A stretch of DNA of 64,000 nt, taken from Bacteroidota bacterium. Lineage in GTDB: Bacteria > Bacteroidota > Bacteroidia > Chitinophagales > Chitinophagaceae. A program made the position numbers and the translations under genes. Shown in pieces: positions 1 through 64,000 of the stretch. Under the pieces are notes generated by a model, which worked only from the letters and a program-made list of their open reading frames with translations, was not told where the DNA came from and made no database searches. How positions within the stretch are numbered: position 1 is the first letter of the stretch; each line of letters opens with the position of its first letter. The stretch spans positions 15,556 to 79,555 of the forward strand of contig JAFDYG010000465.1 in assembly GCA_018267545.1 (NCBI GenBank), given 5' to 3'.

Positions 1-181
1 CGCTTTTAACGCGGGCACTTTCGATGAACCAGGGGAGCATCTCGTCCTTCTTTTCTTCGAGGAAAATCGTGCGCAGGCCTTTTAACGTCGTTTTCTTGCC
101 AAGGCGGTGTTGCAGAACGAGCTCGCCCTGCAATCCGAAGACAGCGACTAATTTACCAATATTGCGATAGTGAGTGGCCAT
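1..181 (-). CDS. rimM: RimM (16S rRNA processing protein), N-terminal part; gene runs off the window start
   Basis: Own translation from the minus-strand ATG at 181..179 gives MATHYRNIGKLVAVFGLQGELVLQHRLGKKTTLKGL..., which matches the RimM N-terminal signature (IGK..x..G.xGEL). It lies directly downstream of rpsP, as in the conserved rpsP-rimM arrangement. It is absent from the ORF track because the window edge truncates it. Confidence 0.7.
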   Translation of the reverse strand, partial: MATHYRNIGKLVAVFGLQGELVLQHRLGKKTTLKGLRTIFLEEKKDEMLPWFIESARVKS

Positions 182-211
182 AATAAAAACAGGAGGCCCG
201 GAAGCCTCCTG
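182..211 (-). terminator. Hairpin + U-tract between rpsP and rimM (intrinsic terminator/attenuator)
   Basis: There is an 8-bp GC-rich stem, 190..197 (caggaggc) pairing with 204..211 (gcctcctg), and a 6-nt loop. On the minus strand it is followed by TTTTTATT (182..189), which abuts the rimM ATG. Confidence 0.45.
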
Positions 212-240
212 CGAGAATTACATTTTAAGACATAAAGCTA

Positions 241-708
241 CTATGCTTCTGCTGCTGCAGGTCCGCCTTCGCTCTTCCTTTCAACCCTTCTCATGGGAGG
301 ACCACCAGGACCTCTTCTGCCACCACCGCCGGGACGAGCCCTGCGATTGTCTTCCTGGCGCTTCTTCATTTGGGCTTCGTGCTCGCCATGCCACTTCTGG
401 AATTTCTCCATTGCAGCTGCGTCATCGAATAAACCTAATTTGACACCACGCAGTAAGTGTTTCAGATAGAGAACACCTTTGTACGAGAGAATACGGCGAA
501 CGGTATCCGTCGGCTGAGCACCTTTGTGCAACCAGTCGAGCGCTTTTTGGCGATCTAGTTGAACGGAAGCGGGAACAGTCAGGGGATTGTACGTACCGAT
601 TTTTTGGATGAATTTACCATCCCGGGGTGCACGGGCGTCGGCTACTACTATGAAGTAGAATGGCCGCTTCTTAGACCCGTGGCGTTGCAGTCTGATTTTA
701 ACTGGCAT
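241..708 (-). CDS. rpsP: 30S ribosomal protein S16 with a long basic Gly/Arg-rich C-terminal tail
   Basis: From ORF 241..792. The conserved S16 N-terminus [42 protein letters not shown] starts at the internal ATG 708..706, so I treat the 28 upstream codons as spurious. Confidence 0.9.
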
Positions 709-926
709 CTTAAATAGAAATTTAAATGCGTGAACAAATAAGGTTACATTTTTCTTGGGGTGCAAATATCGCACACCGCTATCACATTTCAAAAATAATA
801 CATCAACTTTTAAAGAGCGAATGTTGCAGTAAAAATTTTATAAACGGTGTAAAACTTTAACTTTCAACACTATTTTAGCAGTAATTGCTGAACCTGATAA
901 GGGTCAAAAATCTGCTTTTTAGGGGT

Positions 927-2246
927 TTATCTACGGCGCCCCAATGCCCCACCCATGGGCATTTTATTCATCATCTTCATCATCTGCTTCATCTGCTCGA
1001 ACTGCTTTAGGAATGCATTGACCTCGGCGATGTCTTTTCCCGCACCCTTGGCGAGGCGTTTACGACGGCTTTGATCGATGGAATCCGGATTAGCACGTTC
1101 GTACGGCGTCATGGAGTTGATGATCGCCTCGATGCCCTTGAAGGCGTCGTCGCTGATGTCGATGTCTTTTATAGCTTTACCCACGCCAGGAATCATACCT
1201 AGGAGGTCCTTGATGTTCCCCATCTTCTTGATCTGCTCGAGCTGTTGCTTGAAATCTTCGAAGTCGAACTGGTTTTTGCGGATTTTCTTCTCCAGCTTTT
1301 TCGCCTCGGCTTCGTCGAACTGGGCCTGGGCCTTTTCAACCAGGGTGGTGATGTCACCCATCCCCAGGATTCGCTGGGCCATACGCTCGGGGTAGAATAC
1401 GTCCAACGTATCCATTTTTTCCCCGCTGCTGATGAATTTGATGGGCTTGTTGACGGTGTATTTGATCGAAAGGGCGGCCCCACCGCGGGTGTCACCGTCC
1501 AGTTTCGTGAGGACGACACCGGAGAAGTCGAGACGGTCGTTAAAGGCCTTCGCCGTATTGACGGCGTCCTGACCGGTCATGGAGTCCACGACGAACAGGA
1601 TTTCGCCAGGATTGACCGCTCCCTTGATGGCTGCGACCTCTTTCATCATCGCCTCGTCGACGGCCAGGCGTCCGGCCGTATCCACGATGACGACGTTCTT
1701 ATTCTTGCTTTTGGCCTCTTTAATCGCATTTTGGGCGATCTGTACGGCGTCCTTGTTTTCAGGTTCGCTGTAGACGTCGACACCGATTTGTCCGCCGAGG
1801 ACCCTGAGCTGCTCGATCGCCGCAGGGCGATAGATATCGGCCGCCACGAGCATCGGGGAGAGGCCCTTACGCGATTTGAGATAGTTGGCGAGCTTGCCGC
1901 TAAAGGTCGTCTTACCGCTACCCTGGAGGCCGGCAATGAGGATGACCGCGGGGTTGCCCTTGGCGTTGAGCTCGCTTTCGGAGCCGCCCATGAGGTCGAC
2001 CAGCTCGTCCTTGACGATCTTGACCATGAGCTGACCGGGGCTGACGGCCGTAAGGACTTTATTGCCCATGGCCTTGTCGCGGACCGTATCCGTAAATTCT
2101 TTGGCTATTTTGAAGTTGACGTCCGCGTCGATGAGCGCACGGCGTATGTCTTTGACCGTTGCTGCGATGTTCAGCTCGGTGATACGGCCTTCCCCCTTGA
2201 TCTGTTTAAACGCTGACTCGAGCCGTTCCGACAAATTCTCAAACAT
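927..2246 (-). CDS. ffh: Signal recognition particle protein Ffh (SRP54 GTPase)
   Basis: The 439-aa ORF has an N domain, G-domain motifs GLQGSGKTT, DTAGR and TKLDGD, and a Met-rich M domain (QMKQMMKMMNKMP). Confidence 0.95.
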   Translation of the reverse strand: MFENLSERLESAFKQIKGEGRITELNIAATVKDIRRALIDADVNFKIAKEFTDTVRDKAMGNKVLTAVSPGQLMVKIVKDELVDLMGGSESELNAKGNPAVILIAGLQGSGKTTFSGKLANYLKSRKGLSPMLVAADIYRPAAIEQLRVLGGQIGVDVYSEPENKDAVQIAQNAIKEAKSKNKNVVIVDTAGRLAVDEAMMKEVAAIKGAVNPGEILFVVDSMTGQDAVNTAKAFNDRLDFSGVVLTKLDGDTRGGAALSIKYTVNKPIKFISSGEKMDTLDVFYPERMAQRILGMGDITTLVEKAQAQFDEAEAKKLEKKIRKNQFDFEDFKQQLEQIKKMGNIKDLLGMIPGVGKAIKDIDISDDAFKGIEAIINSMTPYERANPDSIDQSRRKRLAKGAGKDIAEVNAFLKQFEQMKQMMKMMNKMPMGGALGRRR

Positions 2247-2269
2247 GTGGTGACTTTATTTACATTGAA

Positions 2270-2309
2270 TTGCTATAAAAAATTTAGAAAATATAATTTT
2301 TTATAGCAA
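2270..2309. repeat. Perfect 15-bp AT-rich inverted repeat (10-nt spacer) 24 nt upstream of the ffh start
   Basis: ttgctataaaaaatt (2270..2284) is the exact reverse complement of aattttttatagcaa (2295..2309). Confidence 0.8.
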
Positions 2310-2326
2310 CTCCGTTAATGATTTTG

Positions 2327-2347
2327 TAACTGGACTCCGTCCAGTTA
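2327..2347. other. 9-bp stem / 3-nt loop hairpin in the rpoD-ffh intergenic region
   Basis: taactggac (2327..2335) pairs with gtccagtta (2339..2347). No adjacent U-tract is present on either strand. Confidence 0.5.
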
Positions 2348-2350
2348 AAT

Positions 2351-2382
2351 GAAAAAAGTGAATATAACCAGGTTATATTCAC
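2351..2382 (-). terminator. Rho-independent terminator downstream of rpoD
   Basis: Palindrome gtgaatataacc-a-ggttatattcac (2358..2382) gives about a 10-bp stem and a 5-nt loop. On the minus strand it is followed by TTTTTTC (2357..2351). It sits 84 nt after the rpoD stop. Confidence 0.55.
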
Positions 2383-2465
2383 TCTAAAGAGGGTCAAAAT
2401 TAAGAAAAAGTAGTGTATTATTTCTTCAAATATTTCGCTTTTTAGTGCGCCGGCCGCAGCAGGCT

Positions 2466-3341
2466 TTAAATACCGAGATAACTCCGCAGCATTTTGGACC
2501 GGGAATTACTCCGCAGCTTGGTGATCGCCTTATCCTTGATCTGACGGACGCGTTCGCGGGTCAGATTGAACTTTTCGCCGATGTCCTCGAGGCTCATCGG
2601 GTGGTCCACGCCGATGCCGAAGAAGAAGCAAATCACCTCTTTCTGGCGTTCGGTAAGGGTTTTTAAAGAGCGATCTATCTCTTGTTTCAGGGATTCCTTG
2701 TGCTCGATATTCGTCTCGGCCCGCTCGGCATTGGGGTTCTCGAGGACGTCGATGAGGGTATTGTCCTCACCTTCCGACAGCGGGGTGTCCATGCTGACGT
2801 GACGGGCGGATATGCCCAGGGTCGACGAGACTTCCTCGATGTCCAGTTCCAGGATCTCGGCCAGCTCCTCTGCAGAGGGCTCGCGCTCAAATTCCTGTTC
2901 CAGCTGCGAGTAGGCTTTTTGTATACGGTTCGTCAGGCCCACTTTATTGAGCGGCAGACGGACGATACGCGACTGTTCGGCCAGCGCCTGCAGGATGCTC
3001 TGGCGAATCCACCATACTGCGTAAGAAATGAATTTGAACCCGCGCGTTTCGTCGAAACGCTGAGCGGCTTTGATCAAGCCAAGATTACCTTCATTGATTA
3101 AATCGGGAAGGGACAGACCTTGATTCTGGTACTGTTTGGCTACGGATACAACAAAGCGGAGATTGGCTTTGGTTAATTTATCGAGAGCTCTTTGATCTCC
3201 CTGCTTTATACGAATGGCGAGTTTGACTTCTTCTTCGGGACTGATCAACTCGACTTTTCCTATTTCCTGCAGGTACTTCTCCAGGCTCTGAGATTCACGA
3301 TTAGTTATACTCTTCGTGATCTTCAGTTGACGCATGCTCAT
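2466..3341 (-). CDS. rpoD: Primary-type RNA polymerase sigma-70 factor (short Bacteroidota RpoD/SigA form)
   Basis: The 291-aa ORF begins [24 protein letters not shown]. Region 2 is present ([19 protein letters not shown]), as is the region 4 HTH ([14 protein letters not shown]). There is no long region 1.1, as is typical for Bacteroidota. Confidence 0.9.
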
Positions 3342-3770
3342 AGGCAGAGGTCTTTAAAGGGTTTTTAGGTTTAAGGCTACTTTAAATGGATTTGAACTGG
3401 ATTATGTTAAATGTGTAACAGTTTAGCTCTGGTAAAAACGAATAATTTATCCTTTTCGTGCATCAAATAGTCGTCAACTGATTCCTGTAGATGAGACTAG
3501 CAATTTAACGATTTCCATACGCCTTACCAATTTTTTTACTAAAGACTTGACAATCAACATAAATATGTTAAAAATAAATTAAAATCTACCCACAAACCAT
3601 TAGGAAACTTGGGGTAAAAAAAATTTTGACGGTTGAATTTTTTTTATATCATTGCACAAGCCGGTCGGGAGCATAAAAGCATAAAAGTTGATAAACCCGG
3701 GTTTCCGGCCTACCAGGTTCTTGATTAATAGCATAGGGGAGGCTTGGTCCAAACGATTCAATCGCAATAG

Positions 3771-4151
3771 ATGAGTAAGAAACAAATATTTACGTTAGAG
3801 TATCCGGTTAGATGTTCACCCTCGATCTTATACGAATTTTTAAGCACGCCTGCTGGACTGCAGGAGTGGTTTGCAGATAAGGTAGACGAACGGGATAATG
3901 TGTTCAGCTTTTCCTGGAATGGCACCACCGATAAAGCGGAAGTAACCGAAAGCGAGTTCGAGAAGTTCATTCGTTTTCACTGGATAGAGGCTCCCGCCGA
4001 AGAATTTTTCGAGTTTCGTATCGAAAAGTCGGAGGTTACCAATCAGACCATCCTGGTCATCAAAGACTTTGCTGGAAAGGGTGAGGTGAAAGATCAAAGC
4101 CAGCTCTGGAGCTATCAGGTGAAAGACCTTTTTCACCGGTTAGGCAACTAG
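3771..4151 (+). CDS. Small START/AHSA1-like (SRPBCC-fold) protein
   Basis: The 126-aa ORF has the pattern PS.LYEFLSTP.GL..WFADKV...F.F.W found in small START-like proteins of Bacteroidota. The assignment is from memory of that family. Confidence 0.45.
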   Translation: MSKKQIFTLEYPVRCSPSILYEFLSTPAGLQEWFADKVDERDNVFSFSWNGTTDKAEVTESEFEKFIRFHWIEAPAEEFFEFRIEKSEVTNQTILVIKDFAGKGEVKDQSQLWSYQVKDLFHRLGN

Positions 4152-4709
4152 TACGCCTACCAATACCCGAAAAAATTCAGTTAGTATTTCAGGTGCTTCC
4201 TCCCAACGGTGCGGACCACACGCAGCCGATAGTTTCAAGAATTCTCCTTCCGTTTCCAGATCGTCCGCTCTGACGAGCGGCCGGTAGTTTTCTTCCGTAT
4301 GCTCGTGCTGCCATTCGTCTTCGGTCAGGCTTACGTGAAAGCCTGCGCCGGCCAGGACCTCCCAATGAGCTTTTAGTTCCGGAAGAAGCCGATCGCGATG
4401 AGCCCCCTTTAAGTGCAGAGTGATGCTAAATCCATGTCCCCACCAGAAGAAGGTCCGTATAGCCAGGACGTCCTCGCGGCCGAAGAGCCGGGGATAATCC
4501 AGCATCACATACGGCAGCTCCTTATAATTTTCTCCCTTTGAAATCTTTGGAGACGGTCCCGGCGCCGCCCACGCCGCCCGATACTCGTCCGCCAGCGCCG
4601 CAAACGCCTCCACCACCTTCTTTATAATGGAATTCTTCGTTAAAATGACCCCGGAATCCATTACCAGCCTCATTTCCTCTGACGAAAGTTGTAACTTTGC
4701 GACGTTCAT
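4140..4709 (-). CDS. Hypothetical protein (189 aa)
   Basis: A clean ORF with host-like codon usage. I recognise no motif. Confidence 0.5.
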   Translation of the reverse strand: MNVAKLQLSSEEMRLVMDSGVILTKNSIIKKVVEAFAALADEYRAAWAAPGPSPKISKGENYKELPYVMLDYPRLFGREDVLAIRTFFWWGHGFSITLHLKGAHRDRLLPELKAHWEVLAGAGFHVSLTEDEWQHEHTEENYRPLVRADDLETEGEFLKLSAACGPHRWEEAPEILTEFFRVLVGVLVA

Positions 4710-4739
4710 AAGTATTAATATTTTATAAAGATACCATCC

Positions 4740-6449
4740 TTGTTCAAAAAGCTGGATCTATTGATTGTAAAGGCCTTTATCGGGCCTTTTGTCGCCACCT
4801 TCTTCATCACCCTATTCGTATTGGTGCTGCAGTTCTTCTGGCTTTACATCGATGACGTCGTCGGGAAGGGGATCGATCCGCTGACCGTAGGCCAGCTGGT
4901 CTTCTACCTGAGCGCAACCCTCGTCCCCCTCGCCCTGCCCCTGGCCGTCCTGCTGTCCTCGATCATGACCCTGGGTAACCTCGGCGAGACCTTCGAGCTG
5001 GTCGCCATCAAGTCCGCAGGCATTTCCCTGCTCCGCTTCCTGCGCCCCCTTTTCTTCGTGAGCATCCTGCTTTGTATCATCGCCTTCTTTTTCAATAACA
5101 ACCTCCTGCCGATCGCCAACCTGAAGATGAATACGATCAAGTACGACATCATCATGACCAAGCCGGCGTTCGACATCAAGGAAGGGGTCTTTTATGATCG
5201 GATCGAAGGCTTCGTCATCAAAATCGGCAAAAAAGAAAAAGACGACTCCACGATCCGCAACGTAGTCATCTACGAACAAAGCAACGGCACCCAGCAGGAT
5301 AATATGATTATCGCCGACGAAGGGACAATGGTCGTCACCCCGGACAAGCAATCCCTCGTCTTCACGCTCCGCAACGGCTCCCGTTACCAGGAGGACGCCG
5401 GCCGCAGCGGCGTTTCCAACGGTACACAGCTGGTCCGCATGTCGTTCAAGCAATACAAGAAGGTGATGGACCTCAGCTCCTTCAAGATGAGCAAGACCGA
5501 CGACAGCAGCTTCCGCAATAACTTCCAGATGAAGACGATCTTCCAGCTGGGTAAGAGCATCGATTCGGTAAAAAACGTCGTCAAAGATTTTTCAAAGAAA
5601 GCCGGACAGACCGTAGCGTATAACGTAAAGGTCCGTAGCTATCTCGATACCTCCGGCTGGGATAAAGTGGAGAAGGGCCCAGCCCCGACCTACCTCAAGT
5701 CCGAAGCAGTGGCTAAAGACTCGGTCCGCAAACTATGGGCAGTGGCGGTCAAAAAAGAAGATTCCACGCAGCACGCCAAGGACTCGCTGGATAAGGTAGC
5801 AGCCCAGCTCGCCAAGACGGGCAAGAAACCGGCTACCCCTGCCGCGGGAGCGCCAGCCCTCCCCGCCCCTGCCGCCGCCGACGCCGCGACAAAGCCCAAA
5901 TTATCGAAAACCCCGCCCGACCCGGTCTTTGCCGATCTATTGCCCGACAGCGTCTATAGCACCGTCCTGGAACGCACTAATTCCACCGTCAACAGCACGA
6001 AAATCTCCCTCGACCAACCCGCGGTCCTATACAGCAACGAATCCGGCAACGTCCGCCAGCAGGAATCCGCCTGGCACGAAAAGATAACCCTGGCCGTGGC
6101 CGTCATCGTCATGTTCCTGATCGGCGCGCCCCTGGGCTCCATCATCCGCAAGGGCGGGATCGGCCTGCCGCTGGTCTTTGCCGTGATCTTCTTCGTCGTC
6201 TTCTTCCTGTTGAATAATTTCGGGAAGAAATTTGTCAGCCAGGCCGTCCTTACCCCTATCGCCGGGATGTGGATGGCGACCTATGTGCTGACGCCTATCG
6301 GCCTCTTCCTGACCTATAAAGCCCTGAACGACTCCCAGCTGTTCAATAAGGAATTTTATTTCCGGTTGACAAAGAATATCCGGACTTTTGCCGACCGGGT
6401 CCGCAAATGGAGAGAAACAAGGAAAATATCAGTGTCCAAAAATGGGTAG
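4740..6449 (+). CDS. LptF/LptG (YjgP/YjgQ) family permease
   Basis: It has a TTG start. The N-terminal MFKKLDLLIVKAFIGPFVATFFITLFVLVLQFFW plus two more TM helices, a large periplasmic insert and three C-terminal TM helices give the YjgP/YjgQ topology. It contains an Ala/Pro/Lys-rich low-complexity stretch (~5790..5920). Confidence 0.7.
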   Translation: MFKKLDLLIVKAFIGPFVATFFITLFVLVLQFFWLYIDDVVGKGIDPLTVGQLVFYLSATLVPLALPLAVLLSSIMTLGNLGETFELVAIKSAGISLLRFLRPLFFVSILLCIIAFFFNNNLLPIANLKMNTIKYDIIMTKPAFDIKEGVFYDRIEGFVIKIGKKEKDDSTIRNVVIYEQSNGTQQDNMIIADEGTMVVTPDKQSLVFTLRNGSRYQEDAGRSGVSNGTQLVRMSFKQYKKVMDLSSFKMSKTDDSSFRNNFQMKTIFQLGKSIDSVKNVVKDFSKKAGQTVAYNVKVRSYLDTSGWDKVEKGPAPTYLKSEAVAKDSVRKLWAVAVKKEDSTQHAKDSLDKVAAQLAKTGKKPATPAAGAPALPAPAAADAATKPKLSKTPPDPVFADLLPDSVYSTVLERTNSTVNSTKISLDQPAVLYSNESGNVRQQESAWHEKITLAVAVIVMFLIGAPLGSIIRKGGIGLPLVFAVIFFVVFFLLNNFGKKFVSQAVLTPIAGMWMATYVLTPIGLFLTYKALNDSQLFNKEFYFRLTKNIRTFADRVRKWRETRKISVSKNG

Positions 6450-7429
6450 TCGCGGTAGCTGTCCTCTTATTCTTCCTCAAGCTAGCCGCCTACTATCTAA
6501 CTCAGTCCGTGGCCGTCCTGACCGACGCCCTGGAGAGTACCGTCAATGTCATTGCCGGATTCATCGCATTATATAGCCTCTATGTAGCCGCAAAGCCCCG
6601 TGACGAAGATCACCCATACGGTCATGGCAAGGCCGAATTCCTCTCTGCCGCAGTCGAAGGTTCCCTCGTCTTTATGGCCGGTCTCATCATCATCTACGAG
6701 TCCATCATGAGCCTCCTGCACCCCCACACGCTGGAGAAGCTCGATAAAGGGATTTATATTGTTGCTTTTACTGCCATTGTCAATTATATCGTAGGCGCCA
6801 TCTGTATCCAAAAAGGCAGGAAGAACAATTCCATGGCCTTGCAGGCGGGCGGAAAGCACCTGCAAACCGACACCTACAGTACCATCGGCATCATCGTCGG
6901 GCTCGGCATCATCTGGTTCACCAGGCTCGTCTGGATCGACAGCGTGGTCTCCATTATCTTCGCCCTCATCATCCTCTACACCGGTTACGGCATCCTCCGC
7001 AAATCCATCGCCGGCATCATGGACGAAGCCGACGTCCAGCTGCTACAAAACATGATCTCCTATGTCAACTCCAACCGCCGCCCCAATTGGATCGACCTGC
7101 ACAACCTGCGCGTAATCAAGTACGGCGACATCCTGCACGTCGACTGCCACCTGACCGTTCCCTGGTACCTGAACGTGGTCGAGGCCCACGCCGAGATCGA
7201 CGCGCTGACGGCGCTGATCCGCTCGCGTTTCGGGGAGTCGATGGAGTTCTTCGTCCATACCGACCCCTGCCTGGATTTCTCCTGTAATATTTGCACGAAG
7301 GAAAATTGCAGTGTGCGCAAGCATGCTTTCGAGCAGCGTATTGAGTGGGATTTGAACAACGTCGTGCTTAACAAAAAACATCAAAGTCCATCCACTTCGA
7401 AGGAGCAGCTGCAATTGGAATTTCCGTAA
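6407..7429 (+). CDS. Cation diffusion facilitator (CDF) family metal efflux transporter
   Basis: It has six TM helices, the motifs SVAVLTDALES and HPYGHGKAEF, and a C-terminal cytoplasmic domain (IHDLRVIKYG-like, HVDCHLTV). The annotated start overlaps the upstream gene by 43 nt. Confidence 0.85.
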   Translation: MERNKENISVQKWVVAVAVLLFFLKLAAYYLTQSVAVLTDALESTVNVIAGFIALYSLYVAAKPRDEDHPYGHGKAEFLSAAVEGSLVFMAGLIIIYESIMSLLHPHTLEKLDKGIYIVAFTAIVNYIVGAICIQKGRKNNSMALQAGGKHLQTDTYSTIGIIVGLGIIWFTRLVWIDSVVSIIFALIILYTGYGILRKSIAGIMDEADVQLLQNMISYVNSNRRPNWIDLHNLRVIKYGDILHVDCHLTVPWYLNVVEAHAEIDALTALIRSRFGESMEFFVHTDPCLDFSCNICTKENCSVRKHAFEQRIEWDLNNVVLNKKHQSPSTSKEQLQLEFP

Positions 7430-7451
7430 CTTGTAGGAAATAAACCTTCCT

Positions 7452-8072
7452 ATGTTGCCTGCTCACCGCGTCCTGATTGCGGGATTGATTTTTTTCGCTG
7501 CTTGTAGTGATGGTCTGCGCAACAACGCACCTGCCGTCGCTGCCGGAGTCCACTTCGAAGACACGCTTACCTGGACAGCCGTTTGCGCCAAAGCCAAAGC
7601 CGAGAACAAATATATTTTTGTCGATTGTTATGCCAGCTGGTGTGGGCCTTGTAAGATGATGAACCGGGAAGTCTTCCCCCAACCCGAAGTAGGTGAATAT
7701 TTCAACCAACATTTCGTAAGTATCGGCGTCCAGCTAGACTCCACCGCCGCCGATGATTCGATCGTCCGCCGTCGCTACAAGCTGGGCTATTTGCTAAAGA
7801 CCCAATTCGGGATTCATGCCTTTCCGACCTTCCTCGTCTTCACCCCAGATGGCCGGGCGCTGCATAGGCTAACAGGAGCAAGACGCGACCCCACCGCATT
7901 CATCCGAGACGTCAGTGAAGTCTACGACACGACCCGGCAGTATTATACACAGCTAAACCAATTTATTCACGGACGCCGCGACAGCGCATTTCTTGGAAAT
8001 CTGGCGTATAGCGCCAAGCAGAATTCAGACCCCGGGGTGGAACAGGCTGTCAATGCCGCGCTCTCCCGATGA
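7452..8072 (+). CDS. Secreted thioredoxin-fold protein (DUF255/thioredoxin-like)
   Basis: It has an N-terminal signal/lipoprotein-like sequence (LIFFAACS) and the WCGPC active-site motif in YASWCGPCKMM. Confidence 0.75.
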   Translation: MLPAHRVLIAGLIFFAACSDGLRNNAPAVAAGVHFEDTLTWTAVCAKAKAENKYIFVDCYASWCGPCKMMNREVFPQPEVGEYFNQHFVSIGVQLDSTAADDSIVRRRYKLGYLLKTQFGIHAFPTFLVFTPDGRALHRLTGARRDPTAFIRDVSEVYDTTRQYYTQLNQFIHGRRDSAFLGNLAYSAKQNSDPGVEQAVNAALSR

Positions 8073-8075
8073 GCA

Positions 8076-8645
8076 TCAATTACCGAAATGCTTGACATCG
8101 ATCTTAAAAAACGAAACCGGCAATGTCGACGGCTTGATTTCCATTGCGACATTTTCCATTTTAAACTGCTTATTATCAATAATTGTCTTTAAAGGCAAAG
8201 AATGAGTTTTCTCTGCAAAAAAGGCCCAGTTACCATAGCGATGCTTCGCATAAGCGCTGCTATTTATCTTATACTTTGGGTTGTAATAAAAAGTAGTCGA
8301 CCCGCTCGTCGTTTTAATGAACAATGCATCGCATGGGATTCCCATTACTGTCTCCGCATTTTTAGTCATCTTAAACTCCAGGACACTGTCCGAAGGCTTT
8401 GACGCATCGATAACCATTACCGAATCGGTCCCCTTGCTTCCAAGATATAATTGATTCGTCTGGTCATCATAGATCTGTACATTCATTTGACTTCCATTGG
8501 TAAGCGATTTATACTGGCGGTCTTTAATATAACATTCCTGCCGGCTGCCAAGGATAGCCTCGAATTTGTCTGAGGGAAACCCTGGAATCTTGCTTACCAC
8601 GGTGTTTTTATATACTATTTCGCCTCGATAAAATACTTCATACAA
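8076..8645 (-). CDS. Hypothetical protein, possibly a 5'-truncated remnant
   Basis: An AT-rich ORF with only a TTG start, 6 codons after an in-frame stop. It has no signal peptide and no recognisable motif. Confidence 0.35.
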   Translation of the reverse strand: MYEVFYRGEIVYKNTVVSKIPGFPSDKFEAILGSRQECYIKDRQYKSLTNGSQMNVQIYDDQTNQLYLGSKGTDSVMVIDASKPSDSVLEFKMTKNAETVMGIPCDALFIKTTSGSTTFYYNPKYKINSSAYAKHRYGNWAFFAEKTHSLPLKTIIDNKQFKMENVAMEIKPSTLPVSFFKIDVKHFGN

Positions 8646-8980
8646 ATCTATTTCTTGGTTCTAAAATTGAGCTCTACACTCCTAATCGATCGATCACATA
8701 AGCCATGGGGGAAAAATAAACAGAGCGGTAATAGCGTCTAGGCGCGAGTCTACGCAACTTAGGCTGGGAAGGAAAGATTCTCATGTGAAAAGGTCAGTTT
8801 AAGGATTAAGCGTAACGAAATAAGCGAAAGATTGCGAAGATTCCTAGTATAATCCATCTGTTTTTTTAGACGCTCCCCCAATATTCCTCTTTAAAATCCA
8901 CGTTTAATACCAGAAAACCGTGCAAAAAGATAACACCCCCGCTGACAGCATGGAGTAAATTCGTACAAACCGCAAGCGCC

Positions 8981-9565
8981 ATGTTCGACTACATCGATAA
9001 CATCGTCACCGCCTGTATTCCCCTGACCGAGGAGGAACGGCTCATCTTTCATTCGCTCCTGCGCTACAGAAGAATACGAAAGCGGTCTTTCCTCCTACAG
9101 GAAGGAGAAATCTGCAGCTTCGACGCTTTCATACTCAAGGGCTGCTTCCGCAGCTTCTATATGAATGAGGACGGGGGCGAGATCAACCTCAGCTTCTCCA
9201 TAGAAGGAAACTGGGTAAGCGACCCACAGAGCCTTGGCGACCAAGAGCCCTCCGACCTATTTATCGAATCATTGGAAGAAGGCGAGGTGCTTTTGCTGGA
9301 CCATCGCGGCCGTACCGAGCTGCTCGAGCGGGTACCAAAGTTCGAGCGTTTCTTCCGCCTGCTGCTACAGCGAAACCTTGCCAGCCTACAGCGACGCTGG
9401 CACGCGTCGGTGTCGCATTCCGCACAGCAGCGATATACAACCTTTATCGAAGTGTACCCGCAGATCGCGCAGCGGGTTACACAAACGCAGATCGCCAGGT
9501 ATATCGGGGTGAGCCCGGAATTTTTGAGCAAGATGCGGAGCTCGATGTATCGGCGGGTTAGCTAG
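8981..9565 (+). CDS. Crp/Fnr family transcriptional regulator
   Basis: The 194-aa ORF has a cNMP-binding beta-barrel (LLQEGE....F.ILKGC.R) followed by a C-terminal HTH (TQTQIARYIGVSPEFLSKMR). Confidence 0.8.
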   Translation: MFDYIDNIVTACIPLTEEERLIFHSLLRYRRIRKRSFLLQEGEICSFDAFILKGCFRSFYMNEDGGEINLSFSIEGNWVSDPQSLGDQEPSDLFIESLEEGEVLLLDHRGRTELLERVPKFERFFRLLLQRNLASLQRRWHASVSHSAQQRYTTFIEVYPQIAQRVTQTQIARYIGVSPEFLSKMRSSMYRRVS

Positions 9566-9566
9566 C

Positions 9567-10328
9567 TCATACTTTTTTCTTACCGGTAATAATCTTGCGT
9601 ATTCTAAAATCTACCTGATCGGCCGTATCTGCTTTGTCCTGGGAGGTTAAAATACATTCCAGGCTGCCTTCGGTTGAAAAGTCTGCTGTTAAGAACCCAT
9701 GTAGGTGTTTTGCAGAAGGTATTTTGTTTACCGATACGCCCGTAAATGGCTCAGCCTTTAGATGAAAATCCAAAAAGTATTTATCTTCACCTTCGACATG
9801 GATACTTAGATGCTCTTTGACCACCTTTAGTGTTCCACACAACCTCAATTCAGGTGCATTTACATGATAGCCAAACTCCGTCACTTCGACTGAGTCGAGC
9901 TTCTGATGAAAGATCACGGTAAAGGAAGTAGTTTTTTTATCTCTTTCTGAATAACAAAGGCCCTTATATTGAACAACGGGTAAGTTCGCATAAATCTCCT
10001 CTTTAAAATCGGCAAAGTCCTCATATCCAAGGAGTCTTGCAAAGGGCTCCACGCGGCGCGACGAAACAGTCCTTCCACGAGCATCCGTTCGAAAGAACAA
10101 AATTAATTCATAAAAAGACTTTACGAGCCCATAACTTTCCTGAGGGGTGAAGAACCTTGCGTATTCTAAAAGTGTTCGAACACAAAGATAACTTCTCTCA
10201 GACCCCTTAACTCCTAATATTTCAATGTCTGTTAAAGGCAGCACGTAACTTCCCCCACCTTTCTCCGCCAACAAATCCTTGAGACACTTATACAAATAAT
10301 CAAACTCAGCTTTTAAAATAAAAATCAT
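9567..10328 (-). CDS. Hypothetical protein (253 aa), AT-rich orphan
   Basis: A clean ORF with no recognisable motif. Its stop is 1 nt from the convergent crp-like stop. Confidence 0.45.
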   Translation of the reverse strand: MIFILKAEFDYLYKCLKDLLAEKGGGSYVLPLTDIEILGVKGSERSYLCVRTLLEYARFFTPQESYGLVKSFYELILFFRTDARGRTVSSRRVEPFARLLGYEDFADFKEEIYANLPVVQYKGLCYSERDKKTTSFTVIFHQKLDSVEVTEFGYHVNAPELRLCGTLKVVKEHLSIHVEGEDKYFLDFHLKAEPFTGVSVNKIPSAKHLHGFLTADFSTEGSLECILTSQDKADTADQVDFRIRKIITGKKKV

Positions 10329-10434
10329 TTTTACTATTTTTACGTCCTGCCTCTATTTATCTCCCTCTCTGAGCCATCTGCCCATTCAATCAACACACGT
10401 AGAAATAAATTAACCATTTAATAAACTGAAAACA

Positions 10435-10836
10435 ATGAACATCACACTCGCACAAGCAGAGGCCGCCATCAAGGCCGCCAAGGAAAAAGCCAAACATCTC
10501 AATACCCTCATGAATATCGCCGTGGTGGACGCCGGCACCAATCTGGTCGCCTTCGCCAAGATGGACGACGCCTGGCTTGGTTCCATCGACATCTCCATGC
10601 GCAAGGCCCGTACCGCGCGCTATTTCAACATGCCCACCGGCGAGATCGGTAAGCTGTCGCAGCCCGGGGGACCGCTTTATAACATCGAGCATTCGAATGG
10701 GGGCCTCATCACTTTCCCCGGCGGGGTTACCATTACCAATGATAAAGGCCTCATCATCGGCGCAATCGGCGTGTCGGGCAGTACTGTCGAGAACGACCAC
10801 GCCGTAGCAGAAGCAGGTGCCAACGCAGTAAAATAA
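10435..10836 (+). CDS. GlcG/HbpS-like haem-binding protein (DUF336)
   Basis: The 133-aa ORF carries the DUF336 signature GG...FPGGV.I...[23 protein letters not shown]. Confidence 0.8.
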
Positions 10837-10854
10837 TCTTTTACAGGGAGGTGG

Positions 10855-11826
10855 TTATCGACTTAGAGTAATGCCCATGAATGAATTATCGCCAATATAG
10901 CCCTCGATTTTGGAGTATTCCCGGCGAGTTACGTGGATGATTTCCAGTTTCAGACTTAAAGCGTGATTACTATATTGGTCGACCCTCTTCTTATCATAGT
11001 GCAAAGAGATATCCTTATCCGAAACGTTCCACCTCCCTGTAATCATTCCATCATGACTGTCATCAAAAGTAAAAGTCTTGTCTTCACGGAAAGTATATCG
11101 ACCGTTATGAGACAATTCGGCTCTGTCCCATGTACCTATCATAAAACCATTCGATATATATTCAATAGGGGTTACATTCTTGTTAGTATTCTCGAAGTAG
11201 GACCAGTAGACCCGGCTATTGGTGAAATATCCAAATGAAGCGCTATAGTTGTCTTTTTTAAAATCGGTGTAGCTGTCATGCGTTTGATTTAAACGTTCCC
11301 CAACTAATACAAAACCATTCTTCTTTGCTTCATCATATACCCTTAAATAGCCTTCTTTTGTTTTAGACTCATAGCGAACCGCTCCGTCCGAAAAGATCCG
11401 GATAAGCTCGTCGCCGCCGTCCCGGATGTATTTCTTCCCAAGATCATCACTGCCATTATTTTCGAAGTCCAGTTTTTCTATCTGCATCGGCATTTCGCTG
11501 TAAGACGTGTTAGCAATGTCGAGCAGTTGTTTCAAATGAACCTGCCGGTTTAATACCCACTGTTCATGTTCCTTCTGAAGCCTGCTTTCCTCGCGCTTCT
11601 GATAGAATAAATTAATAATATAATAAATACCATAAATTCCCAGAACGATGAAACCAATTTTTACGACCGTGGAAAGAACTTGCAGTCCTGTACGGATAAT
11701 TACATCCTTGGGATTCAGTTGATCATCTTTTAATTTTTTACCGGAGACAAACGTAAGGCCCAGGATAACAGCGGCGGGGATAACGGCGCCTGATATGAAA
11801 GACACAATCTCAGTAGGAGTCAGCAT
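10855..11826 (-). CDS. Hypothetical membrane-anchored protein (323 aa)
   Basis: It has two N-terminal hydrophobic helices and then a soluble domain. It is AT-rich and shows no recognisable motif. Confidence 0.45.
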   Translation of the reverse strand: MLTPTEIVSFISGAVIPAAVILGLTFVSGKKLKDDQLNPKDVIIRTGLQVLSTVVKIGFIVLGIYGIYYIINLFYQKREESRLQKEHEQWVLNRQVHLKQLLDIANTSYSEMPMQIEKLDFENNGSDDLGKKYIRDGGDELIRIFSDGAVRYESKTKEGYLRVYDEAKKNGFVLVGERLNQTHDSYTDFKKDNYSASFGYFTNSRVYWSYFENTNKNVTPIEYISNGFMIGTWDRAELSHNGRYTFREDKTFTFDDSHDGMITGRWNVSDKDISLHYDKKRVDQYSNHALSLKLEIIHVTRREYSKIEGYIGDNSFMGITLSR

Positions 11827-11959
11827 GGCGGGGGTATTGTACCGGACAAATTATGAATCATTGCCGAAAATTTCAGCCGTTAAAACACCCATTTTTTGTC
11901 ATTCCATATTCGGCGTTCGTCCTTTTCCACGCCGCGTATATGTTGCGTCGACTTGGTGA

Positions 11960-13408
11960 CTACTGTCCGCACACAGCTTCCACCTGGATCACCGACACTG
12001 GGTTGGGGCGCCAGGTCAACGGTGTAAATGCAAAGACCGCTCCATAGACGACGGTATCTATCTTGTCATCGGTGACGGAGAAGTGATTATTCTCCAGCTG
12101 TAGGGTCGAAGGTGGATTGACGTATGTGTCGATACAAGGTTTACCCGCGGCATCATTCCGGACCACTTCGAAACCGTTGCTCTCCCCAAAGTTCCCGCCA
12201 AAATTACACACATAATAGAGCGCGCGGTCGGTCGCGTCGAATAAAGACATGCCGCCCCTGTCTGTACCGATGTCAAAAACATAAATGGTCTTGTTGGCGC
12301 TTTTCAGGTTAAGGCTGCCATCGATCACATACGTGCAGAGGTCACGGTTACCACAGGTGGAAAGATAAAGATTACCCTGGTACCAATTAACCTGGTTTAT
12401 TTGATAAAGCCATGCTCCGCCCGCGGTGGACGATCGGCCCCGGGAGGTGCGTACGTCCCCGTTGGGGGCAAGCAAGGCAAAGTAAGGATTGGGTGCAAGC
12501 GGACTCGAGAAAGCCTGGTCTGCCATTAGCAGCTGGTCGTCTCCCGCATTGATCAGCTGGACGGGACGAACGACCGAAGTATTGCCGTCCAGTTTATAAA
12601 CGCGGGCAAACTGCAGTTTGCCACCCGCATCCAGTTTGTAGAGCCGGTCGGATCCCCCGACGCCGGAAACAGACCCATTGCTGCTCGTCGCAAAAAAGAT
12701 GCTACCATCGGAGGTCTCTGCCAACGCGTGACTCTCCGGGCTGAGCAGGTTGGGCTTCGTATAGAAGTCATCGTCGATTCCTCCGTAGGTATATCCCAGG
12801 GTCGTTGACCAGAGTGCCTGTCCGGCCGGGCTCACCCGGAAGACCTTCAGCCCTCCCCCCGATTTAGCCAAAAGAGCCAGATCGCCGTTTCGAAGCGTAG
12901 TAAGCGAGTACGCCCGCCATCCGGAATTATTGCTGAAACCGTTCGACCAAACAATATTACCGGACCTGTCCAGCTTCACCAGGAACAGACTTGCCGATTC
13001 TATGCCGGTAAAACTATGTCCCGCCACCCATACGTTCCCATCGTTATCCATCGTAGCGCAGGTTATGATCTGAATAGAATAGGAATCGTTAAGATCGTAG
13101 GATTTGACCCAATTGACCTGTCCCGAGGTCTTGTTGATGGAGGCGATGCGAAAACCCCTTGCATCATTAAGTTCTTCAAACCCCCGACTGGCTACCATGA
13201 TCTGTGTATTCGGGTCACCTTTCGACGGCCAATAGCCTAGCGCATGCTGAAACGACGCCAGCGTACCCGAAATCTGCTTCTCCTGCATGTGGACGTCCTT
13301 AAAGTAGGGATGCACGTTACTGTCGTAAGTAGGGGTATTGTTGCTATTGTGTTTCTTACAGGCGCATAGCAACGCCAGGGCGATAAGGAATAGGGAAGAT
13401 TTTTTCAT
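11960..13408 (-). CDS. Lipoprotein, probable beta-propeller
   Basis: It has a lipobox signal peptide (MKKSSLFLIALALLCAC). Recurrent G-[ND]-x-[VL]-W / DGS motifs suggest propeller blades. Confidence 0.55.
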   Translation of the reverse strand: MKKSSLFLIALALLCACKKHNSNNTPTYDSNVHPYFKDVHMQEKQISGTLASFQHALGYWPSKGDPNTQIMVASRGFEELNDARGFRIASINKTSGQVNWVKSYDLNDSYSIQIITCATMDNDGNVWVAGHSFTGIESASLFLVKLDRSGNIVWSNGFSNNSGWRAYSLTTLRNGDLALLAKSGGGLKVFRVSPAGQALWSTTLGYTYGGIDDDFYTKPNLLSPESHALAETSDGSIFFATSSNGSVSGVGGSDRLYKLDAGGKLQFARVYKLDGNTSVVRPVQLINAGDDQLLMADQAFSSPLAPNPYFALLAPNGDVRTSRGRSSTAGGAWLYQINQVNWYQGNLYLSTCGNRDLCTYVIDGSLNLKSANKTIYVFDIGTDRGGMSLFDATDRALYYVCNFGGNFGESNGFEVVRNDAAGKPCIDTYVNPPSTLQLENNHFSVTDDKIDTVVYGAVFAFTPLTWRPNPVSVIQVEAVCGQ

Positions 13409-13410
13409 AA

Positions 13411-14298
13411 CTATACGTGTGCTCTACGGAATTCGTCGGGAGTTACCCCCTCATATTTCTTAAAGAAACGATTAAAATAGGAATTATCCTGAAAATTTAA
13501 TTCGTAGGCAATCTGCGTCGCGGTCATGTCGGCGTTAGTGAGCAGACGCTTTGCTTCCAGGAGCACCCGGTCGCGGATGACTTCGCCTGCAGACCGGCCG
13601 AGTAGCTCCTGACACAACGCATTGAGATGATTCGGAGTAATGAAGAGCAGCTCCGCATATTCGCTCGGCCGCCGGAGCGTCTTATAGTGCTGCTCGACAA
13701 GTTTCTTAAGATTCTGCAGCACCTGCTGCTTCTGCGAAACCGCAGGAGGATGGTGTGATTGGGCCGTTTCGATATTAGCCTGTATGGTAAGAAAGATCTG
13801 TAGCAGCTGCGTCCGCAACAGATCCGGATCCCGCTCCGCATGATTACGATAGTGCTCCAGCATGCTGTCGAAAATCGCATAGACCTTTTCCCGAAGCGGC
13901 GACTCCATCTGAATCACCGAATCGGCTGCATTGCCGCTAAAGAAACTAAACCGGTCCAGGTAATTCGGGCTCAGCAGGAAGCTCTGCAGGAACCGCTCGG
14001 AAAAATTGACGACGTACCCATCCGGGTGAACATCGAAGCTCCAGCTATGCACCTGCCCCGGAGTCATAAAATATATCTGCCCGGGCTCCACCAAAAACTT
14101 CGTAAAGTCGATCGAATGACTCCCTGCCCCCCCGGTGAAACACACTAAATGATAAAAAACATGACGATGAGCATTGTGCAGATGCGGAGACTGCCGGCCC
14201 AGGTACGGACCAAACTGCTCGATCATAAAATCCCCCGGGTCCAGTGGCCTGGCCGTCAGGTTGCCGATATTATAGACGGGTATCTTCTCTTTCGCCAT
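13411..14298 (-). CDS. AraC family transcriptional regulator (cupin + HTH)
   Basis: The C-terminal AraC HTH is present (ATQIAYELNFQDNSYFNRFFKKYEGVTPDEFR). I place the start at ATG 14298 (MAKEKIPVYNIG) rather than at the 11-codon upstream extension in the ORF track. Confidence 0.85.
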   Translation of the reverse strand: MAKEKIPVYNIGNLTARPLDPGDFMIEQFGPYLGRQSPHLHNAHRHVFYHLVCFTGGAGSHSIDFTKFLVEPGQIYFMTPGQVHSWSFDVHPDGYVVNFSERFLQSFLLSPNYLDRFSFFSGNAADSVIQMESPLREKVYAIFDSMLEHYRNHAERDPDLLRTQLLQIFLTIQANIETAQSHHPPAVSQKQQVLQNLKKLVEQHYKTLRRPSEYAELLFITPNHLNALCQELLGRSAGEVIRDRVLLEAKRLLTNADMTATQIAYELNFQDNSYFNRFFKKYEGVTPDEFRRAHV

Positions 14299-14355
14299 AA
14301 AAAAAGCCGCCTGGACGAGGCCCACCCCCATCCAGACGGCTCAAAGATCAGGATT

Positions 14356-15351
14356 TTATCCTAAATGTTTCTTCAGCTCCGCCGCAGCGTGCAGAATCAA
14401 CGATTTTGTCCCATTTTCATTCGCCAGTCCATTCAGCATCCCCCAGTCGTGGATCATCCCGTTGTACCGGATCGTCGTCACCGTCACGCCGGCTTCTTCC
14501 AGCTTGCGGCCATAGGCTTCACCTTCATCCCGGAGGATGTCGTTTTCAGCTACCTGGATCAGCACCGGGGGCATCCCCTTCAGCTCTTCCAGGCTGGCGT
14601 TGATCAGAGAGGCATATTTTTCTTTCCGGGCCTCGAGGTCGGTGGTATATTGGTCCCACATCCACTTCATCAGGGGCGTGGTGAGGAAGCGCTGGGCGCC
14701 ATAGCGTTCATAAGACTCTTGCTCGAACGTCGCGTCTGCAACCGGCCACATCATGATATGGAATTTCACCTTGAATTCTCCTTTTTCCTTGGCCATCAAC
14801 GTCGTAACGCCGGTCATGTTCCCACCGACGCTATTACCGACGATGGCGAGATTCCCGCCATCTACCCCGATCTCCGAGCCATTTTCGGCCACCCATTTAG
14901 CGGCAGCATAGATTTCATTGATCGCCTGGGGATACCTCGCCTCGGGTGAAGGGGTATAGTTCACAAATACGGCGGCATACCCGCTTGCGACAACCAGATC
15001 GCGGACCAGCCGGCGGTGCGTCGGATAGTCCCCCAGGATCCATCCGCCACCGTGGATAAAAATAAATACGGGCAGCACCCCAGTAGCACCCTCGGGCTTG
15101 ACGATGTTCAGATTGATCGTAAACCCACCGGCTTCGATGGTCTTTTCAGACTCCGCAATACCGGAATAGTCAACATTAAAGGCTTTCTGCGCATCGATGA
15201 GGACCTGACGTGCAGCTAGTTTAGGCAGACTTTCAACAGGCTTACCACCAGGCGCATTGACGATCTTCAAAAATTCTTTTACGCCGGGAGTCAGGTGTTC
15301 GTCGACCAGGTAATCGACGGGTGTGATGACGGAAGAAGTGGCTGTGCTCAT
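14356..15351 (-). CDS. Alpha/beta hydrolase, hormone-sensitive-lipase-type esterase
   Basis: It has the HGGGW oxyanion motif, the nucleophile elbow GNSVGG, and downstream Asp/His (ENDILRDE, MIHDW). Confidence 0.85.
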   Translation of the reverse strand: MSTATSSVITPVDYLVDEHLTPGVKEFLKIVNAPGGKPVESLPKLAARQVLIDAQKAFNVDYSGIAESEKTIEAGGFTINLNIVKPEGATGVLPVFIFIHGGGWILGDYPTHRRLVRDLVVASGYAAVFVNYTPSPEARYPQAINEIYAAAKWVAENGSEIGVDGGNLAIVGNSVGGNMTGVTTLMAKEKGEFKVKFHIMMWPVADATFEQESYERYGAQRFLTTPLMKWMWDQYTTDLEARKEKYASLINASLEELKGMPPVLIQVAENDILRDEGEAYGRKLEEAGVTVTTIRYNGMIHDWGMLNGLANENGTKSLILHAAAELKKHLG

Positions 15352-15422
15352 ATCTTTTCGGTTTTGATTGTGATTGATACAGCAAAGCTAGGACCACCTC
15401 AGACCCCGGGAAATGTCATAGT

Positions 15423-15965
15423 TTAAGACTTAGGCTTAATGTAGGTTAAGAAAAGCCACCGCACCCCTATAAAAATACTAACCAGCGCATTCGAGATAAA
15501 AAAGATGGTTTTTACCGTAGTGGCGAAAGCCGTCAGGTAAGGCAGCCACGAAATATCCGTACACAAATACGTCGCAAAAGAAAAATTCTCGGTGTAATCC
15601 AGCCCCATCCCAATCCAGATAGCAGCCACCATGATCTTCTTATACCGCCCATTCCAGCAAAAACGAACAATACTTAGCATTGTCAACGTGTAAACTATCG
15701 GATACACCAGGTCCACCAAAAAGAAGCTTCTAAAATATCCCGCCTTATTATAGTAGAGATGGGCCGCATCCTGAACGTACTGCCAGCAAAACCAACGGCA
15801 GCTCCCGCCATCCAGCAGCTGCGTATCGATCGGATGACTGCAAAGCGGGTCATCCCAACAAGAAGACTTCAAATACAAATGACCAATACCATGAAAGATA
15901 AATCGGAATACAACTACTAACAAAATGTAAGGAACAATGAGCCTGGGGCTTGTCAATTTCTTCAT
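15423..15965 (-). CDS. Small polytopic membrane protein (180 aa), last gene of the MoxR/patatin operon
   Basis: It has 4-5 hydrophobic helices and a Cys/Trp-rich loop (CWDDPLCSHP...CRWFCW). Its ATG overlaps the patatin gene stop (ATGA, 15962..15965). Confidence 0.55.
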   Translation of the reverse strand: MKKLTSPRLIVPYILLVVVFRFIFHGIGHLYLKSSCWDDPLCSHPIDTQLLDGGSCRWFCWQYVQDAAHLYYNKAGYFRSFFLVDLVYPIVYTLTMLSIVRFCWNGRYKKIMVAAIWIGMGLDYTENFSFATYLCTDISWLPYLTAFATTVKTIFFISNALVSIFIGVRWLFLTYIKPKS

Positions 15966-18745
15966 GGTCCTACGGTTTTGAATTGTTGGCTGAGGGTTTG
16001 AATAAGGGGATTGCTATCCAGACGTTGATCGATCCGGCGCCGGGTCGTATCGGACATAAACCAGTTCATCGAATAGGGCGGTTCTTTTTTCAAAGAATCT
16101 TTACCCATCTCCACCGCATCTTTATACAGCGAAATCTGCAAATATTCGGTCGGAATAGCCTCTTCAGCGCTAACGTCTTTTAAATACTGCCGAAGCCGGC
16201 CGTCATTGACCGTCGTCTGCATATCATAGGCTCCCACGATCGTCACTAGCGGAGCAAAGAGGTCGTTCTTGATCGGCGCTACGGCCTCCAGCTTTTCCGT
16301 TTCGATGACCGGGCTATTCAGTACATGCAGCACCACCAGCCGCAATCGCTGCAGCCTCTTCCGCACAACCGAATCCTGCCGTCCCAGAACCATCATACCC
16401 CGAATCAGCTCCTGCACCGCACCGGCTCCGGAATTATCGAAGTAGCCCCCGTCGACAAAATAATCCGGGCCAATCTTTCCGGCCGGGCTTAAGTACGGGA
16501 ATCGCGCCCCCAGAATAGCCGCAGACGCCAGGCTGATATCGCTGCTATCCGCATCCAGCAAGCCGATGGCGTCGACCCGCCGGTTAAACCGCTGCGAATC
16601 GGGAATGATATTCGCCACCAGACCGGGATTACCGTCCTGCATCCGGGTCGTATTGACGAAGAGCACGGGCAGCACGGCCTTGCCGCTGCCGTCCAGCGCG
16701 CCGAACGACGTAAACGGTTGCTTGAAACCAGGATTGTACAAGGTATCGTTGTCCGCGGGCGAATATTTTTCGAAAGAGTTTTCCAGCACCGCCCCCCGAT
16801 CCTCGAAGAACGGAAGGTGCAGGATATAGTTGAAATAGTCCGGTCCCAGCATACGCGCAGCCGTAAACGAAAAATAGTCCTGCTTCAGAAAACTCTTTGC
16901 GCTGCGCTCATATAGGTTCATTCCAGGGAAGCGCTTGTCGCATAACAATCCATAGAAAGTAGCAACCCCCACCCCTCCACCGGAAGTACCGGACAGACAA
17001 AAGACGTGGTCTGAAAACCTTTGCCCCGGACTACTCGGAGAATTATCCTGAAGCCTGCCAAGCGCAGCCGCCGTCCAGTAGCCAGAACGCGAGGCTCCCC
17101 CATTGGATAGGACGAAGTAGACATTGTAACGGCTGGTGTCGTTGTCGGGAACCCGCTGAAGCCATGCCCTTAGGTACTGTTCGAAGGAAGGCCGCTGAAC
17201 GTGGGCGCTAGCTTCCATCGCCATCGTCCGCACCTTGTGCGTTTCGTTGAGACCGATAAAGAACGCGCACAGAAGCAGGATCAAATGCAGATTCACCTTA
17301 TATTTTACCGAAAAGGCCGTGACAAGATTGATAAACGCCAGCAATACGCTAAAGCCGAAGAGCACCAAGGTAAAGGGCCCAAGAAACCGGGCCACCGAAA
17401 TGAACAGGATGGCCGCTGCGTCGAACAGGAGCGCGGCGACGCTTAGAATATTGAACCATTTGAAGTATCCTTTCTCTTCCGGGTCAATCTTGAAATAGTT
17501 CATAACTCGCTGGAAATTGGTCCGCCCCGGCGTACCCTGCCCACCGGACCGCCCACCCTGTCTATAAGCCCTGGAGGACGGGGACGGAGAAGCAACGTGA
17601 TGCAAGTTGATATAAAAGAAATAAACCGTCTCATACAGCAGCATCAACAAAATAAGCAGATACCAGTGCTTAAAGAAATCCACCTCGACGATACAGGCAA
17701 TCAGGGCCAGCGCGAGGAAGGTCCAAAAGATCTTCCAGAACGCGCTCCTAAGTCGTTTGATAACACTATTATCCTGCATGGACCGGTCTTCCAGCCGTAT
17801 CCTAATCTTCTTATCCACAAAATAAAGCGCCAGGGGAATGGCAATCAAAATGCCCCAGGCGGCGATGCCAGGAAGAGGGCTTTTTAATAACGGCGACTGC
17901 AGTAGCGCCAAATTCACGACAAGAAAACAAGCGTGGCCCGCTATCCGCGGATAAGCATCGTAATAAGGATTGTCGTCCTCCTTTCCTCTCTCTCGTTGGT
18001 GGTGCTGCCGGATAAGCGCAATCACCCTCGAGGAATACCAGCTGATATACACCCAGAAACCGACGACGATAAAAAAGGAAAGCAGCCGCCAATTAATCAG
18101 ACCGGCGGGATGCGGCTCAACGAATGCAACCAGAATATCCCTACCCTGACCAAGCCCCCAGAAGCACGCAATCGTCAGAAAGATAAACACCAACGAAGGA
18201 AAGAAAAGCCACAACGCAGCCATCAATCCCGATATGCGGCCCACCATCGAAGGCGTGATCATCGCATACAGCAGCGGCGCCACACCCAGGATCAGCAACC
18301 ACCACTTGAAAATCGTATACCATAGCAGACTCCAGACCGGCCCCGTCGACGACACGAAGTGATAGATGAGGCTGTCCTGGATGACGTCGATCAGCGTACC
18401 CAAGATAAACAGGACCATTCCGACCCGAAGCGCCACCACCACCCGCGGCTTGATGCCCTTCTTTTTCCTTATCTCGCGTAATATCAAAAAACAAATGGAA
18501 GGGCAATAAACCAGGATCAGCACGTAATCCAAAATAACAATATTCCTCACAGCGGATGCCCGCTCCGGCGCCTCCCTCCAATACCGCATGATCTGCCGGG
18601 TCTCGCCATCGGCGCTCCGGTTGAAGCTGAGGTAATCGAGCTCCGGGTGCTTACCCGAGGCCTGTTTGTTCTGGTGCGCTATCAGAGCCACCAGCAGGGC
18701 GATGATCGCCAGGACCAGCAGGGGAAAGAGGATTTGTTTGCGCAT
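15962..18745 (-). CDS. Polytopic membrane protein fused to a C-terminal patatin-like phospholipase
   Basis: The N-terminal ~520 aa contain about a dozen hydrophobic helices. The C-terminal domain has the patatin motifs SNGGASRSG (17081..17104), GTSGG (16976..16990) and the Asp motif VDGGYFDNSG (~16434..16456). Confidence 0.8.
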   Translation of the reverse strand: MRKQILFPLLVLAIIALLVALIAHQNKQASGKHPELDYLSFNRSADGETRQIMRYWREAPERASAVRNIVILDYVLILVYCPSICFLILREIRKKKGIKPRVVVALRVGMVLFILGTLIDVIQDSLIYHFVSSTGPVWSLLWYTIFKWWLLILGVAPLLYAMITPSMVGRISGLMAALWLFFPSLVFIFLTIACFWGLGQGRDILVAFVEPHPAGLINWRLLSFFIVVGFWVYISWYSSRVIALIRQHHQRERGKEDDNPYYDAYPRIAGHACFLVVNLALLQSPLLKSPLPGIAAWGILIAIPLALYFVDKKIRIRLEDRSMQDNSVIKRLRSAFWKIFWTFLALALIACIVEVDFFKHWYLLILLMLLYETVYFFYINLHHVASPSPSSRAYRQGGRSGGQGTPGRTNFQRVMNYFKIDPEEKGYFKWFNILSVAALLFDAAAILFISVARFLGPFTLVLFGFSVLLAFINLVTAFSVKYKVNLHLILLLCAFFIGLNETHKVRTMAMEASAHVQRPSFEQYLRAWLQRVPDNDTSRYNVYFVLSNGGASRSGYWTAAALGRLQDNSPSSPGQRFSDHVFCLSGTSGGGVGVATFYGLLCDKRFPGMNLYERSAKSFLKQDYFSFTAARMLGPDYFNYILHLPFFEDRGAVLENSFEKYSPADNDTLYNPGFKQPFTSFGALDGSGKAVLPVLFVNTTRMQDGNPGLVANIIPDSQRFNRRVDAIGLLDADSSDISLASAAILGARFPYLSPAGKIGPDYFVDGGYFDNSGAGAVQELIRGMMVLGRQDSVVRKRLQRLRLVVLHVLNSPVIETEKLEAVAPIKNDLFAPLVTIVGAYDMQTTVNDGRLRQYLKDVSAEEAIPTEYLQISLYKDAVEMGKDSLKKEPPYSMNWFMSDTTRRRIDQRLDSNPLIQTLSQQFKTVGP

Positions 18746-18757
18746 ATTGGAGATAGA

Positions 18758-21700
18758 TTAGTTTTTGGATTGTGTTTGGGGGGATTTGGCTTGTGGGAGT
18801 TTTAGAATCTCCGCAACCTTTTGCTTGAGCTCATTGGCATCGTTCGTTACCAGGACGGCACGTCGTCCTTCAGCCGTAGTTTTTACGCGAGCCACCTGAG
18901 GAGTATAGAAGATCAGCGGTGTTTTAGCAGAAGTAGCCAGCTTGTCGGCTTCCAGACCGCCATTCGGGTCTTTGCTCTGAGCTACATTCGAAATGATCAA
19001 ATCAAATTTCCTGGTAGTCATAATTGAAGCAGCATCCTGATAATCGCTAACTGTAGTTACATAAACTCCCCTCGAAGAAAATTCTGCTGCAATATTGTAT
19101 TTAGTGCCGTAAGGCCCTCCCCCGACGCTATCATCTATCCACAATAAAGATGGCATTTTAGTTAACCTTGAAAAGACCGGGATAGTGGAGCGCATATATT
19201 TCCTCAAATCGGTCAGCGTAGAGGGTTCCTTTTTTAAGCATACCCCATATTTGCCTCTCGGGCCGTCAGTTATGATAATGGTTCCAAATCCATCATTCTG
19301 ATAGACCCTAACCGAATCAAAACTTACCCAGGTTAAAGGTGTACTTCCATCGGGATAATTCCTTCCATACCCATTGTCAGTTTCTTCGATCCATTTCATA
19401 AAACCCCTACCAATAAATACCTTCTCCTTTCGATTTGCAAAACCCCAGTATCCATAATCGGACGAGATAGTGTTGATTCTGCGAAGTTTATTGTCATCGA
19501 CAGGTAATATGGGGTTGTATGCACCCGCCAAAGGACCATCGCGAATCGTGACATCGGCTCCATTGCCATTATCCAGTTCGACATACAAGCTATCCACAGC
19601 GGAAGAACTCTTGACGCTGCGATTTCGATAAAGAATAAATGCTATGATTTCCTCCGTAAGATCCTCACGGATAGGTATTTCTGACACAACCGGGTTCCCC
19701 TGTACTACAATTCGGTTACTGTCGAATCGTATCGCCTGGGTCATGTTGGCATTATAATATGGAATTCCGACCTCAACCTGGGTCAGGAATTTTCGATATG
19801 TCGCGCCGGGATCCTTCTTTGTGGATGGTTCTTCTTTCCGTGGCTCGAAATATCCATTACTACGAGAAAAAGGCCCCACATTTATAGAAGCGGCCACAAC
19901 AGTAGACGCGACCTCTATTTGCGCCTCGTCTAAATCTTTTTTCGAGACCTGAGGCAGATCCCGATCGAGAGGGTAAAGGAAACTATTGTATGTGTAATGA
20001 AGGATATACGATGAAGATGGATAATCTGCTTTATACTTCAATAGCTTAGCCTTCTGCGACCTATCCAGACGGGCACCTAAATAACCGGGAAGGAAAATGG
20101 CCAGCCCCGAATCCCTATAATAATGCGTCATCCGATTAAACTTATCACAATAACTCGTATCCATCCTCCGGACGTCGGCAACATTGAGATAATAATCCTG
20201 ACAGACAGAAAAATCGAATGCACTATCCGTAACATTCTTTATAAAGAAAGGCTTATGCCCCTTCGATGTGTCATCCCTTTCACGGCAAATAACCTTAAAA
20301 CTATTACTTCCCATCCCGCAGATAGATTCAATCCGAAACGTTGTATACTGCCTGGGATTATTGATGGAATAATAGATCAGTCTTGCCCTCAAATCGATCG
20401 TAAGCAGTCGATTGCTCGTACCCCCATGCCAGATCTCGTTCAACTGCGGCGGCAGGCTGGCACTTTTTAGCGGGCAGAGATTCACAATAGGCGGCGGCAC
20501 ACTCGCACCTGTCGGACAATTCCGCCTTACCTGGATCGAAACCAACGAGTTAGTAATCTGAATCAACGTATCCGCAGTCAGCGTTCCTTCTTTGGCGTCA
20601 CTATTCAGGCGTAAATGCACGGTTTTAGAGAGGAGACTAAGCGGATAGGGCAGAATGGCTTTCCCATTCTCAAAACGATTGATCGAAGCATAATCTTCCG
20701 CACTTATCTCCATCTTGACATTCCCTTCCCGAATCGCGCTATCCACCCGGCAGGTATCCGAGATCTGCAGGCGAAACTCGATATTCCGCGTCGTACTATC
20801 GTTACGACTCACCAGGTGCAGAGAGCGACCAAACTTATTATCAAAAACCACCTTATTAAACAAACCCAACACCAAACTGACCGCCAGGACTATCGACACC
20901 CTATAATAAGGAAGGCGCCTGTTTTTCCGGGCCTGCGCTTTTACTGCTCCATCGGCAAGTCCGAAGTATTCCCCTACACTCACATTCTCCCCATTGAATT
21001 GGATCGGAGTCTCGTATAGATCTCCTTTCTGCTTATCCAGATAGCGCCTTAACGGACCATCGAATATTTTTTGATTCTCCCACCGGTGTTTGAAGAGGAC
21101 GTAAGAGTCCTTATATTTTTCTTCCCTTCCGTTTGCAAAGAGGATAAATTCATTGGTCATTCGCTGGTGCTCCAGCTCGCTACGGAAGAAGTGGTCTTCG
21201 CCATAGCTAAGGTCCGCATATTGCAGTACCTCCAGGATGGTAGTACGAGCAACCAACTCGTTGGCAACGGTCAGGTGTTTGAGCATCTCCAGACGAATTC
21301 CCTCGGGCCAAACGCCCTCTTGCATCCATTGGATTCTCACCAGCCTTAACAGATTCGTATAGTTCAGCTTCTCCGGGTGCCCAACCCCGGTGAGCAGCGC
21401 CCGGCCCACTTCTACCAGCATCTCCCATTTGATCTTAGGATAGATGGCAACAGCGCAGACCCATTGAAGCAGGTCCTCATCACCGCCAAGATAGTCCTTC
21501 AGTTCGTCGAAGTCGGTAAAGTCATAGTAGCCGGCCTCGTACCAGTCACCTTGCTTTTTGAGAAACCCCTCCTGTCCCTGTTGTCTTTCCTTTATAGCCT
21601 TGATCAATTGCAATTGCCCCTGTATATCGGCGGGCAATAGAATAAAGTTTTCCTGCAACACCTTTTCCCGCCAGTCCCAGTCGGGCCAAGGTTTGGGCGT

Positions 21701-23359
21701 AAGGATCGCCATATTTTCCCACTCCTTCAAAAAACTCGTCAGCTCGGAATCGACCGAAGGGATGGAAGGATGGACCAACTGCGACGCCGTACCGAAGATG
21801 ATCAGTGTGCTAGACCGGTACAGTTCCTGTAAACGAACTAGCGGGATCCCCAACGGATAGTCGCTATTATAAAAATTATCCCAGGTCCGGTAGTGAAACA
21901 GGGTGATACGAATATTCTCATCCTCCAGCAACCGCGCCAGGTAGTTGAAGAGCTGTAACTGCTGACTTTTGACGTTTGTGGCGTCGATGAGAATCAGGAA
22001 TTCTTCCTGTCTCATCCTGCTGGTAAAGACCAGGCCAGGAGCGCCCCCCGAGTGGATGATCTTGCGGATGCTCCGTGGTATGCTAAGAAGCATACTTTCG
22101 TCTTCGACCCTGGTACGCATGGATCGAAACAAGGGTCCCATCTCGTTCTCCCGCGCTACAAGCTGTACGTCGTGGTTCTCCATAGGAACTTCATGGGGGC
22201 CAGCATCTGGACGCGCCCGCGGCTTGTCTGCCTTATCTATCAGCGCCTGCTCCGCACGGATGACCGCTTTCTTTTGGGCGCGTCTGTCCCGGATGAGGGC
22301 ATAGGCAAAGGCCAACGCCGGAACCAGTAGGAGCAGCCACCATAGCCAGGCGGCCAGGCGATAGGGATCGGCGGTAAGCGGGGAGCCTTTTTGCTCCACG
22401 CTAATACCTAGGCTGCCCTGATTGGCGGCCGTGACGTCATAGTTAACGGATTGGCTCTGCCGCCAGGAGCTGTCGCCGCACGCCGGCCAATAGTAGTAGG
22501 TAAAAGTATAGGACCCCGCTGTGTCAAGCCGGTAGGAAAAACTCTCGCCGAGGTTGGACAACGGCTTGCCGTTTAAACGCCATTCCCATTTCCTTCCTTT
22601 TGATTTGGATGTATCTCCTCTGAAGATGGGCGCAAGCTCGACGCGCTGACCTGCGGTCGTAATTCCCATGCTCTGGTTTATATTAATGAGATATGTCGAA
22701 CAGATCAGGACCTTCGCTGTATCGAGGTAGGTCTTACTTCCCGACTCTACCCTAAGCATCGCCACGTGTTCGCCTATCTCCTTCATCGACTGGCGAATCG
22801 AGTCCGAGCCTGCTGGCTTATTATCGAAATACCACCGAATCTGCTCTTTTGGCGTATCGACGTTTAGGGCCTCCATTAGAATCGTATCTCCCGGAATAGC
22901 GTATATATGCTGGATCGAGTCGCTGGTCGTCGTGCTCCAAACCCCGCCTTCGGCTAACACTGAAGCCCTGATCTGGGGGTCCTCCCTGAATGAGATGGGT
23001 GTAGGTGGAGGCGACCAAAGGAAATACCATACACCCGCTGCCACCATCAAAGGCGCCAGCACAAATAACAACCATCGGTAACGCTTGGGCAAACCCCTCC
23101 GTCCCTTCCCTTCGGCTTCCTGCGCCTGTAGCTCCGCGATATAACTGTCGAAGATCTCATAGAACCTTTTCTGCTCCTCTTCGCTCGTCACCACCAGCGG
23201 GCAAAGCAAATACTTCAACCGCAATGGGTCGCCTTCTTTGTTCCCCTCCACGATCTGGAGCAGCCGGACATAATCGGCGGGCTTTAGCTGAAAGCCTCCT
23301 TGCTGAAGCATGTCGACCAACCTCGCAAAGGGAACCGGTATTTTGACAGGGGGTGTCAC
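18758..23359 (-). CDS. 1533-aa three-TM giant protein with a vWA-like cytoplasmic segment (partner of MoxR)
   Basis: It has a GTG start overlapping the MoxR stop (GTGA). There are three hydrophobic segments (LLFVLAPLMVAAGVWYFLW; LAAWLWWLLLLVPALAFAYALI; VSIVLAVSLVLGLFNKVVF). Ig/PKD-like repeats lie between TM1 and TM2. After TM2 there is a vWA-like beta-alpha pattern, EEFLILIDATNVKS...IRITLFHY...LIIFGTASQL. The C-terminal ~130 aa are receiver-like (LLWIDDS...FDLIISN). Confidence 0.65.
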   Translation of the reverse strand: MTPPVKIPVPFARLVDMLQQGGFQLKPADYVRLLQIVEGNKEGDPLRLKYLLCPLVVTSEEEQKRFYEIFDSYIAELQAQEAEGKGRRGLPKRYRWLLFVLAPLMVAAGVWYFLWSPPPTPISFREDPQIRASVLAEGGVWSTTTSDSIQHIYAIPGDTILMEALNVDTPKEQIRWYFDNKPAGSDSIRQSMKEIGEHVAMLRVESGSKTYLDTAKVLICSTYLININQSMGITTAGQRVELAPIFRGDTSKSKGRKWEWRLNGKPLSNLGESFSYRLDTAGSYTFTYYYWPACGDSSWRQSQSVNYDVTAANQGSLGISVEQKGSPLTADPYRLAAWLWWLLLLVPALAFAYALIRDRRAQKKAVIRAEQALIDKADKPRARPDAGPHEVPMENHDVQLVARENEMGPLFRSMRTRVEDESMLLSIPRSIRKIIHSGGAPGLVFTSRMRQEEFLILIDATNVKSQQLQLFNYLARLLEDENIRITLFHYRTWDNFYNSDYPLGIPLVRLQELYRSSTLIIFGTASQLVHPSIPSVDSELTSFLKEWENMAILTPKPWPDWDWREKVLQENFILLPADIQGQLQLIKAIKERQQGQEGFLKKQGDWYEAGYYDFTDFDELKDYLGGDEDLLQWVCAVAIYPKIKWEMLVEVGRALLTGVGHPEKLNYTNLLRLVRIQWMQEGVWPEGIRLEMLKHLTVANELVARTTILEVLQYADLSYGEDHFFRSELEHQRMTNEFILFANGREEKYKDSYVLFKHRWENQKIFDGPLRRYLDKQKGDLYETPIQFNGENVSVGEYFGLADGAVKAQARKNRRLPYYRVSIVLAVSLVLGLFNKVVFDNKFGRSLHLVSRNDSTTRNIEFRLQISDTCRVDSAIREGNVKMEISAEDYASINRFENGKAILPYPLSLLSKTVHLRLNSDAKEGTLTADTLIQITNSLVSIQVRRNCPTGASVPPPIVNLCPLKSASLPPQLNEIWHGGTSNRLLTIDLRARLIYYSINNPRQYTTFRIESICGMGSNSFKVICRERDDTSKGHKPFFIKNVTDSAFDFSVCQDYYLNVADVRRMDTSYCDKFNRMTHYYRDSGLAIFLPGYLGARLDRSQKAKLLKYKADYPSSSYILHYTYNSFLYPLDRDLPQVSKKDLDEAQIEVASTVVAASINVGPFSRSNGYFEPRKEEPSTKKDPGATYRKFLTQVEVGIPYYNANMTQAIRFDSNRIVVQGNPVVSEIPIREDLTEEIIAFILYRNRSVKSSSAVDSLYVELDNGNGADVTIRDGPLAGAYNPILPVDDNKLRRINTISSDYGYWGFANRKEKVFIGRGFMKWIEETDNGYGRNYPDGSTPLTWVSFDSVRVYQNDGFGTIIITDGPRGKYGVCLKKEPSTLTDLRKYMRSTIPVFSRLTKMPSLLWIDDSVGGGPYGTKYNIAAEFSSRGVYVTTVSDYQDAASIMTTRKFDLIISNVAQSKDPNGGLEADKLATSAKTPLIFYTPQVARVKTTAEGRRAVLVTNDANELKQKVAEILKLPQAKSPQTQSKN

Positions 23360-24321
23360 GCTCTATCCAGGTCCTCCCGGTTTTTAAACAGAGTGTTGAG
23401 GCTCGAGCGATACAGCTGCCGCCGCGCTTCCTCTTCTTTGCGAGTATATTCACCGAGTGGACTATCCTTAAGCAGACCGTATTTCTCCAGGATCATTACC
23501 CAGTCCAGGAATTCGGACGTGGCGGGTTTTTTATTGACGGCCTTCTCCCTGTATTTGATAAATTTTTGGATCGCCTCACCAAGCTGCTGCTCCCGGGCGG
23601 GGTCGCCGACGGACATGCGGGCCGCAGCGATCTGCATCAGCTTATCCGGGCCGGGAAAGGGAATATGATAGAAGACACAGCGGCGAAGGAAGGCATTCGG
23701 CAGGGTCTTCTCTGAGTTGCTGGTCATGATGACTACGATTCGCGCGTCTTTGCCCATTTTGATCTCCTTGTTCAATTCCTTTATACCGAACTTATAGTTT
23801 TCGATTTCATTGAGCAGGTCATTGGGGAAATCGCGGGGAGCCTTATCGATCTCATCGATCAGGACCACGCTGCTTTGCGGCTTTTCATTCAATTCCTGAA
23901 ACTGCCGCAGTCCCGACAGGGCCTGCATGTCCGGACTCGACGTTCCGTGTGAACGGCCGATGGCAAGGCCCATCGCATTGAGCTCGATGAAATTCTCCGT
24001 CGGCTTTGGGCCCTGCGCCTGAAAGTGTCTTACTGCGTCATAATAATAAAACAGGTCGGTAGCGGAAGAACCCGACTTGGTGTTGAAGACGACCGGGTCG
24101 GCGTGGAATGGTACAGGGTCGCCCTGCGTCTGCTCGTGCAGGCGCGCAGCAACCCAACTAGCCAGCTGCGTCTTGCCCGTACCCGGCTCACCGCTGACGA
24201 CGAGGGGTTTGTTCAGCGCAATGGCGATTTCCACCGCCTGGATCAGGGCTTCGTCGGCTACGTATCCCATAGGATCCGTGTTAAGAGGAATTGCCGTGAT
24301 CTCTATTTTTCTGTTACTCAT
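23356..24321 (-). CDS. MoxR-class AAA+ ATPase
   Basis: The 321-aa ORF has Walker A GEPGTGKT (24169..24192), Walker B VVLIDEIDKA, and sensor/Arg-finger region LPNAFLRRC. It is single-AAA+ size, typical of MoxR/AAA_3-AAA_5. Confidence 0.85.
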   Translation of the reverse strand: MSNRKIEITAIPLNTDPMGYVADEALIQAVEIAIALNKPLVVSGEPGTGKTQLASWVAARLHEQTQGDPVPFHADPVVFNTKSGSSATDLFYYYDAVRHFQAQGPKPTENFIELNAMGLAIGRSHGTSSPDMQALSGLRQFQELNEKPQSSVVLIDEIDKAPRDFPNDLLNEIENYKFGIKELNKEIKMGKDARIVVIMTSNSEKTLPNAFLRRCVFYHIPFPGPDKLMQIAAARMSVGDPAREQQLGEAIQKFIKYREKAVNKKPATSEFLDWVMILEKYGLLKDSPLGEYTRKEEEARRQLYRSSLNTLFKNREDLDRA

Positions 24322-24325
24322 ATTG

Positions 24326-25576
24326 CTAAACTTGTTGTTTTTTGATGTATTGATAGAACTGCCGGATTTGACGTTCGGCCGGCTTCATCCTAAATCGTCC
24401 TTGTAGACCGGCAAAGTGTTCATCGAGGAGGTCTTCCTTTTCCCCTTCGTCCGCGGTGACGTATTTTCTGATCCAGCTTTCGAGCTCGGATTTCTCCGCC
24501 ATTTTAAAGCGGCTTAGAAAAACCAGCCAGGGCGGCGTGGAGCCGAAATGAGCTTTTATCGATTGAATGCCGGGTGGATCACCCCTTTCTATGTCCTGGT
24601 GGTCGTCTACAACATGAAGGAAGAAACGGATGGGATGGCCGTCGCCTGCATTTAATGCGGCAAAGATCGCGGCAAGTGTTTCTATTTTTTCTTTTACGAG
24701 GTGACTCTCGTGACAGCTGAACTTTATGACGGTGTACTCCAACGTATCGCCCTTTTTTGTCTCGAATTCTCTTAACTGCCGAAGAAAACTGTCGCGACTT
24801 CGCAAAGAGTCCCCCTCTTCATCGAAGAACTCGTTGAATGCACAGGTAAATACGTCTTCTTCTCTGATAAAAAGTGAAAAGATCGCACACCGATTGATAA
24901 AATTCTCTCCGAGGTCTTCCGGTACTCCGTTGCTGACAAAGACCTGGAAGCGAGGCAGACTGGAGTCGATCTTCCACTGCTCATAGCTGGCATACTGGGG
25001 AACGCGGTCGAAGCAATATTTCAATCGTTCGTCCAGCTTCTTCTCCTTTGCAGGCAGTTGGCCATTGAGCCAGGCAATCATCGCCGCAGAGACGCGGTCG
25101 CTAAGCCCCTTGATGGTGGCAAAGGGACTCGAAGGTTGAGCAACGGCATTGGCCCGGTCGCGGAAGGTGTTAAGCTTCTCCTGTTTCTGGGCCCGGGTCC
25201 AGACGCCATCGGTTTCGGCATCAAGCGGGAAGACATCTGTCTGGGAAGGATCGACTGAAAAAGACAGAATGGTCGTCTTGCCTGCCATCTTCGATCGAAG
25301 GGCAGCCTCGAATTCCAGTTCGGTAATGGACCGGTTATTAGGATTGACGCCAGGGTCGTTAGGGATCCAACCATAACGATTCCCAAGCAGGAGAATATAT
25401 ATGTCACAGCCCGCTGCGTCATCGACGCAGCGTTGCACAGTAGACTTCTCCGAGGCCGTATAAGCCTCCATCGACATCAATGGATAGGTGTCGTTTAGTA
25501 GCCGAAAAAGATCGATCACCCCACTCCGGTACTCCTTCAGATCGTTAAAAGTGGAGGAGAGATAGACTTTCCTCAT
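24326..25576 (-). CDS. DUF4062-type (TIR / N-deoxyribosyltransferase-like) domain protein with an uncharacterised C-terminal half; first gene of the MoxR operon
   Basis: Its N-terminus, MRKVYLSSTFNDLKEYRSGV...CDIYILLLGNRYGWIP...SITELEFEAA, is near-identical in pattern to the N-terminus of the NACHT protein at 31789. I place the start at ATG 25576, so the 28 upstream codons in the ORF track are considered spurious. Confidence 0.7.
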   Translation of the reverse strand: MRKVYLSSTFNDLKEYRSGVIDLFRLLNDTYPLMSMEAYTASEKSTVQRCVDDAAGCDIYILLLGNRYGWIPNDPGVNPNNRSITELEFEAALRSKMAGKTTILSFSVDPSQTDVFPLDAETDGVWTRAQKQEKLNTFRDRANAVAQPSSPFATIKGLSDRVSAAMIAWLNGQLPAKEKKLDERLKYCFDRVPQYASYEQWKIDSSLPRFQVFVSNGVPEDLGENFINRCAIFSLFIREEDVFTCAFNEFFDEEGDSLRSRDSFLRQLREFETKKGDTLEYTVIKFSCHESHLVKEKIETLAAIFAALNAGDGHPIRFFLHVVDDHQDIERGDPPGIQSIKAHFGSTPPWLVFLSRFKMAEKSELESWIRKYVTADEGEKEDLLDEHFAGLQGRFRMKPAERQIRQFYQYIKKQQV

Positions 25577-25625
25577 AGCAATGGTTTGCAAAAACTTACC
25601 CGGAAAATACAAATAGAATCGCGAT

Positions 25626-25652
25626 AAAAAAAAGCCACCCGTAAAGGTGGCT
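25626..25652 (-). terminator. Rho-independent terminator after the DsbD-N-like gene, insulating the MoxR operon
   Basis: A 7-bp stem, agccacc (25633..25639) pairing with ggtggct (25646..25652), has a 6-nt loop. On the minus strand it is followed by a run of eight T (25626..25633). Confidence 0.7.
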
Positions 25653-25675
25653 CGTATCAATCAGGTAAAGAGGTG

Positions 25676-26128
25676 CTATTCGATGCTTACCGTAAAGGGC
25701 TCGGTCTGGGGAGTCAGACAACGTTCGTCCGTACAAGCCTGGTAGGTAATGTTCCCCTTGAGGGTCGTCTTGACGGGGGCCCTCATAGTAATCGTCTGGG
25801 CAAATTCTACCGTACCACCGTATTGGTACTGGATGATATCGGCTAGTTTGTCCTCATATTTCTCTTTCTTTCCATCCTCGGAGAGCTTGCCTTTCAAGGC
25901 AAATAAGGGACTTTGGAAGAAGGCTATTTTTGTCGGCTGCGCTATCGCTTCCTTGGGCTGATTCTGGCTGTAGATGTGCCAGCCTTCGTCGATTTGAGCC
26001 GTTATATGGATAGTGTAAGTCTTGTCGCCCGTCTTTTCCGCCTTGTAGGTCAGGTGGACTGGATTTTGTTGAGCAGAGGCGGAAACTGCCAGGAAAGTGC
26101 CGATAATCAGAGTTAGTATTTTTCCCAT
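25676..26128 (-). CDS. Secreted DsbD N-terminal-domain-like protein
   Basis: It has a signal peptide (LIIGTFLAVSASAQ) and the pattern KTGDKTYTIHITAQIDEGWHIYSQ, which is typical of DsbD-alpha-like domain proteins in Bacteroidota (from memory). Confidence 0.55.
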   Translation of the reverse strand: MGKILTLIIGTFLAVSASAQQNPVHLTYKAEKTGDKTYTIHITAQIDEGWHIYSQNQPKEAIAQPTKIAFFQSPLFALKGKLSEDGKKEKYEDKLADIIQYQYGGTVEFAQTITMRAPVKTTLKGNITYQACTDERCLTPQTEPFTVSIE

Positions 26129-26263
26129 ATAATGAAATTAAACTGCGTTCTCTACTTTTAACCGAAAAATCGCCCCCGGTAACCAAGCCGCCGCCGTTAT
26201 TTTTCATGAAATTTTGACACCAGGTTCCCTCAGGTCCTATCTTTGGTGCCCAAAACGTCAATC

Positions 26264-27628
26264 ATGCAAAACTGGCAAGACTACCAGAAACAACATAAAG
26301 ATCGCTTTCTCAATGAGTTACTAGAATTACTCCGTATCCCATCCATCAGCGCCCGCAGCGAGCACAAACCGGACATGCTAGCCTGTGCAGAAGTGGTAAA
26401 ACAGCGCCTCCTGGAGGCCGGAGTCGACAAAGCCGAAGTCTACCCTACCGACGGACATCCCGTCGTTTATGGCGAAAAGATCACGGATCCGTCGAAGCCT
26501 ACGGTCCTGGTTTATGGCCACTATGACGTACAACCCGCTGATCCTCTGGAGCTTTGGCACAGCGGTCCTTTCGAACCCGTCATCAAGGACGGCAAGATTT
26601 ACGCCCGCGGCAGCGCCGACGACAAGGGGCAGTTCTATATGCACGTCAAGGCGTTCGAGACCATGGTGCGGACCGGCAGCCTACCCACTAATGTGAAGTT
26701 TATCATCGAGGGTGAAGAAGAGATCGGCAGCCCCAATCTCGCCAGGTTCGTCACCAACAATAAAGCCTTGCTAAAGGCCGACGTCATCCTGATCAGTGAC
26801 ACGGCCATGCTTAGCCTCGACACCCCTTCTATCGACATCGGCGTCCGCGGCCTTTCCTATATAGAAGTAGAAGTCACGGGCCCCAACCGCGACCTGCACA
26901 GCGGCGTTTATGGCGGCGCGGTAGCCAATCCGATCACGATCCTCGCGAAGATGATCGCTTCCTGTCATGACGAGAACAATCATATCACCATCCCCGGCTT
27001 CTACGACGACGTAGTCGAAGCAACGCCGGCGGAGCGCGAACTGATGGCCAAGGCGCCTTATAACGAGAAGGAATACATGAAGGAGCTGGGTGTCACGTCG
27101 CTCTGGGGCGAGAAGGGCTACAGTACAAATGAGCGTACCGGTATCCGGCCAACGCTGGAGCTGAATGGAATTTGGGGAGGATACACCGGAGAGGGGTCAA
27201 AAACAGTCTTACCGTCAAAAGCTTTCGCAAAAATATCCGCTCGCCTCGTACCGAATCAAAAGGCCGGAGCCATTACGGAGAAGCTGCTCGCGTACTTTAC
27301 AAAGATCGCGCCTCCCGGTGTTACGGTCAAGGCGCAGGAGCACCATGGCGGCGAGCCCTATATGACGCCCATCGACAGCAAGGCCTACAAGGCGGCGGCG
27401 AAGGCCATCGAAGCCACGTTTCACAAAAGCCCCATCCCGGTTCGCGGCGGCGGAAGCATTCCGATCTGCTCGCTGTTCGAGAAAGAGCTAGGTATCAAGA
27501 TCGTGTTTATGGGCTTTGGACTGGACAGCGATAACCTGCACTCGCCAAACGAGAAGTTCGACGTAGTCAACTTTTACAAGGGTATCGAGACCATCCCGTA
27601 CTTTCATCAATTTTTCGCGGAAGCATAA
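26264..27628 (+). CDS. M20 family dipeptidase/metallopeptidase
   Basis: The motifs GHYDVQPAD, ARGSADDKGQ and IEGEEEIGS are present. The ATG at 26264 (MQNWQDYQ) is preferred over the TTG at 26243. Confidence 0.85.
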   Translation: MQNWQDYQKQHKDRFLNELLELLRIPSISARSEHKPDMLACAEVVKQRLLEAGVDKAEVYPTDGHPVVYGEKITDPSKPTVLVYGHYDVQPADPLELWHSGPFEPVIKDGKIYARGSADDKGQFYMHVKAFETMVRTGSLPTNVKFIIEGEEEIGSPNLARFVTNNKALLKADVILISDTAMLSLDTPSIDIGVRGLSYIEVEVTGPNRDLHSGVYGGAVANPITILAKMIASCHDENNHITIPGFYDDVVEATPAERELMAKAPYNEKEYMKELGVTSLWGEKGYSTNERTGIRPTLELNGIWGGYTGEGSKTVLPSKAFAKISARLVPNQKAGAITEKLLAYFTKIAPPGVTVKAQEHHGGEPYMTPIDSKAYKAAAKAIEATFHKSPIPVRGGGSIPICSLFEKELGIKIVFMGFGLDSDNLHSPNEKFDVVNFYKGIETIPYFHQFFAEA

Positions 27629-28158
27629 CGCGTATTAGCAGCCGCCTGGCCGCCAAATTTGGCGTTTAGCTTGCTGCCGATAGACACGAGGGCCGGGCTG
27701 AGCACACCCGTAATAAAGCTCTCCTTTAGGGACTCCTTATTGTTTTCCCAATAGGCGTTCGCTTCCTCCCGCGTAGCCATAAAGCTAGACCTGTACTTGC
27801 TCTGTCCGGTCCCATATACGGCGGAATAGACGAGCTGCTTCTGTGCGTCGTAGCACTTGGCGTCGCATCTCACGGTATAGAGCGCTTCTACGTAGTACAA
27901 GGTTTTGTGGGCCGTATCTTCCGTAACGAACTCCTTTACTCCTGATTCCTTGATAATCAAGCTGTCCGAGCTAAACTGAACGGTCAGAGAAGAGGCATTG
28001 GGAGATTTGGAAAAGCCGCGAATGACGAGGGCGCTTTCGATATTTTCCTTGGGGACGCTGTGGAGAACACTTGCTGGAGCGTTGATTTCCAAGGTGTAAG
28101 TTTGGGCAATGGCTGCATAGGGCATGACGCAGCAGGCCAGTTTTAATAGGGTTTTCAT
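27607..28158 (-). CDS. Secreted hypothetical protein (183 aa)
   Basis: It has a signal peptide (MKTLLKLACCVMPYAAIAQ). Its 3' end overlaps the convergent M20 gene by 22 nt. I recognise no motif. Confidence 0.45.
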   Translation of the reverse strand: MKTLLKLACCVMPYAAIAQTYTLEINAPASVLHSVPKENIESALVIRGFSKSPNASSLTVQFSSDSLIIKESGVKEFVTEDTAHKTLYYVEALYTVRCDAKCYDAQKQLVYSAVYGTGQSKYRSSFMATREEANAYWENNKESLKESFITGVLSPALVSIGSKLNAKFGGQAAANTRYASAKN

Positions 28159-28224
28159 TCCCTTATAACGCTTCCGGACGGGTCAAAAGTATGGGAAAAA
28201 GGCAGATTTATGCCGCCCGCAACC

Positions 28225-37245: not shown

Positions 37246-38117
37246 ATACAGAAAGTCTTGAAATAGCCTTGTATGAGATAGCGGGCCAGGCCGGCGTATT
37301 CCTGGTCGGGGTCTTGGTAGTGGCGGAGGATTTCCATTTCTTTTTTAAGGATGCCTTCGAACCAAATGCTCTCAGCGGGGTCTTCAAAATGGGCATTTAA
37401 GTTGATGATGGCTTGTTCGACGCGTCTTAGCTGCGCCTTGATCTGGACGACCTTTGCGGCCCGGGCCTGCACCAAGCCGAGGCGTTGGAGGGCGTAGGTA
37501 TTAATCGACGTTTCGGCTTTGACTTTGTCGATGCCGTTTAACCCTTCACGTGCAAGGATTCGGCCGTCTTCATGGTATTGAAAGAAGTGCTCGATGTCCA
37601 AATCGGTGCAGGGTTGTATCAGTAGGCGTTGGTCCTCTTCCCGGGATAGCGCCGTTTTATAGGCAATCGAATCCTGGAAAAATAATGCGCCTTCATCCAA
37701 CGTCAGTTTATATGCCTCCGTCCGCAAGGGAAACTGTTCTAGTTTACCCTGTGTAATTTCACGTATTTCGTCTCCTACAATTTCATGTGTGTGCGTCTGG
37801 TTGCAAAATGGACAGGCAAACAACAGGTTATCCCAGTCCACTATCAACCAGGGATATTCACTCTTCGGGCGGAAGTGTTCGATGTCCCCGCTATAAATCG
37901 TCGTAATCCTGCTTTCACAATAAGCGCACTTCCCATAGAACATCTTCTTCAGGGTTTCGCGGACAGCCCTGTCGGAGTATACACTCTTGCGTTTAGGCTT
38001 TCCGGAAATCTTACCTAGCAATAGGATGACCTGCTCCGTCTCTTCCTGTCCTTTACTCGGAGGCGTCAACCCTGTCTGCAGGATGTCCGGACAATCAATT
38101 CGTTTAACGTTGATCAT
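37242..38117 (-). CDS. HNH endonuclease-like protein (TIGR02646/PtuB-like)
   Basis: The 291-aa ORF has GKCAYCES...GDIEHFRPKS...WDNLLFACPFCNQ, a complete Cys4 + His/Asn HNH-type motif. Its start overlaps the upstream ATPase gene by 14 nt. Confidence 0.7.
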   Translation of the reverse strand: MINVKRIDCPDILQTGLTPPSKGQEETEQVILLLGKISGKPKRKSVYSDRAVRETLKKMFYGKCAYCESRITTIYSGDIEHFRPKSEYPWLIVDWDNLLFACPFCNQTHTHEIVGDEIREITQGKLEQFPLRTEAYKLTLDEGALFFQDSIAYKTALSREEDQRLLIQPCTDLDIEHFFQYHEDGRILAREGLNGIDKVKAETSINTYALQRLGLVQARAAKVVQIKAQLRRVEQAIINLNAHFEDPAESIWFEGILKKEMEILRHYQDPDQEYAGLARYLIQGYFKTFCI

Positions 38118-40203
38118 CTCCGGTAATATTTAAGCGGTTCCACAATTCTTCTACACGCTGTACCACTTCATCCTTCAGCTCGGCCCTACTTAGGGGGCGG
38201 TCAGTGTATTGAAGTTTCTTTGCAAGCACGGTATCGATGACGTGGTACATAAGCTCTTCTCTGAGAGACGCACCCATTTGCTTCCGTTCCTGTAGCTCTG
38301 TCGTCAGCTTTTTGAGCATAATATCTTCCTTTGCATCCAGCTTGGTTCCTTTGCCAAGCAAGGCATAATAGGCATTGAACTTTGCTTCCAATTCAGGATC
38401 GATCAGGCTATTGAGACCAAAGAATTCGGACGCCAGCAATTGGTCGACCCGCATGGAGGCCGGGTCTGGAAGTTCTTTGACCGGGATGATTTCGCCTTTG
38501 AGACTCTTTAATAACAAAATCTCGTCTTGCTCGGCCCCTCTCAGGCACAGGGGATGATGGGTCGAGATAATGAAGTTCATATTGGGAAACACGGTCCTAA
38601 GCTGCTTGACGATTCGCATCTGCCAGCGGGGGTGCAATTGATTTCCCAACTCGTCGATCAGAACGATGCCGGTCATCTTGTCCATGTCGGCGTGGGCACT
38701 GGAAAGCTTCATCATGATGTCGACGGCAAGGATGATGGTGCTTTTGAAGCCGTCGCTGAGTTCGGAAAATTGTTTCTCCGACTCCTTGAACATAAGGCGA
38801 CCGTCTTTTACGGTCAGTTCATTATTCGAAAAGTCGTGGGGTAATAATTGTTTGATCGAATAGGCAATAGAGTCGAAGAAATCGCGCCTATACTTGTGGA
38901 TTTCCGCCAGCCATCGTGTAATGTCGTTTAAAGGCGTCAACGGGGCGAATAAATTGACGTAGCTAACCCGGTCTTTGTCCTGATCGTCGACAGGCTCGAC
39001 CTCCTCAGCCGAAAGCCGTAATGACCCATAGCCAATTAGGAAAGACTTGAAATCCCCCGTTTGATCGATCGTACCGTCTCTCTTTATAGTCGTCGTTATG
39101 ACATTTTCGTTGTTCCGCTCCTTAACCGTAATCCAGGCCTCTTCCTTGCCATTTTGAACCAAATTAGATTTTACGACCCGGGGATCCTTCTGGATCCCTA
39201 AGGCTAACGCCTGCAGAATACTGCTCTTACCCACCCCATTCTCTCCCAGCAGGAATAGCCAGGATTTTTTTTGAACGGCATTCTCCTTGAAGTCGATCTT
39301 CAGGTCGGCGATTCCTTTGAAATTTTGGATATGAACGTATTCTATCGGGAAGAAGTCGTTGGCGGCAAACTCAATCGGTGGTGTATCTTCGGATTGCTCC
39401 GGAGAACCACGCTCCGCCAAAGGGCGATCCGAGACCATCGTAATTTCAAGTATCGAAGCCAGATCGGATCTACGATGCATTTCTTTTAGCAACGCCCATC
39501 TTTTACAGGAGACAAATTCTACACCGACATCCTCATAGTATACCTTCCTCAAATAACCGACTATATTCTCGTGCTCAACCCTGCTATCCCTATCCATCAA
39601 TACTCCGACAATATATTCTATATCCTCGATTGCAGAAAGGCGTTTCTCTATATGAGAAATTCTATTCAGGCGTAGCAAACCGATCGTCTGTTCCCCTTTT
39701 AAGGTCAGGCCACGAATAGTTCCGTCGCTAGAATAGGAGAAGTGCTTATTGATATCCCTGCTGCAAGGATCGACCAATAGGGGGTTTTCTTCATGGAGGT
39801 CGCTATCCGGAGTCTTGGCCCGATTACCCAGGATAGGGAAATAGTTTGCTTTATACTCCAGGCATTCCTTGCAACAATAGATCATGTTATCCCACCTGAA
39901 CGCGAGCCACCAATAGAGGTCAGGGAAGTAATCGGCCTTGTCCCTAATTCCCGAATAAGGCCTGAATCTGTCTATGAAGCCGTCATTGGACGAACCGATG
40001 TATACTCCGCAGTAGCCGCAATTGTGCCCAAATACTTCCTGGATGGCGGGCTTCAGCTTCTCATCGATCTCAGCGTTGAAAGGGAAGTCGTACCGCATCT
40101 GCCCCCGGTCTGCGTACTCATAGAACTCGGTCATCTTCTCGATGGCTAGTGCTACCGTCTCGTCTTCAAAAAATCCGGGCTCGGGTCCCCTGTTAATGAT
40201 CAT
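38104..40203 (-). CDS. ABC/SMC-type AAA ATPase (PtuA-like) with an N-terminal degenerate HNH-like domain
   Basis: The N-terminal domain is NCGYCGV...GFIDRFRP...WDNMIYCCKEC, an HNH scaffold with Arg in place of the His. The ATPase has IQNFKGI...LFLLGENGVGKSSIL (Walker A), LSDGFKS (signature-like), IVLIDELGNQLHP (Walker B/D-loop) and ISTHHP (H-loop). Confidence 0.75.
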   Translation of the reverse strand: MIINRGPEPGFFEDETVALAIEKMTEFYEYADRGQMRYDFPFNAEIDEKLKPAIQEVFGHNCGYCGVYIGSSNDGFIDRFRPYSGIRDKADYFPDLYWWLAFRWDNMIYCCKECLEYKANYFPILGNRAKTPDSDLHEENPLLVDPCSRDINKHFSYSSDGTIRGLTLKGEQTIGLLRLNRISHIEKRLSAIEDIEYIVGVLMDRDSRVEHENIVGYLRKVYYEDVGVEFVSCKRWALLKEMHRRSDLASILEITMVSDRPLAERGSPEQSEDTPPIEFAANDFFPIEYVHIQNFKGIADLKIDFKENAVQKKSWLFLLGENGVGKSSILQALALGIQKDPRVVKSNLVQNGKEEAWITVKERNNENVITTTIKRDGTIDQTGDFKSFLIGYGSLRLSAEEVEPVDDQDKDRVSYVNLFAPLTPLNDITRWLAEIHKYRRDFFDSIAYSIKQLLPHDFSNNELTVKDGRLMFKESEKQFSELSDGFKSTIILAVDIMMKLSSAHADMDKMTGIVLIDELGNQLHPRWQMRIVKQLRTVFPNMNFIISTHHPLCLRGAEQDEILLLKSLKGEIIPVKELPDPASMRVDQLLASEFFGLNSLIDPELEAKFNAYYALLGKGTKLDAKEDIMLKKLTTELQERKQMGASLREELMYHVIDTVLAKKLQYTDRPLSRAELKDEVVQRVEELWNRLNITGDDQR

Positions 40204-41552
40204 TTCTGCACGGTTTTTTTAGCGAATTTCTCCAAAATCTTCGTTCCGGCCTGTGTCGACAAGGAGATCATCTTATTGACGACCGCGATGGGGATCAGCG
40301 CATTTTCATAGATATCGCAGCGTAGCCTTGCCACACTAAATAGGACTTCCTGCAGATTTTTGAGGTCCTTTAATTCCGGCACACTGTAGTAGGTGACCGG
40401 ATTATCCACGGGCAGGGTCAATACATAAATCCGTTCGTCCAGGGACTTATAGATTATCTTCCCCCCATAATAGGTAGATTCCCCATAACGCTGGGACTTG
40501 CTGTCTCCTACAAGGACATATCGGTAGATGTGGGCGTTGTTTAGCAAAAACACCTCCCCCGGCTTTATCTTATCCCGAATTTGTTTGGCGTGTTCGACAA
40601 AGGAGCCGCCGGCCTCTACGCCGACGAGGTTGATGCGGTTGTTAGTCTTGCTAAGGTAACTAAGAAGCTTCAGCATCGGCAGCTGCATGGGCGCAGTCTC
40701 CCCGCTAAAGCTTAGCGGTCCGTCCTTGACGAATAAAAACTGACTGACGAGTCCCTCTTCGATATCGATCAGTTGCCGGATAGCGTGGAGGATCAAAAAG
40801 GTTTCCACTACACCCCGCAGCATCGAGACGATCGCCTCAGCCCCCGTTTCGTTGTCTACCCGTTCGAAAAGCTTGAAGACGTCCGTCAAAAAGATTTCTT
40901 TACGGCACAGGTGGTGCGTACACGCCCAGGAATACTCGGGGCGCATTTTGTCTCGTTCGAGTGGGATGTCCCTGGTCCCGCATTGCGGACATTGCGAAAG
41001 CATATGCACGGGTTTGACCGCTGCTGGGTTATACGTCTCGAACAGGAACCAATAGACCGTCTCCAGCATCGGCGAATTCCAGGCGTGGTCCTTCCGGAAG
41101 AAGTCCTGTATGGCAGTCCGGACGACGGTCTTGAAATCCATGCCCCCGACCAGGGAAATATTCTTTGTAGGCAGGACCAGCTTCTCGCGCTTGATTTCCT
41201 TCAACTTCTTTATATCCTCAGGAGAAACAAAGGGCTTTTTCTCCATGTCCTGGAGGTCCTTTATCTCGATTACGATGGAACCAAACTGGAAAAAGGTCAG
41301 CAGCGAAGAAGGAAAGCCCTCATTTATGGGCAAGGTCGTATTCTCGCCATCCACCGCAATGATGTGCTCGATCGAATTGCCTTCCGGGTAGTCGACCGTG
41401 TATTTCAGGGCTGTGTTCAGCTCCACATTGCGCGTACTCGCCGGGATGGTGCAATTGTTCAAATAGGCCTGAACCTCTTCATCCCTGATAATATAGGAAT
41501 GAGAGGTGCGGCTTTCCCGCTCGAATTTTCCGTTTCGTGAATAGTCGGTCAT
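40200..41552 (-). CDS. NurA-like nuclease with an inserted Zn-ribbon
   Basis: The 450-aa ORF has IIAVDGENT (compare NurA motif I, xDGS) and LFVKDGPLSF (compare NurA DG[SP]L motif). A CPQC...CTHHLC insert lies between them, and LVGVEAGGSFVEH lies downstream. It is immediately downstream of a HerA-like ATPase, which is the canonical HerA-NurA pairing. Confidence 0.5.
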   Translation of the reverse strand: MTDYSRNGKFERESRTSHSYIIRDEEVQAYLNNCTIPASTRNVELNTALKYTVDYPEGNSIEHIIAVDGENTTLPINEGFPSSLLTFFQFGSIVIEIKDLQDMEKKPFVSPEDIKKLKEIKREKLVLPTKNISLVGGMDFKTVVRTAIQDFFRKDHAWNSPMLETVYWFLFETYNPAAVKPVHMLSQCPQCGTRDIPLERDKMRPEYSWACTHHLCRKEIFLTDVFKLFERVDNETGAEAIVSMLRGVVETFLILHAIRQLIDIEEGLVSQFLFVKDGPLSFSGETAPMQLPMLKLLSYLSKTNNRINLVGVEAGGSFVEHAKQIRDKIKPGEVFLLNNAHIYRYVLVGDSKSQRYGESTYYGGKIIYKSLDERIYVLTLPVDNPVTYYSVPELKDLKNLQEVLFSVARLRCDIYENALIPIAVVNKMISLSTQAGTKILEKFAKKTVQK

Positions 41553-41553
41553 A

Positions 41554-43482
41554 CTATTTGAATAATTTCACCTGAATGGGTACGACAAAAGGGTTAGAAT
41601 AAGTCTTCATCCGGACAAACCCTTTGTCGCTCGCCGCGCTAAACTTGACCAGTGAATCCGCGAAGTCGCTAAAGTCATAGAACTTCCGCAACTCCCTCAC
41701 CTCATCATCATTGTTCAGATGCGCGATAAACCAGTTTTGGGTATTTTTAAGAATATTCGAGCTGATGGAGCTCACCTCCTGCGTGGCATAGATCATCCCG
41801 AGGTTGAGCTTGGCACCTTCCTTGGCGATGCGGTTATAGATCTGATTTTGTTCCTTGTCTTCTTTCTTCGGAAACAGGTTATGCGCTTCCTCGAAGTAAA
41901 ATTGAATATAATTATTTGGATAGGCGTCGATAAAGTTCTTCATCGAACTGTTAAAGATGGCCCGACAGATTTTTTCCGAATAGAACTCCTGTATTTCCGG
42001 ATCACCCTGGGAAAGGTCGACGATAACGATTCTACCGTCCCGGACGAGGTTCCTGATTTCGTTCTCGAATGGAATATCCGTTGCAGGAGAATGATAGGGT
42101 ACCAGCGGCTTTAGCTTGATAAAGCTGCTGACGGAGTTCCTTTCGCCCGGACTCCGGTATTGGGTAAGGAACCGGAGCAGGGCCTTCATATCATTATCCG
42201 CCCATTCCCGGCCGTTATGTTTCGACTTATAATTGACTAAATAATCCCAGGTCTCATAGTTCTTCCAGACCTGGCTGAACCAGTCGATCGCCTGGTCATA
42301 GGTGACGGGAGTTTTCATCGTAGGGGTGACGTTGCCCTGATTCAACTCTTTTGCTCCCTGGAAGAGAAGGGTTGCGTCCTTCTGGGGAATTGCAAACCCC
42401 GCTTGTTTTAGACAACACTTATAGATGGCGAGTTTGCGATAGTAAGTCGTCATCTGGGCCTGGTCCGATTCGTCTTCTGGCTTTTCGAGGTTGATTCCCA
42501 TGAAGTCTTCGACGTAATCCGACTGTTTACCCAGGTTTTTAAAATGCTCGCGGATGAGGTCCAGCCCCGCGATGGGTTCGCCAAAGAAATTGACCTTCAT
42601 TACTTTGAACCCCTTTTTTTCCAGTACGCTGTAACGGGTAACCTTGTTTTTGTATTTCTCGTAGATCGCGATTTCGTCTTGCAGGTTCTTATTCGCATAC
42701 TCGCCGTTGATGTCGAAGATGATTTGGCCGACGGGTGAAGCCTTCGCAGCCAGCTTCTCTGTCGCCTCGATCAGCATCTTCACCGTATTGGACTTACCCG
42801 TACGCGTCATACCAAAGAGAGCTGTCCGTTTGCCAAGGATATCGGTGGTATTGATATAAACTTTTTCGTCCTTGCCGATGCTGTCTTCTTTGCGGCTGGA
42901 GCTATATCGGACGTGGCCGATCTGGAAATTGGGCACGGGGTTTTGCGAGTCGCTGGTTTCGCGAATATTGACGATGTATTGCAGATATTCTCCCGAGGGC
43001 TTATAAACCCTATAGAGGTGAGGTGAATAGAAGTTTTCGACGTCGGCCCCAAATTCGATTACCCCCTGTTTATTCTTATAAAAAGTCCCCAGGATGGAGC
43101 ACTCCAGACCAGAACAGCTAAATTCAAAGCGGGTGAATTGGTCCATTTGGCGATCTACACCCGCGGTCTTGAGCTGCTCCTTGAAGTATTCGATCCGGGA
43201 AGCGATGACATTGTTGTCGCTGGGAATGGCGCAGGGTTTGAGGGCTCGCAGGAGCAGACATTCATTGACGTCTTCGTCGCCGAAGTCGTTCTCGTAGAAG
43301 GCCAGAAGGAAGCAGCCCTGGGCAATACCCCCGACCTTGTGTTTCCAGTCGTCACAGGTGAGTACGCTCGTCTTGTCAAAGTCGATTTTAAAGGGATTCC
43401 CGACGAAGTTACCGGCCTGTTTGGCTACTTCGAAAATATCAGTCCGGGCGATGGTTTCGAGGGTTTTACTAACATCCTCCAT
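41554..43482 (-). CDS. HerA/FtsK-superfamily (DUF87-type) ATPase
   Basis: The 642-aa ORF has Walker A ALFGMTRTGKSNTVKMLI, the IFDINGEYA motif and Walker B IQFYFEEAHNLFP. Its N-terminal ~200 aa are barrel-like. Confidence 0.75.
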   Translation of the reverse strand: MEDVSKTLETIARTDIFEVAKQAGNFVGNPFKIDFDKTSVLTCDDWKHKVGGIAQGCFLLAFYENDFGDEDVNECLLLRALKPCAIPSDNNVIASRIEYFKEQLKTAGVDRQMDQFTRFEFSCSGLECSILGTFYKNKQGVIEFGADVENFYSPHLYRVYKPSGEYLQYIVNIRETSDSQNPVPNFQIGHVRYSSSRKEDSIGKDEKVYINTTDILGKRTALFGMTRTGKSNTVKMLIEATEKLAAKASPVGQIIFDINGEYANKNLQDEIAIYEKYKNKVTRYSVLEKKGFKVMKVNFFGEPIAGLDLIREHFKNLGKQSDYVEDFMGINLEKPEDESDQAQMTTYYRKLAIYKCCLKQAGFAIPQKDATLLFQGAKELNQGNVTPTMKTPVTYDQAIDWFSQVWKNYETWDYLVNYKSKHNGREWADNDMKALLRFLTQYRSPGERNSVSSFIKLKPLVPYHSPATDIPFENEIRNLVRDGRIVIVDLSQGDPEIQEFYSEKICRAIFNSSMKNFIDAYPNNYIQFYFEEAHNLFPKKEDKEQNQIYNRIAKEGAKLNLGMIYATQEVSSISSNILKNTQNWFIAHLNNDDEVRELRKFYDFSDFADSLVKFSAASDKGFVRMKTYSNPFVVPIQVKLFK

Positions 43483-43519
43483 GACAGCATTGGATTTGGT
43501 TCAAATAACTCAAAAAAGT

Positions 43520-43572
43520 GGATAAATATTATGATTTTTATCCAAACTCTTAATTTAATGGATTTTATCCAT
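43520..43572. promoter_or_regulatory. Candidate operator: repeated GGATAAA/TTTATCC half-sites upstream of the herA-like operon
   Basis: GGATAAA (43520..43526) and TTTATCC (43537..43543) form an inverted repeat. The palindrome atggat-ttt-atccat (43558..43572) contains TTTATCC again, 27 bp later. The region is 38-90 nt upstream of the ATG at 43482. Confidence 0.3.
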
Positions 43573-43796
43573 CGAATCACTGCGTTTATACCGCATAGAA
43601 AGGCGTCGAACCCAAAGCTTATTGCAAGGACCCTAAGGTCTAAATCGCAGCGACTCATCAGTGAATACACTTAGTAATGGAATCTGGGTAATTGCTTATT
43701 AAAATCCCGCGCGGCTATGGCAGAAACGGCCGAAAAATCGTAATTTCATTATGTCGGTTTAACCTGCTAAAATCCCTTTAAACTCTTCTAATAACG

Positions 43797-45200
43797 ATGA
43801 AGAAGCCTGCTTTTCTTACAGTAGACGATGCCATGTGTTTGACAGAAAAAGAAAACGCCAAACTCTTCTGTGATCATCTCAATCCCGCGCAATACCGTTT
43901 CCTCAAACTATTAGGTTTTCATGAAGTCCTGATCGACCACGCCGAGGGTATGTATTATTACGACCGTTCGGGCAACAAGATCATGGACCTCTTCGGGGGC
44001 TTTGGCGCCATTGCACTCGGGCACAACCATCCCCGCCTCCTAGCCGTCCGCAAGCGCTTCGAGGAGGAGAAACGGCACGAGATGGCCATGGCCTTTATTT
44101 CCCAGTACGCCTCCGCCCTGGCCCGCAACCTCTCCCTGGTAGCCCCCGAGGGTCTGGACATGGTGTTCCTGGGTAGCACCGGCTCCGAAGTTGTCGAGGC
44201 CGCGCTTAAGCTTGCCGAGAAGGTCCAGGGCCGCGCCCGCTCGACCACGATCTACGCCGAATCCTCGTTCCACGGCAAGTCCAGGGGCGCCCTTTCGGTC
44301 ACCGACTCGGCCTTCTACCAGTCCTCCTTCCAACTATTACACAATAACCTTCGGGTACCCTTCGGGGATGCCCAGGCCCTCGAGACCCTGTTCAAGTCCA
44401 ACCCGGAGATCGGCATTTTGATCCTGGAGACCGTCCAGGGCGGCGCAGGCATTATCCCAGCCCCGGCCGAGTACTGGCAGGCGGTACGCCAACTCTGTAC
44501 GAAGTACAAGGTGATCTGGATAGCCGACGAGGTCCAGTGCGGCATGGGTCGTACCGGCAAATTTTTCGCCTTCGAACACACTGGCGTAGCTCCGGATATC
44601 ATCGTAACGGCTAAGGCGCTCGGCGGCGGCAAATCCGCTATTGGAGCCATGATCGCTCGCAAAGACCTCTACATGACCGCCTATGGCACATCGGATACGG
44701 CCATGATCCACGGCCCTTCGACATTCTCGGGCATGGGCGAAGTCTGCTGCACCGCCATCGAGACCCTCCACGTCATGTACGACGAGGGATTGATCGACAA
44801 TAGCGCCGCAATGGGCGCCCTGATGCTAGATGAGCTAAAGAAGATCCAGGCCAAGCATCCTTCGCTGGTCAAGGAAGTCCGCGGTCAGGGGTTGATGATC
44901 GGTATCGAGTTCCACGACTTTAGCAATACGGTCCCGGGACTGCTAAAGGGGATTGTGTCGAGCTTCGACGAAAGGCTGAAGGGAAGCTTGTGTGGGTTCA
45001 TCGGAAGCATTTTATTGAGAGACTACCAGATTCTCGTCGCATTTACCGAATATAACCGCAATGTTATCCGCATCGAGCCCCCATTGATCATTACCCGCGA
45101 AGAAGTGCTGCGCTTCACCAGCGTACTCGACGAAATTCTTTCCCATGGGGTGTCGAGGATGGTGATGAACTATGCTAAGAATTTTCTGAAAGTTATATAA
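43797..45200 (+). CDS. Class-III pyridoxal-phosphate aminotransferase (ornithine/acetylornithine/GABA-AT family)
   Basis: The motifs GGFGAIALGHNHP, ADEVQCGMGRTGKFFA and TAKALGGG (PLP lysine) are present. Confidence 0.85.
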   Translation: MKKPAFLTVDDAMCLTEKENAKLFCDHLNPAQYRFLKLLGFHEVLIDHAEGMYYYDRSGNKIMDLFGGFGAIALGHNHPRLLAVRKRFEEEKRHEMAMAFISQYASALARNLSLVAPEGLDMVFLGSTGSEVVEAALKLAEKVQGRARSTTIYAESSFHGKSRGALSVTDSAFYQSSFQLLHNNLRVPFGDAQALETLFKSNPEIGILILETVQGGAGIIPAPAEYWQAVRQLCTKYKVIWIADEVQCGMGRTGKFFAFEHTGVAPDIIVTAKALGGGKSAIGAMIARKDLYMTAYGTSDTAMIHGPSTFSGMGEVCCTAIETLHVMYDEGLIDNSAAMGALMLDELKKIQAKHPSLVKEVRGQGLMIGIEFHDFSNTVPGLLKGIVSSFDERLKGSLCGFIGSILLRDYQILVAFTEYNRNVIRIEPPLIITREEVLRFTSVLDEILSHGVSRMVMNYAKNFLKVI

Positions 45201-45208
45201 GAAGACGG

Positions 45209-46633
45209 CTATTTGATCTTTATTCGATGCATATAACCGGCAACACCATTCGGCACATATTCATTTAAAAAGACGTTTGGAATACTGATGGTTTGATGGC
45301 CATTGTAGTGAAGCTGGATATCGAACCAGTGGTATGCGCTTATTCCACTTGAAAGGGGTACCGTAAAAAAGGCCGCCTTTTTAGGTTCTATCGTAGTATG
45401 ACCACTTATGGATTTCGTATAGTTATCTCCTGTCTTTTCCAGGCCAATCCTATATCGGGCATAGAACTCATCGTGTTCGGGCCCTCCTATAGCCGGAGGC
45501 GTCAAATCCTGGATGAAATTAAAATAAAAGCTGTCTCTTTCCATCTGTCCGTTCGCCATTTTACCAGAATAGGATATCAGTCCGACGATTCGGGCGATAC
45601 CCTTTTTAAATCGTCCTACAACAGCAGCATCGGCCGGAGGAAGAAAATAAATAACGGAGTCTTCTCTATCCTGAACCAGGTCAAGCTCGATCGACTCCAG
45701 CTTCTTTGTATTGAGGCCTTCCGCTTTAAAAAATGGCTCCAAAGACGGAAAATCTTCATTGGCATTGGCCGGTTCGACTTTTGGAATCGACAAATGGTGT
45801 TTAAAAGGCTTCGAGTAGGAAATCGAATCCCGGGCGGGCTGGATATTAAAGTCAAGCCGGACGTCAGTAGCCTTCCCCCAGCCTGAATTATAAAGAGGTA
45901 AGACAAAGTGATCACCTTCACCAAAGCTCATTTCCGGGAACTCATTTCTTCGGCTTTTCTTTATGTTTAGCGTGATGTCTTCGATTAGTATTACGTCGGA
46001 GGAATTATTGACGACCTTGAAAATAAGCGTCGGAACAGAAAAGACTTTATTGGTGGCATCCATATCAGTGGGTGGCGTCTCTTCTCCGGGTTCAAAAAAG
46101 CATTCACCGGTATCTACCGGTTCAGACCTATCCAGGGCATAATCCTCGCTGAAACCTCCTATTCTCCTGATAGTATCGATTCCTTTCGTAGCAACGGGCA
46201 AGATCTTATGTAGCCTAAATCCGCCCTGAAAGTCTTCATTCAAGAGTGTATAATTGAATTCCAGGCAATTTTTTCTCTGGACTGTAACACTTAGTGAGAC
46301 GTCACCCGCCGATTCCGAAATAGCATCCGAAATCTCTCCCTCGAAATCATGACTGTGCGGGGGGCGAAAGAAAAAAGCGTGGTGCTGAGAGAAAAGCTTC
46401 TGTTCGGAAAAGACCGAATCTCTGTGCAGCTCTTTTGGGTCTTCTCCCACGACTTCCGTAAACTTTTTTGGTGAAGAGCCGTTTTTAAAATGCCCGGCAC
46501 TTTCCCGCACTTTATCGGCAAAAACAATAGCGGAACCGATGCCGCCGGCAACAACCACGATCAGTACAGGCCACTTCTGGGATTTAATTTTTTCGAGCCA
46601 ATATTTATAGAAGTCTTTAACTTTTCTCGCCAT
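45209..46633 (-). CDS. Hypothetical N-terminally anchored protein (474 aa)
   Basis: It has a single N-terminal TM helix (WPVLIVVVAGGIGSAIVF), is AT-rich, and shows no recognisable motif. It lies 20 nt downstream of the PLD gene. Confidence 0.45.
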   Translation of the reverse strand: MARKVKDFYKYWLEKIKSQKWPVLIVVVAGGIGSAIVFADKVRESAGHFKNGSSPKKFTEVVGEDPKELHRDSVFSEQKLFSQHHAFFFRPPHSHDFEGEISDAISESAGDVSLSVTVQRKNCLEFNYTLLNEDFQGGFRLHKILPVATKGIDTIRRIGGFSEDYALDRSEPVDTGECFFEPGEETPPTDMDATNKVFSVPTLIFKVVNNSSDVILIEDITLNIKKSRRNEFPEMSFGEGDHFVLPLYNSGWGKATDVRLDFNIQPARDSISYSKPFKHHLSIPKVEPANANEDFPSLEPFFKAEGLNTKKLESIELDLVQDREDSVIYFLPPADAAVVGRFKKGIARIVGLISYSGKMANGQMERDSFYFNFIQDLTPPAIGGPEHDEFYARYRIGLEKTGDNYTKSISGHTTIEPKKAAFFTVPLSSGISAYHWFDIQLHYNGHQTISIPNVFLNEYVPNGVAGYMHRIKIK

Positions 46634-46653
46634 TTATTCTTTGGATTAAACAA

Positions 46654-48417
46654 CTATACAAACAACTCCCGGTCGCGGATCTTGATGGCATCGGTGTAGT
46701 CTTCCTCCCACCAGGCCTTGTCGCTGGGCTTAACCGGAGGCTTGGCCAGCTCCAGGACCTTCTTCTTCTTATCCGCCGATGCCTGGATATTCCGAAATTC
46801 GTAGTGGTCGAAGATACGGACCGCTTCGATCATGTAGGAAGTAGCCACGCGCCGGTCCTTTATGACAAATAGATTCTCGCCATTCTTCGTATCCGCGGCC
46901 ACCGAGAAGTTATAAGAACCAAAGTAAACCCGAGCGGTTGGTTTGTCGAAATCGATAACCACGAACTTGTGGTGCATCCGCGTTCCAGAACCGCCGGTGG
47001 CTTCCTCCTTGAAAGGCTGGGGAAGATCGTCCGCGCCAAGGGCCGCAGGGGCAACGGGAAGCTTGTTTCCGTCCGGGTCGGTTACGGTGATACCGCCGAC
47101 CTTCTTGTCCGAGATGCCATAAACAAAAATCTCTTTTTCGTTGGTGACCTTTTTGATTGCGTCGAGGATCACACCGGGGGTTTCGTACAGGAACGCCAGA
47201 GAGTAGAAGCAGGAAGAAGTGGTATTATTGGAAATGTCGTCCGCTACTTCATTAAGACGTTCGTTGTCGTCGGCATGCGGAGAAAAGCTGACCCTGGCGT
47301 CGATGCCTTGAAGGCCCAGGTCATTCCAGGCCGAAGCACCGGGGCTGGTGCCGAAGTCGGCGGGAAGATCGCTCGCCCAATAGGCGTCGAATGCTTCGGT
47401 AAAGACCTGAACCGCAGTAGCGCCGGAGACGAGGGCGGCATTGTTATTTTGGACGAAAAATCCGCGCCAGCTGAGATTTGTCGAGCCACCGATCGCTTTC
47501 TGGACGGTAGGGCCATCTACGATGATCGTTTTATTATGCTGCAGGCTGCCCATATGCTGACGCTTGACGTTCTCACGCCCAGCCGACGCCACAAGGATAT
47601 CCTCGGCCTGGTTCTCCGCCGAACCTTCCTTCTTATGGTCGGCGCTATTGTCGATGATGACGCGAACGCGATTGCCCAGTCTCACCAGCCGGTCCACCAC
47701 GTCGGGCTCGTTGAAGTCATAAGCTACGACCATCACCTTTGCCTCGGTATCGGCAATCGCTTCGTCCAGCAATTTCAATATCTCTCGATAGGCTTCAAAG
47801 CCCATCCAGGTGTAGGCCTGCTTGGCCTTAGGGTGGGTAGGCGTAAAGGTCAGGCCTTTCTTGGCGCTGGCCGGGAGCAGGGTCGAGATCTTTCCATCCT
47901 GGGAATAATAGTCCACGAAAGCCTGACTACTCACAAAGCCGCGCGTAAAGGCGATGTTAAGCTGACCGGGATAAGTCTCCGAGGCCAGGACGATGTCAGC
48001 GGTCTGGGCTTCTCCATAGGAGAGTTCGTCCGTAGCTGTCATAAAGACCGGTGTGACGCGGTACGTAAAATTTCCGGGCAGATCAGCATTCAATGGGAAG
48101 TGAACCCAGCGGAACTTCTGGATGGGCGCCCGAAGCGTCGAGAACTTATTGGTGTCTTTTGATTTTGTCTGTCCAGGGAAGGTGAGGCGATTCTGCAGCG
48201 CCCAAAACTTATTGCCGTTGGGCTCCTTGTATTCGATGGCAAAGCCCACAAAATCGTTTGACGGACGGCCGTTCTTCCAGTTCATGGCGAGCAGGGCCAT
48301 GCCTTCGCCGCGGTGGATTTTTAGGGTGAACAGGGCGTTGGGGTTGCTGCCGGTTACCTGTGAGGGAGGGCCCGGCGATACAGCGGGCGTTAGAGGGGTA
48401 GCTAATACGGGGTTCAT
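46654..48417 (-). CDS. Phospholipase D superfamily protein with two HKD motifs and an N-terminal Ig/FN3-like domain
   Basis: HKD1 is LQHNKTIIVDG (His codon 47536..47538). HKD2 is MHHKFVVIDFD (His codon 46972..46974). The ~190-aa N-terminal beta-rich domain precedes them. Confidence 0.8.
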   Translation of the reverse strand: MNPVLATPLTPAVSPGPPSQVTGSNPNALFTLKIHRGEGMALLAMNWKNGRPSNDFVGFAIEYKEPNGNKFWALQNRLTFPGQTKSKDTNKFSTLRAPIQKFRWVHFPLNADLPGNFTYRVTPVFMTATDELSYGEAQTADIVLASETYPGQLNIAFTRGFVSSQAFVDYYSQDGKISTLLPASAKKGLTFTPTHPKAKQAYTWMGFEAYREILKLLDEAIADTEAKVMVVAYDFNEPDVVDRLVRLGNRVRVIIDNSADHKKEGSAENQAEDILVASAGRENVKRQHMGSLQHNKTIIVDGPTVQKAIGGSTNLSWRGFFVQNNNAALVSGATAVQVFTEAFDAYWASDLPADFGTSPGASAWNDLGLQGIDARVSFSPHADDNERLNEVADDISNNTTSSCFYSLAFLYETPGVILDAIKKVTNEKEIFVYGISDKKVGGITVTDPDGNKLPVAPAALGADDLPQPFKEEATGGSGTRMHHKFVVIDFDKPTARVYFGSYNFSVAADTKNGENLFVIKDRRVATSYMIEAVRIFDHYEFRNIQASADKKKKVLELAKPPVKPSDKAWWEEDYTDAIKIRDRELFV

Positions 48418-48543
48418 AAAATAAAGTATAAAGGTGTAGTCGAAATGACTACGTTAAAAGTAAACAAATACGCCTTCCCCATCAAATTCTGCTATCAGGA
48501 TGCGGCGCCGATTCCTACATTCGTCCCCCACAAACCTTATCAA

Positions 48544-49830
48544 ATGTCGACCAGACCCAGAAAAATAACCTTTCTGATCTCCGTTCTTGCTTTTTTGATC
48601 CCGACCTTTCTCATCGAGCGGAATATCTTACAGCATACAGGCGGGGAATTTACACTTCCATGGGATGGTTCCTTTACCAATATTGCGGTCGGAAAGAACC
48701 TGGCTTTTTTCGGCGTCTGGGGATTGTCGAAGTCTGTGTTTCAAGCCGCGTCCTCATCGATACTGTATCCCCTGACCCTGGTACCGTTCTTTTTTATAGC
48801 CGGGGCGCACCTGATTATCGCCCTGATAGTCAATGGGATCGCAGCGGCATTCTTGCTTTGGGTATTACAACGGGAGATGATTCGCCGCGGTCTGTCCCCG
48901 ATGGGTCAGCTGGCGATCCTGCTGATGATTGTCTTTTGCCTGCCCCTACCCTTGCTGGTTATCAGCGGGATGGAGTTTACCCTTTTCTTACTCATACTGG
49001 CCTTATTCGTCATCGCCTTCTCAAGACCACTACACTGGCGGCTATACGTATATGGCGCATTGTTGGTAGCCGTTCGCTATGAGGGTTTGTTGATAGTCGC
49101 GGCATTTGCGGGTCTGCTCCTTTACCGAAAACAGCAGGTCGCTGCAGCACGGCTCCTTCTGGCCGCAATCGTTCCGATTGTCGGTTTTGGACTTATTTCC
49201 TTATCCAAAGAAAGCCCATTTCTTCCTCCGGCTCTTCTACAGATAAGAAATATCGACGTATATGCGGCTACGATCATCGGGACAATACTGATTATTGGGG
49301 TGGTCTTTGTACCATTGCCTTATAAAAAACCCTGGCTGGCTTGTTCCGTGCTTGGCATCATCGCGCTGGTAAGGACCTGGGAGGCACTCGGCGGAGTCAC
49401 CGCCGCGTCGGTTGGCGTCTGGCGCCAGCAGATGGAAGTGGCGAAGTTTGTTCGCCGGTATTACAACCGTTATGGCGTGAGCGTGAATGAGATTGGAGTC
49501 GTATCCTACTTCACCGATGGCCGGAAGGTGGACCTGACGGGGGTGGCCAATTATTCGCCGAAGTGGGGAATGCCCAAATGGGACCAGAAGAAACGGTTTC
49601 ACTGGTCGCCACTGACTTCGGATTCGCTTAGTTATTGGGAAGGCGCAATGGTGGCGATCATGACCGGACCAAAGTCGGATGAAAAGCCGGTGGGCCGCTG
49701 GGGAAAGGTGGCTTCCTGGAACAATATTCATTTCTACGCCCTGGATACGTCGATAGCCAGGAGGCTTAGAAATAATCTGCGGGACTATGAAAAGACGCTG
49801 CCTACGAGTGTCCAGGTACAATATTATTGA
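48544..49830 (+). CDS. Polytopic integral membrane protein (GT-C/ArnT-like topology?)
   Basis: It has about 9-10 hydrophobic helices followed by a ~130-aa soluble tail. The start is set at ATG 48544 (MSTRPRKITFLISVLAF) rather than at 48445. Confidence 0.55.
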   Translation: MSTRPRKITFLISVLAFLIPTFLIERNILQHTGGEFTLPWDGSFTNIAVGKNLAFFGVWGLSKSVFQAASSSILYPLTLVPFFFIAGAHLIIALIVNGIAAAFLLWVLQREMIRRGLSPMGQLAILLMIVFCLPLPLLVISGMEFTLFLLILALFVIAFSRPLHWRLYVYGALLVAVRYEGLLIVAAFAGLLLYRKQQVAAARLLLAAIVPIVGFGLISLSKESPFLPPALLQIRNIDVYAATIIGTILIIGVVFVPLPYKKPWLACSVLGIIALVRTWEALGGVTAASVGVWRQQMEVAKFVRRYYNRYGVSVNEIGVVSYFTDGRKVDLTGVANYSPKWGMPKWDQKKRFHWSPLTSDSLSYWEGAMVAIMTGPKSDEKPVGRWGKVASWNNIHFYALDTSIARRLRNNLRDYEKTLPTSVQVQYY

Positions 49831-52800
49831 GTCGCCTTCTCGATAAGATACTCTGGGTCTTTGATGATACTTAGATACTGCGTCTTGTCGCGATAATCCG
49901 AATACACGACGGTTTTATTGACACCAATAATGACTAGAAGGCGACCGCTCAAGGCATAGAACTCTTTTAGCTTGAGCTGCTCTAAGGCGCGCTTGATCGA
50001 TTCCTGTTTATTTTTGAAATAGGTTTCCGAAGTATTCGCCAGCTTTCTGCTAAATAAATGGACCAGGTAATTGACACAGTCCAGGTCGGTTGGTTCTTCG
50101 GGCAGCGTATTATCGGTTAGCTCGGACCAATCTATATATGACTTTGCATCGAAAGAGGCGTATAGGACGTGATTGGTGTTTAGGAAGAGTCTTTTATTGC
50201 TGGGCCGCATAATCAGTACTCTATTCCATTCTTCGGGGAGCTTGATCTTGCTCATTTCGAGACCACTATTCCAAACATTGGCAAGGCTGGTGACAACGGG
50301 AAGGGGTGTATATGGGTCCTCCTCTATAAAGCCAGCTTCGTACTCCAGGCGTAACCCGTCATCCCAGCGGGCCGAAATGCCGTCATAGGTTTGCAGGATT
50401 CGCATAAGCTGCAAGGGCTGGCCCCGGTACGTAAGATTTGGAAGCGTAGTCAGCTTCTGATTCGACTCGATCATCGGAAACTTTATCTTCTCCCAGAGCA
50501 GATCACGATTTTCGGGCTGTCGATAAGTCCAATAGAATTCGGTGGGGATTTTTAAGTTAACGGGCTGGTTTAGTACGGCGTAGGGGTTATCGAATTCGGC
50601 CAGTCGGCTATTCACCAGCTCCAATAACCGTGTCTCGAAGAAGGTCTTTAGTTCAGTAGCGAGCTCCTCCATCATCAGCTGCCGCCGGGAAACGGAGACA
50701 CGCTTCTCGTCGACGACTTCAAGGTCGAATTCGACGAAGAAGGAAAGCGAAGTGTCGGGGTCGCTCATGCTCAGGTTCGACTCGATATTCATCCCTTTCA
50801 GGCTGACGTTGCTCAAGTTGTTATTGGGAATCCAGCAGTATCCCTTCCCATCCGCTTCTACTATATAATGCCGGTCCGCTTGTATCCGTTCCCGCATATA
50901 GTAAAAGCTGTTTCCTTTTAACAGCTTGAAATAAGGTATATATATCCGGTATTTACCGAGACCCTGGTATTCCCCTTCCTCGACGATGAAATCCATAGCG
51001 GCGGCGATTTCTTCGATCAGGGGAGCCGCGTCGAAGTCGTCGTCTTCCAGGTGTTCCTCCAGCTCTTCCAGCAAGTTTAATTTGATATCCTCCGGCGAAT
51101 TGGTCCAGCCAGGCCCAAGTTGCAACCCGTCTTCATCCAGAAACGATTCATAGCTCAACGCACAGGGAGTTTTCGAGACGTCTTTCTTCAGGAAGTCCCT
51201 AAACTTCTCGTCCCAGGCGACAATGTCACTCACTACGTCCTCTCGCAGGCGGAGTTCGATGGTAGTGCCACTGGGAGACTTGCTTAGGCGTTTCAGCTCA
51301 CCGAAATCGTGGGTTCCATTTATCTCGAACTGCCATGCTACTGACTCGTCGTCGTCATAGCCGGTATTCGAATGACGCTTCGTTTTTATAATCAGTCTAT
51401 CGGCCAGCATGAAATAGCTGAGCACCCCGATTCCAAATTGTCCGGTCCGGCCCAGGTGGAAACCCCGCTCTTCGCACTGGCGTTCCAGCTCCCGTATTTC
51501 GTGACGCTTGGAGACTCCATTTACGAGAAAGAATTGCTCGATGATTCCGCGGGTCATGCCCACTCCCTGGTCCTTGCAAACCAGCCAGCAGCCGTCCGGC
51601 CGTTGCTCCAGCGAAATCTGTATCTTATTTAGCTTTGCAAGGGTGGGTATTTCACTTACGTCGCGGTCTTCCATGATGATTGCGTAGGCGATCTTTTCCT
51701 TGATGGCGTCGAAACAGTTTTGGATCAGCTCTCTATAAGCTGCTATCGAGTCGCCATAAAGCTGGTTACCACCTAGGAGCTCGAGGATCTTAGCCATATT
51801 GGGCCGAAAGGCGCCGTGGATAAACACATAAGCGTTGTCTCGAGGTTGAATATCGCACAGGATCTGGGGATTGATGACCCATTCATAGCCTTCTATAGCG
51901 CCGACGGGGGAATAGTTCAGGGGTTTTAGCCTAATCAGCTCGTTGCTCAGTTTCAGTTCGTTTTCGATCCACTGAACCGTCTCCTCGACCGCCTTATGAA
52001 GGAGCGCACGCTCTGGCCGAGCATATACGGAGTATTGGTGCTCCTTTAATAATAGGGTGAACTGGCTATCTTTCTGCCAGTAGACAAGACTTCCCGGGCT
52101 GACGGCGCGATGCGTAAGCAGCACCTCGGGGGTTCGTTCGGGGTCGTTTTCCATCACATCTGCGACTCGCAGGCATATAGCCAGATAGCGAAGGTGCACG
52201 GTCACGCCCGGCGCTACGATACGGGGGTCAAAGCCGCTGCCCAATAGATGGTCGAGGCCATAGTGGTGACTCTTGCAGACTTTGATGAGGTCATCCCACC
52301 AGGAGCCATAGTTCTTCCAGGTGGTACCGCTGAAGTTCTTTTTGATCCAGTCGCCACTCCAGTCGTTGTGTTTGTGGCGTATGTAGTACGATAGAATATA
52401 ATTGGAAAGTGAGATGTCTTTTACCAGATCCTTGCGGATGTCGAGGGATTGCAAGCGTTCGTTATTGTCGACCCATCGTTGAAACTGGGTAATTTCGTCC
52501 TCCGAAAGTCCTTCCTTCTTTTCGACGAGGTATAGGTAATGACGTTGTACGGAGTCATAGTCTGGGCTCATGCCGATGTCGTGGAGATAGGCGCTGAGCA
52601 GGAGCAGGGTAAGGTCGTAATCGGATAGGATGGATTTTGTCTTCTCGGGCATGAGCTCCCACATGCGTTCGGCTACGCGAAAAGAATGTTCGGCGTCGTG
52701 GAGGGTGAAATCTTTGGGGGTGGTGCCGCCTTTGTTCAATATTTGCTCGATGGCGGGCATGACCTCGGGGCGGTTGAGGAAGTTGAAGGCAAAGGCGGCG

Positions 52801-52865
52801 TAGTCACCCTGGCGGGTCTTCAACGCCTGATAGATTTTCGTGTCTTCCCAGTTCTTGTTTGGCAT
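49824..52865 (-). CDS. HD-phosphohydrolase / GHKL (Hsp90-MORC-like) ATPase fusion protein, paralog 1 (1013 aa)
   Basis: The HD domain has FTLHDAEHSFRVAERM...LLSAYLHDIGMSP (HD codons 52578..52583). The GHKL domain has N-box YRELIQNCFDAIKE, G1 box KDQGVGMT and G2 box GRTGQFGIGVLSYF. The C-terminal region of about 420 aa is uncharacterised. Confidence 0.75.
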   Translation of the reverse strand: MPNKNWEDTKIYQALKTRQGDYAAFAFNFLNRPEVMPAIEQILNKGGTTPKDFTLHDAEHSFRVAERMWELMPEKTKSILSDYDLTLLLLSAYLHDIGMSPDYDSVQRHYLYLVEKKEGLSEDEITQFQRWVDNNERLQSLDIRKDLVKDISLSNYILSYYIRHKHNDWSGDWIKKNFSGTTWKNYGSWWDDLIKVCKSHHYGLDHLLGSGFDPRIVAPGVTVHLRYLAICLRVADVMENDPERTPEVLLTHRAVSPGSLVYWQKDSQFTLLLKEHQYSVYARPERALLHKAVEETVQWIENELKLSNELIRLKPLNYSPVGAIEGYEWVINPQILCDIQPRDNAYVFIHGAFRPNMAKILELLGGNQLYGDSIAAYRELIQNCFDAIKEKIAYAIIMEDRDVSEIPTLAKLNKIQISLEQRPDGCWLVCKDQGVGMTRGIIEQFFLVNGVSKRHEIRELERQCEERGFHLGRTGQFGIGVLSYFMLADRLIIKTKRHSNTGYDDDESVAWQFEINGTHDFGELKRLSKSPSGTTIELRLREDVVSDIVAWDEKFRDFLKKDVSKTPCALSYESFLDEDGLQLGPGWTNSPEDIKLNLLEELEEHLEDDDFDAAPLIEEIAAAMDFIVEEGEYQGLGKYRIYIPYFKLLKGNSFYYMRERIQADRHYIVEADGKGYCWIPNNNLSNVSLKGMNIESNLSMSDPDTSLSFFVEFDLEVVDEKRVSVSRRQLMMEELATELKTFFETRLLELVNSRLAEFDNPYAVLNQPVNLKIPTEFYWTYRQPENRDLLWEKIKFPMIESNQKLTTLPNLTYRGQPLQLMRILQTYDGISARWDDGLRLEYEAGFIEEDPYTPLPVVTSLANVWNSGLEMSKIKLPEEWNRVLIMRPSNKRLFLNTNHVLYASFDAKSYIDWSELTDNTLPEEPTDLDCVNYLVHLFSRKLANTSETYFKNKQESIKRALEQLKLKEFYALSGRLLVIIGVNKTVVYSDYRDKTQYLSIIKDPEYLIEKATQ

Positions 52866-52873
52866 GGTTAAAG

Positions 52874-55800
52874 TTACTGCGTTTGATCTCTTTCTACAAT
52901 TTTGATCAGATATTCCGGGGTATCGAGATAGGGGGCATAAGAATCCATGGTTTCTTCTCTAAAATAATCAAATCCCTCCTCGTCAATTCTAGAGACTGTA
53001 GACATTAGAAAATAAATCTCTTTTAATCCCAGTGTCTTGAAGATCCCTTCCATCATATCCGGATACAATTCGTATAGCGCTTCCCACTTATCTGGAGAAA
53101 AACTGTAAGCAGCATATATTATAAATGAAACGCATTCCACTTTGTTGTTAACATCAGGGCTTGCTTCTCCGCTGTCAAACTTGAAAAATTTAACAAAGGT
53201 ATCTTCGTCATAATACTTAACGAGAGGATGATTGCCGTTCAAGACATTTTTAGAATGGTTGCTTTCCATGAGGAGTATTTTGTTCCATGAACTGGGCAAT
53301 ACGACTTCGTGAAAAAAAATATCCTTTCCGATCGGTTTTCCATCCATTACAAGGAATGGATAAGAGGTATCGTCCGGTTTAAAAGCCAACCGATAGTATA
53401 ATTTAAAGTAAATATCTAAATCCATGCCACCACCGAAGCTGTCTGAATTGGAAATATATTTTTTTAATTCAAATCTTAAACGCTGGAGTTTTTCTCCATC
53501 CAGGACCAGGTCATTATATCTGTAGTCGGCCTCGCTGGCCTTGAAATGGGTGGAGTCATCTACTGCGGGGTATTTGATCTTCTCCCAAATAACCGAGTCT
53601 TTGAAATTTTCGTACGGACTAGCAGTCGCCCAATATGGTTCCTTAGGCACAAATCCTAAGTGTAAACTACCCAACATTGAATAGCAATTATCAAACATAG
53701 CCCTATTCTTCAGGAACAAACCATCCACCCTTTCTTGTAATCGTTGTCGCACTGCCTGGAGGAACAGATCGTCACACATCATCTCTTTTCTATTTACCTG
53801 CAATTTGGATGAGCCCAGCTCTTCGAAATCCAATTCAAGATATATGTGCTTAAACCATCTGTCTAACGATTGCGACAATTCAATCTGTATCCCTTTCAGG
53901 CTGAGAAGAGGAATGAGATCGGGTGACCATATATGGCCGTTTCCTATCTCGTTGATAAAATGAATGCCCTCATGCATTTGTTCCTTTAGAAAAACAAGCG
54001 AATTCCCTTTTTTTAATTTGAAATAAGGGATATGCAATCTATACTTCACGAAATCGGAAACGATTCCTTCTTCTTCAATAAAACAGATACTTTTTCTAAT
54101 TTCTTCAACCGTCTCTTCATATATTAATGCAAAGGCTTTTCTCAGTTCTTTATCTTGATGCGTCAAAAGCGCTTTGTCATTATCTTCACTTTTTCGTACA
54201 AGTCCTGACTTTTCTATAATCTTATCTATTATATCCTGATGCCCGGCCGTCCAGCCCGCTTCAAGCCTCACCGTCCGGCCTGAAAAAGACTTGTAATGAA
54301 GCGTGCAAGGGGCCCTTCGAACATTTGTTTTAAATAACTTCTCAAACTCTGTGTCCCAGGTATCGATCGCGCCTACGATTTCTTTTTTGAGCTTCAGTTC
54401 GATCTTTGTTCCGCTCTTTAGACTTTTCTCCTTAGCCAGCTCGCCAAAATCGTGTCTACCATTGATCTCGAATCGCCATCCGATAGATTCCTCGTCGCGA
54501 TAGCCCGTATTGAGCTCCCGTTTTGTCTGGATGACGATCTTGTCGGCCAGCATAAAGTAGCTAAGGACCCCGATTCCAAATTGTCCCGTACGGCCCAGGT
54601 TGAATCCTCTTCGCTTACATTCTCGTTCCAGTTCCATGATCTCGTGCCGTCTCGACACCCCGCTCTGGAGGAAGTACCGCTCGATGACCCCTTTGGTCAT
54701 CCCTACCCCGCCGTCTTCGCAAACCAGCCAGTACTCGTCGCCGCGCCGCTCCAGGGAGATAGTGACGTTGATCAATTTACCCCAAATTGTTGCCCCCTCG
54801 ACAGGCTCCAGGTCATTTGTGATAATTTGATAGGCTATTCGTTCCTTAACGGCGTCGAAAGCATTTTGGATAATTTCGCGGAAGGCCCAGATCGAGTCGC
54901 CGTATAATTGGTTACCGCCTAGGAGCTCGAGTATTTTGGCCGTATTGGGCCGGAAGGCACCTTGTATATATTCGTATGTTCCCGGCTTGGGCTGGATATC
55001 TCGCTTGATGATCGGTTCTACCGCCCATAGATACCCTTTTAACTCTAAGGAAGGTGAGTGTGTCAGCGGGCGCAGCCGCACCAGTTCTTCGCAGAGTCTT
55101 AGCTCCTGCTCGATCTGATCGGCGGTATCCTCGATGGCCTTATGGATAAATGCTTTATCGGGACGGGCAACGATGACATATCCGCTGCCCTTCTGTCTCG
55201 TAGCAAATTGGTGATCTTTTAGCCAGTACTTCAGGCTGTTTTCGCTCACCTGGCGGTGTGTCAAAATCACTTCCGGCGTCCGTTCGGGATCGTTCTCCAT
55301 GACGTCGGCTGCCCGCAGACAGATAGCCAGGTAGCGCAGGTGAACGATAGCTTCATCACCGATGGGCTTAGGATCAAAATCTCCTTTTAGCAGATGATCG
55401 AGCCCTTCGTGATGACTCTTACAGACAAGAACCAGGTCATCGACCCAGTGTAAATAATTCTTCAGGGGAAGCGCCGTCAGGTTTGTGTTGATCCAGTCAC
55501 CGCTCCAATCGTTGTGCTTGTGTCGGATGTAATAAGATAGAATATAGTCCGAGAGCCTTTCGTCATTCACCACTGCTTTCCGAATGTCTAACCCTCCGGC
55601 GCCTTCGTCATTGTCTATCCATTCCTGAAGTTCTTTGACCTCTTCTTCCGATAATAAGCCGCTTCCCGTCTCGCTTGTCAGAAAGCCATGATGCCGCTGC
55701 ACCCGGTCAAACTCCGGGCTCATTCCTATATCGTGCAGGTAGGCGCTCAGCAGCAGCAAACCCAGCTCATAATCCGAAAGCACCTCTTTGGTTTCGTCGG

Positions 55801-56017
55801 GGATCAGCTCCCACATCTTCTCCGCCACCCGGAACGAATGCTCAGAGTTGTGCAACGTAAAGTCCTTTGGCGTCGTCGCCCCCAGGTCCAGGATCGTTTC
55901 GATCCTATCCATCACCTCCGGGCGCTCCAGGAGGTTCCGCATGGCTGCGGCGTAGGGGCTTTTTCTTTCGGTTAAGGTTTGATATATAGTGGTATGTATC
56001 CAGCTTTGTTTCGGCAT
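52874..56017 (-). CDS. HD-phosphohydrolase / GHKL ATPase fusion protein, paralog 2 (1047 aa)
   Basis: It has the same architecture as paralog 1: FTLHNSEHSFRVAEKM...LLSAYLHDIGMSP, FREIIQNAFDAVKE, EDGGVGMT and GRTGQFGIGVLSYF. Its C-terminal third is divergent and AT-rich. It lies 8 nt upstream of paralog 1. Confidence 0.75.
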   Translation of the reverse strand: MPKQSWIHTTIYQTLTERKSPYAAAMRNLLERPEVMDRIETILDLGATTPKDFTLHNSEHSFRVAEKMWELIPDETKEVLSDYELGLLLLSAYLHDIGMSPEFDRVQRHHGFLTSETGSGLLSEEEVKELQEWIDNDEGAGGLDIRKAVVNDERLSDYILSYYIRHKHNDWSGDWINTNLTALPLKNYLHWVDDLVLVCKSHHEGLDHLLKGDFDPKPIGDEAIVHLRYLAICLRAADVMENDPERTPEVILTHRQVSENSLKYWLKDHQFATRQKGSGYVIVARPDKAFIHKAIEDTADQIEQELRLCEELVRLRPLTHSPSLELKGYLWAVEPIIKRDIQPKPGTYEYIQGAFRPNTAKILELLGGNQLYGDSIWAFREIIQNAFDAVKERIAYQIITNDLEPVEGATIWGKLINVTISLERRGDEYWLVCEDGGVGMTKGVIERYFLQSGVSRRHEIMELERECKRRGFNLGRTGQFGIGVLSYFMLADKIVIQTKRELNTGYRDEESIGWRFEINGRHDFGELAKEKSLKSGTKIELKLKKEIVGAIDTWDTEFEKLFKTNVRRAPCTLHYKSFSGRTVRLEAGWTAGHQDIIDKIIEKSGLVRKSEDNDKALLTHQDKELRKAFALIYEETVEEIRKSICFIEEEGIVSDFVKYRLHIPYFKLKKGNSLVFLKEQMHEGIHFINEIGNGHIWSPDLIPLLSLKGIQIELSQSLDRWFKHIYLELDFEELGSSKLQVNRKEMMCDDLFLQAVRQRLQERVDGLFLKNRAMFDNCYSMLGSLHLGFVPKEPYWATASPYENFKDSVIWEKIKYPAVDDSTHFKASEADYRYNDLVLDGEKLQRLRFELKKYISNSDSFGGGMDLDIYFKLYYRLAFKPDDTSYPFLVMDGKPIGKDIFFHEVVLPSSWNKILLMESNHSKNVLNGNHPLVKYYDEDTFVKFFKFDSGEASPDVNNKVECVSFIIYAAYSFSPDKWEALYELYPDMMEGIFKTLGLKEIYFLMSTVSRIDEEGFDYFREETMDSYAPYLDTPEYLIKIVERDQTQ

Positions 56018-56044
56018 ACCCTAATATAGGCATTTTCCTGCTTA

Positions 56045-57607
56045 TCAATTTCCAAGAGAAGACAGGTTATACGTCAGGGAGAAAAAATACCCGGCAAGCG
56101 GAAATTTTGTAACGGTAGGCACGGCCTCAGGCAATAGAGCCGCAGGGTATTGCGCCCCTTCAGAATAAGCCTTATCGAGAACCTTGCTTTCCCTCAGCGT
56201 AAGACCGGTGCTCAAAACGAGTCGATTTTTGTTCCCGATGATCAATGACGGCCCCACGTGGAGATTGACGACAGTTGCACCAGTATTCAAACTGGCGCCT
56301 ATCGAACCGGCCAGTTTTATAGGAGCGCTGGAACGACGATAGATGTGCATCAGCGCACCGATCGATACCAATGCTTTCTTTCCTGCGTTAGCGTATGAAA
56401 TGGTCGATAAGGAGTCGGTCACTGGTTTATAATAGTAATCCTTCCCAAGAAAATCAGGATTGCCCGCGTTGATAAAAAGTCCTGTACTGAAATCGATCTT
56501 GATCCCGCCCTTTGTCCGGAGGGTTACCGCAAATTTCTGTTCATTTGGCTTTGGACAAGTCAGCAGGGGGTCGGCGGTCACCGTGAACGTCACTTTTGCC
56601 TCGTCCCGCTTCATAGGGATCAAAGGGGCATAGTATTCGTAGCTGGACGTATTGATCCGTTTCAGGTCATCGAACAAACTATATATCTTACCATCGTCAC
56701 TGATTTTGTGGATGTTGGCCAACAAATCTTTGGCTTCCGCCATTCGGTCCTGCATGTCTTTCGTGACATGGTCATAGTCGTCCTTTGTTCGAGAGACTTG
56801 ATCCTGAGCATCTCCCTGCGCTGCCTTTGCTTCACGTACTTTCGCCTCTGCCACGGGAGCGTCTCGAGTGCCCTTTGCCTTTTTCAATGCTTCGTTGGCG
56901 GCGTCGAGCGCATCTTGCGCTCGTGCGAGTCTTTGCCGGTTAGCCGAAAGTTTTTGCTGATAATCTTCATAGCTCTTATCGCTATACTGATGGAGCAGCT
57001 CGTTCATTCTCCTCAGTGCATAGTCGGCACTTTTGATTTGATCTACTGCCAGTGCATTCCATTTATTGGCGACCTCACCGATTTCGTTGCCGCCTATATT
57101 TAGATCGGACGCGCGTTGAACGACCAGTTGTTTGACCTGGCTGATAATATTCGCGGAAGTCTTGTCACATTGTTTGCTGATTGCAACGGCCTGATTGTGG
57201 ATATCCACTCCATGATTGATCAATAGAGCAGTGGATACGATGACGTTGTATTCGCTATAGAAGTCCTCCTTCCGACTACTGGCCGGGGTAGCAGCGCTGC
57301 TGTCGGCAAGCGAGTGGTCGCCCGGGGATTTAGAAGCACCAGTAATGAATGCGGGAAGTGTCAGCGTGGTGAAGATAGCAGGGACTGCAGTATTAAAATT
57401 CGACGTTACCGTGTCCGCAGAAACCTTATACAGAAACCGGTTGATGTTGATGAGTTTAACCTGCACACGTTCGCCATGCTCAAACTCATAGTATTTCGTA
57501 GCATCGGGGAGCGATAGATAGTCGATGGTCTTTGTCGTGATCTTGGTCGACTCACAGCCGACCATCCCACCTACTGCTATAAGCAACAAGTAATAAATGT
57601 GTTTCAT
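56045..57607 (-). CDS. Lipoprotein with a central coiled-coil region (hypothetical)
   Basis: It has a lipobox signal peptide, MKHIYYLLLIAVGGMVGC. Its ATG at 57607 overlaps the metzincin stop (ATGA). It also has an Ala/Lys/Asp/Gln-rich helical centre and a beta-rich C-terminus. Confidence 0.55.
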   Translation of the reverse strand: MKHIYYLLLIAVGGMVGCESTKITTKTIDYLSLPDATKYYEFEHGERVQVKLININRFLYKVSADTVTSNFNTAVPAIFTTLTLPAFITGASKSPGDHSLADSSAATPASSRKEDFYSEYNVIVSTALLINHGVDIHNQAVAISKQCDKTSANIISQVKQLVVQRASDLNIGGNEIGEVANKWNALAVDQIKSADYALRRMNELLHQYSDKSYEDYQQKLSANRQRLARAQDALDAANEALKKAKGTRDAPVAEAKVREAKAAQGDAQDQVSRTKDDYDHVTKDMQDRMAEAKDLLANIHKISDDGKIYSLFDDLKRINTSSYEYYAPLIPMKRDEAKVTFTVTADPLLTCPKPNEQKFAVTLRTKGGIKIDFSTGLFINAGNPDFLGKDYYYKPVTDSLSTISYANAGKKALVSIGALMHIYRRSSAPIKLAGSIGASLNTGATVVNLHVGPSLIIGNKNRLVLSTGLTLRESKVLDKAYSEGAQYPAALLPEAVPTVTKFPLAGYFFSLTYNLSSLGN

Positions 57608-58404
57608 TTCTTTTTCCAATAATGTGTGAATATAAATTGAGAATCCAGTCGTGACAGTTTCTGTGGCCAGGGGATCGCCAATGACCCCGGCTTCAAGATA
57701 GAAACAGGTACCGCATAGAGCATGATAGACAGGGAATCGAACCGGGAGTGGTCTGCACCATCGAATTGCTTAAGGACAAACTGGTCGACCGAATCTCGTC
57801 CCCAATGGTAGACGCTGTCATAATACGCGTAAAGTCTCGTCGTATCCCAGTTGATCTTTGCATCTGGGCTTTGCAATTCATGCAACAGGCCAATCATATG
57901 GCCGAATTCGTGCAGTACCGTTCTTGTAAAAAGGGCGCTGTCTTTGGTCTCATCTAGTCCTTGAAGGCACATAGTCGTCTGTCCTTTGTACCTGGGGTCA
58001 AGGGCCTGCTTACCGACAAGGGAGCTATAGCCGAGGCAGTCAAAGCAAATCCGGATATCGCTTTGTTCCTTTAGGCTGACCTCCCGTAATTTTAATTTCG
58101 CCATGTTGGTCCAAACCTTCCCCAGAGCAAGGACTCTGTCGGTAATGTTCAGCGGACCGCCATCAAAATATACCCTGATCGTGGCGCCGATGTCCCATAA
58201 AGTGCTTTTTACCGCTACCCAGGGCAAGGTAGTGTCGCCTTTCCGGTCAAAAACCAGTTGAGAAGGAAGGATCGTGCAAAGCGGTGTGCCTGGGGGGCTG
58301 GTATGGACATGCTGATGGGGCCTCTGACGGAAAGGCCAGAGACCCCACAGGCCCAACAACAAGACGATAATGATTGCAACGGTTATTTGAAGGCGCATTG
58401 ACAC
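57604..58404 (-). CDS. Membrane-anchored/secreted metzincin zinc metalloprotease (astacin/M12-like)
   Basis: The motif VLHEFGHMIGLLHE matches HExxHxxGxxHE. It has an N-terminal hydrophobic anchor (ITVAIIIVLLLGLWGLW). Confidence 0.75.
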   Translation of the reverse strand: MSMRLQITVAIIIVLLLGLWGLWPFRQRPHQHVHTSPPGTPLCTILPSQLVFDRKGDTTLPWVAVKSTLWDIGATIRVYFDGGPLNITDRVLALGKVWTNMAKLKLREVSLKEQSDIRICFDCLGYSSLVGKQALDPRYKGQTTMCLQGLDETKDSALFTRTVLHEFGHMIGLLHELQSPDAKINWDTTRLYAYYDSVYHWGRDSVDQFVLKQFDGADHSRFDSLSIMLYAVPVSILKPGSLAIPWPQKLSRLDSQFIFTHYWKKK

Positions 58405-58468
58405 GCCGGCAAGATAGACGCTGTATTCTAGTCAAAAAACGGGGAAAACACCCATTTTTTTTGGCAGG

Positions 58469-60271
58469 TTATGACTTTACAAATTTCATTTCTTTAAAAT
58501 TCCACCCCCCTTTCACTGCCCGCACCCTGAGCACATTAGTCCCCTTCTCCAACCTCACCCCCTTCACACTTACCTCCTTCCAACCATCCCCTGCCTCAAT
58601 CACCACATTCTCCCTATTCAAGAACGACAATGCACCACTCCCCGACACCATAAACTTCACCACATACTTCCCCGCCTCTGCCACATTCACCGTATACTGC
58701 ATCCACTCCCCATCTTCAATGCTAAAAACACTATACTCAGAAGCCGAACCCTGTATATCCACCCCATCATTCCGATACGTCCACCCCCGATTCCCCGCCC
58801 CCGGATTCTGCGGCATCTGATACTGATACCTCGCCGAATCATTATCATGATACGCATATCCATTCCTCCCCAGATCAAAATCCACCGCCTTCACCACCGC
58901 CCCATTCCGAATCACATGCGCCACAAACGGCCTCGTCTCAACGGACCCCACCTGCCTGAACATCGCATCCGTCACATCCCTATGATATATATTGTTCTGC
59001 ACCTTGATATCCTCCAGCAGCTGATTCAACGCAGCCTCCGCTTCCGCCTGCGTCGGCTTCGGCCCATTCTTCAACCAGTAATTCAACAACGAAACATACC
59101 CAGGCGTCTGCCTAATCTCCAGCGGATTATTAATCCCCATCTTCTTCTCCTGCCACCAGCACCACCCAATCTGACGAGACTCCACTAACTGTATCGCCTC
59201 GGTAAACCATGTATTCGAATTCTCCCCCGACTCCCCCAGCCACAGCGGAAAATTATACTCCGACTGCCAGTTAAGAAACCCCTGCACCGCCGCAACCGTA
59301 TTCACATTCCCATACTTATGAAAACTAACCGCCATATTCTTATCCCACAGCGGAAAGATCCCATTATAGTTGTTCCCAAACCCATTTCCCTCCACGATAA
59401 TAATATGCGACGAATCCACCTCGCGTATCGCAGAAGTAATCTTCATCATCAGCTCCCGAAGCGGCTTGTTCGACTTCTCCTTCGTCCCCCGGCGATCCGC
59501 AGGATCCTCAAAACCCCAATTCGGCTCATTAATAATATCATACCCCCCAATATTCGGGTCGCCAGCATAACGAGCAGCCAGCTTCCGCCACAACGCAATC
59601 GTCTTCTGTTGATTGGCCGCAGACTCCCACAAAGACGGCTTCCCCGGATCACGGTCCGAAATATTCAGATCATTCCCCTGTCCACCCGGAGCCGCATGCA
59701 AGTCCAGAATCAGATACATATTATTAGCCCGGCACCACGCCAGCAAACTATCCGTCATCTCAAATCCTTTAGAAATCCAGGTATTCTGCCCAGCCACCGG
59801 CTCAGCCTCCACCGGCAACGTATACAACCCATAGTGCATCGGCAGACGAATCGAATTAAAACCCCAGGCCGCCATCGAGTCGATATCCCGGCGTGTCGTA
59901 TGATTCTTCAGCCACCCCTCATAAAAAGCCTTTGTCTTCTCCTCCCCAACCACATCTACAATACGCTGACGAATATGATGCTGCTGACCAATGTTCCCCA
60001 GTTTAAACATATAGCTCTCCTGCAACATCCAGCCACCAAGACCCATACCCCGAAGAATAACGGTCTGCCCGGAAGCATCGACAATAACCTTTCCATTAGC
60101 CTTTAAAAAACCACGAGGAGCCGTGGTCACGCCCGCCGACGCCGCCCCGGCCACATTCACCGCCCCAGCGCCGGAAGCAGCCGCCACCTTCACCGGAACA
60201 GAATTTTGAGCAAAGGAAAAACCCAGGGTAAAGACAAAAGCAAGCGTTAAACAGAATAAGTGTTTTTTCAC
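58469..60271 (-). CDS. Glycoside hydrolase family 5 (cellulase/mannanase-type) with a C-terminal CBM6/35-like module
   Basis: It has a signal peptide, the acid/base motif GYDIINEPNWG and the nucleophile motif PLWLGESGEN. The C-terminal beta-sandwich has EDGEWMQYTVNVAEAGKY. It has a GTG start overlapping the upstream stop (GTGA). Confidence 0.85.
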   Translation of the reverse strand: MKKHLFCLTLAFVFTLGFSFAQNSVPVKVAAASGAGAVNVAGAASAGVTTAPRGFLKANGKVIVDASGQTVILRGMGLGGWMLQESYMFKLGNIGQQHHIRQRIVDVVGEEKTKAFYEGWLKNHTTRRDIDSMAAWGFNSIRLPMHYGLYTLPVEAEPVAGQNTWISKGFEMTDSLLAWCRANNMYLILDLHAAPGGQGNDLNISDRDPGKPSLWESAANQQKTIALWRKLAARYAGDPNIGGYDIINEPNWGFEDPADRRGTKEKSNKPLRELMMKITSAIREVDSSHIIIVEGNGFGNNYNGIFPLWDKNMAVSFHKYGNVNTVAAVQGFLNWQSEYNFPLWLGESGENSNTWFTEAIQLVESRQIGWCWWQEKKMGINNPLEIRQTPGYVSLLNYWLKNGPKPTQAEAEAALNQLLEDIKVQNNIYHRDVTDAMFRQVGSVETRPFVAHVIRNGAVVKAVDFDLGRNGYAYHDNDSARYQYQMPQNPGAGNRGWTYRNDGVDIQGSASEYSVFSIEDGEWMQYTVNVAEAGKYVVKFMVSGSGALSFLNRENVVIEAGDGWKEVSVKGVRLEKGTNVLRVRAVKGGWNFKEMKFVKS

Positions 60272-62934
60272 GGTGAAATATTTGATAAGAATTCAGATAA
60301 TGAAACCTCATTTTCAATAGAAAGCTTCTTCCGCAGCCGGTAACGGCTGCTCTCCACCCCTCGAATCGAAAGATTCAACAAATCCGCTATCGCCTTGGTC
60401 GACAAATTCAATCTTAAATAAGCACACAACTTCAAATCAGAAGGCGTCAGCAACGGATACCCCTCCCGCAATGTCTTCAAAAAGTCATTGTTCGATTTGT
60501 CGAAATACTGCGAAAACCGCTCCCAGTCATCATTCATCTCCAGTTGCTCATTAATGATCTTGATAATCCGCCGGACGTTCTTCGCACGCCTTTCCGGCTC
60601 CTCTTCCTCCTGTAACTTCAAGATCTCGTCCTTTATCTTGTTCATCAGCTCGCGCTTCTGAAGCAAATTCATCGTATTCGAAGCCAGCTCCACATTATTA
60701 TGCTCCACCTCGGTCTGCAACTGCACATTCTTCAGCCGCATAATCTCCTTCTCGCTTTTTTCGATCTCAAGCTGGTGCTGATACTGCAGCCGCTTCTGCT
60801 CCTCATCGAACTTCTCCCGCTGCTTACGCAGGCGGTCCGTATGCTGCTGGATGTACTTCTGCTGCTGGCGCTTATAAAAGAAATACATGATTGCAATCGA
60901 CAAAACGACATAAATAACATAAGCTACAATCGTATTGTACCACGGCGGCGAAATACTAAACTCAAATCGAGTCACGGCCGACTGCTGTCCGTTACTATTC
61001 CGCGCCAGCACCTCAAAGACATAATTCCCCGCGGGCAAATTCGTATAGGACCGTTCCGTCCGCTTAGACCACGCGGACCACTCCTGCTCATAGCCGCTAA
61101 GCCGGCAGCTATACTCCACAAACTCCCCAAAATAAGGCGACGAATATTCGAAGTGCAGCGAATTCCACTTGTACCGGATAGAGCTCGCAAACTTATAGCT
61201 GTCATAAAGCTGCGACGAATCCTTCCTAAACAAATACCCCCCAAACAACACGCTGTCCCGCTCATGAAAAGCCGTGACGTTCCGCAACAAAATCCGCAGC
61301 GGTCTATTCGTCGCTCGATACTTCTCGTAATTGATATGGTAAAAACCCACCTCTCCCGCGATCAGGATATTATTCTTATTGATCGGGTAGATAAATTCCT
61401 CGTCATTCCCCAGCACGCTATTATTGAGTTCCGAGAAATAGGTTATGACAGGACTCTCCGGATGCGATAAATCAATAACCCCCGGTCGCTTATTTTCAAT
61501 AAACCAGATATTCCCCTGTGTATCCTCCCGCAGATAAGAAACCGACTTCGAACCCAGCAGACGCTTAAAAAACTCCGATTCCTTAAAATCCTTAAGTCCC
61601 TGGTCATACTCGAAAATCCCTACCCTTGTCACCAGGACTATCTTATTTTGAATCTTATACAGGTGATTATGCCCCGAAGACAGTATCCCCTTCTTATCGA
61701 TATACGGATGACTAACCGGCGCGCCCGTATCATTGAAGGTTATCTTATACAACCCCTGATAGGGATGCACCACCCAGATATCATCCCCCGAAACCACCGT
61801 ATACTTGGCCGATTCGAAGAAAGCATGAATCTTAGGATTGACAAACTTCCCATTGACGTAGTTATACACATTGACCCCGCTATACGTTCCCGCAATAATC
61901 CTTGGCGCCGGCTGCTGCCCACTTAAAGGCTGAAAAAACCAAAAGCCATTCGATGAATCGAGAGCAGTACAAGCATTCCCGGCCACAATAAATGCCCCAT
62001 CATTCTTACCCATCAACAGCTGATTATTGACGACCGAAAGCCCCCAGACAATCCCATTGCTCCCCTTCACCAGAGAAAAATCCTGCTGCATTCCGCTCAA
62101 ATCATTATCCGGCCGCAGCGGCATGCTAAATAAGCCATAGCCCGTACCGATAAAAAGTTTATTATCATGAATCGCCGCCGAGTACCCCGGACTCCGATTC
62201 TCCGAGCTCGGCGTGATATGATTGATCGCACTATTGTAAATAACCAGGTCGATCCCATTATTGAGCCCCAGCCAGAAATTCTTTTCCCCATCGACCATGA
62301 TCGCATTGATCGTATTGGACTGCAGCCCCTCCTTCTTGGTGACGTGCTGCAAAATTTCGCTCTTCGTATTAATCACATAATAACCATCCAGCCGCGTACC
62401 GACGATGATCTGCTCGGTGTCGACCGCGCAGATCACATGGACAAATTGCGAGCTAAGCATCGACAGCGTCGGTGACTCCAGCTTGCGCAAGCTATCCTTG
62501 TCGTATAAATAAAATCCCAGCCTTTGACTCGCCATCAATATCCCATGCGACCCAAAGGTCGTCAGGGCCCGAATACCAATCCGGTCGTGACTAAACTCGG
62601 GGCGCGGACTCAGCTGTACCCAGCCCGTATCCTTAAAAACCATCATCCCATGCTCGTACTGCTGGGCGATCAGCAACCCACGGGCAGTAGCAAGAAAGCT
62701 CCAGTTGATGCTTTTATAAGCGGTGATATGGCCGTCGTGGAGGCGAAAAATGCGTTTGTTCGACTGGAAAAACACATCGGCCCCATAATGAACCACCCGC
62801 CAGACGTCGGTAAAATCGGTCTCCCCCGCAGGAATCTCCGGCTTTAACGACCGATAACTCAGCGCACCCTTCGCATCTATATCGAAATACCCAAAATCCT
62901 GCTGACCTCCGACATAAACCCGATCGTCGACCAC
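60268..62934 (-). CDS. Hybrid sensor regulator: beta-propeller/Y_Y_Y domain, TM helix, coiled coil and LuxR-type HTH
   Basis: Propeller-like repeats are followed by a Y_Y_Y region (YRLSGYEQEWSAWS...YTNLPAGNYVFEV), a TM helix (IVAYVIYVVLSIAIMYFF), and a C-terminal LuxR HTH (LTPSDLKLCAYLRLNLSTKAIADLLNLSIRGVESSRYRLRKKL). In-frame homologous sequence continues upstream to 63189 without a canonical start codon (see the finding on this gene). Confidence 0.8.
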   Translation of the reverse strand: MVDDRVYVGGQQDFGYFDIDAKGALSYRSLKPEIPAGETDFTDVWRVVHYGADVFFQSNKRIFRLHDGHITAYKSINWSFLATARGLLIAQQYEHGMMVFKDTGWVQLSPRPEFSHDRIGIRALTTFGSHGILMASQRLGFYLYDKDSLRKLESPTLSMLSSQFVHVICAVDTEQIIVGTRLDGYYVINTKSEILQHVTKKEGLQSNTINAIMVDGEKNFWLGLNNGIDLVIYNSAINHITPSSENRSPGYSAAIHDNKLFIGTGYGLFSMPLRPDNDLSGMQQDFSLVKGSNGIVWGLSVVNNQLLMGKNDGAFIVAGNACTALDSSNGFWFFQPLSGQQPAPRIIAGTYSGVNVYNYVNGKFVNPKIHAFFESAKYTVVSGDDIWVVHPYQGLYKITFNDTGAPVSHPYIDKKGILSSGHNHLYKIQNKIVLVTRVGIFEYDQGLKDFKESEFFKRLLGSKSVSYLREDTQGNIWFIENKRPGVIDLSHPESPVITYFSELNNSVLGNDEEFIYPINKNNILIAGEVGFYHINYEKYRATNRPLRILLRNVTAFHERDSVLFGGYLFRKDSSQLYDSYKFASSIRYKWNSLHFEYSSPYFGEFVEYSCRLSGYEQEWSAWSKRTERSYTNLPAGNYVFEVLARNSNGQQSAVTRFEFSISPPWYNTIVAYVIYVVLSIAIMYFFYKRQQQKYIQQHTDRLRKQREKFDEEQKRLQYQHQLEIEKSEKEIMRLKNVQLQTEVEHNNVELASNTMNLLQKRELMNKIKDEILKLQEEEEPERRAKNVRRIIKIINEQLEMNDDWERFSQYFDKSNNDFLKTLREGYPLLTPSDLKLCAYLRLNLSTKAIADLLNLSIRGVESSRYRLRKKLSIENEVSLSEFLSNISP

Positions 62935-63190
62935 CGCAAGCGAACGGACGATACTCCCGTTGGGCAGAGAATAGGTCTTCCAAAAAGTGCCGTCGAAAAC
63001 TAATAACCCATCGTCATTAGCAAAATAAAACAGCCCCCGCCGGTCCCGGTCGATGAACCGATTCTGGTTCCCCGAGGCATAAATCTTCTTGGTATAATTG
63101 ATGATCTCCGGTATGAGAATCCCCGTCTGCCCAAAGCAGCGCGAGCCGGGCCCAATACCGACAATCAGTGCAAAAAATATCGTTAAGAGC

Positions 63191-64000
63191 CTATTGATAG
63201 ATAGCGATTTTATGTGTTCTTATAAGATAGGGAATATTTTTCGATTCGGACCCATTGTTGAAATAGATAGCCTTTGAACTTTGCAGCGGCATATGACAAT
63301 CCATACAGCTGCTACCCGAGACCTCAACAGTATGCGTAACCCCCTTATGACAATCCATACAAGTGTTCCGTGCAACAGCCCCGTGCGGGTCATGACAGGT
63401 CACACAAGTCATCCCACTCTTCTGATAACAGACGCTCGCCATTAGCAGCTGCACCTGCTTTCCATGCACATCCGGCTCGTTACGAGGAACACCTCCAAAG
63501 TCCGGCTCGTAAAAATGCGACAAAGTATCCCCCGGGACAAATGCAAAAAGTGTCCTCACCGTTGCCTGATCGTTCCCCGAATGACAAGTCGCGCAAAGGT
63601 CCATCTGTCTCTGCCGGGGCAACCCTTTAATCGACACCATCCCCTTCTCCTTTGGATGCTCCGCATGCTCCCGACCCGGACCATGACAACGCTCACAATC
63701 GATTCCATAAACAATACTGGCGCGGTCCAATTTGTCCTGCAATTGCATCGGCCCCGTCTGAACCGACTCGCGAGCCACAAAAGAAGCATGACACTCGAAA
63801 CACCGGCTTGGTATCACCCGATTAAACCGGGCGCGCCCCGCGGGAAAACCCGGGCTGTTAATCCATGCATGTTGAGCGGTCAGGTAGGTAAGGGGCAGCT
63901 GGAAGAGCGTATCCTCCTTCCAATAGCCAAAGGTTTGGGCCTTTTCACCGGAGCCAAAGACAATGTCGAAGGTCTCGGACTTTGCGGGCCGGCCCGCCAC
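63191..64000 (-). CDS. Multihaem c-type cytochrome, C-terminal part (gene continues beyond the window end)
   Basis: The visible 269 aa contain six CxxCH motifs (CFECH, CERCH, CATCH, CVTCH, CMDCH twice). Confidence 0.7.
   Translation of the reverse strand: MAGRPAKSETFDIVFGSGEKAQTFGYWKEDTLFQLPLTYLTAQHAWINSPGFPAGRARFNRVIPSRCFECHASFVARESVQTGPMQLQDKLDRASIVYGIDCERCHGPGREHAEHPKEKGMVSIKGLPRQRQMDLCATCHSGNDQATVRTLFAFVPGDTLSHFYEPDFGGVPRNEPDVHGKQVQLLMASVCYQKSGMTCVTCHDPHGAVARNTCMDCHKGVTHTVEVSGSSCMDCHMPLQSSKAIYFNNGSESKNIPYLIRTHKIAIYQ

Follow-up and report, generated by a model that had tools for sequence, protein, structure and literature searches.

The closest described relatives of the locus analysed here are the MoxR-vWA ternary conflict systems, which were predicted computationally by Kaur, Burroughs, Iyer & Aravind (eLife 2020, PMC7159879). 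Their vWA-MoxR subsystem 1, the VMAP type, is mainly actinobacterial or cyanobacterial and mostly cytoplasmic, and subsystem 2, the iSTAND type, is concentrated in Bacteroidetes, cyanobacteria, and proteobacteria, which fits the present locus. A second group of relatives carries the DUF4062 (NIR) domain, which three 2026 bioRxiv preprints showed experimentally to be a TIR-like NADase effector, with NADase activity of DUF4062 homologues reported in bioRxiv 10.64898/2026.05.01.722283 and 10.64898/2026.09.04.749371. Among relatives of the ternary systems, the Esr pathway of Actinomycetales (bioRxiv 2026, PMC13622651) is the only one for which we found experimental tests. The original prediction for this locus, that no experimental work was known, holds for the iSTAND class, for which our literature search found no experiment on any system, but not for the DUF4062 NADases and Esr, both of which have been tested.

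The locus lies in a 64,000-nucleotide stretch of Bacteroidota DNA, the whole of which we refer to as the window. Five ORFs, G1 to G5, span 15423-25576 on the minus strand, as do all features given below. Coordinates and junctions are identical to those first described, and the ORFs are tightly packed, with gaps of 4 nt at G1/G2 and 12 nt at G3/G4 and stop-start overlaps at G2/G3 (GTGA) and G4/G5 (ATGA). The terminator scan also recovered, at 25653-25632, the hairpin and U-run predicted upstream (feature 25624..25653; 9-bp stem, 5 GC pairs, T8 tail). It is the terminator of a DsbD_N-like gene, directly past which it lies, and it insulates the 5' end of the operon. The scan found no terminator after G5, the next strong one lying at 14342-14304, past the following Abhydrolase_3 gene. 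PADLOC had no model for G1, G3, G4, or G5. We interpret the locus as an iSTAND-class MoxR-vWA ternary anti-invader system of Chitinophagaceae-like Bacteroidota that has been extended by an accessory membrane lipase, and we give this reading a probability of roughly 0.55. The class was predicted computationally in 2020 and the locus is not wholly novel; the DUF4062 triad with an appended membrane lipase is a new variation.

G1 (24326..25576) encodes the third component of the ternary system, an NIR(DUF4062)-iSTAND protein identified by Pfam DUF4062 (1.7e-19) and synteny. Its ATG at 25576 gives 416 aa plus stop, and this start is supported because the family alignment agrees. Pfam, family alignment, and motif check all assign residues 1-110 (25247..25576) to a TIR-like DUF4062/NIR NADase domain, in agreement with the DUF4062-type domain originally predicted for this N-terminus. 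In the G1 family alignment the S-x-T-x-x-E motif is invariant, with S83, T85, and E88 conserved, and E88 is the predicted catalytic Glu. The equivalent Glu of DUF4062 homologues is required for NAD+ depletion and defence (2026 bioRxiv preprints), and the G1 N-terminus matches in sequence the solved DUF4062 structure of KpSwz (10wc, 8.6e-5).

The C-terminal half of G1 had been called unrecognisable, but residues ~185-416 (24329..25024) correspond to an inactive STAND (iSTAND) module. The Pfam iSTAND model gave no direct match on G1, and the assignment comes from profile-profile comparison, in which hhalign aligned the G1-family C-terminal alignment with Pfam-iSTAND-positive proteins at a probability of 99.6% (E 1.5e-23). 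The module lacks a P-loop, and the motif check found no GK[ST] motif in it. Since this half of G1 is iSTAND, G1-G3 are assigned by their sequences to the iSTAND class of MoxR-vWA ternary conflict systems, that is, to vWA-MoxR subsystem 2 of Kaur et al. 2020. A VMAP protein had been expected as the third component, and the gene logic of a VMAP-type system is indeed alike, with a signalling-domain protein, a MoxR protein, and a vWA-like giant. However, neither VMAP-C nor VMAP-M gave a Pfam match on G1 at E <= 0.1, the C-terminal homology is to iSTAND instead, and Kaur et al. (PMC7159879) find VMAP rare or absent in Bacteroidetes, where iSTAND is dominant. The VMAP class was rejected on this defining component, and we consider it extremely improbable here.

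The gene order G1-G2-G3 is seen again in other genomes and metagenomes, so the arrangement exceeds chance. Most of 80 related genome loci (numbered with the prefix L) contain a protein of 360-500 aa, an AAA+ protein, and a giant in this order; in 14 loci a full-length G1 homologue precedes the AAA+ gene, and G1-G2-G3 synteny is found in L001, L002, and L003. The upstream proteins of distant loci match Pfam iSTAND and have TIR_2, EAD2/9/11, or CHAT N-termini. N-terminal and central modules of the giants are common across loci and the C-termini vary (FGE-sulfatase, PKD, Bac_transf); this pattern, TM segments included, matches the description of Bacteroidetes iSTAND systems by Kaur et al. (PMC7159879, section 20). 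With a conserved triad, a TIR-like DUF4062 domain, and defence neighbours, the original prediction of a MoxR/vWA ternary conflict system of the Aravind-group kind was borne out.

G2 (23356..24321; 321 aa; Pfam AAA and AAA_5) is, as judged from its motifs, an intact MoxR-like AAA+ ATPase, with the anticipated Walker A (GEPGTGKT, including K50) and Walker B (VVLIDEIDKA, including D156-E157). Its homologues number in the thousands, many labelled 'MoxR family ATPase' at source, and its closest PDB profile match is midasin (3e-8). MoxR-vWA pairs act as chaperones in several housekeeping systems, and BatA-E, RavA-ViaA, and CoxD-CoxE share with this locus a MoxR/midasin-clade AAA+ protein, a vWA-type partner, and a CoxE-type domain. 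The locus could encode a Bat-, RavA-ViaA-, or CoxD-CoxE-like chaperone acting in the assembly or remodelling of an envelope complex, and the patatin would then function in lipid turnover; in favour of this reading, the giant spans the membrane and has domains on the periplasmic side, and one of 33 homologues has a weak BatA N-terminal match (0.006). In keeping with the original prediction, HMM searches nonetheless placed the pair in no housekeeping family: AAA_3 (MoxR proper) matched G2 only at E 0.023, and there was no DUF58, BatA-E set, RavA LARA domain, RavA/ViaA signal, LdcI, or Cox gene. In addition, the partner G1 bears a predicted NADase death domain with its putative catalytic Glu intact, N-termini across the family are of immune type (TIR, CHAT, EADs), distribution is patchy, and genomic position varies (L001, L002, L003), here falling inside a defence island. 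A housekeeping role is accordingly very improbable.

G3 (18758..23359) encodes the vWA component, a protein of 1533 aa with a GTG start and three TM helices that was identified by synteny. The long start is supported because homology with L001 starts at residue 9. In nearly all loci the gene immediately downstream of the AAA+ gene encodes a homologous giant, and the family comprises 2162 representative clusters. The cytoplasmic N-terminal helical domain (residues 1-95, 23075..23359) is matched, at HMM positions ~15-130, by giants of most loci, and Kaur et al. describe this domain of the giants as a CoxE-type 4-helix domain (PMC7159879, section 20). Positive-inside analysis predicts a first extracytoplasmic loop at residues 115-337 (22349..23017). 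The loop is Ig/PKD-like in relatives, with PKD or PKD_4 matches at the same position in 14 of 33 close homologues and in the giants of L006 and L023; that of the window's own G3 has a weak BiPBP_C match only (Pfam).

A vWA-like segment had been noted in G3, and we place it in a cytoplasmic alpha/beta domain of CoxE type at residues ~393-593 (21581..22183). VWA_CoxE Pfam matches, all weak, occur in 18 of 72 family members, where no other family recurs, and AF2 models the domain with pLDDT >90 and a vWA-like order of strands and helices. D459, at the end of strand 1, is conserved at 90% or more, and the second MIDAS Asp is replaced. For the window's own protein the vWA assignment is indirect: G3 itself has no direct vWA Pfam match, a PDB profile search found nothing, and Foldseek returned generic Rossmann folds only for the alpha/beta domain, with no vWA chain among the 50 matches listed. 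A helical linker follows (residues ~597-774, 21038..21571; AF2 all-helical, pLDDT ~95) with conserved W/R/L columns, corresponding to the 'vWA-L' of Kaur et al. 2021 (PMC8195603).

The C-terminal part of G3 has a predicted extracytoplasmic lipocalin-like beta-barrel (residues ~973-1173, 19841..20443; AF2 pLDDT ~90), which is found in 60 of the best 150 homologues and has conserved cysteines at 1053 and 1071. Its best Foldseek match is Tp0751 pallilysin (3e-4, TMt 0.65), followed by CRABP and avidin barrels. Residues ~1404-1525 (18785..19150) are receiver-like: a REC-seeded jackhmmer search reaches residues 1434-1492 at 2e-5, Response_reg matches occur in 5 of 33 homologues, and G3 has a weak NCBIfam match, with a poor AF2 model of the region. 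The domain is apparently a pseudo-receiver by sequence, its acceptor Asp replaced by Asn. The positive-inside rule puts residues 115-337 and 835-1533 outside. No enzyme domain was found in these outer parts, which carry the lipocalin-like barrel and, in homologues, PKD, LRR, and REC-like modules. We predict that G3 is a sensor-like, membrane-spanning partner with binding-type modules on the outer side and vWA-like and helical parts in the cytoplasm, a role with precedents in Dore et al. 2024 (PMC10907252) and the Esr pathway (PMC13622651). It is unusual for a receiver-like domain to lie on the periplasmic side, as predicted here, which may mean that the topology is only partly understood.

G4 (15962..18745; 927 aa; Pfam Patatin 1.4e-6) encodes a polytopic patatin-like phospholipase, a candidate accessory effector, in which a membrane domain of ~500 aa and ~12 TM helices is fused to the patatin domain. 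The motifs GGASRSG, GTSGG (S588), and DGG (D765) are present as predicted, the catalytic residues are invariant, and the Ser-Asp dyad is intact. The AF2 model has a pLDDT of 81.5; Foldseek matched its patatin domain to the lipase complexes 9kh6/9kh7 (6e-6), CapV (8zr9, 5e-4), and patatin 1oxw, and found no match for the membrane domain. G5 (15423..15965) encodes an orphan membrane protein of 180 aa coupled to G4 by the ATGA start-stop. It was called from its ORF, its 3-4 TM helices, and a frame-0 codon-usage signal that is weak, yet the best of three frames; it has no homologue in any locus and forms a singleton cluster.

G4 is accessory to the triad, not part of the conserved core. Its orthologues (27-54% identity) occur elsewhere without the triad, next to dynamin-like GTPases (L084), alone (L086), or with nSTAND1 and SIR2-TIR genes (L088), and other neighbours of these orthologues are small Nuc_deoxyri_tr2 or SLOG-like proteins and soluble patatins. 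Because they sit outside triad contexts and G5 has no homologue, the label of a five-gene system, as originally proposed, is too strong: the five genes do form an operon, but the unit that co-occurs across related loci is G1-G2-G3. For the same reasons, it is position alone that suggests a functional link between the lipase and the triad. Alternatively, G4-G5 might be a separate defence or toxin module that shares the transcript of the triad without being controlled by it or needed for its function, an account that is possible but less likely. Unrelated systems are packed tightly in defence islands, orthologues of G4 occur without MoxR, iSTAND, and giant alike, the triad stands without a lipase in L002 and L003, and G5 is an orphan. 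Independence is harder to square with the 12-nt G3-G4 gap, in which no promoter-like or terminator-like site was found, and with the patatins that adjoin 3 of 14 NIR-iSTAND loci and none of 66 other iSTAND loci (Fisher p = 0.004, from three phylogenetically non-independent loci). The other two patatin-flanked loci, L001 and L026, have patatins of another clade, unrelated to G4. Two NIR-iSTAND systems besides these three are followed by LCAT-type lipase-CHAT-TPR-S giants.

The neighbourhood of the operon is a defence island, as the original prediction had envisaged. Within 20 kb are DUF4062-NACHT-HEAT, Septu PtuA/PtuB, and a HerA-like ATPase, and the window also encodes a lipase-CHAT-TPR-S giant, divergent from a DUF4062-NACHT gene. 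TPR-S stands for 'Tetratricopeptide Repeats-Sensor' and would be a ligand-sensing element. TPR-S proteins adjoin NIR-iSTAND systems in L011, L017, and L026, in the last of which the TPR-S protein is paired with a patatin, and the window's own giant matches the lipase-CHAT-TPR-S protein of L011/L017 over its full length (E = 0). These associations would suit a signalling variant, in which the NIR domain does not, or does not only, deplete NAD+, and an ADP-ribose-type product activates separate effectors. Such effectors would be the patatin here and the TPR-S-bearing lipase/CHAT proteins of the island and of related loci. Kaur et al. proposed second-messenger logic for TIR/DRHyd on iSTAND proteins, the patatin domain of G4 resembles the nucleotide-activated lipase CapV, and the Nuc_deoxyri_tr2/SLOG-like and soluble patatin neighbours of its orthologues point the same way. 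However, in all three DUF4062 studies the reported defence is a bulk loss of NAD+ (to ADPR and nicotinamide), not signalling, and G4 has neither a recognisable ligand-sensor domain nor TPR-S. We regard the signalling variant as unlikely.

Under the preferred reading of an iSTAND-class system with an accessory lipase, the locus most likely provides ATP-gated defence against invaders, with NAD+ depletion and lipolysis of the membrane as its outputs. At rest, the vWA-like domain of G3 would hold G1 with its NADase silent. [quoted passage not shown] The cue would let a G2 hexamer remodel the complex with ATP, the iSTAND module would cluster the NIR domains, and NAD+ would be converted to ADP-ribose and nicotinamide, upon which the infected cell would arrest (abortive infection). 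The co-transcribed patatin could provide a second output by hydrolysing inner-membrane phospholipid, triggered by the membrane-embedded complex or by an NIR product, and G5 may partner or guard the lipase in the membrane.

Compared with known systems, G4 shares with CBASS CapV and related signal-activated patatins the patatin fold, the Gly-rich oxyanion loop, the GxSxG Ser, and the DG[GA] Asp. It differs in its fusion to a ~500-aa polytopic membrane domain that has no structural match, and the operon contains no CD-NTase or other cyclase. The Esr pathway relays surface sensing to a defensive output through MoxR-vWA, as proposed here, but it does so in Gram-positive bacteria with surface beta-propellers, another sensor fold, and without iSTAND, and it acts through a kinase/FHA phosphorelay and Esx secretion as output rather than a NADase or lipase. 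The DUF4062/NIR systems Swarozyc (KpSwz), Avs2-NIR, Vulcan, Vesta, and Evangelion (2026 bioRxiv) have in common with this locus an N-terminal TIR-like NADase, a Ser/Thr...Glu motif, and a defence-island location. They consist of one or two genes with the sensor fused to the NADase or binding it directly (portal, terminase, HEAT repeats), whereas here an inactive STAND module carries the NADase, and its partners are an AAA+ motor and a giant that spans the membrane. The three DUF4062 papers do not mention MoxR, iSTAND, or patatin, and name vWA once, as a domain of human TEP1.

The VMAP ternary system likewise has a MoxR-vWA switch, a third protein with a signalling domain at its N-terminus, and a vWA protein whose effector or sensor domains vary; here the third component is missing VMAP-M/VMAP-C, and the MoxR protein is without VMAP-type extensions. 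The iSTAND ternary system is similar in its triad and gene order, in a MoxR-like AAA+ protein likewise free of those extensions, in a third protein that joins an N-terminal signalling or effector domain to an inactive STAND module, and in a giant with CoxE-like N-terminal helices, TM segments, a helical linker, and a variable C-terminus. For that third protein Kaur et al. name TIR or DRHyd and never DUF4062, which is the domain found here. Their giants carry FGS, PEGA, OmpA, or PASTA, whereas G3 has lost the second MIDAS Asp and has a lipocalin-like barrel and a pseudo-receiver on its predicted outer side. Patatin is absent from their main text, with 'phospholipase' confined to a reference title, and the present locus adds a polytopic patatin and an orphan TM gene to the triad.

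The original prediction described five tightly packed open reading frames (ORFs), all of which were reproduced by the ORF list and translations as five genes on the minus strand. These are G1 (24326-25576), which encodes a NIR domain (DUF4062, a TIR-like NADase domain) followed by an inactive STAND (iSTAND) module; G2 (23356-24321), a MoxR-like AAA+ protein; G3 (18758-23359), a giant protein with transmembrane (TM) helices; G4 (15962-18745), a polytopic patatin; and G5 (15423-15965), an orphan TM protein. As predicted, 4 nt separate G1 from G2 and 12 nt separate G3 from G4, G2 and G3 overlap by GTGA, and G4 and G5 overlap by ATGA; the motifs quoted for G2 and G4 are present in the translations. 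Hydropathy placed 3 TM helices in G3 and 12 in G4. Pfam likewise bore out the expected domains, with DUF4062 on G1 (1.7e-19), AAA/AAA_5 on G2, and Patatin on G4. The anticipated upstream terminator, a hairpin plus T8 at 25653-25632, was the second-ranked terminator-like site of the region in a terminator scan, and it closes an upstream DsbD_N-like gene.

The 3' end of the operon is less clean than the original prediction implied. The terminator scan found no terminator 3' of G5, and a strong one appears only beyond an Abhydrolase_3 gene 71 nt downstream. This esterase/lipase gene (14356-15351, minus strand) follows G5 after a spacer of 71 nt (15352-15422) that contains TAGCTTTG, a match to TAnnTTTG, the consensus of the Bacteroidetes -7 promoter box. 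The box may be the Abhydrolase_3 gene's own promoter. The gene may instead be co-transcribed as a sixth member of the operon, but it is not conserved beside related loci.

The conserved unit is the triad of G1, G2, and G3 and not all five genes. The contig of one related locus (L001) carries a DUF4062 protein, an AAA+ protein, a giant, and a patatin, in that order, and the two closest AAA+ homologs on long contigs (L002 and L003, one in a Chitinophagaceae MAG and the other in Chitinophaga tropicalis) share with it a DUF4062 protein, the AAA+ protein, and a giant, and no more. Scanning the AAA+ alignment against one genome per species gave 80 loci, most of which have a protein of 360-500 amino acids encoded 5' of the AAA+ gene and a large protein 3' of it. 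In most of the 80, the large protein resembles G3 in the N-terminal ~100 residues and in a central module of ~400 residues. Because gene order (L001-L003, and identically in most of the 80 loci) and these shared modules of the giant recur, we regard the triad as the unit that is kept across genomes. The predicted co-occurrence of five genes thus held for G1-G2-G3, but G4 orthologs occur without the triad and G5 is without homologs. A word-index homology search with the giant returned only 1 homolog, giving the false impression that it is rare, which was corrected by an exhaustive HMMER search that returned 2162 clusters (E <= 1e-3).

Homologs of G4 numbered 20, chiefly in Chitinophagaceae, and none of those with readable contexts (L084, L086, and L088) was accompanied by the triad. 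The L086 ortholog stands alone. In L084 (3504-14202), the ortholog comes after three tandem dynamin-like GTPases and adjoins a soluble patatin and a small SLOG-like protein, and in L088 (10001-13921) it adjoins a soluble patatin, a small Nuc_deoxyri_tr2 (deoxyribosyltransferase-like) protein, and nSTAND1 and SIR2-TIR genes. These two patatin neighborhoods look like a separate, undescribed lipase-centered conflict module. No homolog of G5 was found by phmmer and tblastn against all loci or by exact-cluster look-up, and its codon usage is weakly gene-like.

The triad is very probably an iSTAND ternary system as described by Kaur et al. (2020, PMC7159879), because the triad itself, the upstream iSTAND proteins, and the variable C-termini of the giants fit that description. 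In these systems, the MoxR protein has no VMAP-type extensions, and the vWA protein has a CoxE-like four-helix N-terminus, TM segments in ~28% of examples, and variable C-terminal domains, of which FGS is the commonest. The iSTAND proteins begin with TIR or DRHyd, and the systems dominate in Bacteroidetes, proteobacteria, and cyanobacteria (PMC7159879). Judged by its sequence, G2 is a MoxR-clade AAA+ ATPase in which both Walker motifs (A and B) are intact. It matched Pfam AAA (9e-12) and AAA_5 (2e-10), Walker A K50 and Walker B D156-E157 are invariant, its close homologs are named MoxR family ATPase, and its best PDB profile match was midasin (3e-8). The C-terminal region of G1, in which a P-loop is absent, gave no direct match to Pfam iSTAND (PF19995) at E <= 0.1, and it aligned with PF19995-positive proteins from related loci at an hhalign probability of 99.6% (E 1.5e-23). 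The upstream proteins of distant loci match PF19995 themselves, with TIR_2, EAD2, EAD9, EAD11, or CHAT N-terminal to it, and the giants of distant loci have FGE-sulfatase, PKD, or sugar-transferase C-termini.

Two other assignments were considered. The original prediction had invoked VMAP, the third component of the other vWA-MoxR ternary class, and this fails on the defining domain: no VMAP family (VMAP-C or VMAP-M) was among the Pfam matches of G1 at E <= 0.1, and the region is iSTAND instead. An affiliation with Bat aerotolerance, RavA-ViaA, or CoxD-CoxE was also rejected, as the AAA_3 match reached just E 0.023; no DUF58, BatA-E, RavA LARA domain, ViaA, or cox genes were found in the operon or its flanks. 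The curated defense models of PADLOC-DB v2 gave no match for G3, G4, or G5, generic AAA+ matches only for G2 (mad8 1e-7, TRIP13, and IetA), and one marginal match for G1 (PbeC, E 0.024). We found no experimental work on an iSTAND-class system in the literature.

G3 is homologous to the giants of canonical iSTAND loci, with most central-module matches at E <= 1e-40 after iteration. We describe G3 residues ~393-593 as vWA-like, of CoxE type, with a degenerate MIDAS (the metal-site motif of vWA domains). Because direct fold tests were negative or non-significant, this call is based on recurrent weak VWA_CoxE matches, the order of secondary-structure elements, and the literature. VWA_CoxE was matched weakly in 18 of the 72 members of the central-module alignment, while every other Pfam family appeared in a single member, and the matches with coordinates examined (L044 and L053) lay at the N-terminal end of both module and profile. 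The AF2 model, built with 55 homologs, had pLDDT > 90 over ~393-593, where the elements run b1-a-b2-b3(hairpin)-a-b4-a-b5-a-b6-a, and an all-helical domain comes next. Among the direct tests, Pfam vWA gave no match on the window's own G3, a PDB profile search for the vWA-like domain was empty, and the 50 Foldseek matches listed for the AF2 model included no vWA chain, with generic Rossmann folds matching the alpha/beta domain. An hhalign comparison with an integrin alpha-M I-domain sequence was non-significant (1%). D459, the Asp that closes strand 1, is conserved in 90% or more of the family, and the second MIDAS Asp is Thr in the G3 subfamily ("IFGTAS" versus the family consensus "GDG").

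Homologs of the central module were also found on plasmids of Haliscomenobacter, Chondrinema, Nostoc, and Cylindrospermopsis (NC_015511.1 30060-30992, NZ_CP111051.1, NZ_CP054693.1, and NZ_CP060823.1). In a tblastn search of annotated plasmids, the matches were annotated by their C-terminal FGE or GUN4 domains only, so that ternary systems appear to be mobile and invisible to current annotation.

The N-terminal domain of G1 places it in the DUF4062/NIR family, and it also matched the solved DUF4062 domain of KpSwz (10wc, 8.6e-5). DUF4062 is a TIR-like NADase ("NIR") that converts NAD+ to ADPR and nicotinamide (three 2026 bioRxiv preprints), and a conserved Glu (KpSwz E97, PsAvs2 E108, Vulcan E98, and VstA E103) is needed for abortive-infection defense (2026 bioRxiv preprints). 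In G1, the column containing E88, within the motif S83-x-T85-x-x-E88, is invariant in 14 sequences. Going by position and not by residue-level alignment, E88 appears to be the counterpart of KpSwz E97, PsAvs2 E108, and Vulcan E98, and is the predicted catalytic Glu. NADase activity and the defense that depends on it are known from these homologs and are predicted for G1. The three DUF4062 preprints make no mention of MoxR, iSTAND, or patatin and name vWA only as a domain of human TEP1.

G4 shows the features of the patatin fold, namely a GGxR-type oxyanion loop, the Ser of GxSxG, and the Asp of DG[GA]. The Pfam Patatin match scored 29.1 bits against a cut-off of 27.7, and in the family G549, G550, R553, S588, G589, and G590 are invariant, with conservation of 90% or more for D765, G766, and G767. 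In the AF2 model (pLDDT 81.5), the patatin domain matched ligand-bound lipases, CapV, and patatin (Foldseek, 6e-6 to 5e-4). Residues 1-505 (window 17231-18745, minus strand) form a polytopic helical membrane domain of ~500 residues, with pLDDT mostly 80-95. Q200, G201, D203, R240, R267, H503, and R518 are invariant polar residues of this N-terminal part. The membrane domain had no structural match in the PDB (all E > 0.1), and its fold or function is therefore undescribed.

Lipases recur beside NIR-iSTAND loci. A patatin was found at 3 of 14 such loci and at 0 of the 66 others (Fisher p = 0.004, from small numbers of non-independent loci), and the patatins flanking L001 and L026 belong to a clade other than that of G4. 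In L011 and L017, the DUF4062-iSTAND ternary systems of Chitinophaga tropicalis and a Chitinophagales MAG, a DUF7379/LCAT-lipase/CHAT/TPR-S protein of ~1,700 amino acids is encoded directly 3' of the giant (L011 14723-20095; L017 6594-11604). A full-length homolog (E = 0), a 1775-aa DUF7379/LCAT-type lipase/CHAT/TPR-S protein, is encoded in the window at 31918-37245 on the plus strand. The arrangement points to a functional connection of NIR-bearing sensors with lipase/caspase effectors that carry TPR-S. TPR-S is, we presume, a nucleotide sensor. The recurrence of lipases and TPR-S is the basis of an alternative in which NIR makes an ADP-ribose-type product that switches on separate effectors, such as the patatin or the TPR-S lipase/CHAT proteins. 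Given this recurrent pairing, NIR domains may signal as well as deplete NAD+.

The accessory set was richest, among related loci, in L026 (Maribacter algarum; 5587-8068 and 15436-16485), where a TPR-S/MAP3K_TRAF_bd protein lies 5' of a patatin, both upstream of the DUF4062-iSTAND system, and a TIR_2 protein lies downstream.

Lys/Arg counts around the three conserved TM helices of G3 predicted that the N-terminus and residues 357-815 are inside and that residues 115-337 and 835-1533 are outside. Cys accounts for 0.9-1.1% of residues in the parts predicted to lie outside and for 0.2% in the central part. The first outer loop is PKD-like in relatives. A domain at ~973-1173, present in 60 of the 150 best homologs and modeled at pLDDT ~90, was closest in structure to Tp0751, an adhesin of lipocalin fold (3e-4, TMt 0.65), and next to CRABP and avidin barrels; C1053 in this domain is invariant and C1071 is at least 90% conserved. 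The last ~120 residues (1404-1525; window 18785-19150, minus strand) are receiver-like, although the phospho-acceptor Asp is replaced by Asn, and 5 of 33 close homologs have a clear Response_reg match at this C-terminal position. The domain lies on the predicted outer side; either it is a structural module that sits outside the cell and is not phosphorylated, or the topology prediction is incomplete. Some G3 homologs carry LRRs, and the outer parts of the G3 subfamily yielded no enzymatic domain. Residues 1140-1385 had no homolog, and the AF2 model of residues 1178-1533 had pLDDT < 50.

The operon lies within a defense island that spans 15-43 kb of the window. A 1004-aa DUF4062(NIR)-NACHT-HEAT protein (28826-31840, minus strand), a predicted Avs/NLR-like NADase sensor, is encoded 3 kb upstream of the operon and divergently from the lipase-CHAT-TPR-S gene. 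Together with G1, it means that one region carries the NIR domain on an active STAND scaffold and also on an inactive one. A Septu system follows (37242-40203, minus strand), in which PtuB (HNH, PADLOC 5e-75) overlaps PtuA (AAA_15/21, PADLOC 2e-204). At 40200-43482 (minus strand), a HerA-like ATPase gene (DUF87, PADLOC HerA 1e-23) is start-stop coupled to a gene for a 450-aa partner with no Pfam or PADLOC match, and the pair may be a two-gene defense system with an unrecognized effector.

A defense role of the operon is likely. We assign a probability of roughly 0.55 to the combined reading, in which an iSTAND-class system acts in defense through NAD+ depletion plus lipolysis. Domain identities, synteny, and genomic context were observed directly, and from them we infer the remainder of the mechanism. 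The giant G3 would sense a cue, G2 would remodel the complex with energy from ATP, the NADase would be switched on upon the iSTAND module of G1, and the patatin G4 would provide a second output. Published models differ on which component senses. Kaur et al. [quoted passage not shown] (2024, PMC10907252) propose that the vWA protein is the sensor and the N-terminus of the third component the effector. In the experimentally studied Esr pathway (PMC13622651), surface sensors signal via MoxR-vWA. We favor sensing by G3 because its outer modules are of binding type and the N-terminus of G1 is a killing-enzyme domain (NIR). An outside-in direction of signaling is a tentative proposal, with the odds against it.

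A full receptor-motor-enzyme-lipase cascade, forming an outside-in immune pathway of Gram-negative bacteria, is unlikely. In such a cascade, the giant's periplasmic PKD-like loop, lipocalin-like barrel, and pseudo-receiver would detect an envelope-level cue, for which phage adsorption or injection, contact-dependent attack, and released lipid are candidates. The signal would pass through the TM helices to the cytoplasmic vWA-like domain, the MoxR motor, and the iSTAND-NIR NADase assembly, and the NADase product or a membrane complex would then fire the lipases (the polytopic patatin here, and elsewhere a patatin or an LCAT-CHAT protein with TPR-S). The predicted membrane-spanning topology and binding-type outer domains raise the question of whether transmembrane immune receptors exist in bacteria and detect threats ahead of cytoplasmic entry. 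If true, the cascade would have its analog in the transmembrane receptors of eukaryotic innate immunity.

In 2020, Kaur et al. (PMC7159879) predicted that MoxR-vWA ternary systems constitute a major and highly regulated immune arm of multicellular and filamentous bacteria. Clustered at 50% identity, the giant's family comprises more than 2,000 clusters, whose members bear in current annotation just the name of a C-terminal domain or the label "hypothetical." The locus joins this unexplored ternary architecture to DUF4062/NIR, whose NADase chemistry has been experimentally tractable since 2026, and thus offers a concrete handle on an AAA+/vWA switch with simple readouts (NAD+ level and membrane integrity). 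Since the output enzyme can now be assayed, the locus is a good entry into a very large family. Such a system would not surprise a specialist in principle, and its triad core is a member of the class described computationally in 2020. Not part of that description, and hence new, are the subfamily of NIR-iSTAND fusions, which accounts for 14 of the 80 loci (all in Bacteroidota but for one in Planctomycetota); the degenerate MIDAS and the outer modules of lipocalin-like and pseudo-receiver type; and the lipases and TPR-S proteins that recur as accessories, among them a polytopic patatin whose membrane domain is unmatched.

Follow-up and report, generated by a model that had tools for sequence, protein, structure and literature searches.

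Two adjacent genes on the minus strand, A and B, were analysed within a stretch of 64,000 nucleotides of Bacteroidota DNA (the window). They are separated by 8 nt and their products are 45% identical over the full length by BLASTP (E = 0), with 60% identity in residues 1-590 and 26% in residues 591-1047. Both translations contain the runs YILSYYIRHKHNDWSGDWI, HLRYLAICLR, ENDPERTPEV, AKILELLGGNQLYGDSI and GRTGQFGIGVLSYFMLAD, and the island YR[LI]xIPYFKLxKGNS is also present in both. The ORF list, translations and BLASTP thereby confirmed the two ORFs, their sizes, the intergenic gap and every identical run quoted in the initial annotation. Its description of an HD domain, a Bergerat ATPase and a C-terminus that diverges after ~590 similar residues also proved real (Pfam, NCBIfam, Foldseek and identity by region). 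The N-box residues that it numbered E379/N383 are correct for B; in A they correspond to E381/N385.

Features of the gene pair. Positions are those of the window; residues are those of each protein.
Feature	Residues	Position	Strand	Remarks
Gene A (P0001)	1047 aa	52874..56017	-	HD-CE, Hsp90-like N and M domains, C-terminal domain
A, HD-CE phosphohydrolase domain (predicted effector)	52-307	55097..55864	-	Pfam PF24391
A, Hsp90-type Bergerat (GHKL) ATP-binding N-domain	351-560	54338..54967	-	PDB profile, hhalign, Foldseek
A, Hsp90 middle-domain-like (M-like) region	561-774	53696..54337	-	BLASTP vs HtpG, Foldseek
A, fast-evolving C-terminal alpha/beta domain	775-1047	52877..53695	-	AF2; candidate sensor and/or dimerisation domain
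Gene B (P0016)	1013 aa	49824..52865	-	Same architecture as A
B, HD-CE domain	52-305	51951..52712	-	Pfam PF24391, 160.6 bits
B, Hsp90-type GHKL N-domain	~349-557	51195..51821	-	NCBIfam HSP90 family, motif table
B, M-like region and divergent C-terminal domain	~558-1013	49827..51194	-	26% identity to A counterpart

By sequence, the N-terminal domain falls in HD-CE ("conflict effector"), a curated Pfam family. A scores 152 bits (E 2.6e-44) and B 160.6 bits (E 7.9e-47) against a family cut-off of 27 bits, and one homologue is named "HD-CE domain-containing protein" in UniRef. The pair can therefore not be called undescribed, as the initial annotation had it. The dGTPase/SAMHD1-like identity proposed for this domain was likewise not supported, since neither protein matched those families among the models and structures searched. 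Residues H56, H60, H95-D96, H168/D170, H202 and D238, together with several arginines of the domain, do not vary among 22 diverse homologues, and the listed residues are kept in both A and B. Other matches of this region were to the PADLOC DRT model RT_UG24, over the C-terminal part of that model, and, weakly, to PADLOC Cas3 HD (E 5.5e-4, far below the family cut-off) and the Pfam families PDEase_I and Ppx/GppA domain III. Sequence alone would fit either nucleotide hydrolysis or nuclease activity for HD-CE.

The central ATPase is of Hsp90 type, with N-domain, middle domain and catalytic-arginine loop. The N-domain boxes read REIIQNAFDA, EDGGVGMT and GRTGQFGIGVLSYF in A and RELIQNCFDA, KDQGVGMT and GRTGQFGIGVLSYF in B. 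NCBIfam HSP90/HtpG models matched A with E 1e-17 to 1e-19 and B with E 8e-20 and 3e-17 (HSP90 family, E 8.2e-20 over residues 352-544). In a profile search against the PDB, the best match of the A N-domain was HtpG 1y4s (E 1.6e-16), with a weak second stretch at R336, and hhalign of A against HtpG gave 98.9%. BLASTP showed A 354-764 to be collinear with HtpG 13-356 (E 3e-14), reaching the catalytic-arginine loop: the invariant R743 loop of A (LQVNRKEMM) aligns with LNVSREMIQ of HtpG, and the corresponding loop of B is VSVSRRQLM. The top 50 Foldseek matches all belonged to the Hsp90 family, with alignments of 430-500 columns to Hsp90 N+M. These sequence and fold matches led us to reject the MORC-type assignment made earlier. 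The GHKL region also matched PADLOC REase_II and the BbrUII/HgiDII restriction-enzyme model (E 7e-10 and 8e-8, far below cut-offs). The GHKL residues E381/N385/D388, D435xG437 and G481xG483 are invariant in the same 22 diverse homologues and kept in both copies; the catalytic residues of both enzymes showed no variation among the 22 to 110 homologues compared, which bears out the conservation noted at the outset.

About half of the region previously described as a ~400-aa C-terminal sensor is thus Hsp90 middle domain; the remainder (~775-1047 in A) stands as a separate domain of unassigned fold. AF2 modelled it with pLDDT 86 and pTM 0.85, and it had no structural match in PDB or BFVD (best E 0.36 and 0.48). 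Within the close clade, mean pairwise identity is 0.60 for HD-CE, 0.62 for GHKL, 0.32 for the M-like region and 0.24 for the C-terminal domain, so that rapid C-terminal divergence is a trait of the whole family and not peculiar to A and B. Judged from sequence, this gradient is the pattern of a conserved effector and switch with a variable sensor. The C-terminal domain could instead be a weakly constrained dimerisation domain.

Grouped at 50% identity, the family forms at least 350 clusters, found in many bacterial phyla and in Methanosarcina. Its distribution is very patchy: 185,579 species genomes yielded at least 416 hits. The Hsp90-like part starts at residue ~345-360 in nearly every full-length relative, so the fusion with HD-CE is fixed. 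One copy was present at 81 of 83 foreign loci (of the 83, 56 have at least 3.2 kb of flanking DNA on both sides), and no neighbouring gene was conserved among them; therefore the functional unit is one protein. Tandem copies are rare. At one of the two other loci (L051) the gap is 3 nt, the copies are mutually nearest relatives and one is substituted at invariant HD positions; at the second (L064) the other copy is cut by the contig end. Besides A and B, no other two of the 120 best database hits lie on one contig. Sequence comparison does not place A and B as nearest relatives: their N-terminal parts are 61% identical, and solo homologues are 60-62% identical to them.

The defence-island context recognised in the initial annotation was borne out, as the window is a dense island containing Septu, HerA, NACHT (a DUF4062-NACHT-HEAT protein), CHAT and PLD. 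In a related genome, the same hotspot has a flanking M20 peptidase that is 89% identical and a single HD-CE gene that is 43-46% identical. Neighbourhoods vary among homologues; they include mad3/mad8, RmrT, QatA, PifA, PbeA, PDC candidates, NERD, ParE, MNT/HepT and Imm26, and one homologue is located in a prophage remnant. Approximately one tenth to one sixth of 108 flanking genes match PADLOC models, some of them generic, as a raw fraction without a control set; several other flanking genes are housekeeping, among them gyrA, polA and a tRNA synthetase. The defence association of immediate neighbours is thus moderate, and the survey of homologues supported defence neighbours to that extent but neither regular pairs nor conserved neighbours. 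PADLOC v2 does not list the HD-CE/Hsp90-like protein as a system.

Altogether, we lean towards reading each gene as a self-sufficient single-protein immune sensor-effector, A and B being independent paralogues with differing C-terminal specificities in a defence hotspot. The immune reading, already put forward in the initial annotation, agrees with the HD-CE name and the variable accessory distribution. From the domain identities established above, we infer the following logic connecting them. The Hsp90-like N+M module would be an ATP-driven dimerising clamp, acting as the switch that STAND or AAA+ NTPases provide in other immune proteins. Recognition of an infection cue would fall to the fast-evolving M-like region together with the C-terminal domain, the most plausible cue being a phage protein bound in the manner of an Hsp90 "client", and recognition would license ATP-dependent closure of the homodimer. 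Closure may then bring together or unmask the N-terminal metal-dependent HD-CE domains, which would break down nucleotides, either NTP/dNTP or some related small nucleotide. Their loss would starve phage replication, in what is probably a form of abortive infection.

That the two proteins instead form an obligate two-component heterodimer, an asymmetric GHKL clamp with two C-terminal sensors resembling sensor/helper pairs, is unlikely. GHKL/Hsp90 proteins act as dimers, the two genes are probably co-transcribed, and tight tandem pairs recur independently, the altered HD copy at L051 hinting at a division of labour there. However, the protein works without a paralogue, since all but two of the 83 foreign loci have a single copy; A and B both keep every catalytic residue and resemble solo homologues as closely as they resemble each other, the related hotspot has one copy only, and pairs on one contig are otherwise absent from the 120 best hits. 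On these grounds the heterodimer of the initial annotation was disfavoured.

It is doubtful, but deserves more weight, that the protein is a restriction-like enzyme targeting nucleic acids, with a GHKL DNA clamp (as in MORC, type IIB topoisomerase or BbrUII) and a Cas3-like HD nuclease. The BbrUII/HgiDII, REase_II and Cas3 matches point this way, yet the restriction-enzyme and Cas3 matches fall far below family cut-offs and by far the best matches are Hsp90 chaperones, including middle domain and arginine loop. Hsp90 binds protein clients, not DNA. Moreover, the foreign loci share no conserved neighbour that could give self-protection, such as a methyltransferase, and the HD domain is HD-CE, whose sister class acts on free nucleotides (PMC12871103), although GHKL-nuclease defence proteins such as VcSduA are known (PMC12137116). 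A non-immune accessory role, as a stress chaperone or signalling enzyme (for instance an Hsp90 paralogue hydrolysing alarmones or cyclic nucleotides), seems very improbable. It would accommodate the weak PDEase_I and Ppx/GppA matches and the several homologues that lie beside Crp-type regulators that bind cNMPs, or beside ordinary metabolic genes; against it stand the patchy distribution, the lack of a conserved operon, the hypervariable C-terminus, the low HD-CE identity beside a well-conserved flanking gene in the related hotspot, and the defence-island and prophage locations.

Returning to the single-protein sensor-effector, its closest known relative in the ATPase part is Hsp90/HtpG, with which it shares a Bergerat N-domain carrying boxes of the Hsp90 type, a middle domain and the arginine loop (R743, aligned with LNVSRE). 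A and B are nevertheless not HtpG orthologues, scoring 62-71 bits where the cut-offs are 371-455. They carry an N-terminal HD enzyme, the C-terminal dimerisation domain is swapped for an unrelated ~270-aa domain, and the gene is accessory and not universal. VcSduA, a GHKL ATPase fused to a Shedu DUF4263 nuclease, is a validated single-protein anti-phage system, predicted to be a dimer, whose effector is presumed to be under the control of the ATPase (PMC12137116). It similarly combines in one polypeptide a GHKL ATPase with clamp-like middle domain and an enzymatic effector, but this is a C-terminal PD-(D/E)xK nuclease instead of an N-terminal HD, and the homology established here extends no further than the GHKL fold.

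Starving phage of nucleotides with a metal-dependent phosphohydrolase is a strategy shared with HD dNTPases of the dGTPase/SAMHD1 type (defence by dGTPase is described in PMC13519002) and with the sister "conflict effector" class Calcineurin-CE, an anti-phage effector of the PUA-Calcineurin-CE-HAD system that experimentally depletes dNTPs (PMC12871103). Unlike these, A and B would be regulated via the fused Hsp90-like ATPase and not by allosteric nucleotides or a PUA sensor, and none of the dGTPase and SAMHD1 models and structures searched matched them by sequence. STAND/NLR-like sensors (Avs, bNACHT) also join a conserved effector and NTPase switch to a hypervariable sensor end in single-gene units, with occasional tandem paralogues in defence islands; the switch of A and B is, in contrast, a GHKL/Hsp90 ATPase of unrelated fold, probably activated by dimer closure and not by assembly of an oligomeric ring.

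Our literature search found no experimental work on HD-CE/Hsp90-like proteins. In the defining paper of 2023, Nicastro, Burroughs, Iyer & Aravind reportedly described HSP90-related STAND analogues coupled to nucleotide-targeting effectors, a class that is itself a computational prediction. The fusion of HD-CE to an Hsp90-related ATPase matches that class as reported, with no essential difference at this level for the single protein; tandem duplication is rare. This type of protein has thus already been predicted computationally to be antiviral, and A and B are new members of it.

The two adjoining open reading frames on which the initial annotation was built, A and B (proteins P0001 and P0016), were confirmed, and every peptide run quoted from them was found in their translations. 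The genes are separated by 8 nt, and the two proteins are 45% identical over their full length (BLASTP), with 60% identity (61% in the clade comparison) over residues 1-590 and 26% over residues 591-1047. The N-terminal part of each protein, residues ~52-307, matched the Pfam family HD-CE (PF24391; A, E 2.6e-44, 152.3 bits; B, E 7.9e-47, 160.6 bits; gathering threshold 27), with profile positions 3-262/263 covered. Pfam already curates this domain, and one homologue in UniRef bears the name "HD-CE domain-containing protein", so the architecture cannot be called undescribed. The expected conservation of catalytic residues was borne out: the HD and GHKL sites are invariant in the family and intact in both proteins, including H56, H60, H95-D96, H168/D170, H202 and D238, which do not vary among 22 homologues. 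Pfam gave no match to iHD-CE (PF24401) in A or B. By their retained HD metal-binding and catalytic residues, these HD-CE domains are predicted to be the active form and not iHD-CE. The proposed dGTPase or SAMHD1-like character found no support at the sequence level. Indeed, no dGTPase/SAMHD1 model of NCBIfam was matched at E <= 1, and a phmmer search of residues 1-340 against the PDB returned only chance-level matches, with no HD protein at E <= 5.

The central ATPase of A and B is of the Hsp90 type, with an N-domain, a middle domain and an arginine loop. Its best NCBIfam matches were "HSP90 family protein" and HtpG (E 1e-17 to 1e-20), and the Bergerat N-domain motifs of A, REIIQNAFDA, EDGGVGMT and GRTGQFGIGVLSYF, are those of Hsp90 (ExxxNAxDA; DxGxGM; GQFGxGFxS). 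When the family profile was compared with the PDB, HtpG 1y4s was matched at E 1.6e-16 and the best 60 sequences were all Hsp90, GRP94 or TRAP1; hhalign against a genuine plasmid-borne HtpG gave a probability of 98.9%. For the AlphaFold2 model (pLDDT 79.7), the Foldseek top 50 consisted of Hsp90-family structures only, in alignments of 430-500 columns that span the Hsp90 N and middle domains. With all top 50 fold and top 60 PDB sequence matches in the Hsp90 family, the MORC/MutL-type assignment was abandoned. A single collinear BLASTP alignment to HtpG covered residues 354-764 of A (E 3e-14) and placed LQVNRKEMM opposite LNVSREMIQ. In a profile search, the same motif of A fell on the catalytic arginine loop at R336 of E. 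coli HtpG (the match of this stretch alone is weak), and R743 of A is invariant across the family. A and B are nevertheless not HtpG orthologues, as their scores of 62-71 bits against the HtpG equivalogs NF003555 and NF010683 fall far under the cut-offs of 371 and 455. In Pfam, HATPase_c_3 scored 21.1 for A, below the cut-off of 25, and was not matched by B.

About half of what had been considered a C-terminal sensor region of ~400 residues is thus Hsp90 middle domain, but a separate far C-terminal domain does exist (residues 775-1047). It was modelled alone with a pLDDT of 86 and a pTM of 0.85, and fold searches with the model found nothing significant, the best E values being 0.36 for the PDB, Hsp90 structures included, and 0.48 for the predicted viral structures of BFVD. 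This domain is not an Hsp90 C-terminal dimerisation domain.

The family is large. At least 677 proteins of ~1050 aa came up as homologues in a database search, a one-genome-per-species scan gave at least 416 relatives, and an exhaustive search with residues 346-1047 yielded 350 clusters (50% identity) at E <= 1e-30. Almost all full-length matches began at residue ~345-360, and this near-constant start indicates that the N-terminal ~350 residues are a fixed part of the protein. Relatives were found in Bacteroidota, Acidobacteriota, Actinomycetota, Planctomycetota, Verrucomicrobiota, Proteobacteria, Cyanobacteria, Nitrospira and Deinococcota. A divergent branch retains HD-CE and GHKL (profile positions ~7-545), and its C-terminal ~450 residues differ and are without annotation; it comprises loci L073-L080, from Paenibacillus, Methanosarcina, a Chitinophagaceae MAG and a Bryobacteraceae MAG. 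At the Methanosarcina loci, a neighbour of ~350 aa recurs downstream of the homologue. Phage genome collections contained no true homologue, and the matches on plasmids were either remote HD+GHKL proteins (26% identity) or genuine htpG genes. The sole match in a viral collection was a solo homologue in IMG/VR (L084), flanked by remnants of terminase and portal genes, an IS4/5 transposase and a regulator of the HTH-Peptidase_M78 (ImmA/IrrE) type. This gene content identifies the locus as a decaying prophage.

The gene pair had been interpreted as a two-component system whose products might form a heterodimer. To see how the family is arranged elsewhere, the family HMM was run against all ORFs at 83 foreign loci, 56 of them with flanks of 3.2 kb or more on each side. 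A second copy was present in two only: L051, from a Thermoleophilaceae MAG, has the only other complete tandem pair, with a 3-nt gap, and in L064 the second copy is truncated by the contig end. The closest relatives are solo in all six annotated contexts, P0001 and P0016 themselves are the only contig-sharing pair among the best 120 database matches, and clustering of the three genes on either side of every locus revealed no conserved partner gene. Solo loci and the lack of a conserved partner indicate that the functional unit is one protein; the two-component reading is left unsupported, and the tandem pair is the one uncommon feature of this finding.

Over the N-terminal 590 residues, A and B are no closer to each other (61%) than either is to solo homologues of other genomes (60-62%), and a recent local duplication was rejected as the source of the pair. 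Across the A/B clade the C-terminal regions are only ~30% identical to each other, and mean pairwise identity in the close clade is 0.60 for HD-CE, 0.62 for GHKL, 0.32 for the M-like (middle) region and 0.24 for the C-terminal domain. The conserved front and diverged back are therefore a property of the family and not a signature of the pair. The two L051 copies are mutual nearest relatives (0.54 versus 0.45-0.49), so that tandem duplication occurred independently, at least twice. The first L051 copy carries H56Y, D170E, S201V and H203R (numbering of A) at family-invariant HD positions, which possibly makes it a partner with a degenerate HD domain.

From ~16 to 56 kb, the window is a dense conflict/defence island that includes A and B. 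The defence context claimed initially was recovered, with Septu, HerA, DUF4062-NACHT-HEAT, CHAT and PLD genes beside the pair; several large ORFs of the island matched no PADLOC model.

Features of the window and of foreign loci carrying homologues of A and B
Sequence	Coordinates	Strand	Feature	Remarks
Window	15962-18745		Patatin-domain protein	927 aa
Window	18758-23359		1533-aa protein	Without family match
Window	23356-24321		AAA ATPase	
Window	24326-25660		DUF4062 protein	
Window	26243-27628		M20 peptidase	Flanks island
Window	28826-31840		DUF4062-NACHT-HEAT protein	
Window	31918-37245		DUF7379/LCAT/CHAT/TPR-S protein	1775 aa
Window	37242-38117	-	PtuB (Septu)	291 aa, HNH
Window	38104-40203	-	PtuA (Septu)	699 aa; N-terminus also matches PtuB/HNH models
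Window	within 37242-43482	-	450-aa gene and HerA (642 aa)	450-aa gene without Pfam match
Window	46654-48417		PLD-domain protein	PLD nuclease
Window	48445-49830	+	461-aa ORF	No family match
Window	49824-52865	-	Gene B	ORF, 1013 aa
Window	52874-56017	-	Gene A	ORF, 1047 aa
Window	within 56045-58404	-	524-aa ORF	27 nt from A; without Pfam or PADLOC match
Window	within 56045-58404	-	266-aa ORF	Just a weak HEXXH-type Peptidase_M10 motif
Window	58469-60271		GH5 cellulase with CBM6	Outside island
Window	60268-62934		Y_Y_Y/two-component-propeller regulator	Outside island
Window	63191-64000		Multihaem cytochrome fragment	Outside island
L001	3720-9987		HerA/436-aa/PtuA/PtuB block	53-69% identical to the window's
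L001	13144-14508		M20 peptidase	89% identical to the window's
L051	9983-16369		Complete tandem pair	
L073	9881-12946		Homologue, divergent branch	
L076	9893-12865		Homologue, divergent branch	
L084	1-10066		Solo homologue locus	UViG_2690315632_000001

The island was compared with that of L001, a metagenome-derived contig of a related organism. The flanking M20 peptidase is well conserved, and the island genes next to it are 36-69% identical to those of the window and arranged differently. L001 has a single HD-CE gene, with 43-46% identity to A and B, at another position within the island. A conserved flank with diverged and rearranged cargo is what a defence hotspot shows when its cargo turns over rapidly, and the site adjoining the M20 peptidase looks like an integration hotspot for defence islands. 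The HerA/450-aa/PtuA/PtuB block is kept as a unit in L001, and may represent either one composite system or Septu together with a HerA pair. Across the family neighbourhoods vary. Among 108 immediate neighbour proteins, matches to defence models (mad3, mad8, RmrT, QatA, PifA, PbeA, PDC-S01/S03/S20, NERD) were found together with housekeeping genes (gyrA, polA, a tRNA synthetase), and this defence enrichment is suggestive only.

Two co-directional ORFs that overlap by 16 nt lie directly upstream of A. They were not seen beside homologues at other loci and therefore probably form a separate module. The 461-aa ORF is convergent with B, and the two share 7 nt in the region of the B stop codon; a homologue of 491 aa (36% identity) is present in the L001 island. 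A scan for sigma-70 promoters and terminators gave nothing beyond shuffled expectation, as would be expected for a Bacteroidota-type host. The 6.2-kb A/B region had no megablast match in the E. coli genome, and the source is not E. coli; its nearest relatives and the gene order indicate Bacteroidota-like metagenomic genomes. Outside the island, the ordinary genes at 58469-64000 fit a polysaccharide-degrading environmental bacterium.

The domain identities, intact catalytic residues, fixed fusion, single-gene distribution, conservation gradient and defence-island setting are the observed grounds for a mechanism of A and B. We infer that the Hsp90-like N and M module would serve as a switch, in the form of an ATP-dependent dimerising clamp. 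The variable M-like region and the C-terminal domain would detect a signal of infection, for which a phage protein, bound as a client would be, is a plausible candidate; clamp closure would then switch on the HD-CE domains, which would degrade nucleotides and so abort the infection. The earlier idea of an immune sensor-effector remains reasonable, once its "undescribed" and two-component parts are set aside.

The main rival explanation, on the sequence evidence a possible though less likely one, is that A and B act as a nuclease or restriction-like enzyme. PADLOC v2 indeed reported weak matches to Cas3 HD and REase_II, and a BbrUII-type match was also weak; PADLOC v2 further gave a partial match to positions ~699-899 of the DRT model RT_UG24 (its HD part), and no full-length match to any catalogued system protein. 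A different possibility concerns the pair itself: the copies may be more than redundant, with A and B joining in an asymmetric Hsp90-like heterodimer (or a mixture of A2, B2 and AB) whose two different C-terminal domains would read two different phage cues. With only two of 83 foreign loci in tandem and no conserved neighbour, we regard this as unlikely; if true, it would parallel the paired sensor/helper NLRs in a chaperone-derived form. On this reading, taken more widely, these proteins would be the first immune receptors to gate a nucleotide-degrading effector by an Hsp90 client-binding clamp, not by a STAND/AAA+ switch. Confirmation as defence would add a chaperone-type GHKL clamp as a third ATP-driven switch, alongside STAND and AAA+/ABC ATPases, and would connect client recognition of the Hsp90 kind directly with nucleotide depletion. 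The family spans at least 350 clusters (50% identity), in many phyla and some archaea. The A/B locus is a convenient test case, with two diverged, apparently intact copies in an operon-like arrangement. As a related genome has one copy at the same hotspot, specificity, redundancy and heterodimerisation can be tested directly. A and B offer a good experimental entry into the class of predicted Hsp90-based immune proteins.

HSP90-related immune systems coupled to nucleotide-targeting effectors were reportedly described by Nicastro et al. in 2023. A and B presumably fit the definition of HSP90-coupled conflict effectors from that work, namely a CE-type nucleotide-targeting effector and an HSP90-related ATPase, fused or linked. 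They belong to an already known, computationally predicted class of Hsp90-based immune proteins and are not a new category. No experimental study of the HD-CE/Hsp90-like architecture was found in the literature searched, phage-defence work included. For the sister family Calcineurin-CE, experimentally shown to be a dNTP-depleting effector, "CE" is explained as "conflict effector", and Nicastro, Burroughs, Iyer & Aravind 2023 (NAR 51:11479) are credited as the source (PMC12871103). VcSduA, a validated single-protein defence that combines GHKL with a nuclease (PMC12137116), is an analogue of A and B, and the PADLOC model RT_UG24 includes an HD-CE-like region, as A and B have HD-CE. Altogether, Calcineurin-CE, VcSduA and the RT_UG24 region support the proposed mechanism by analogy.
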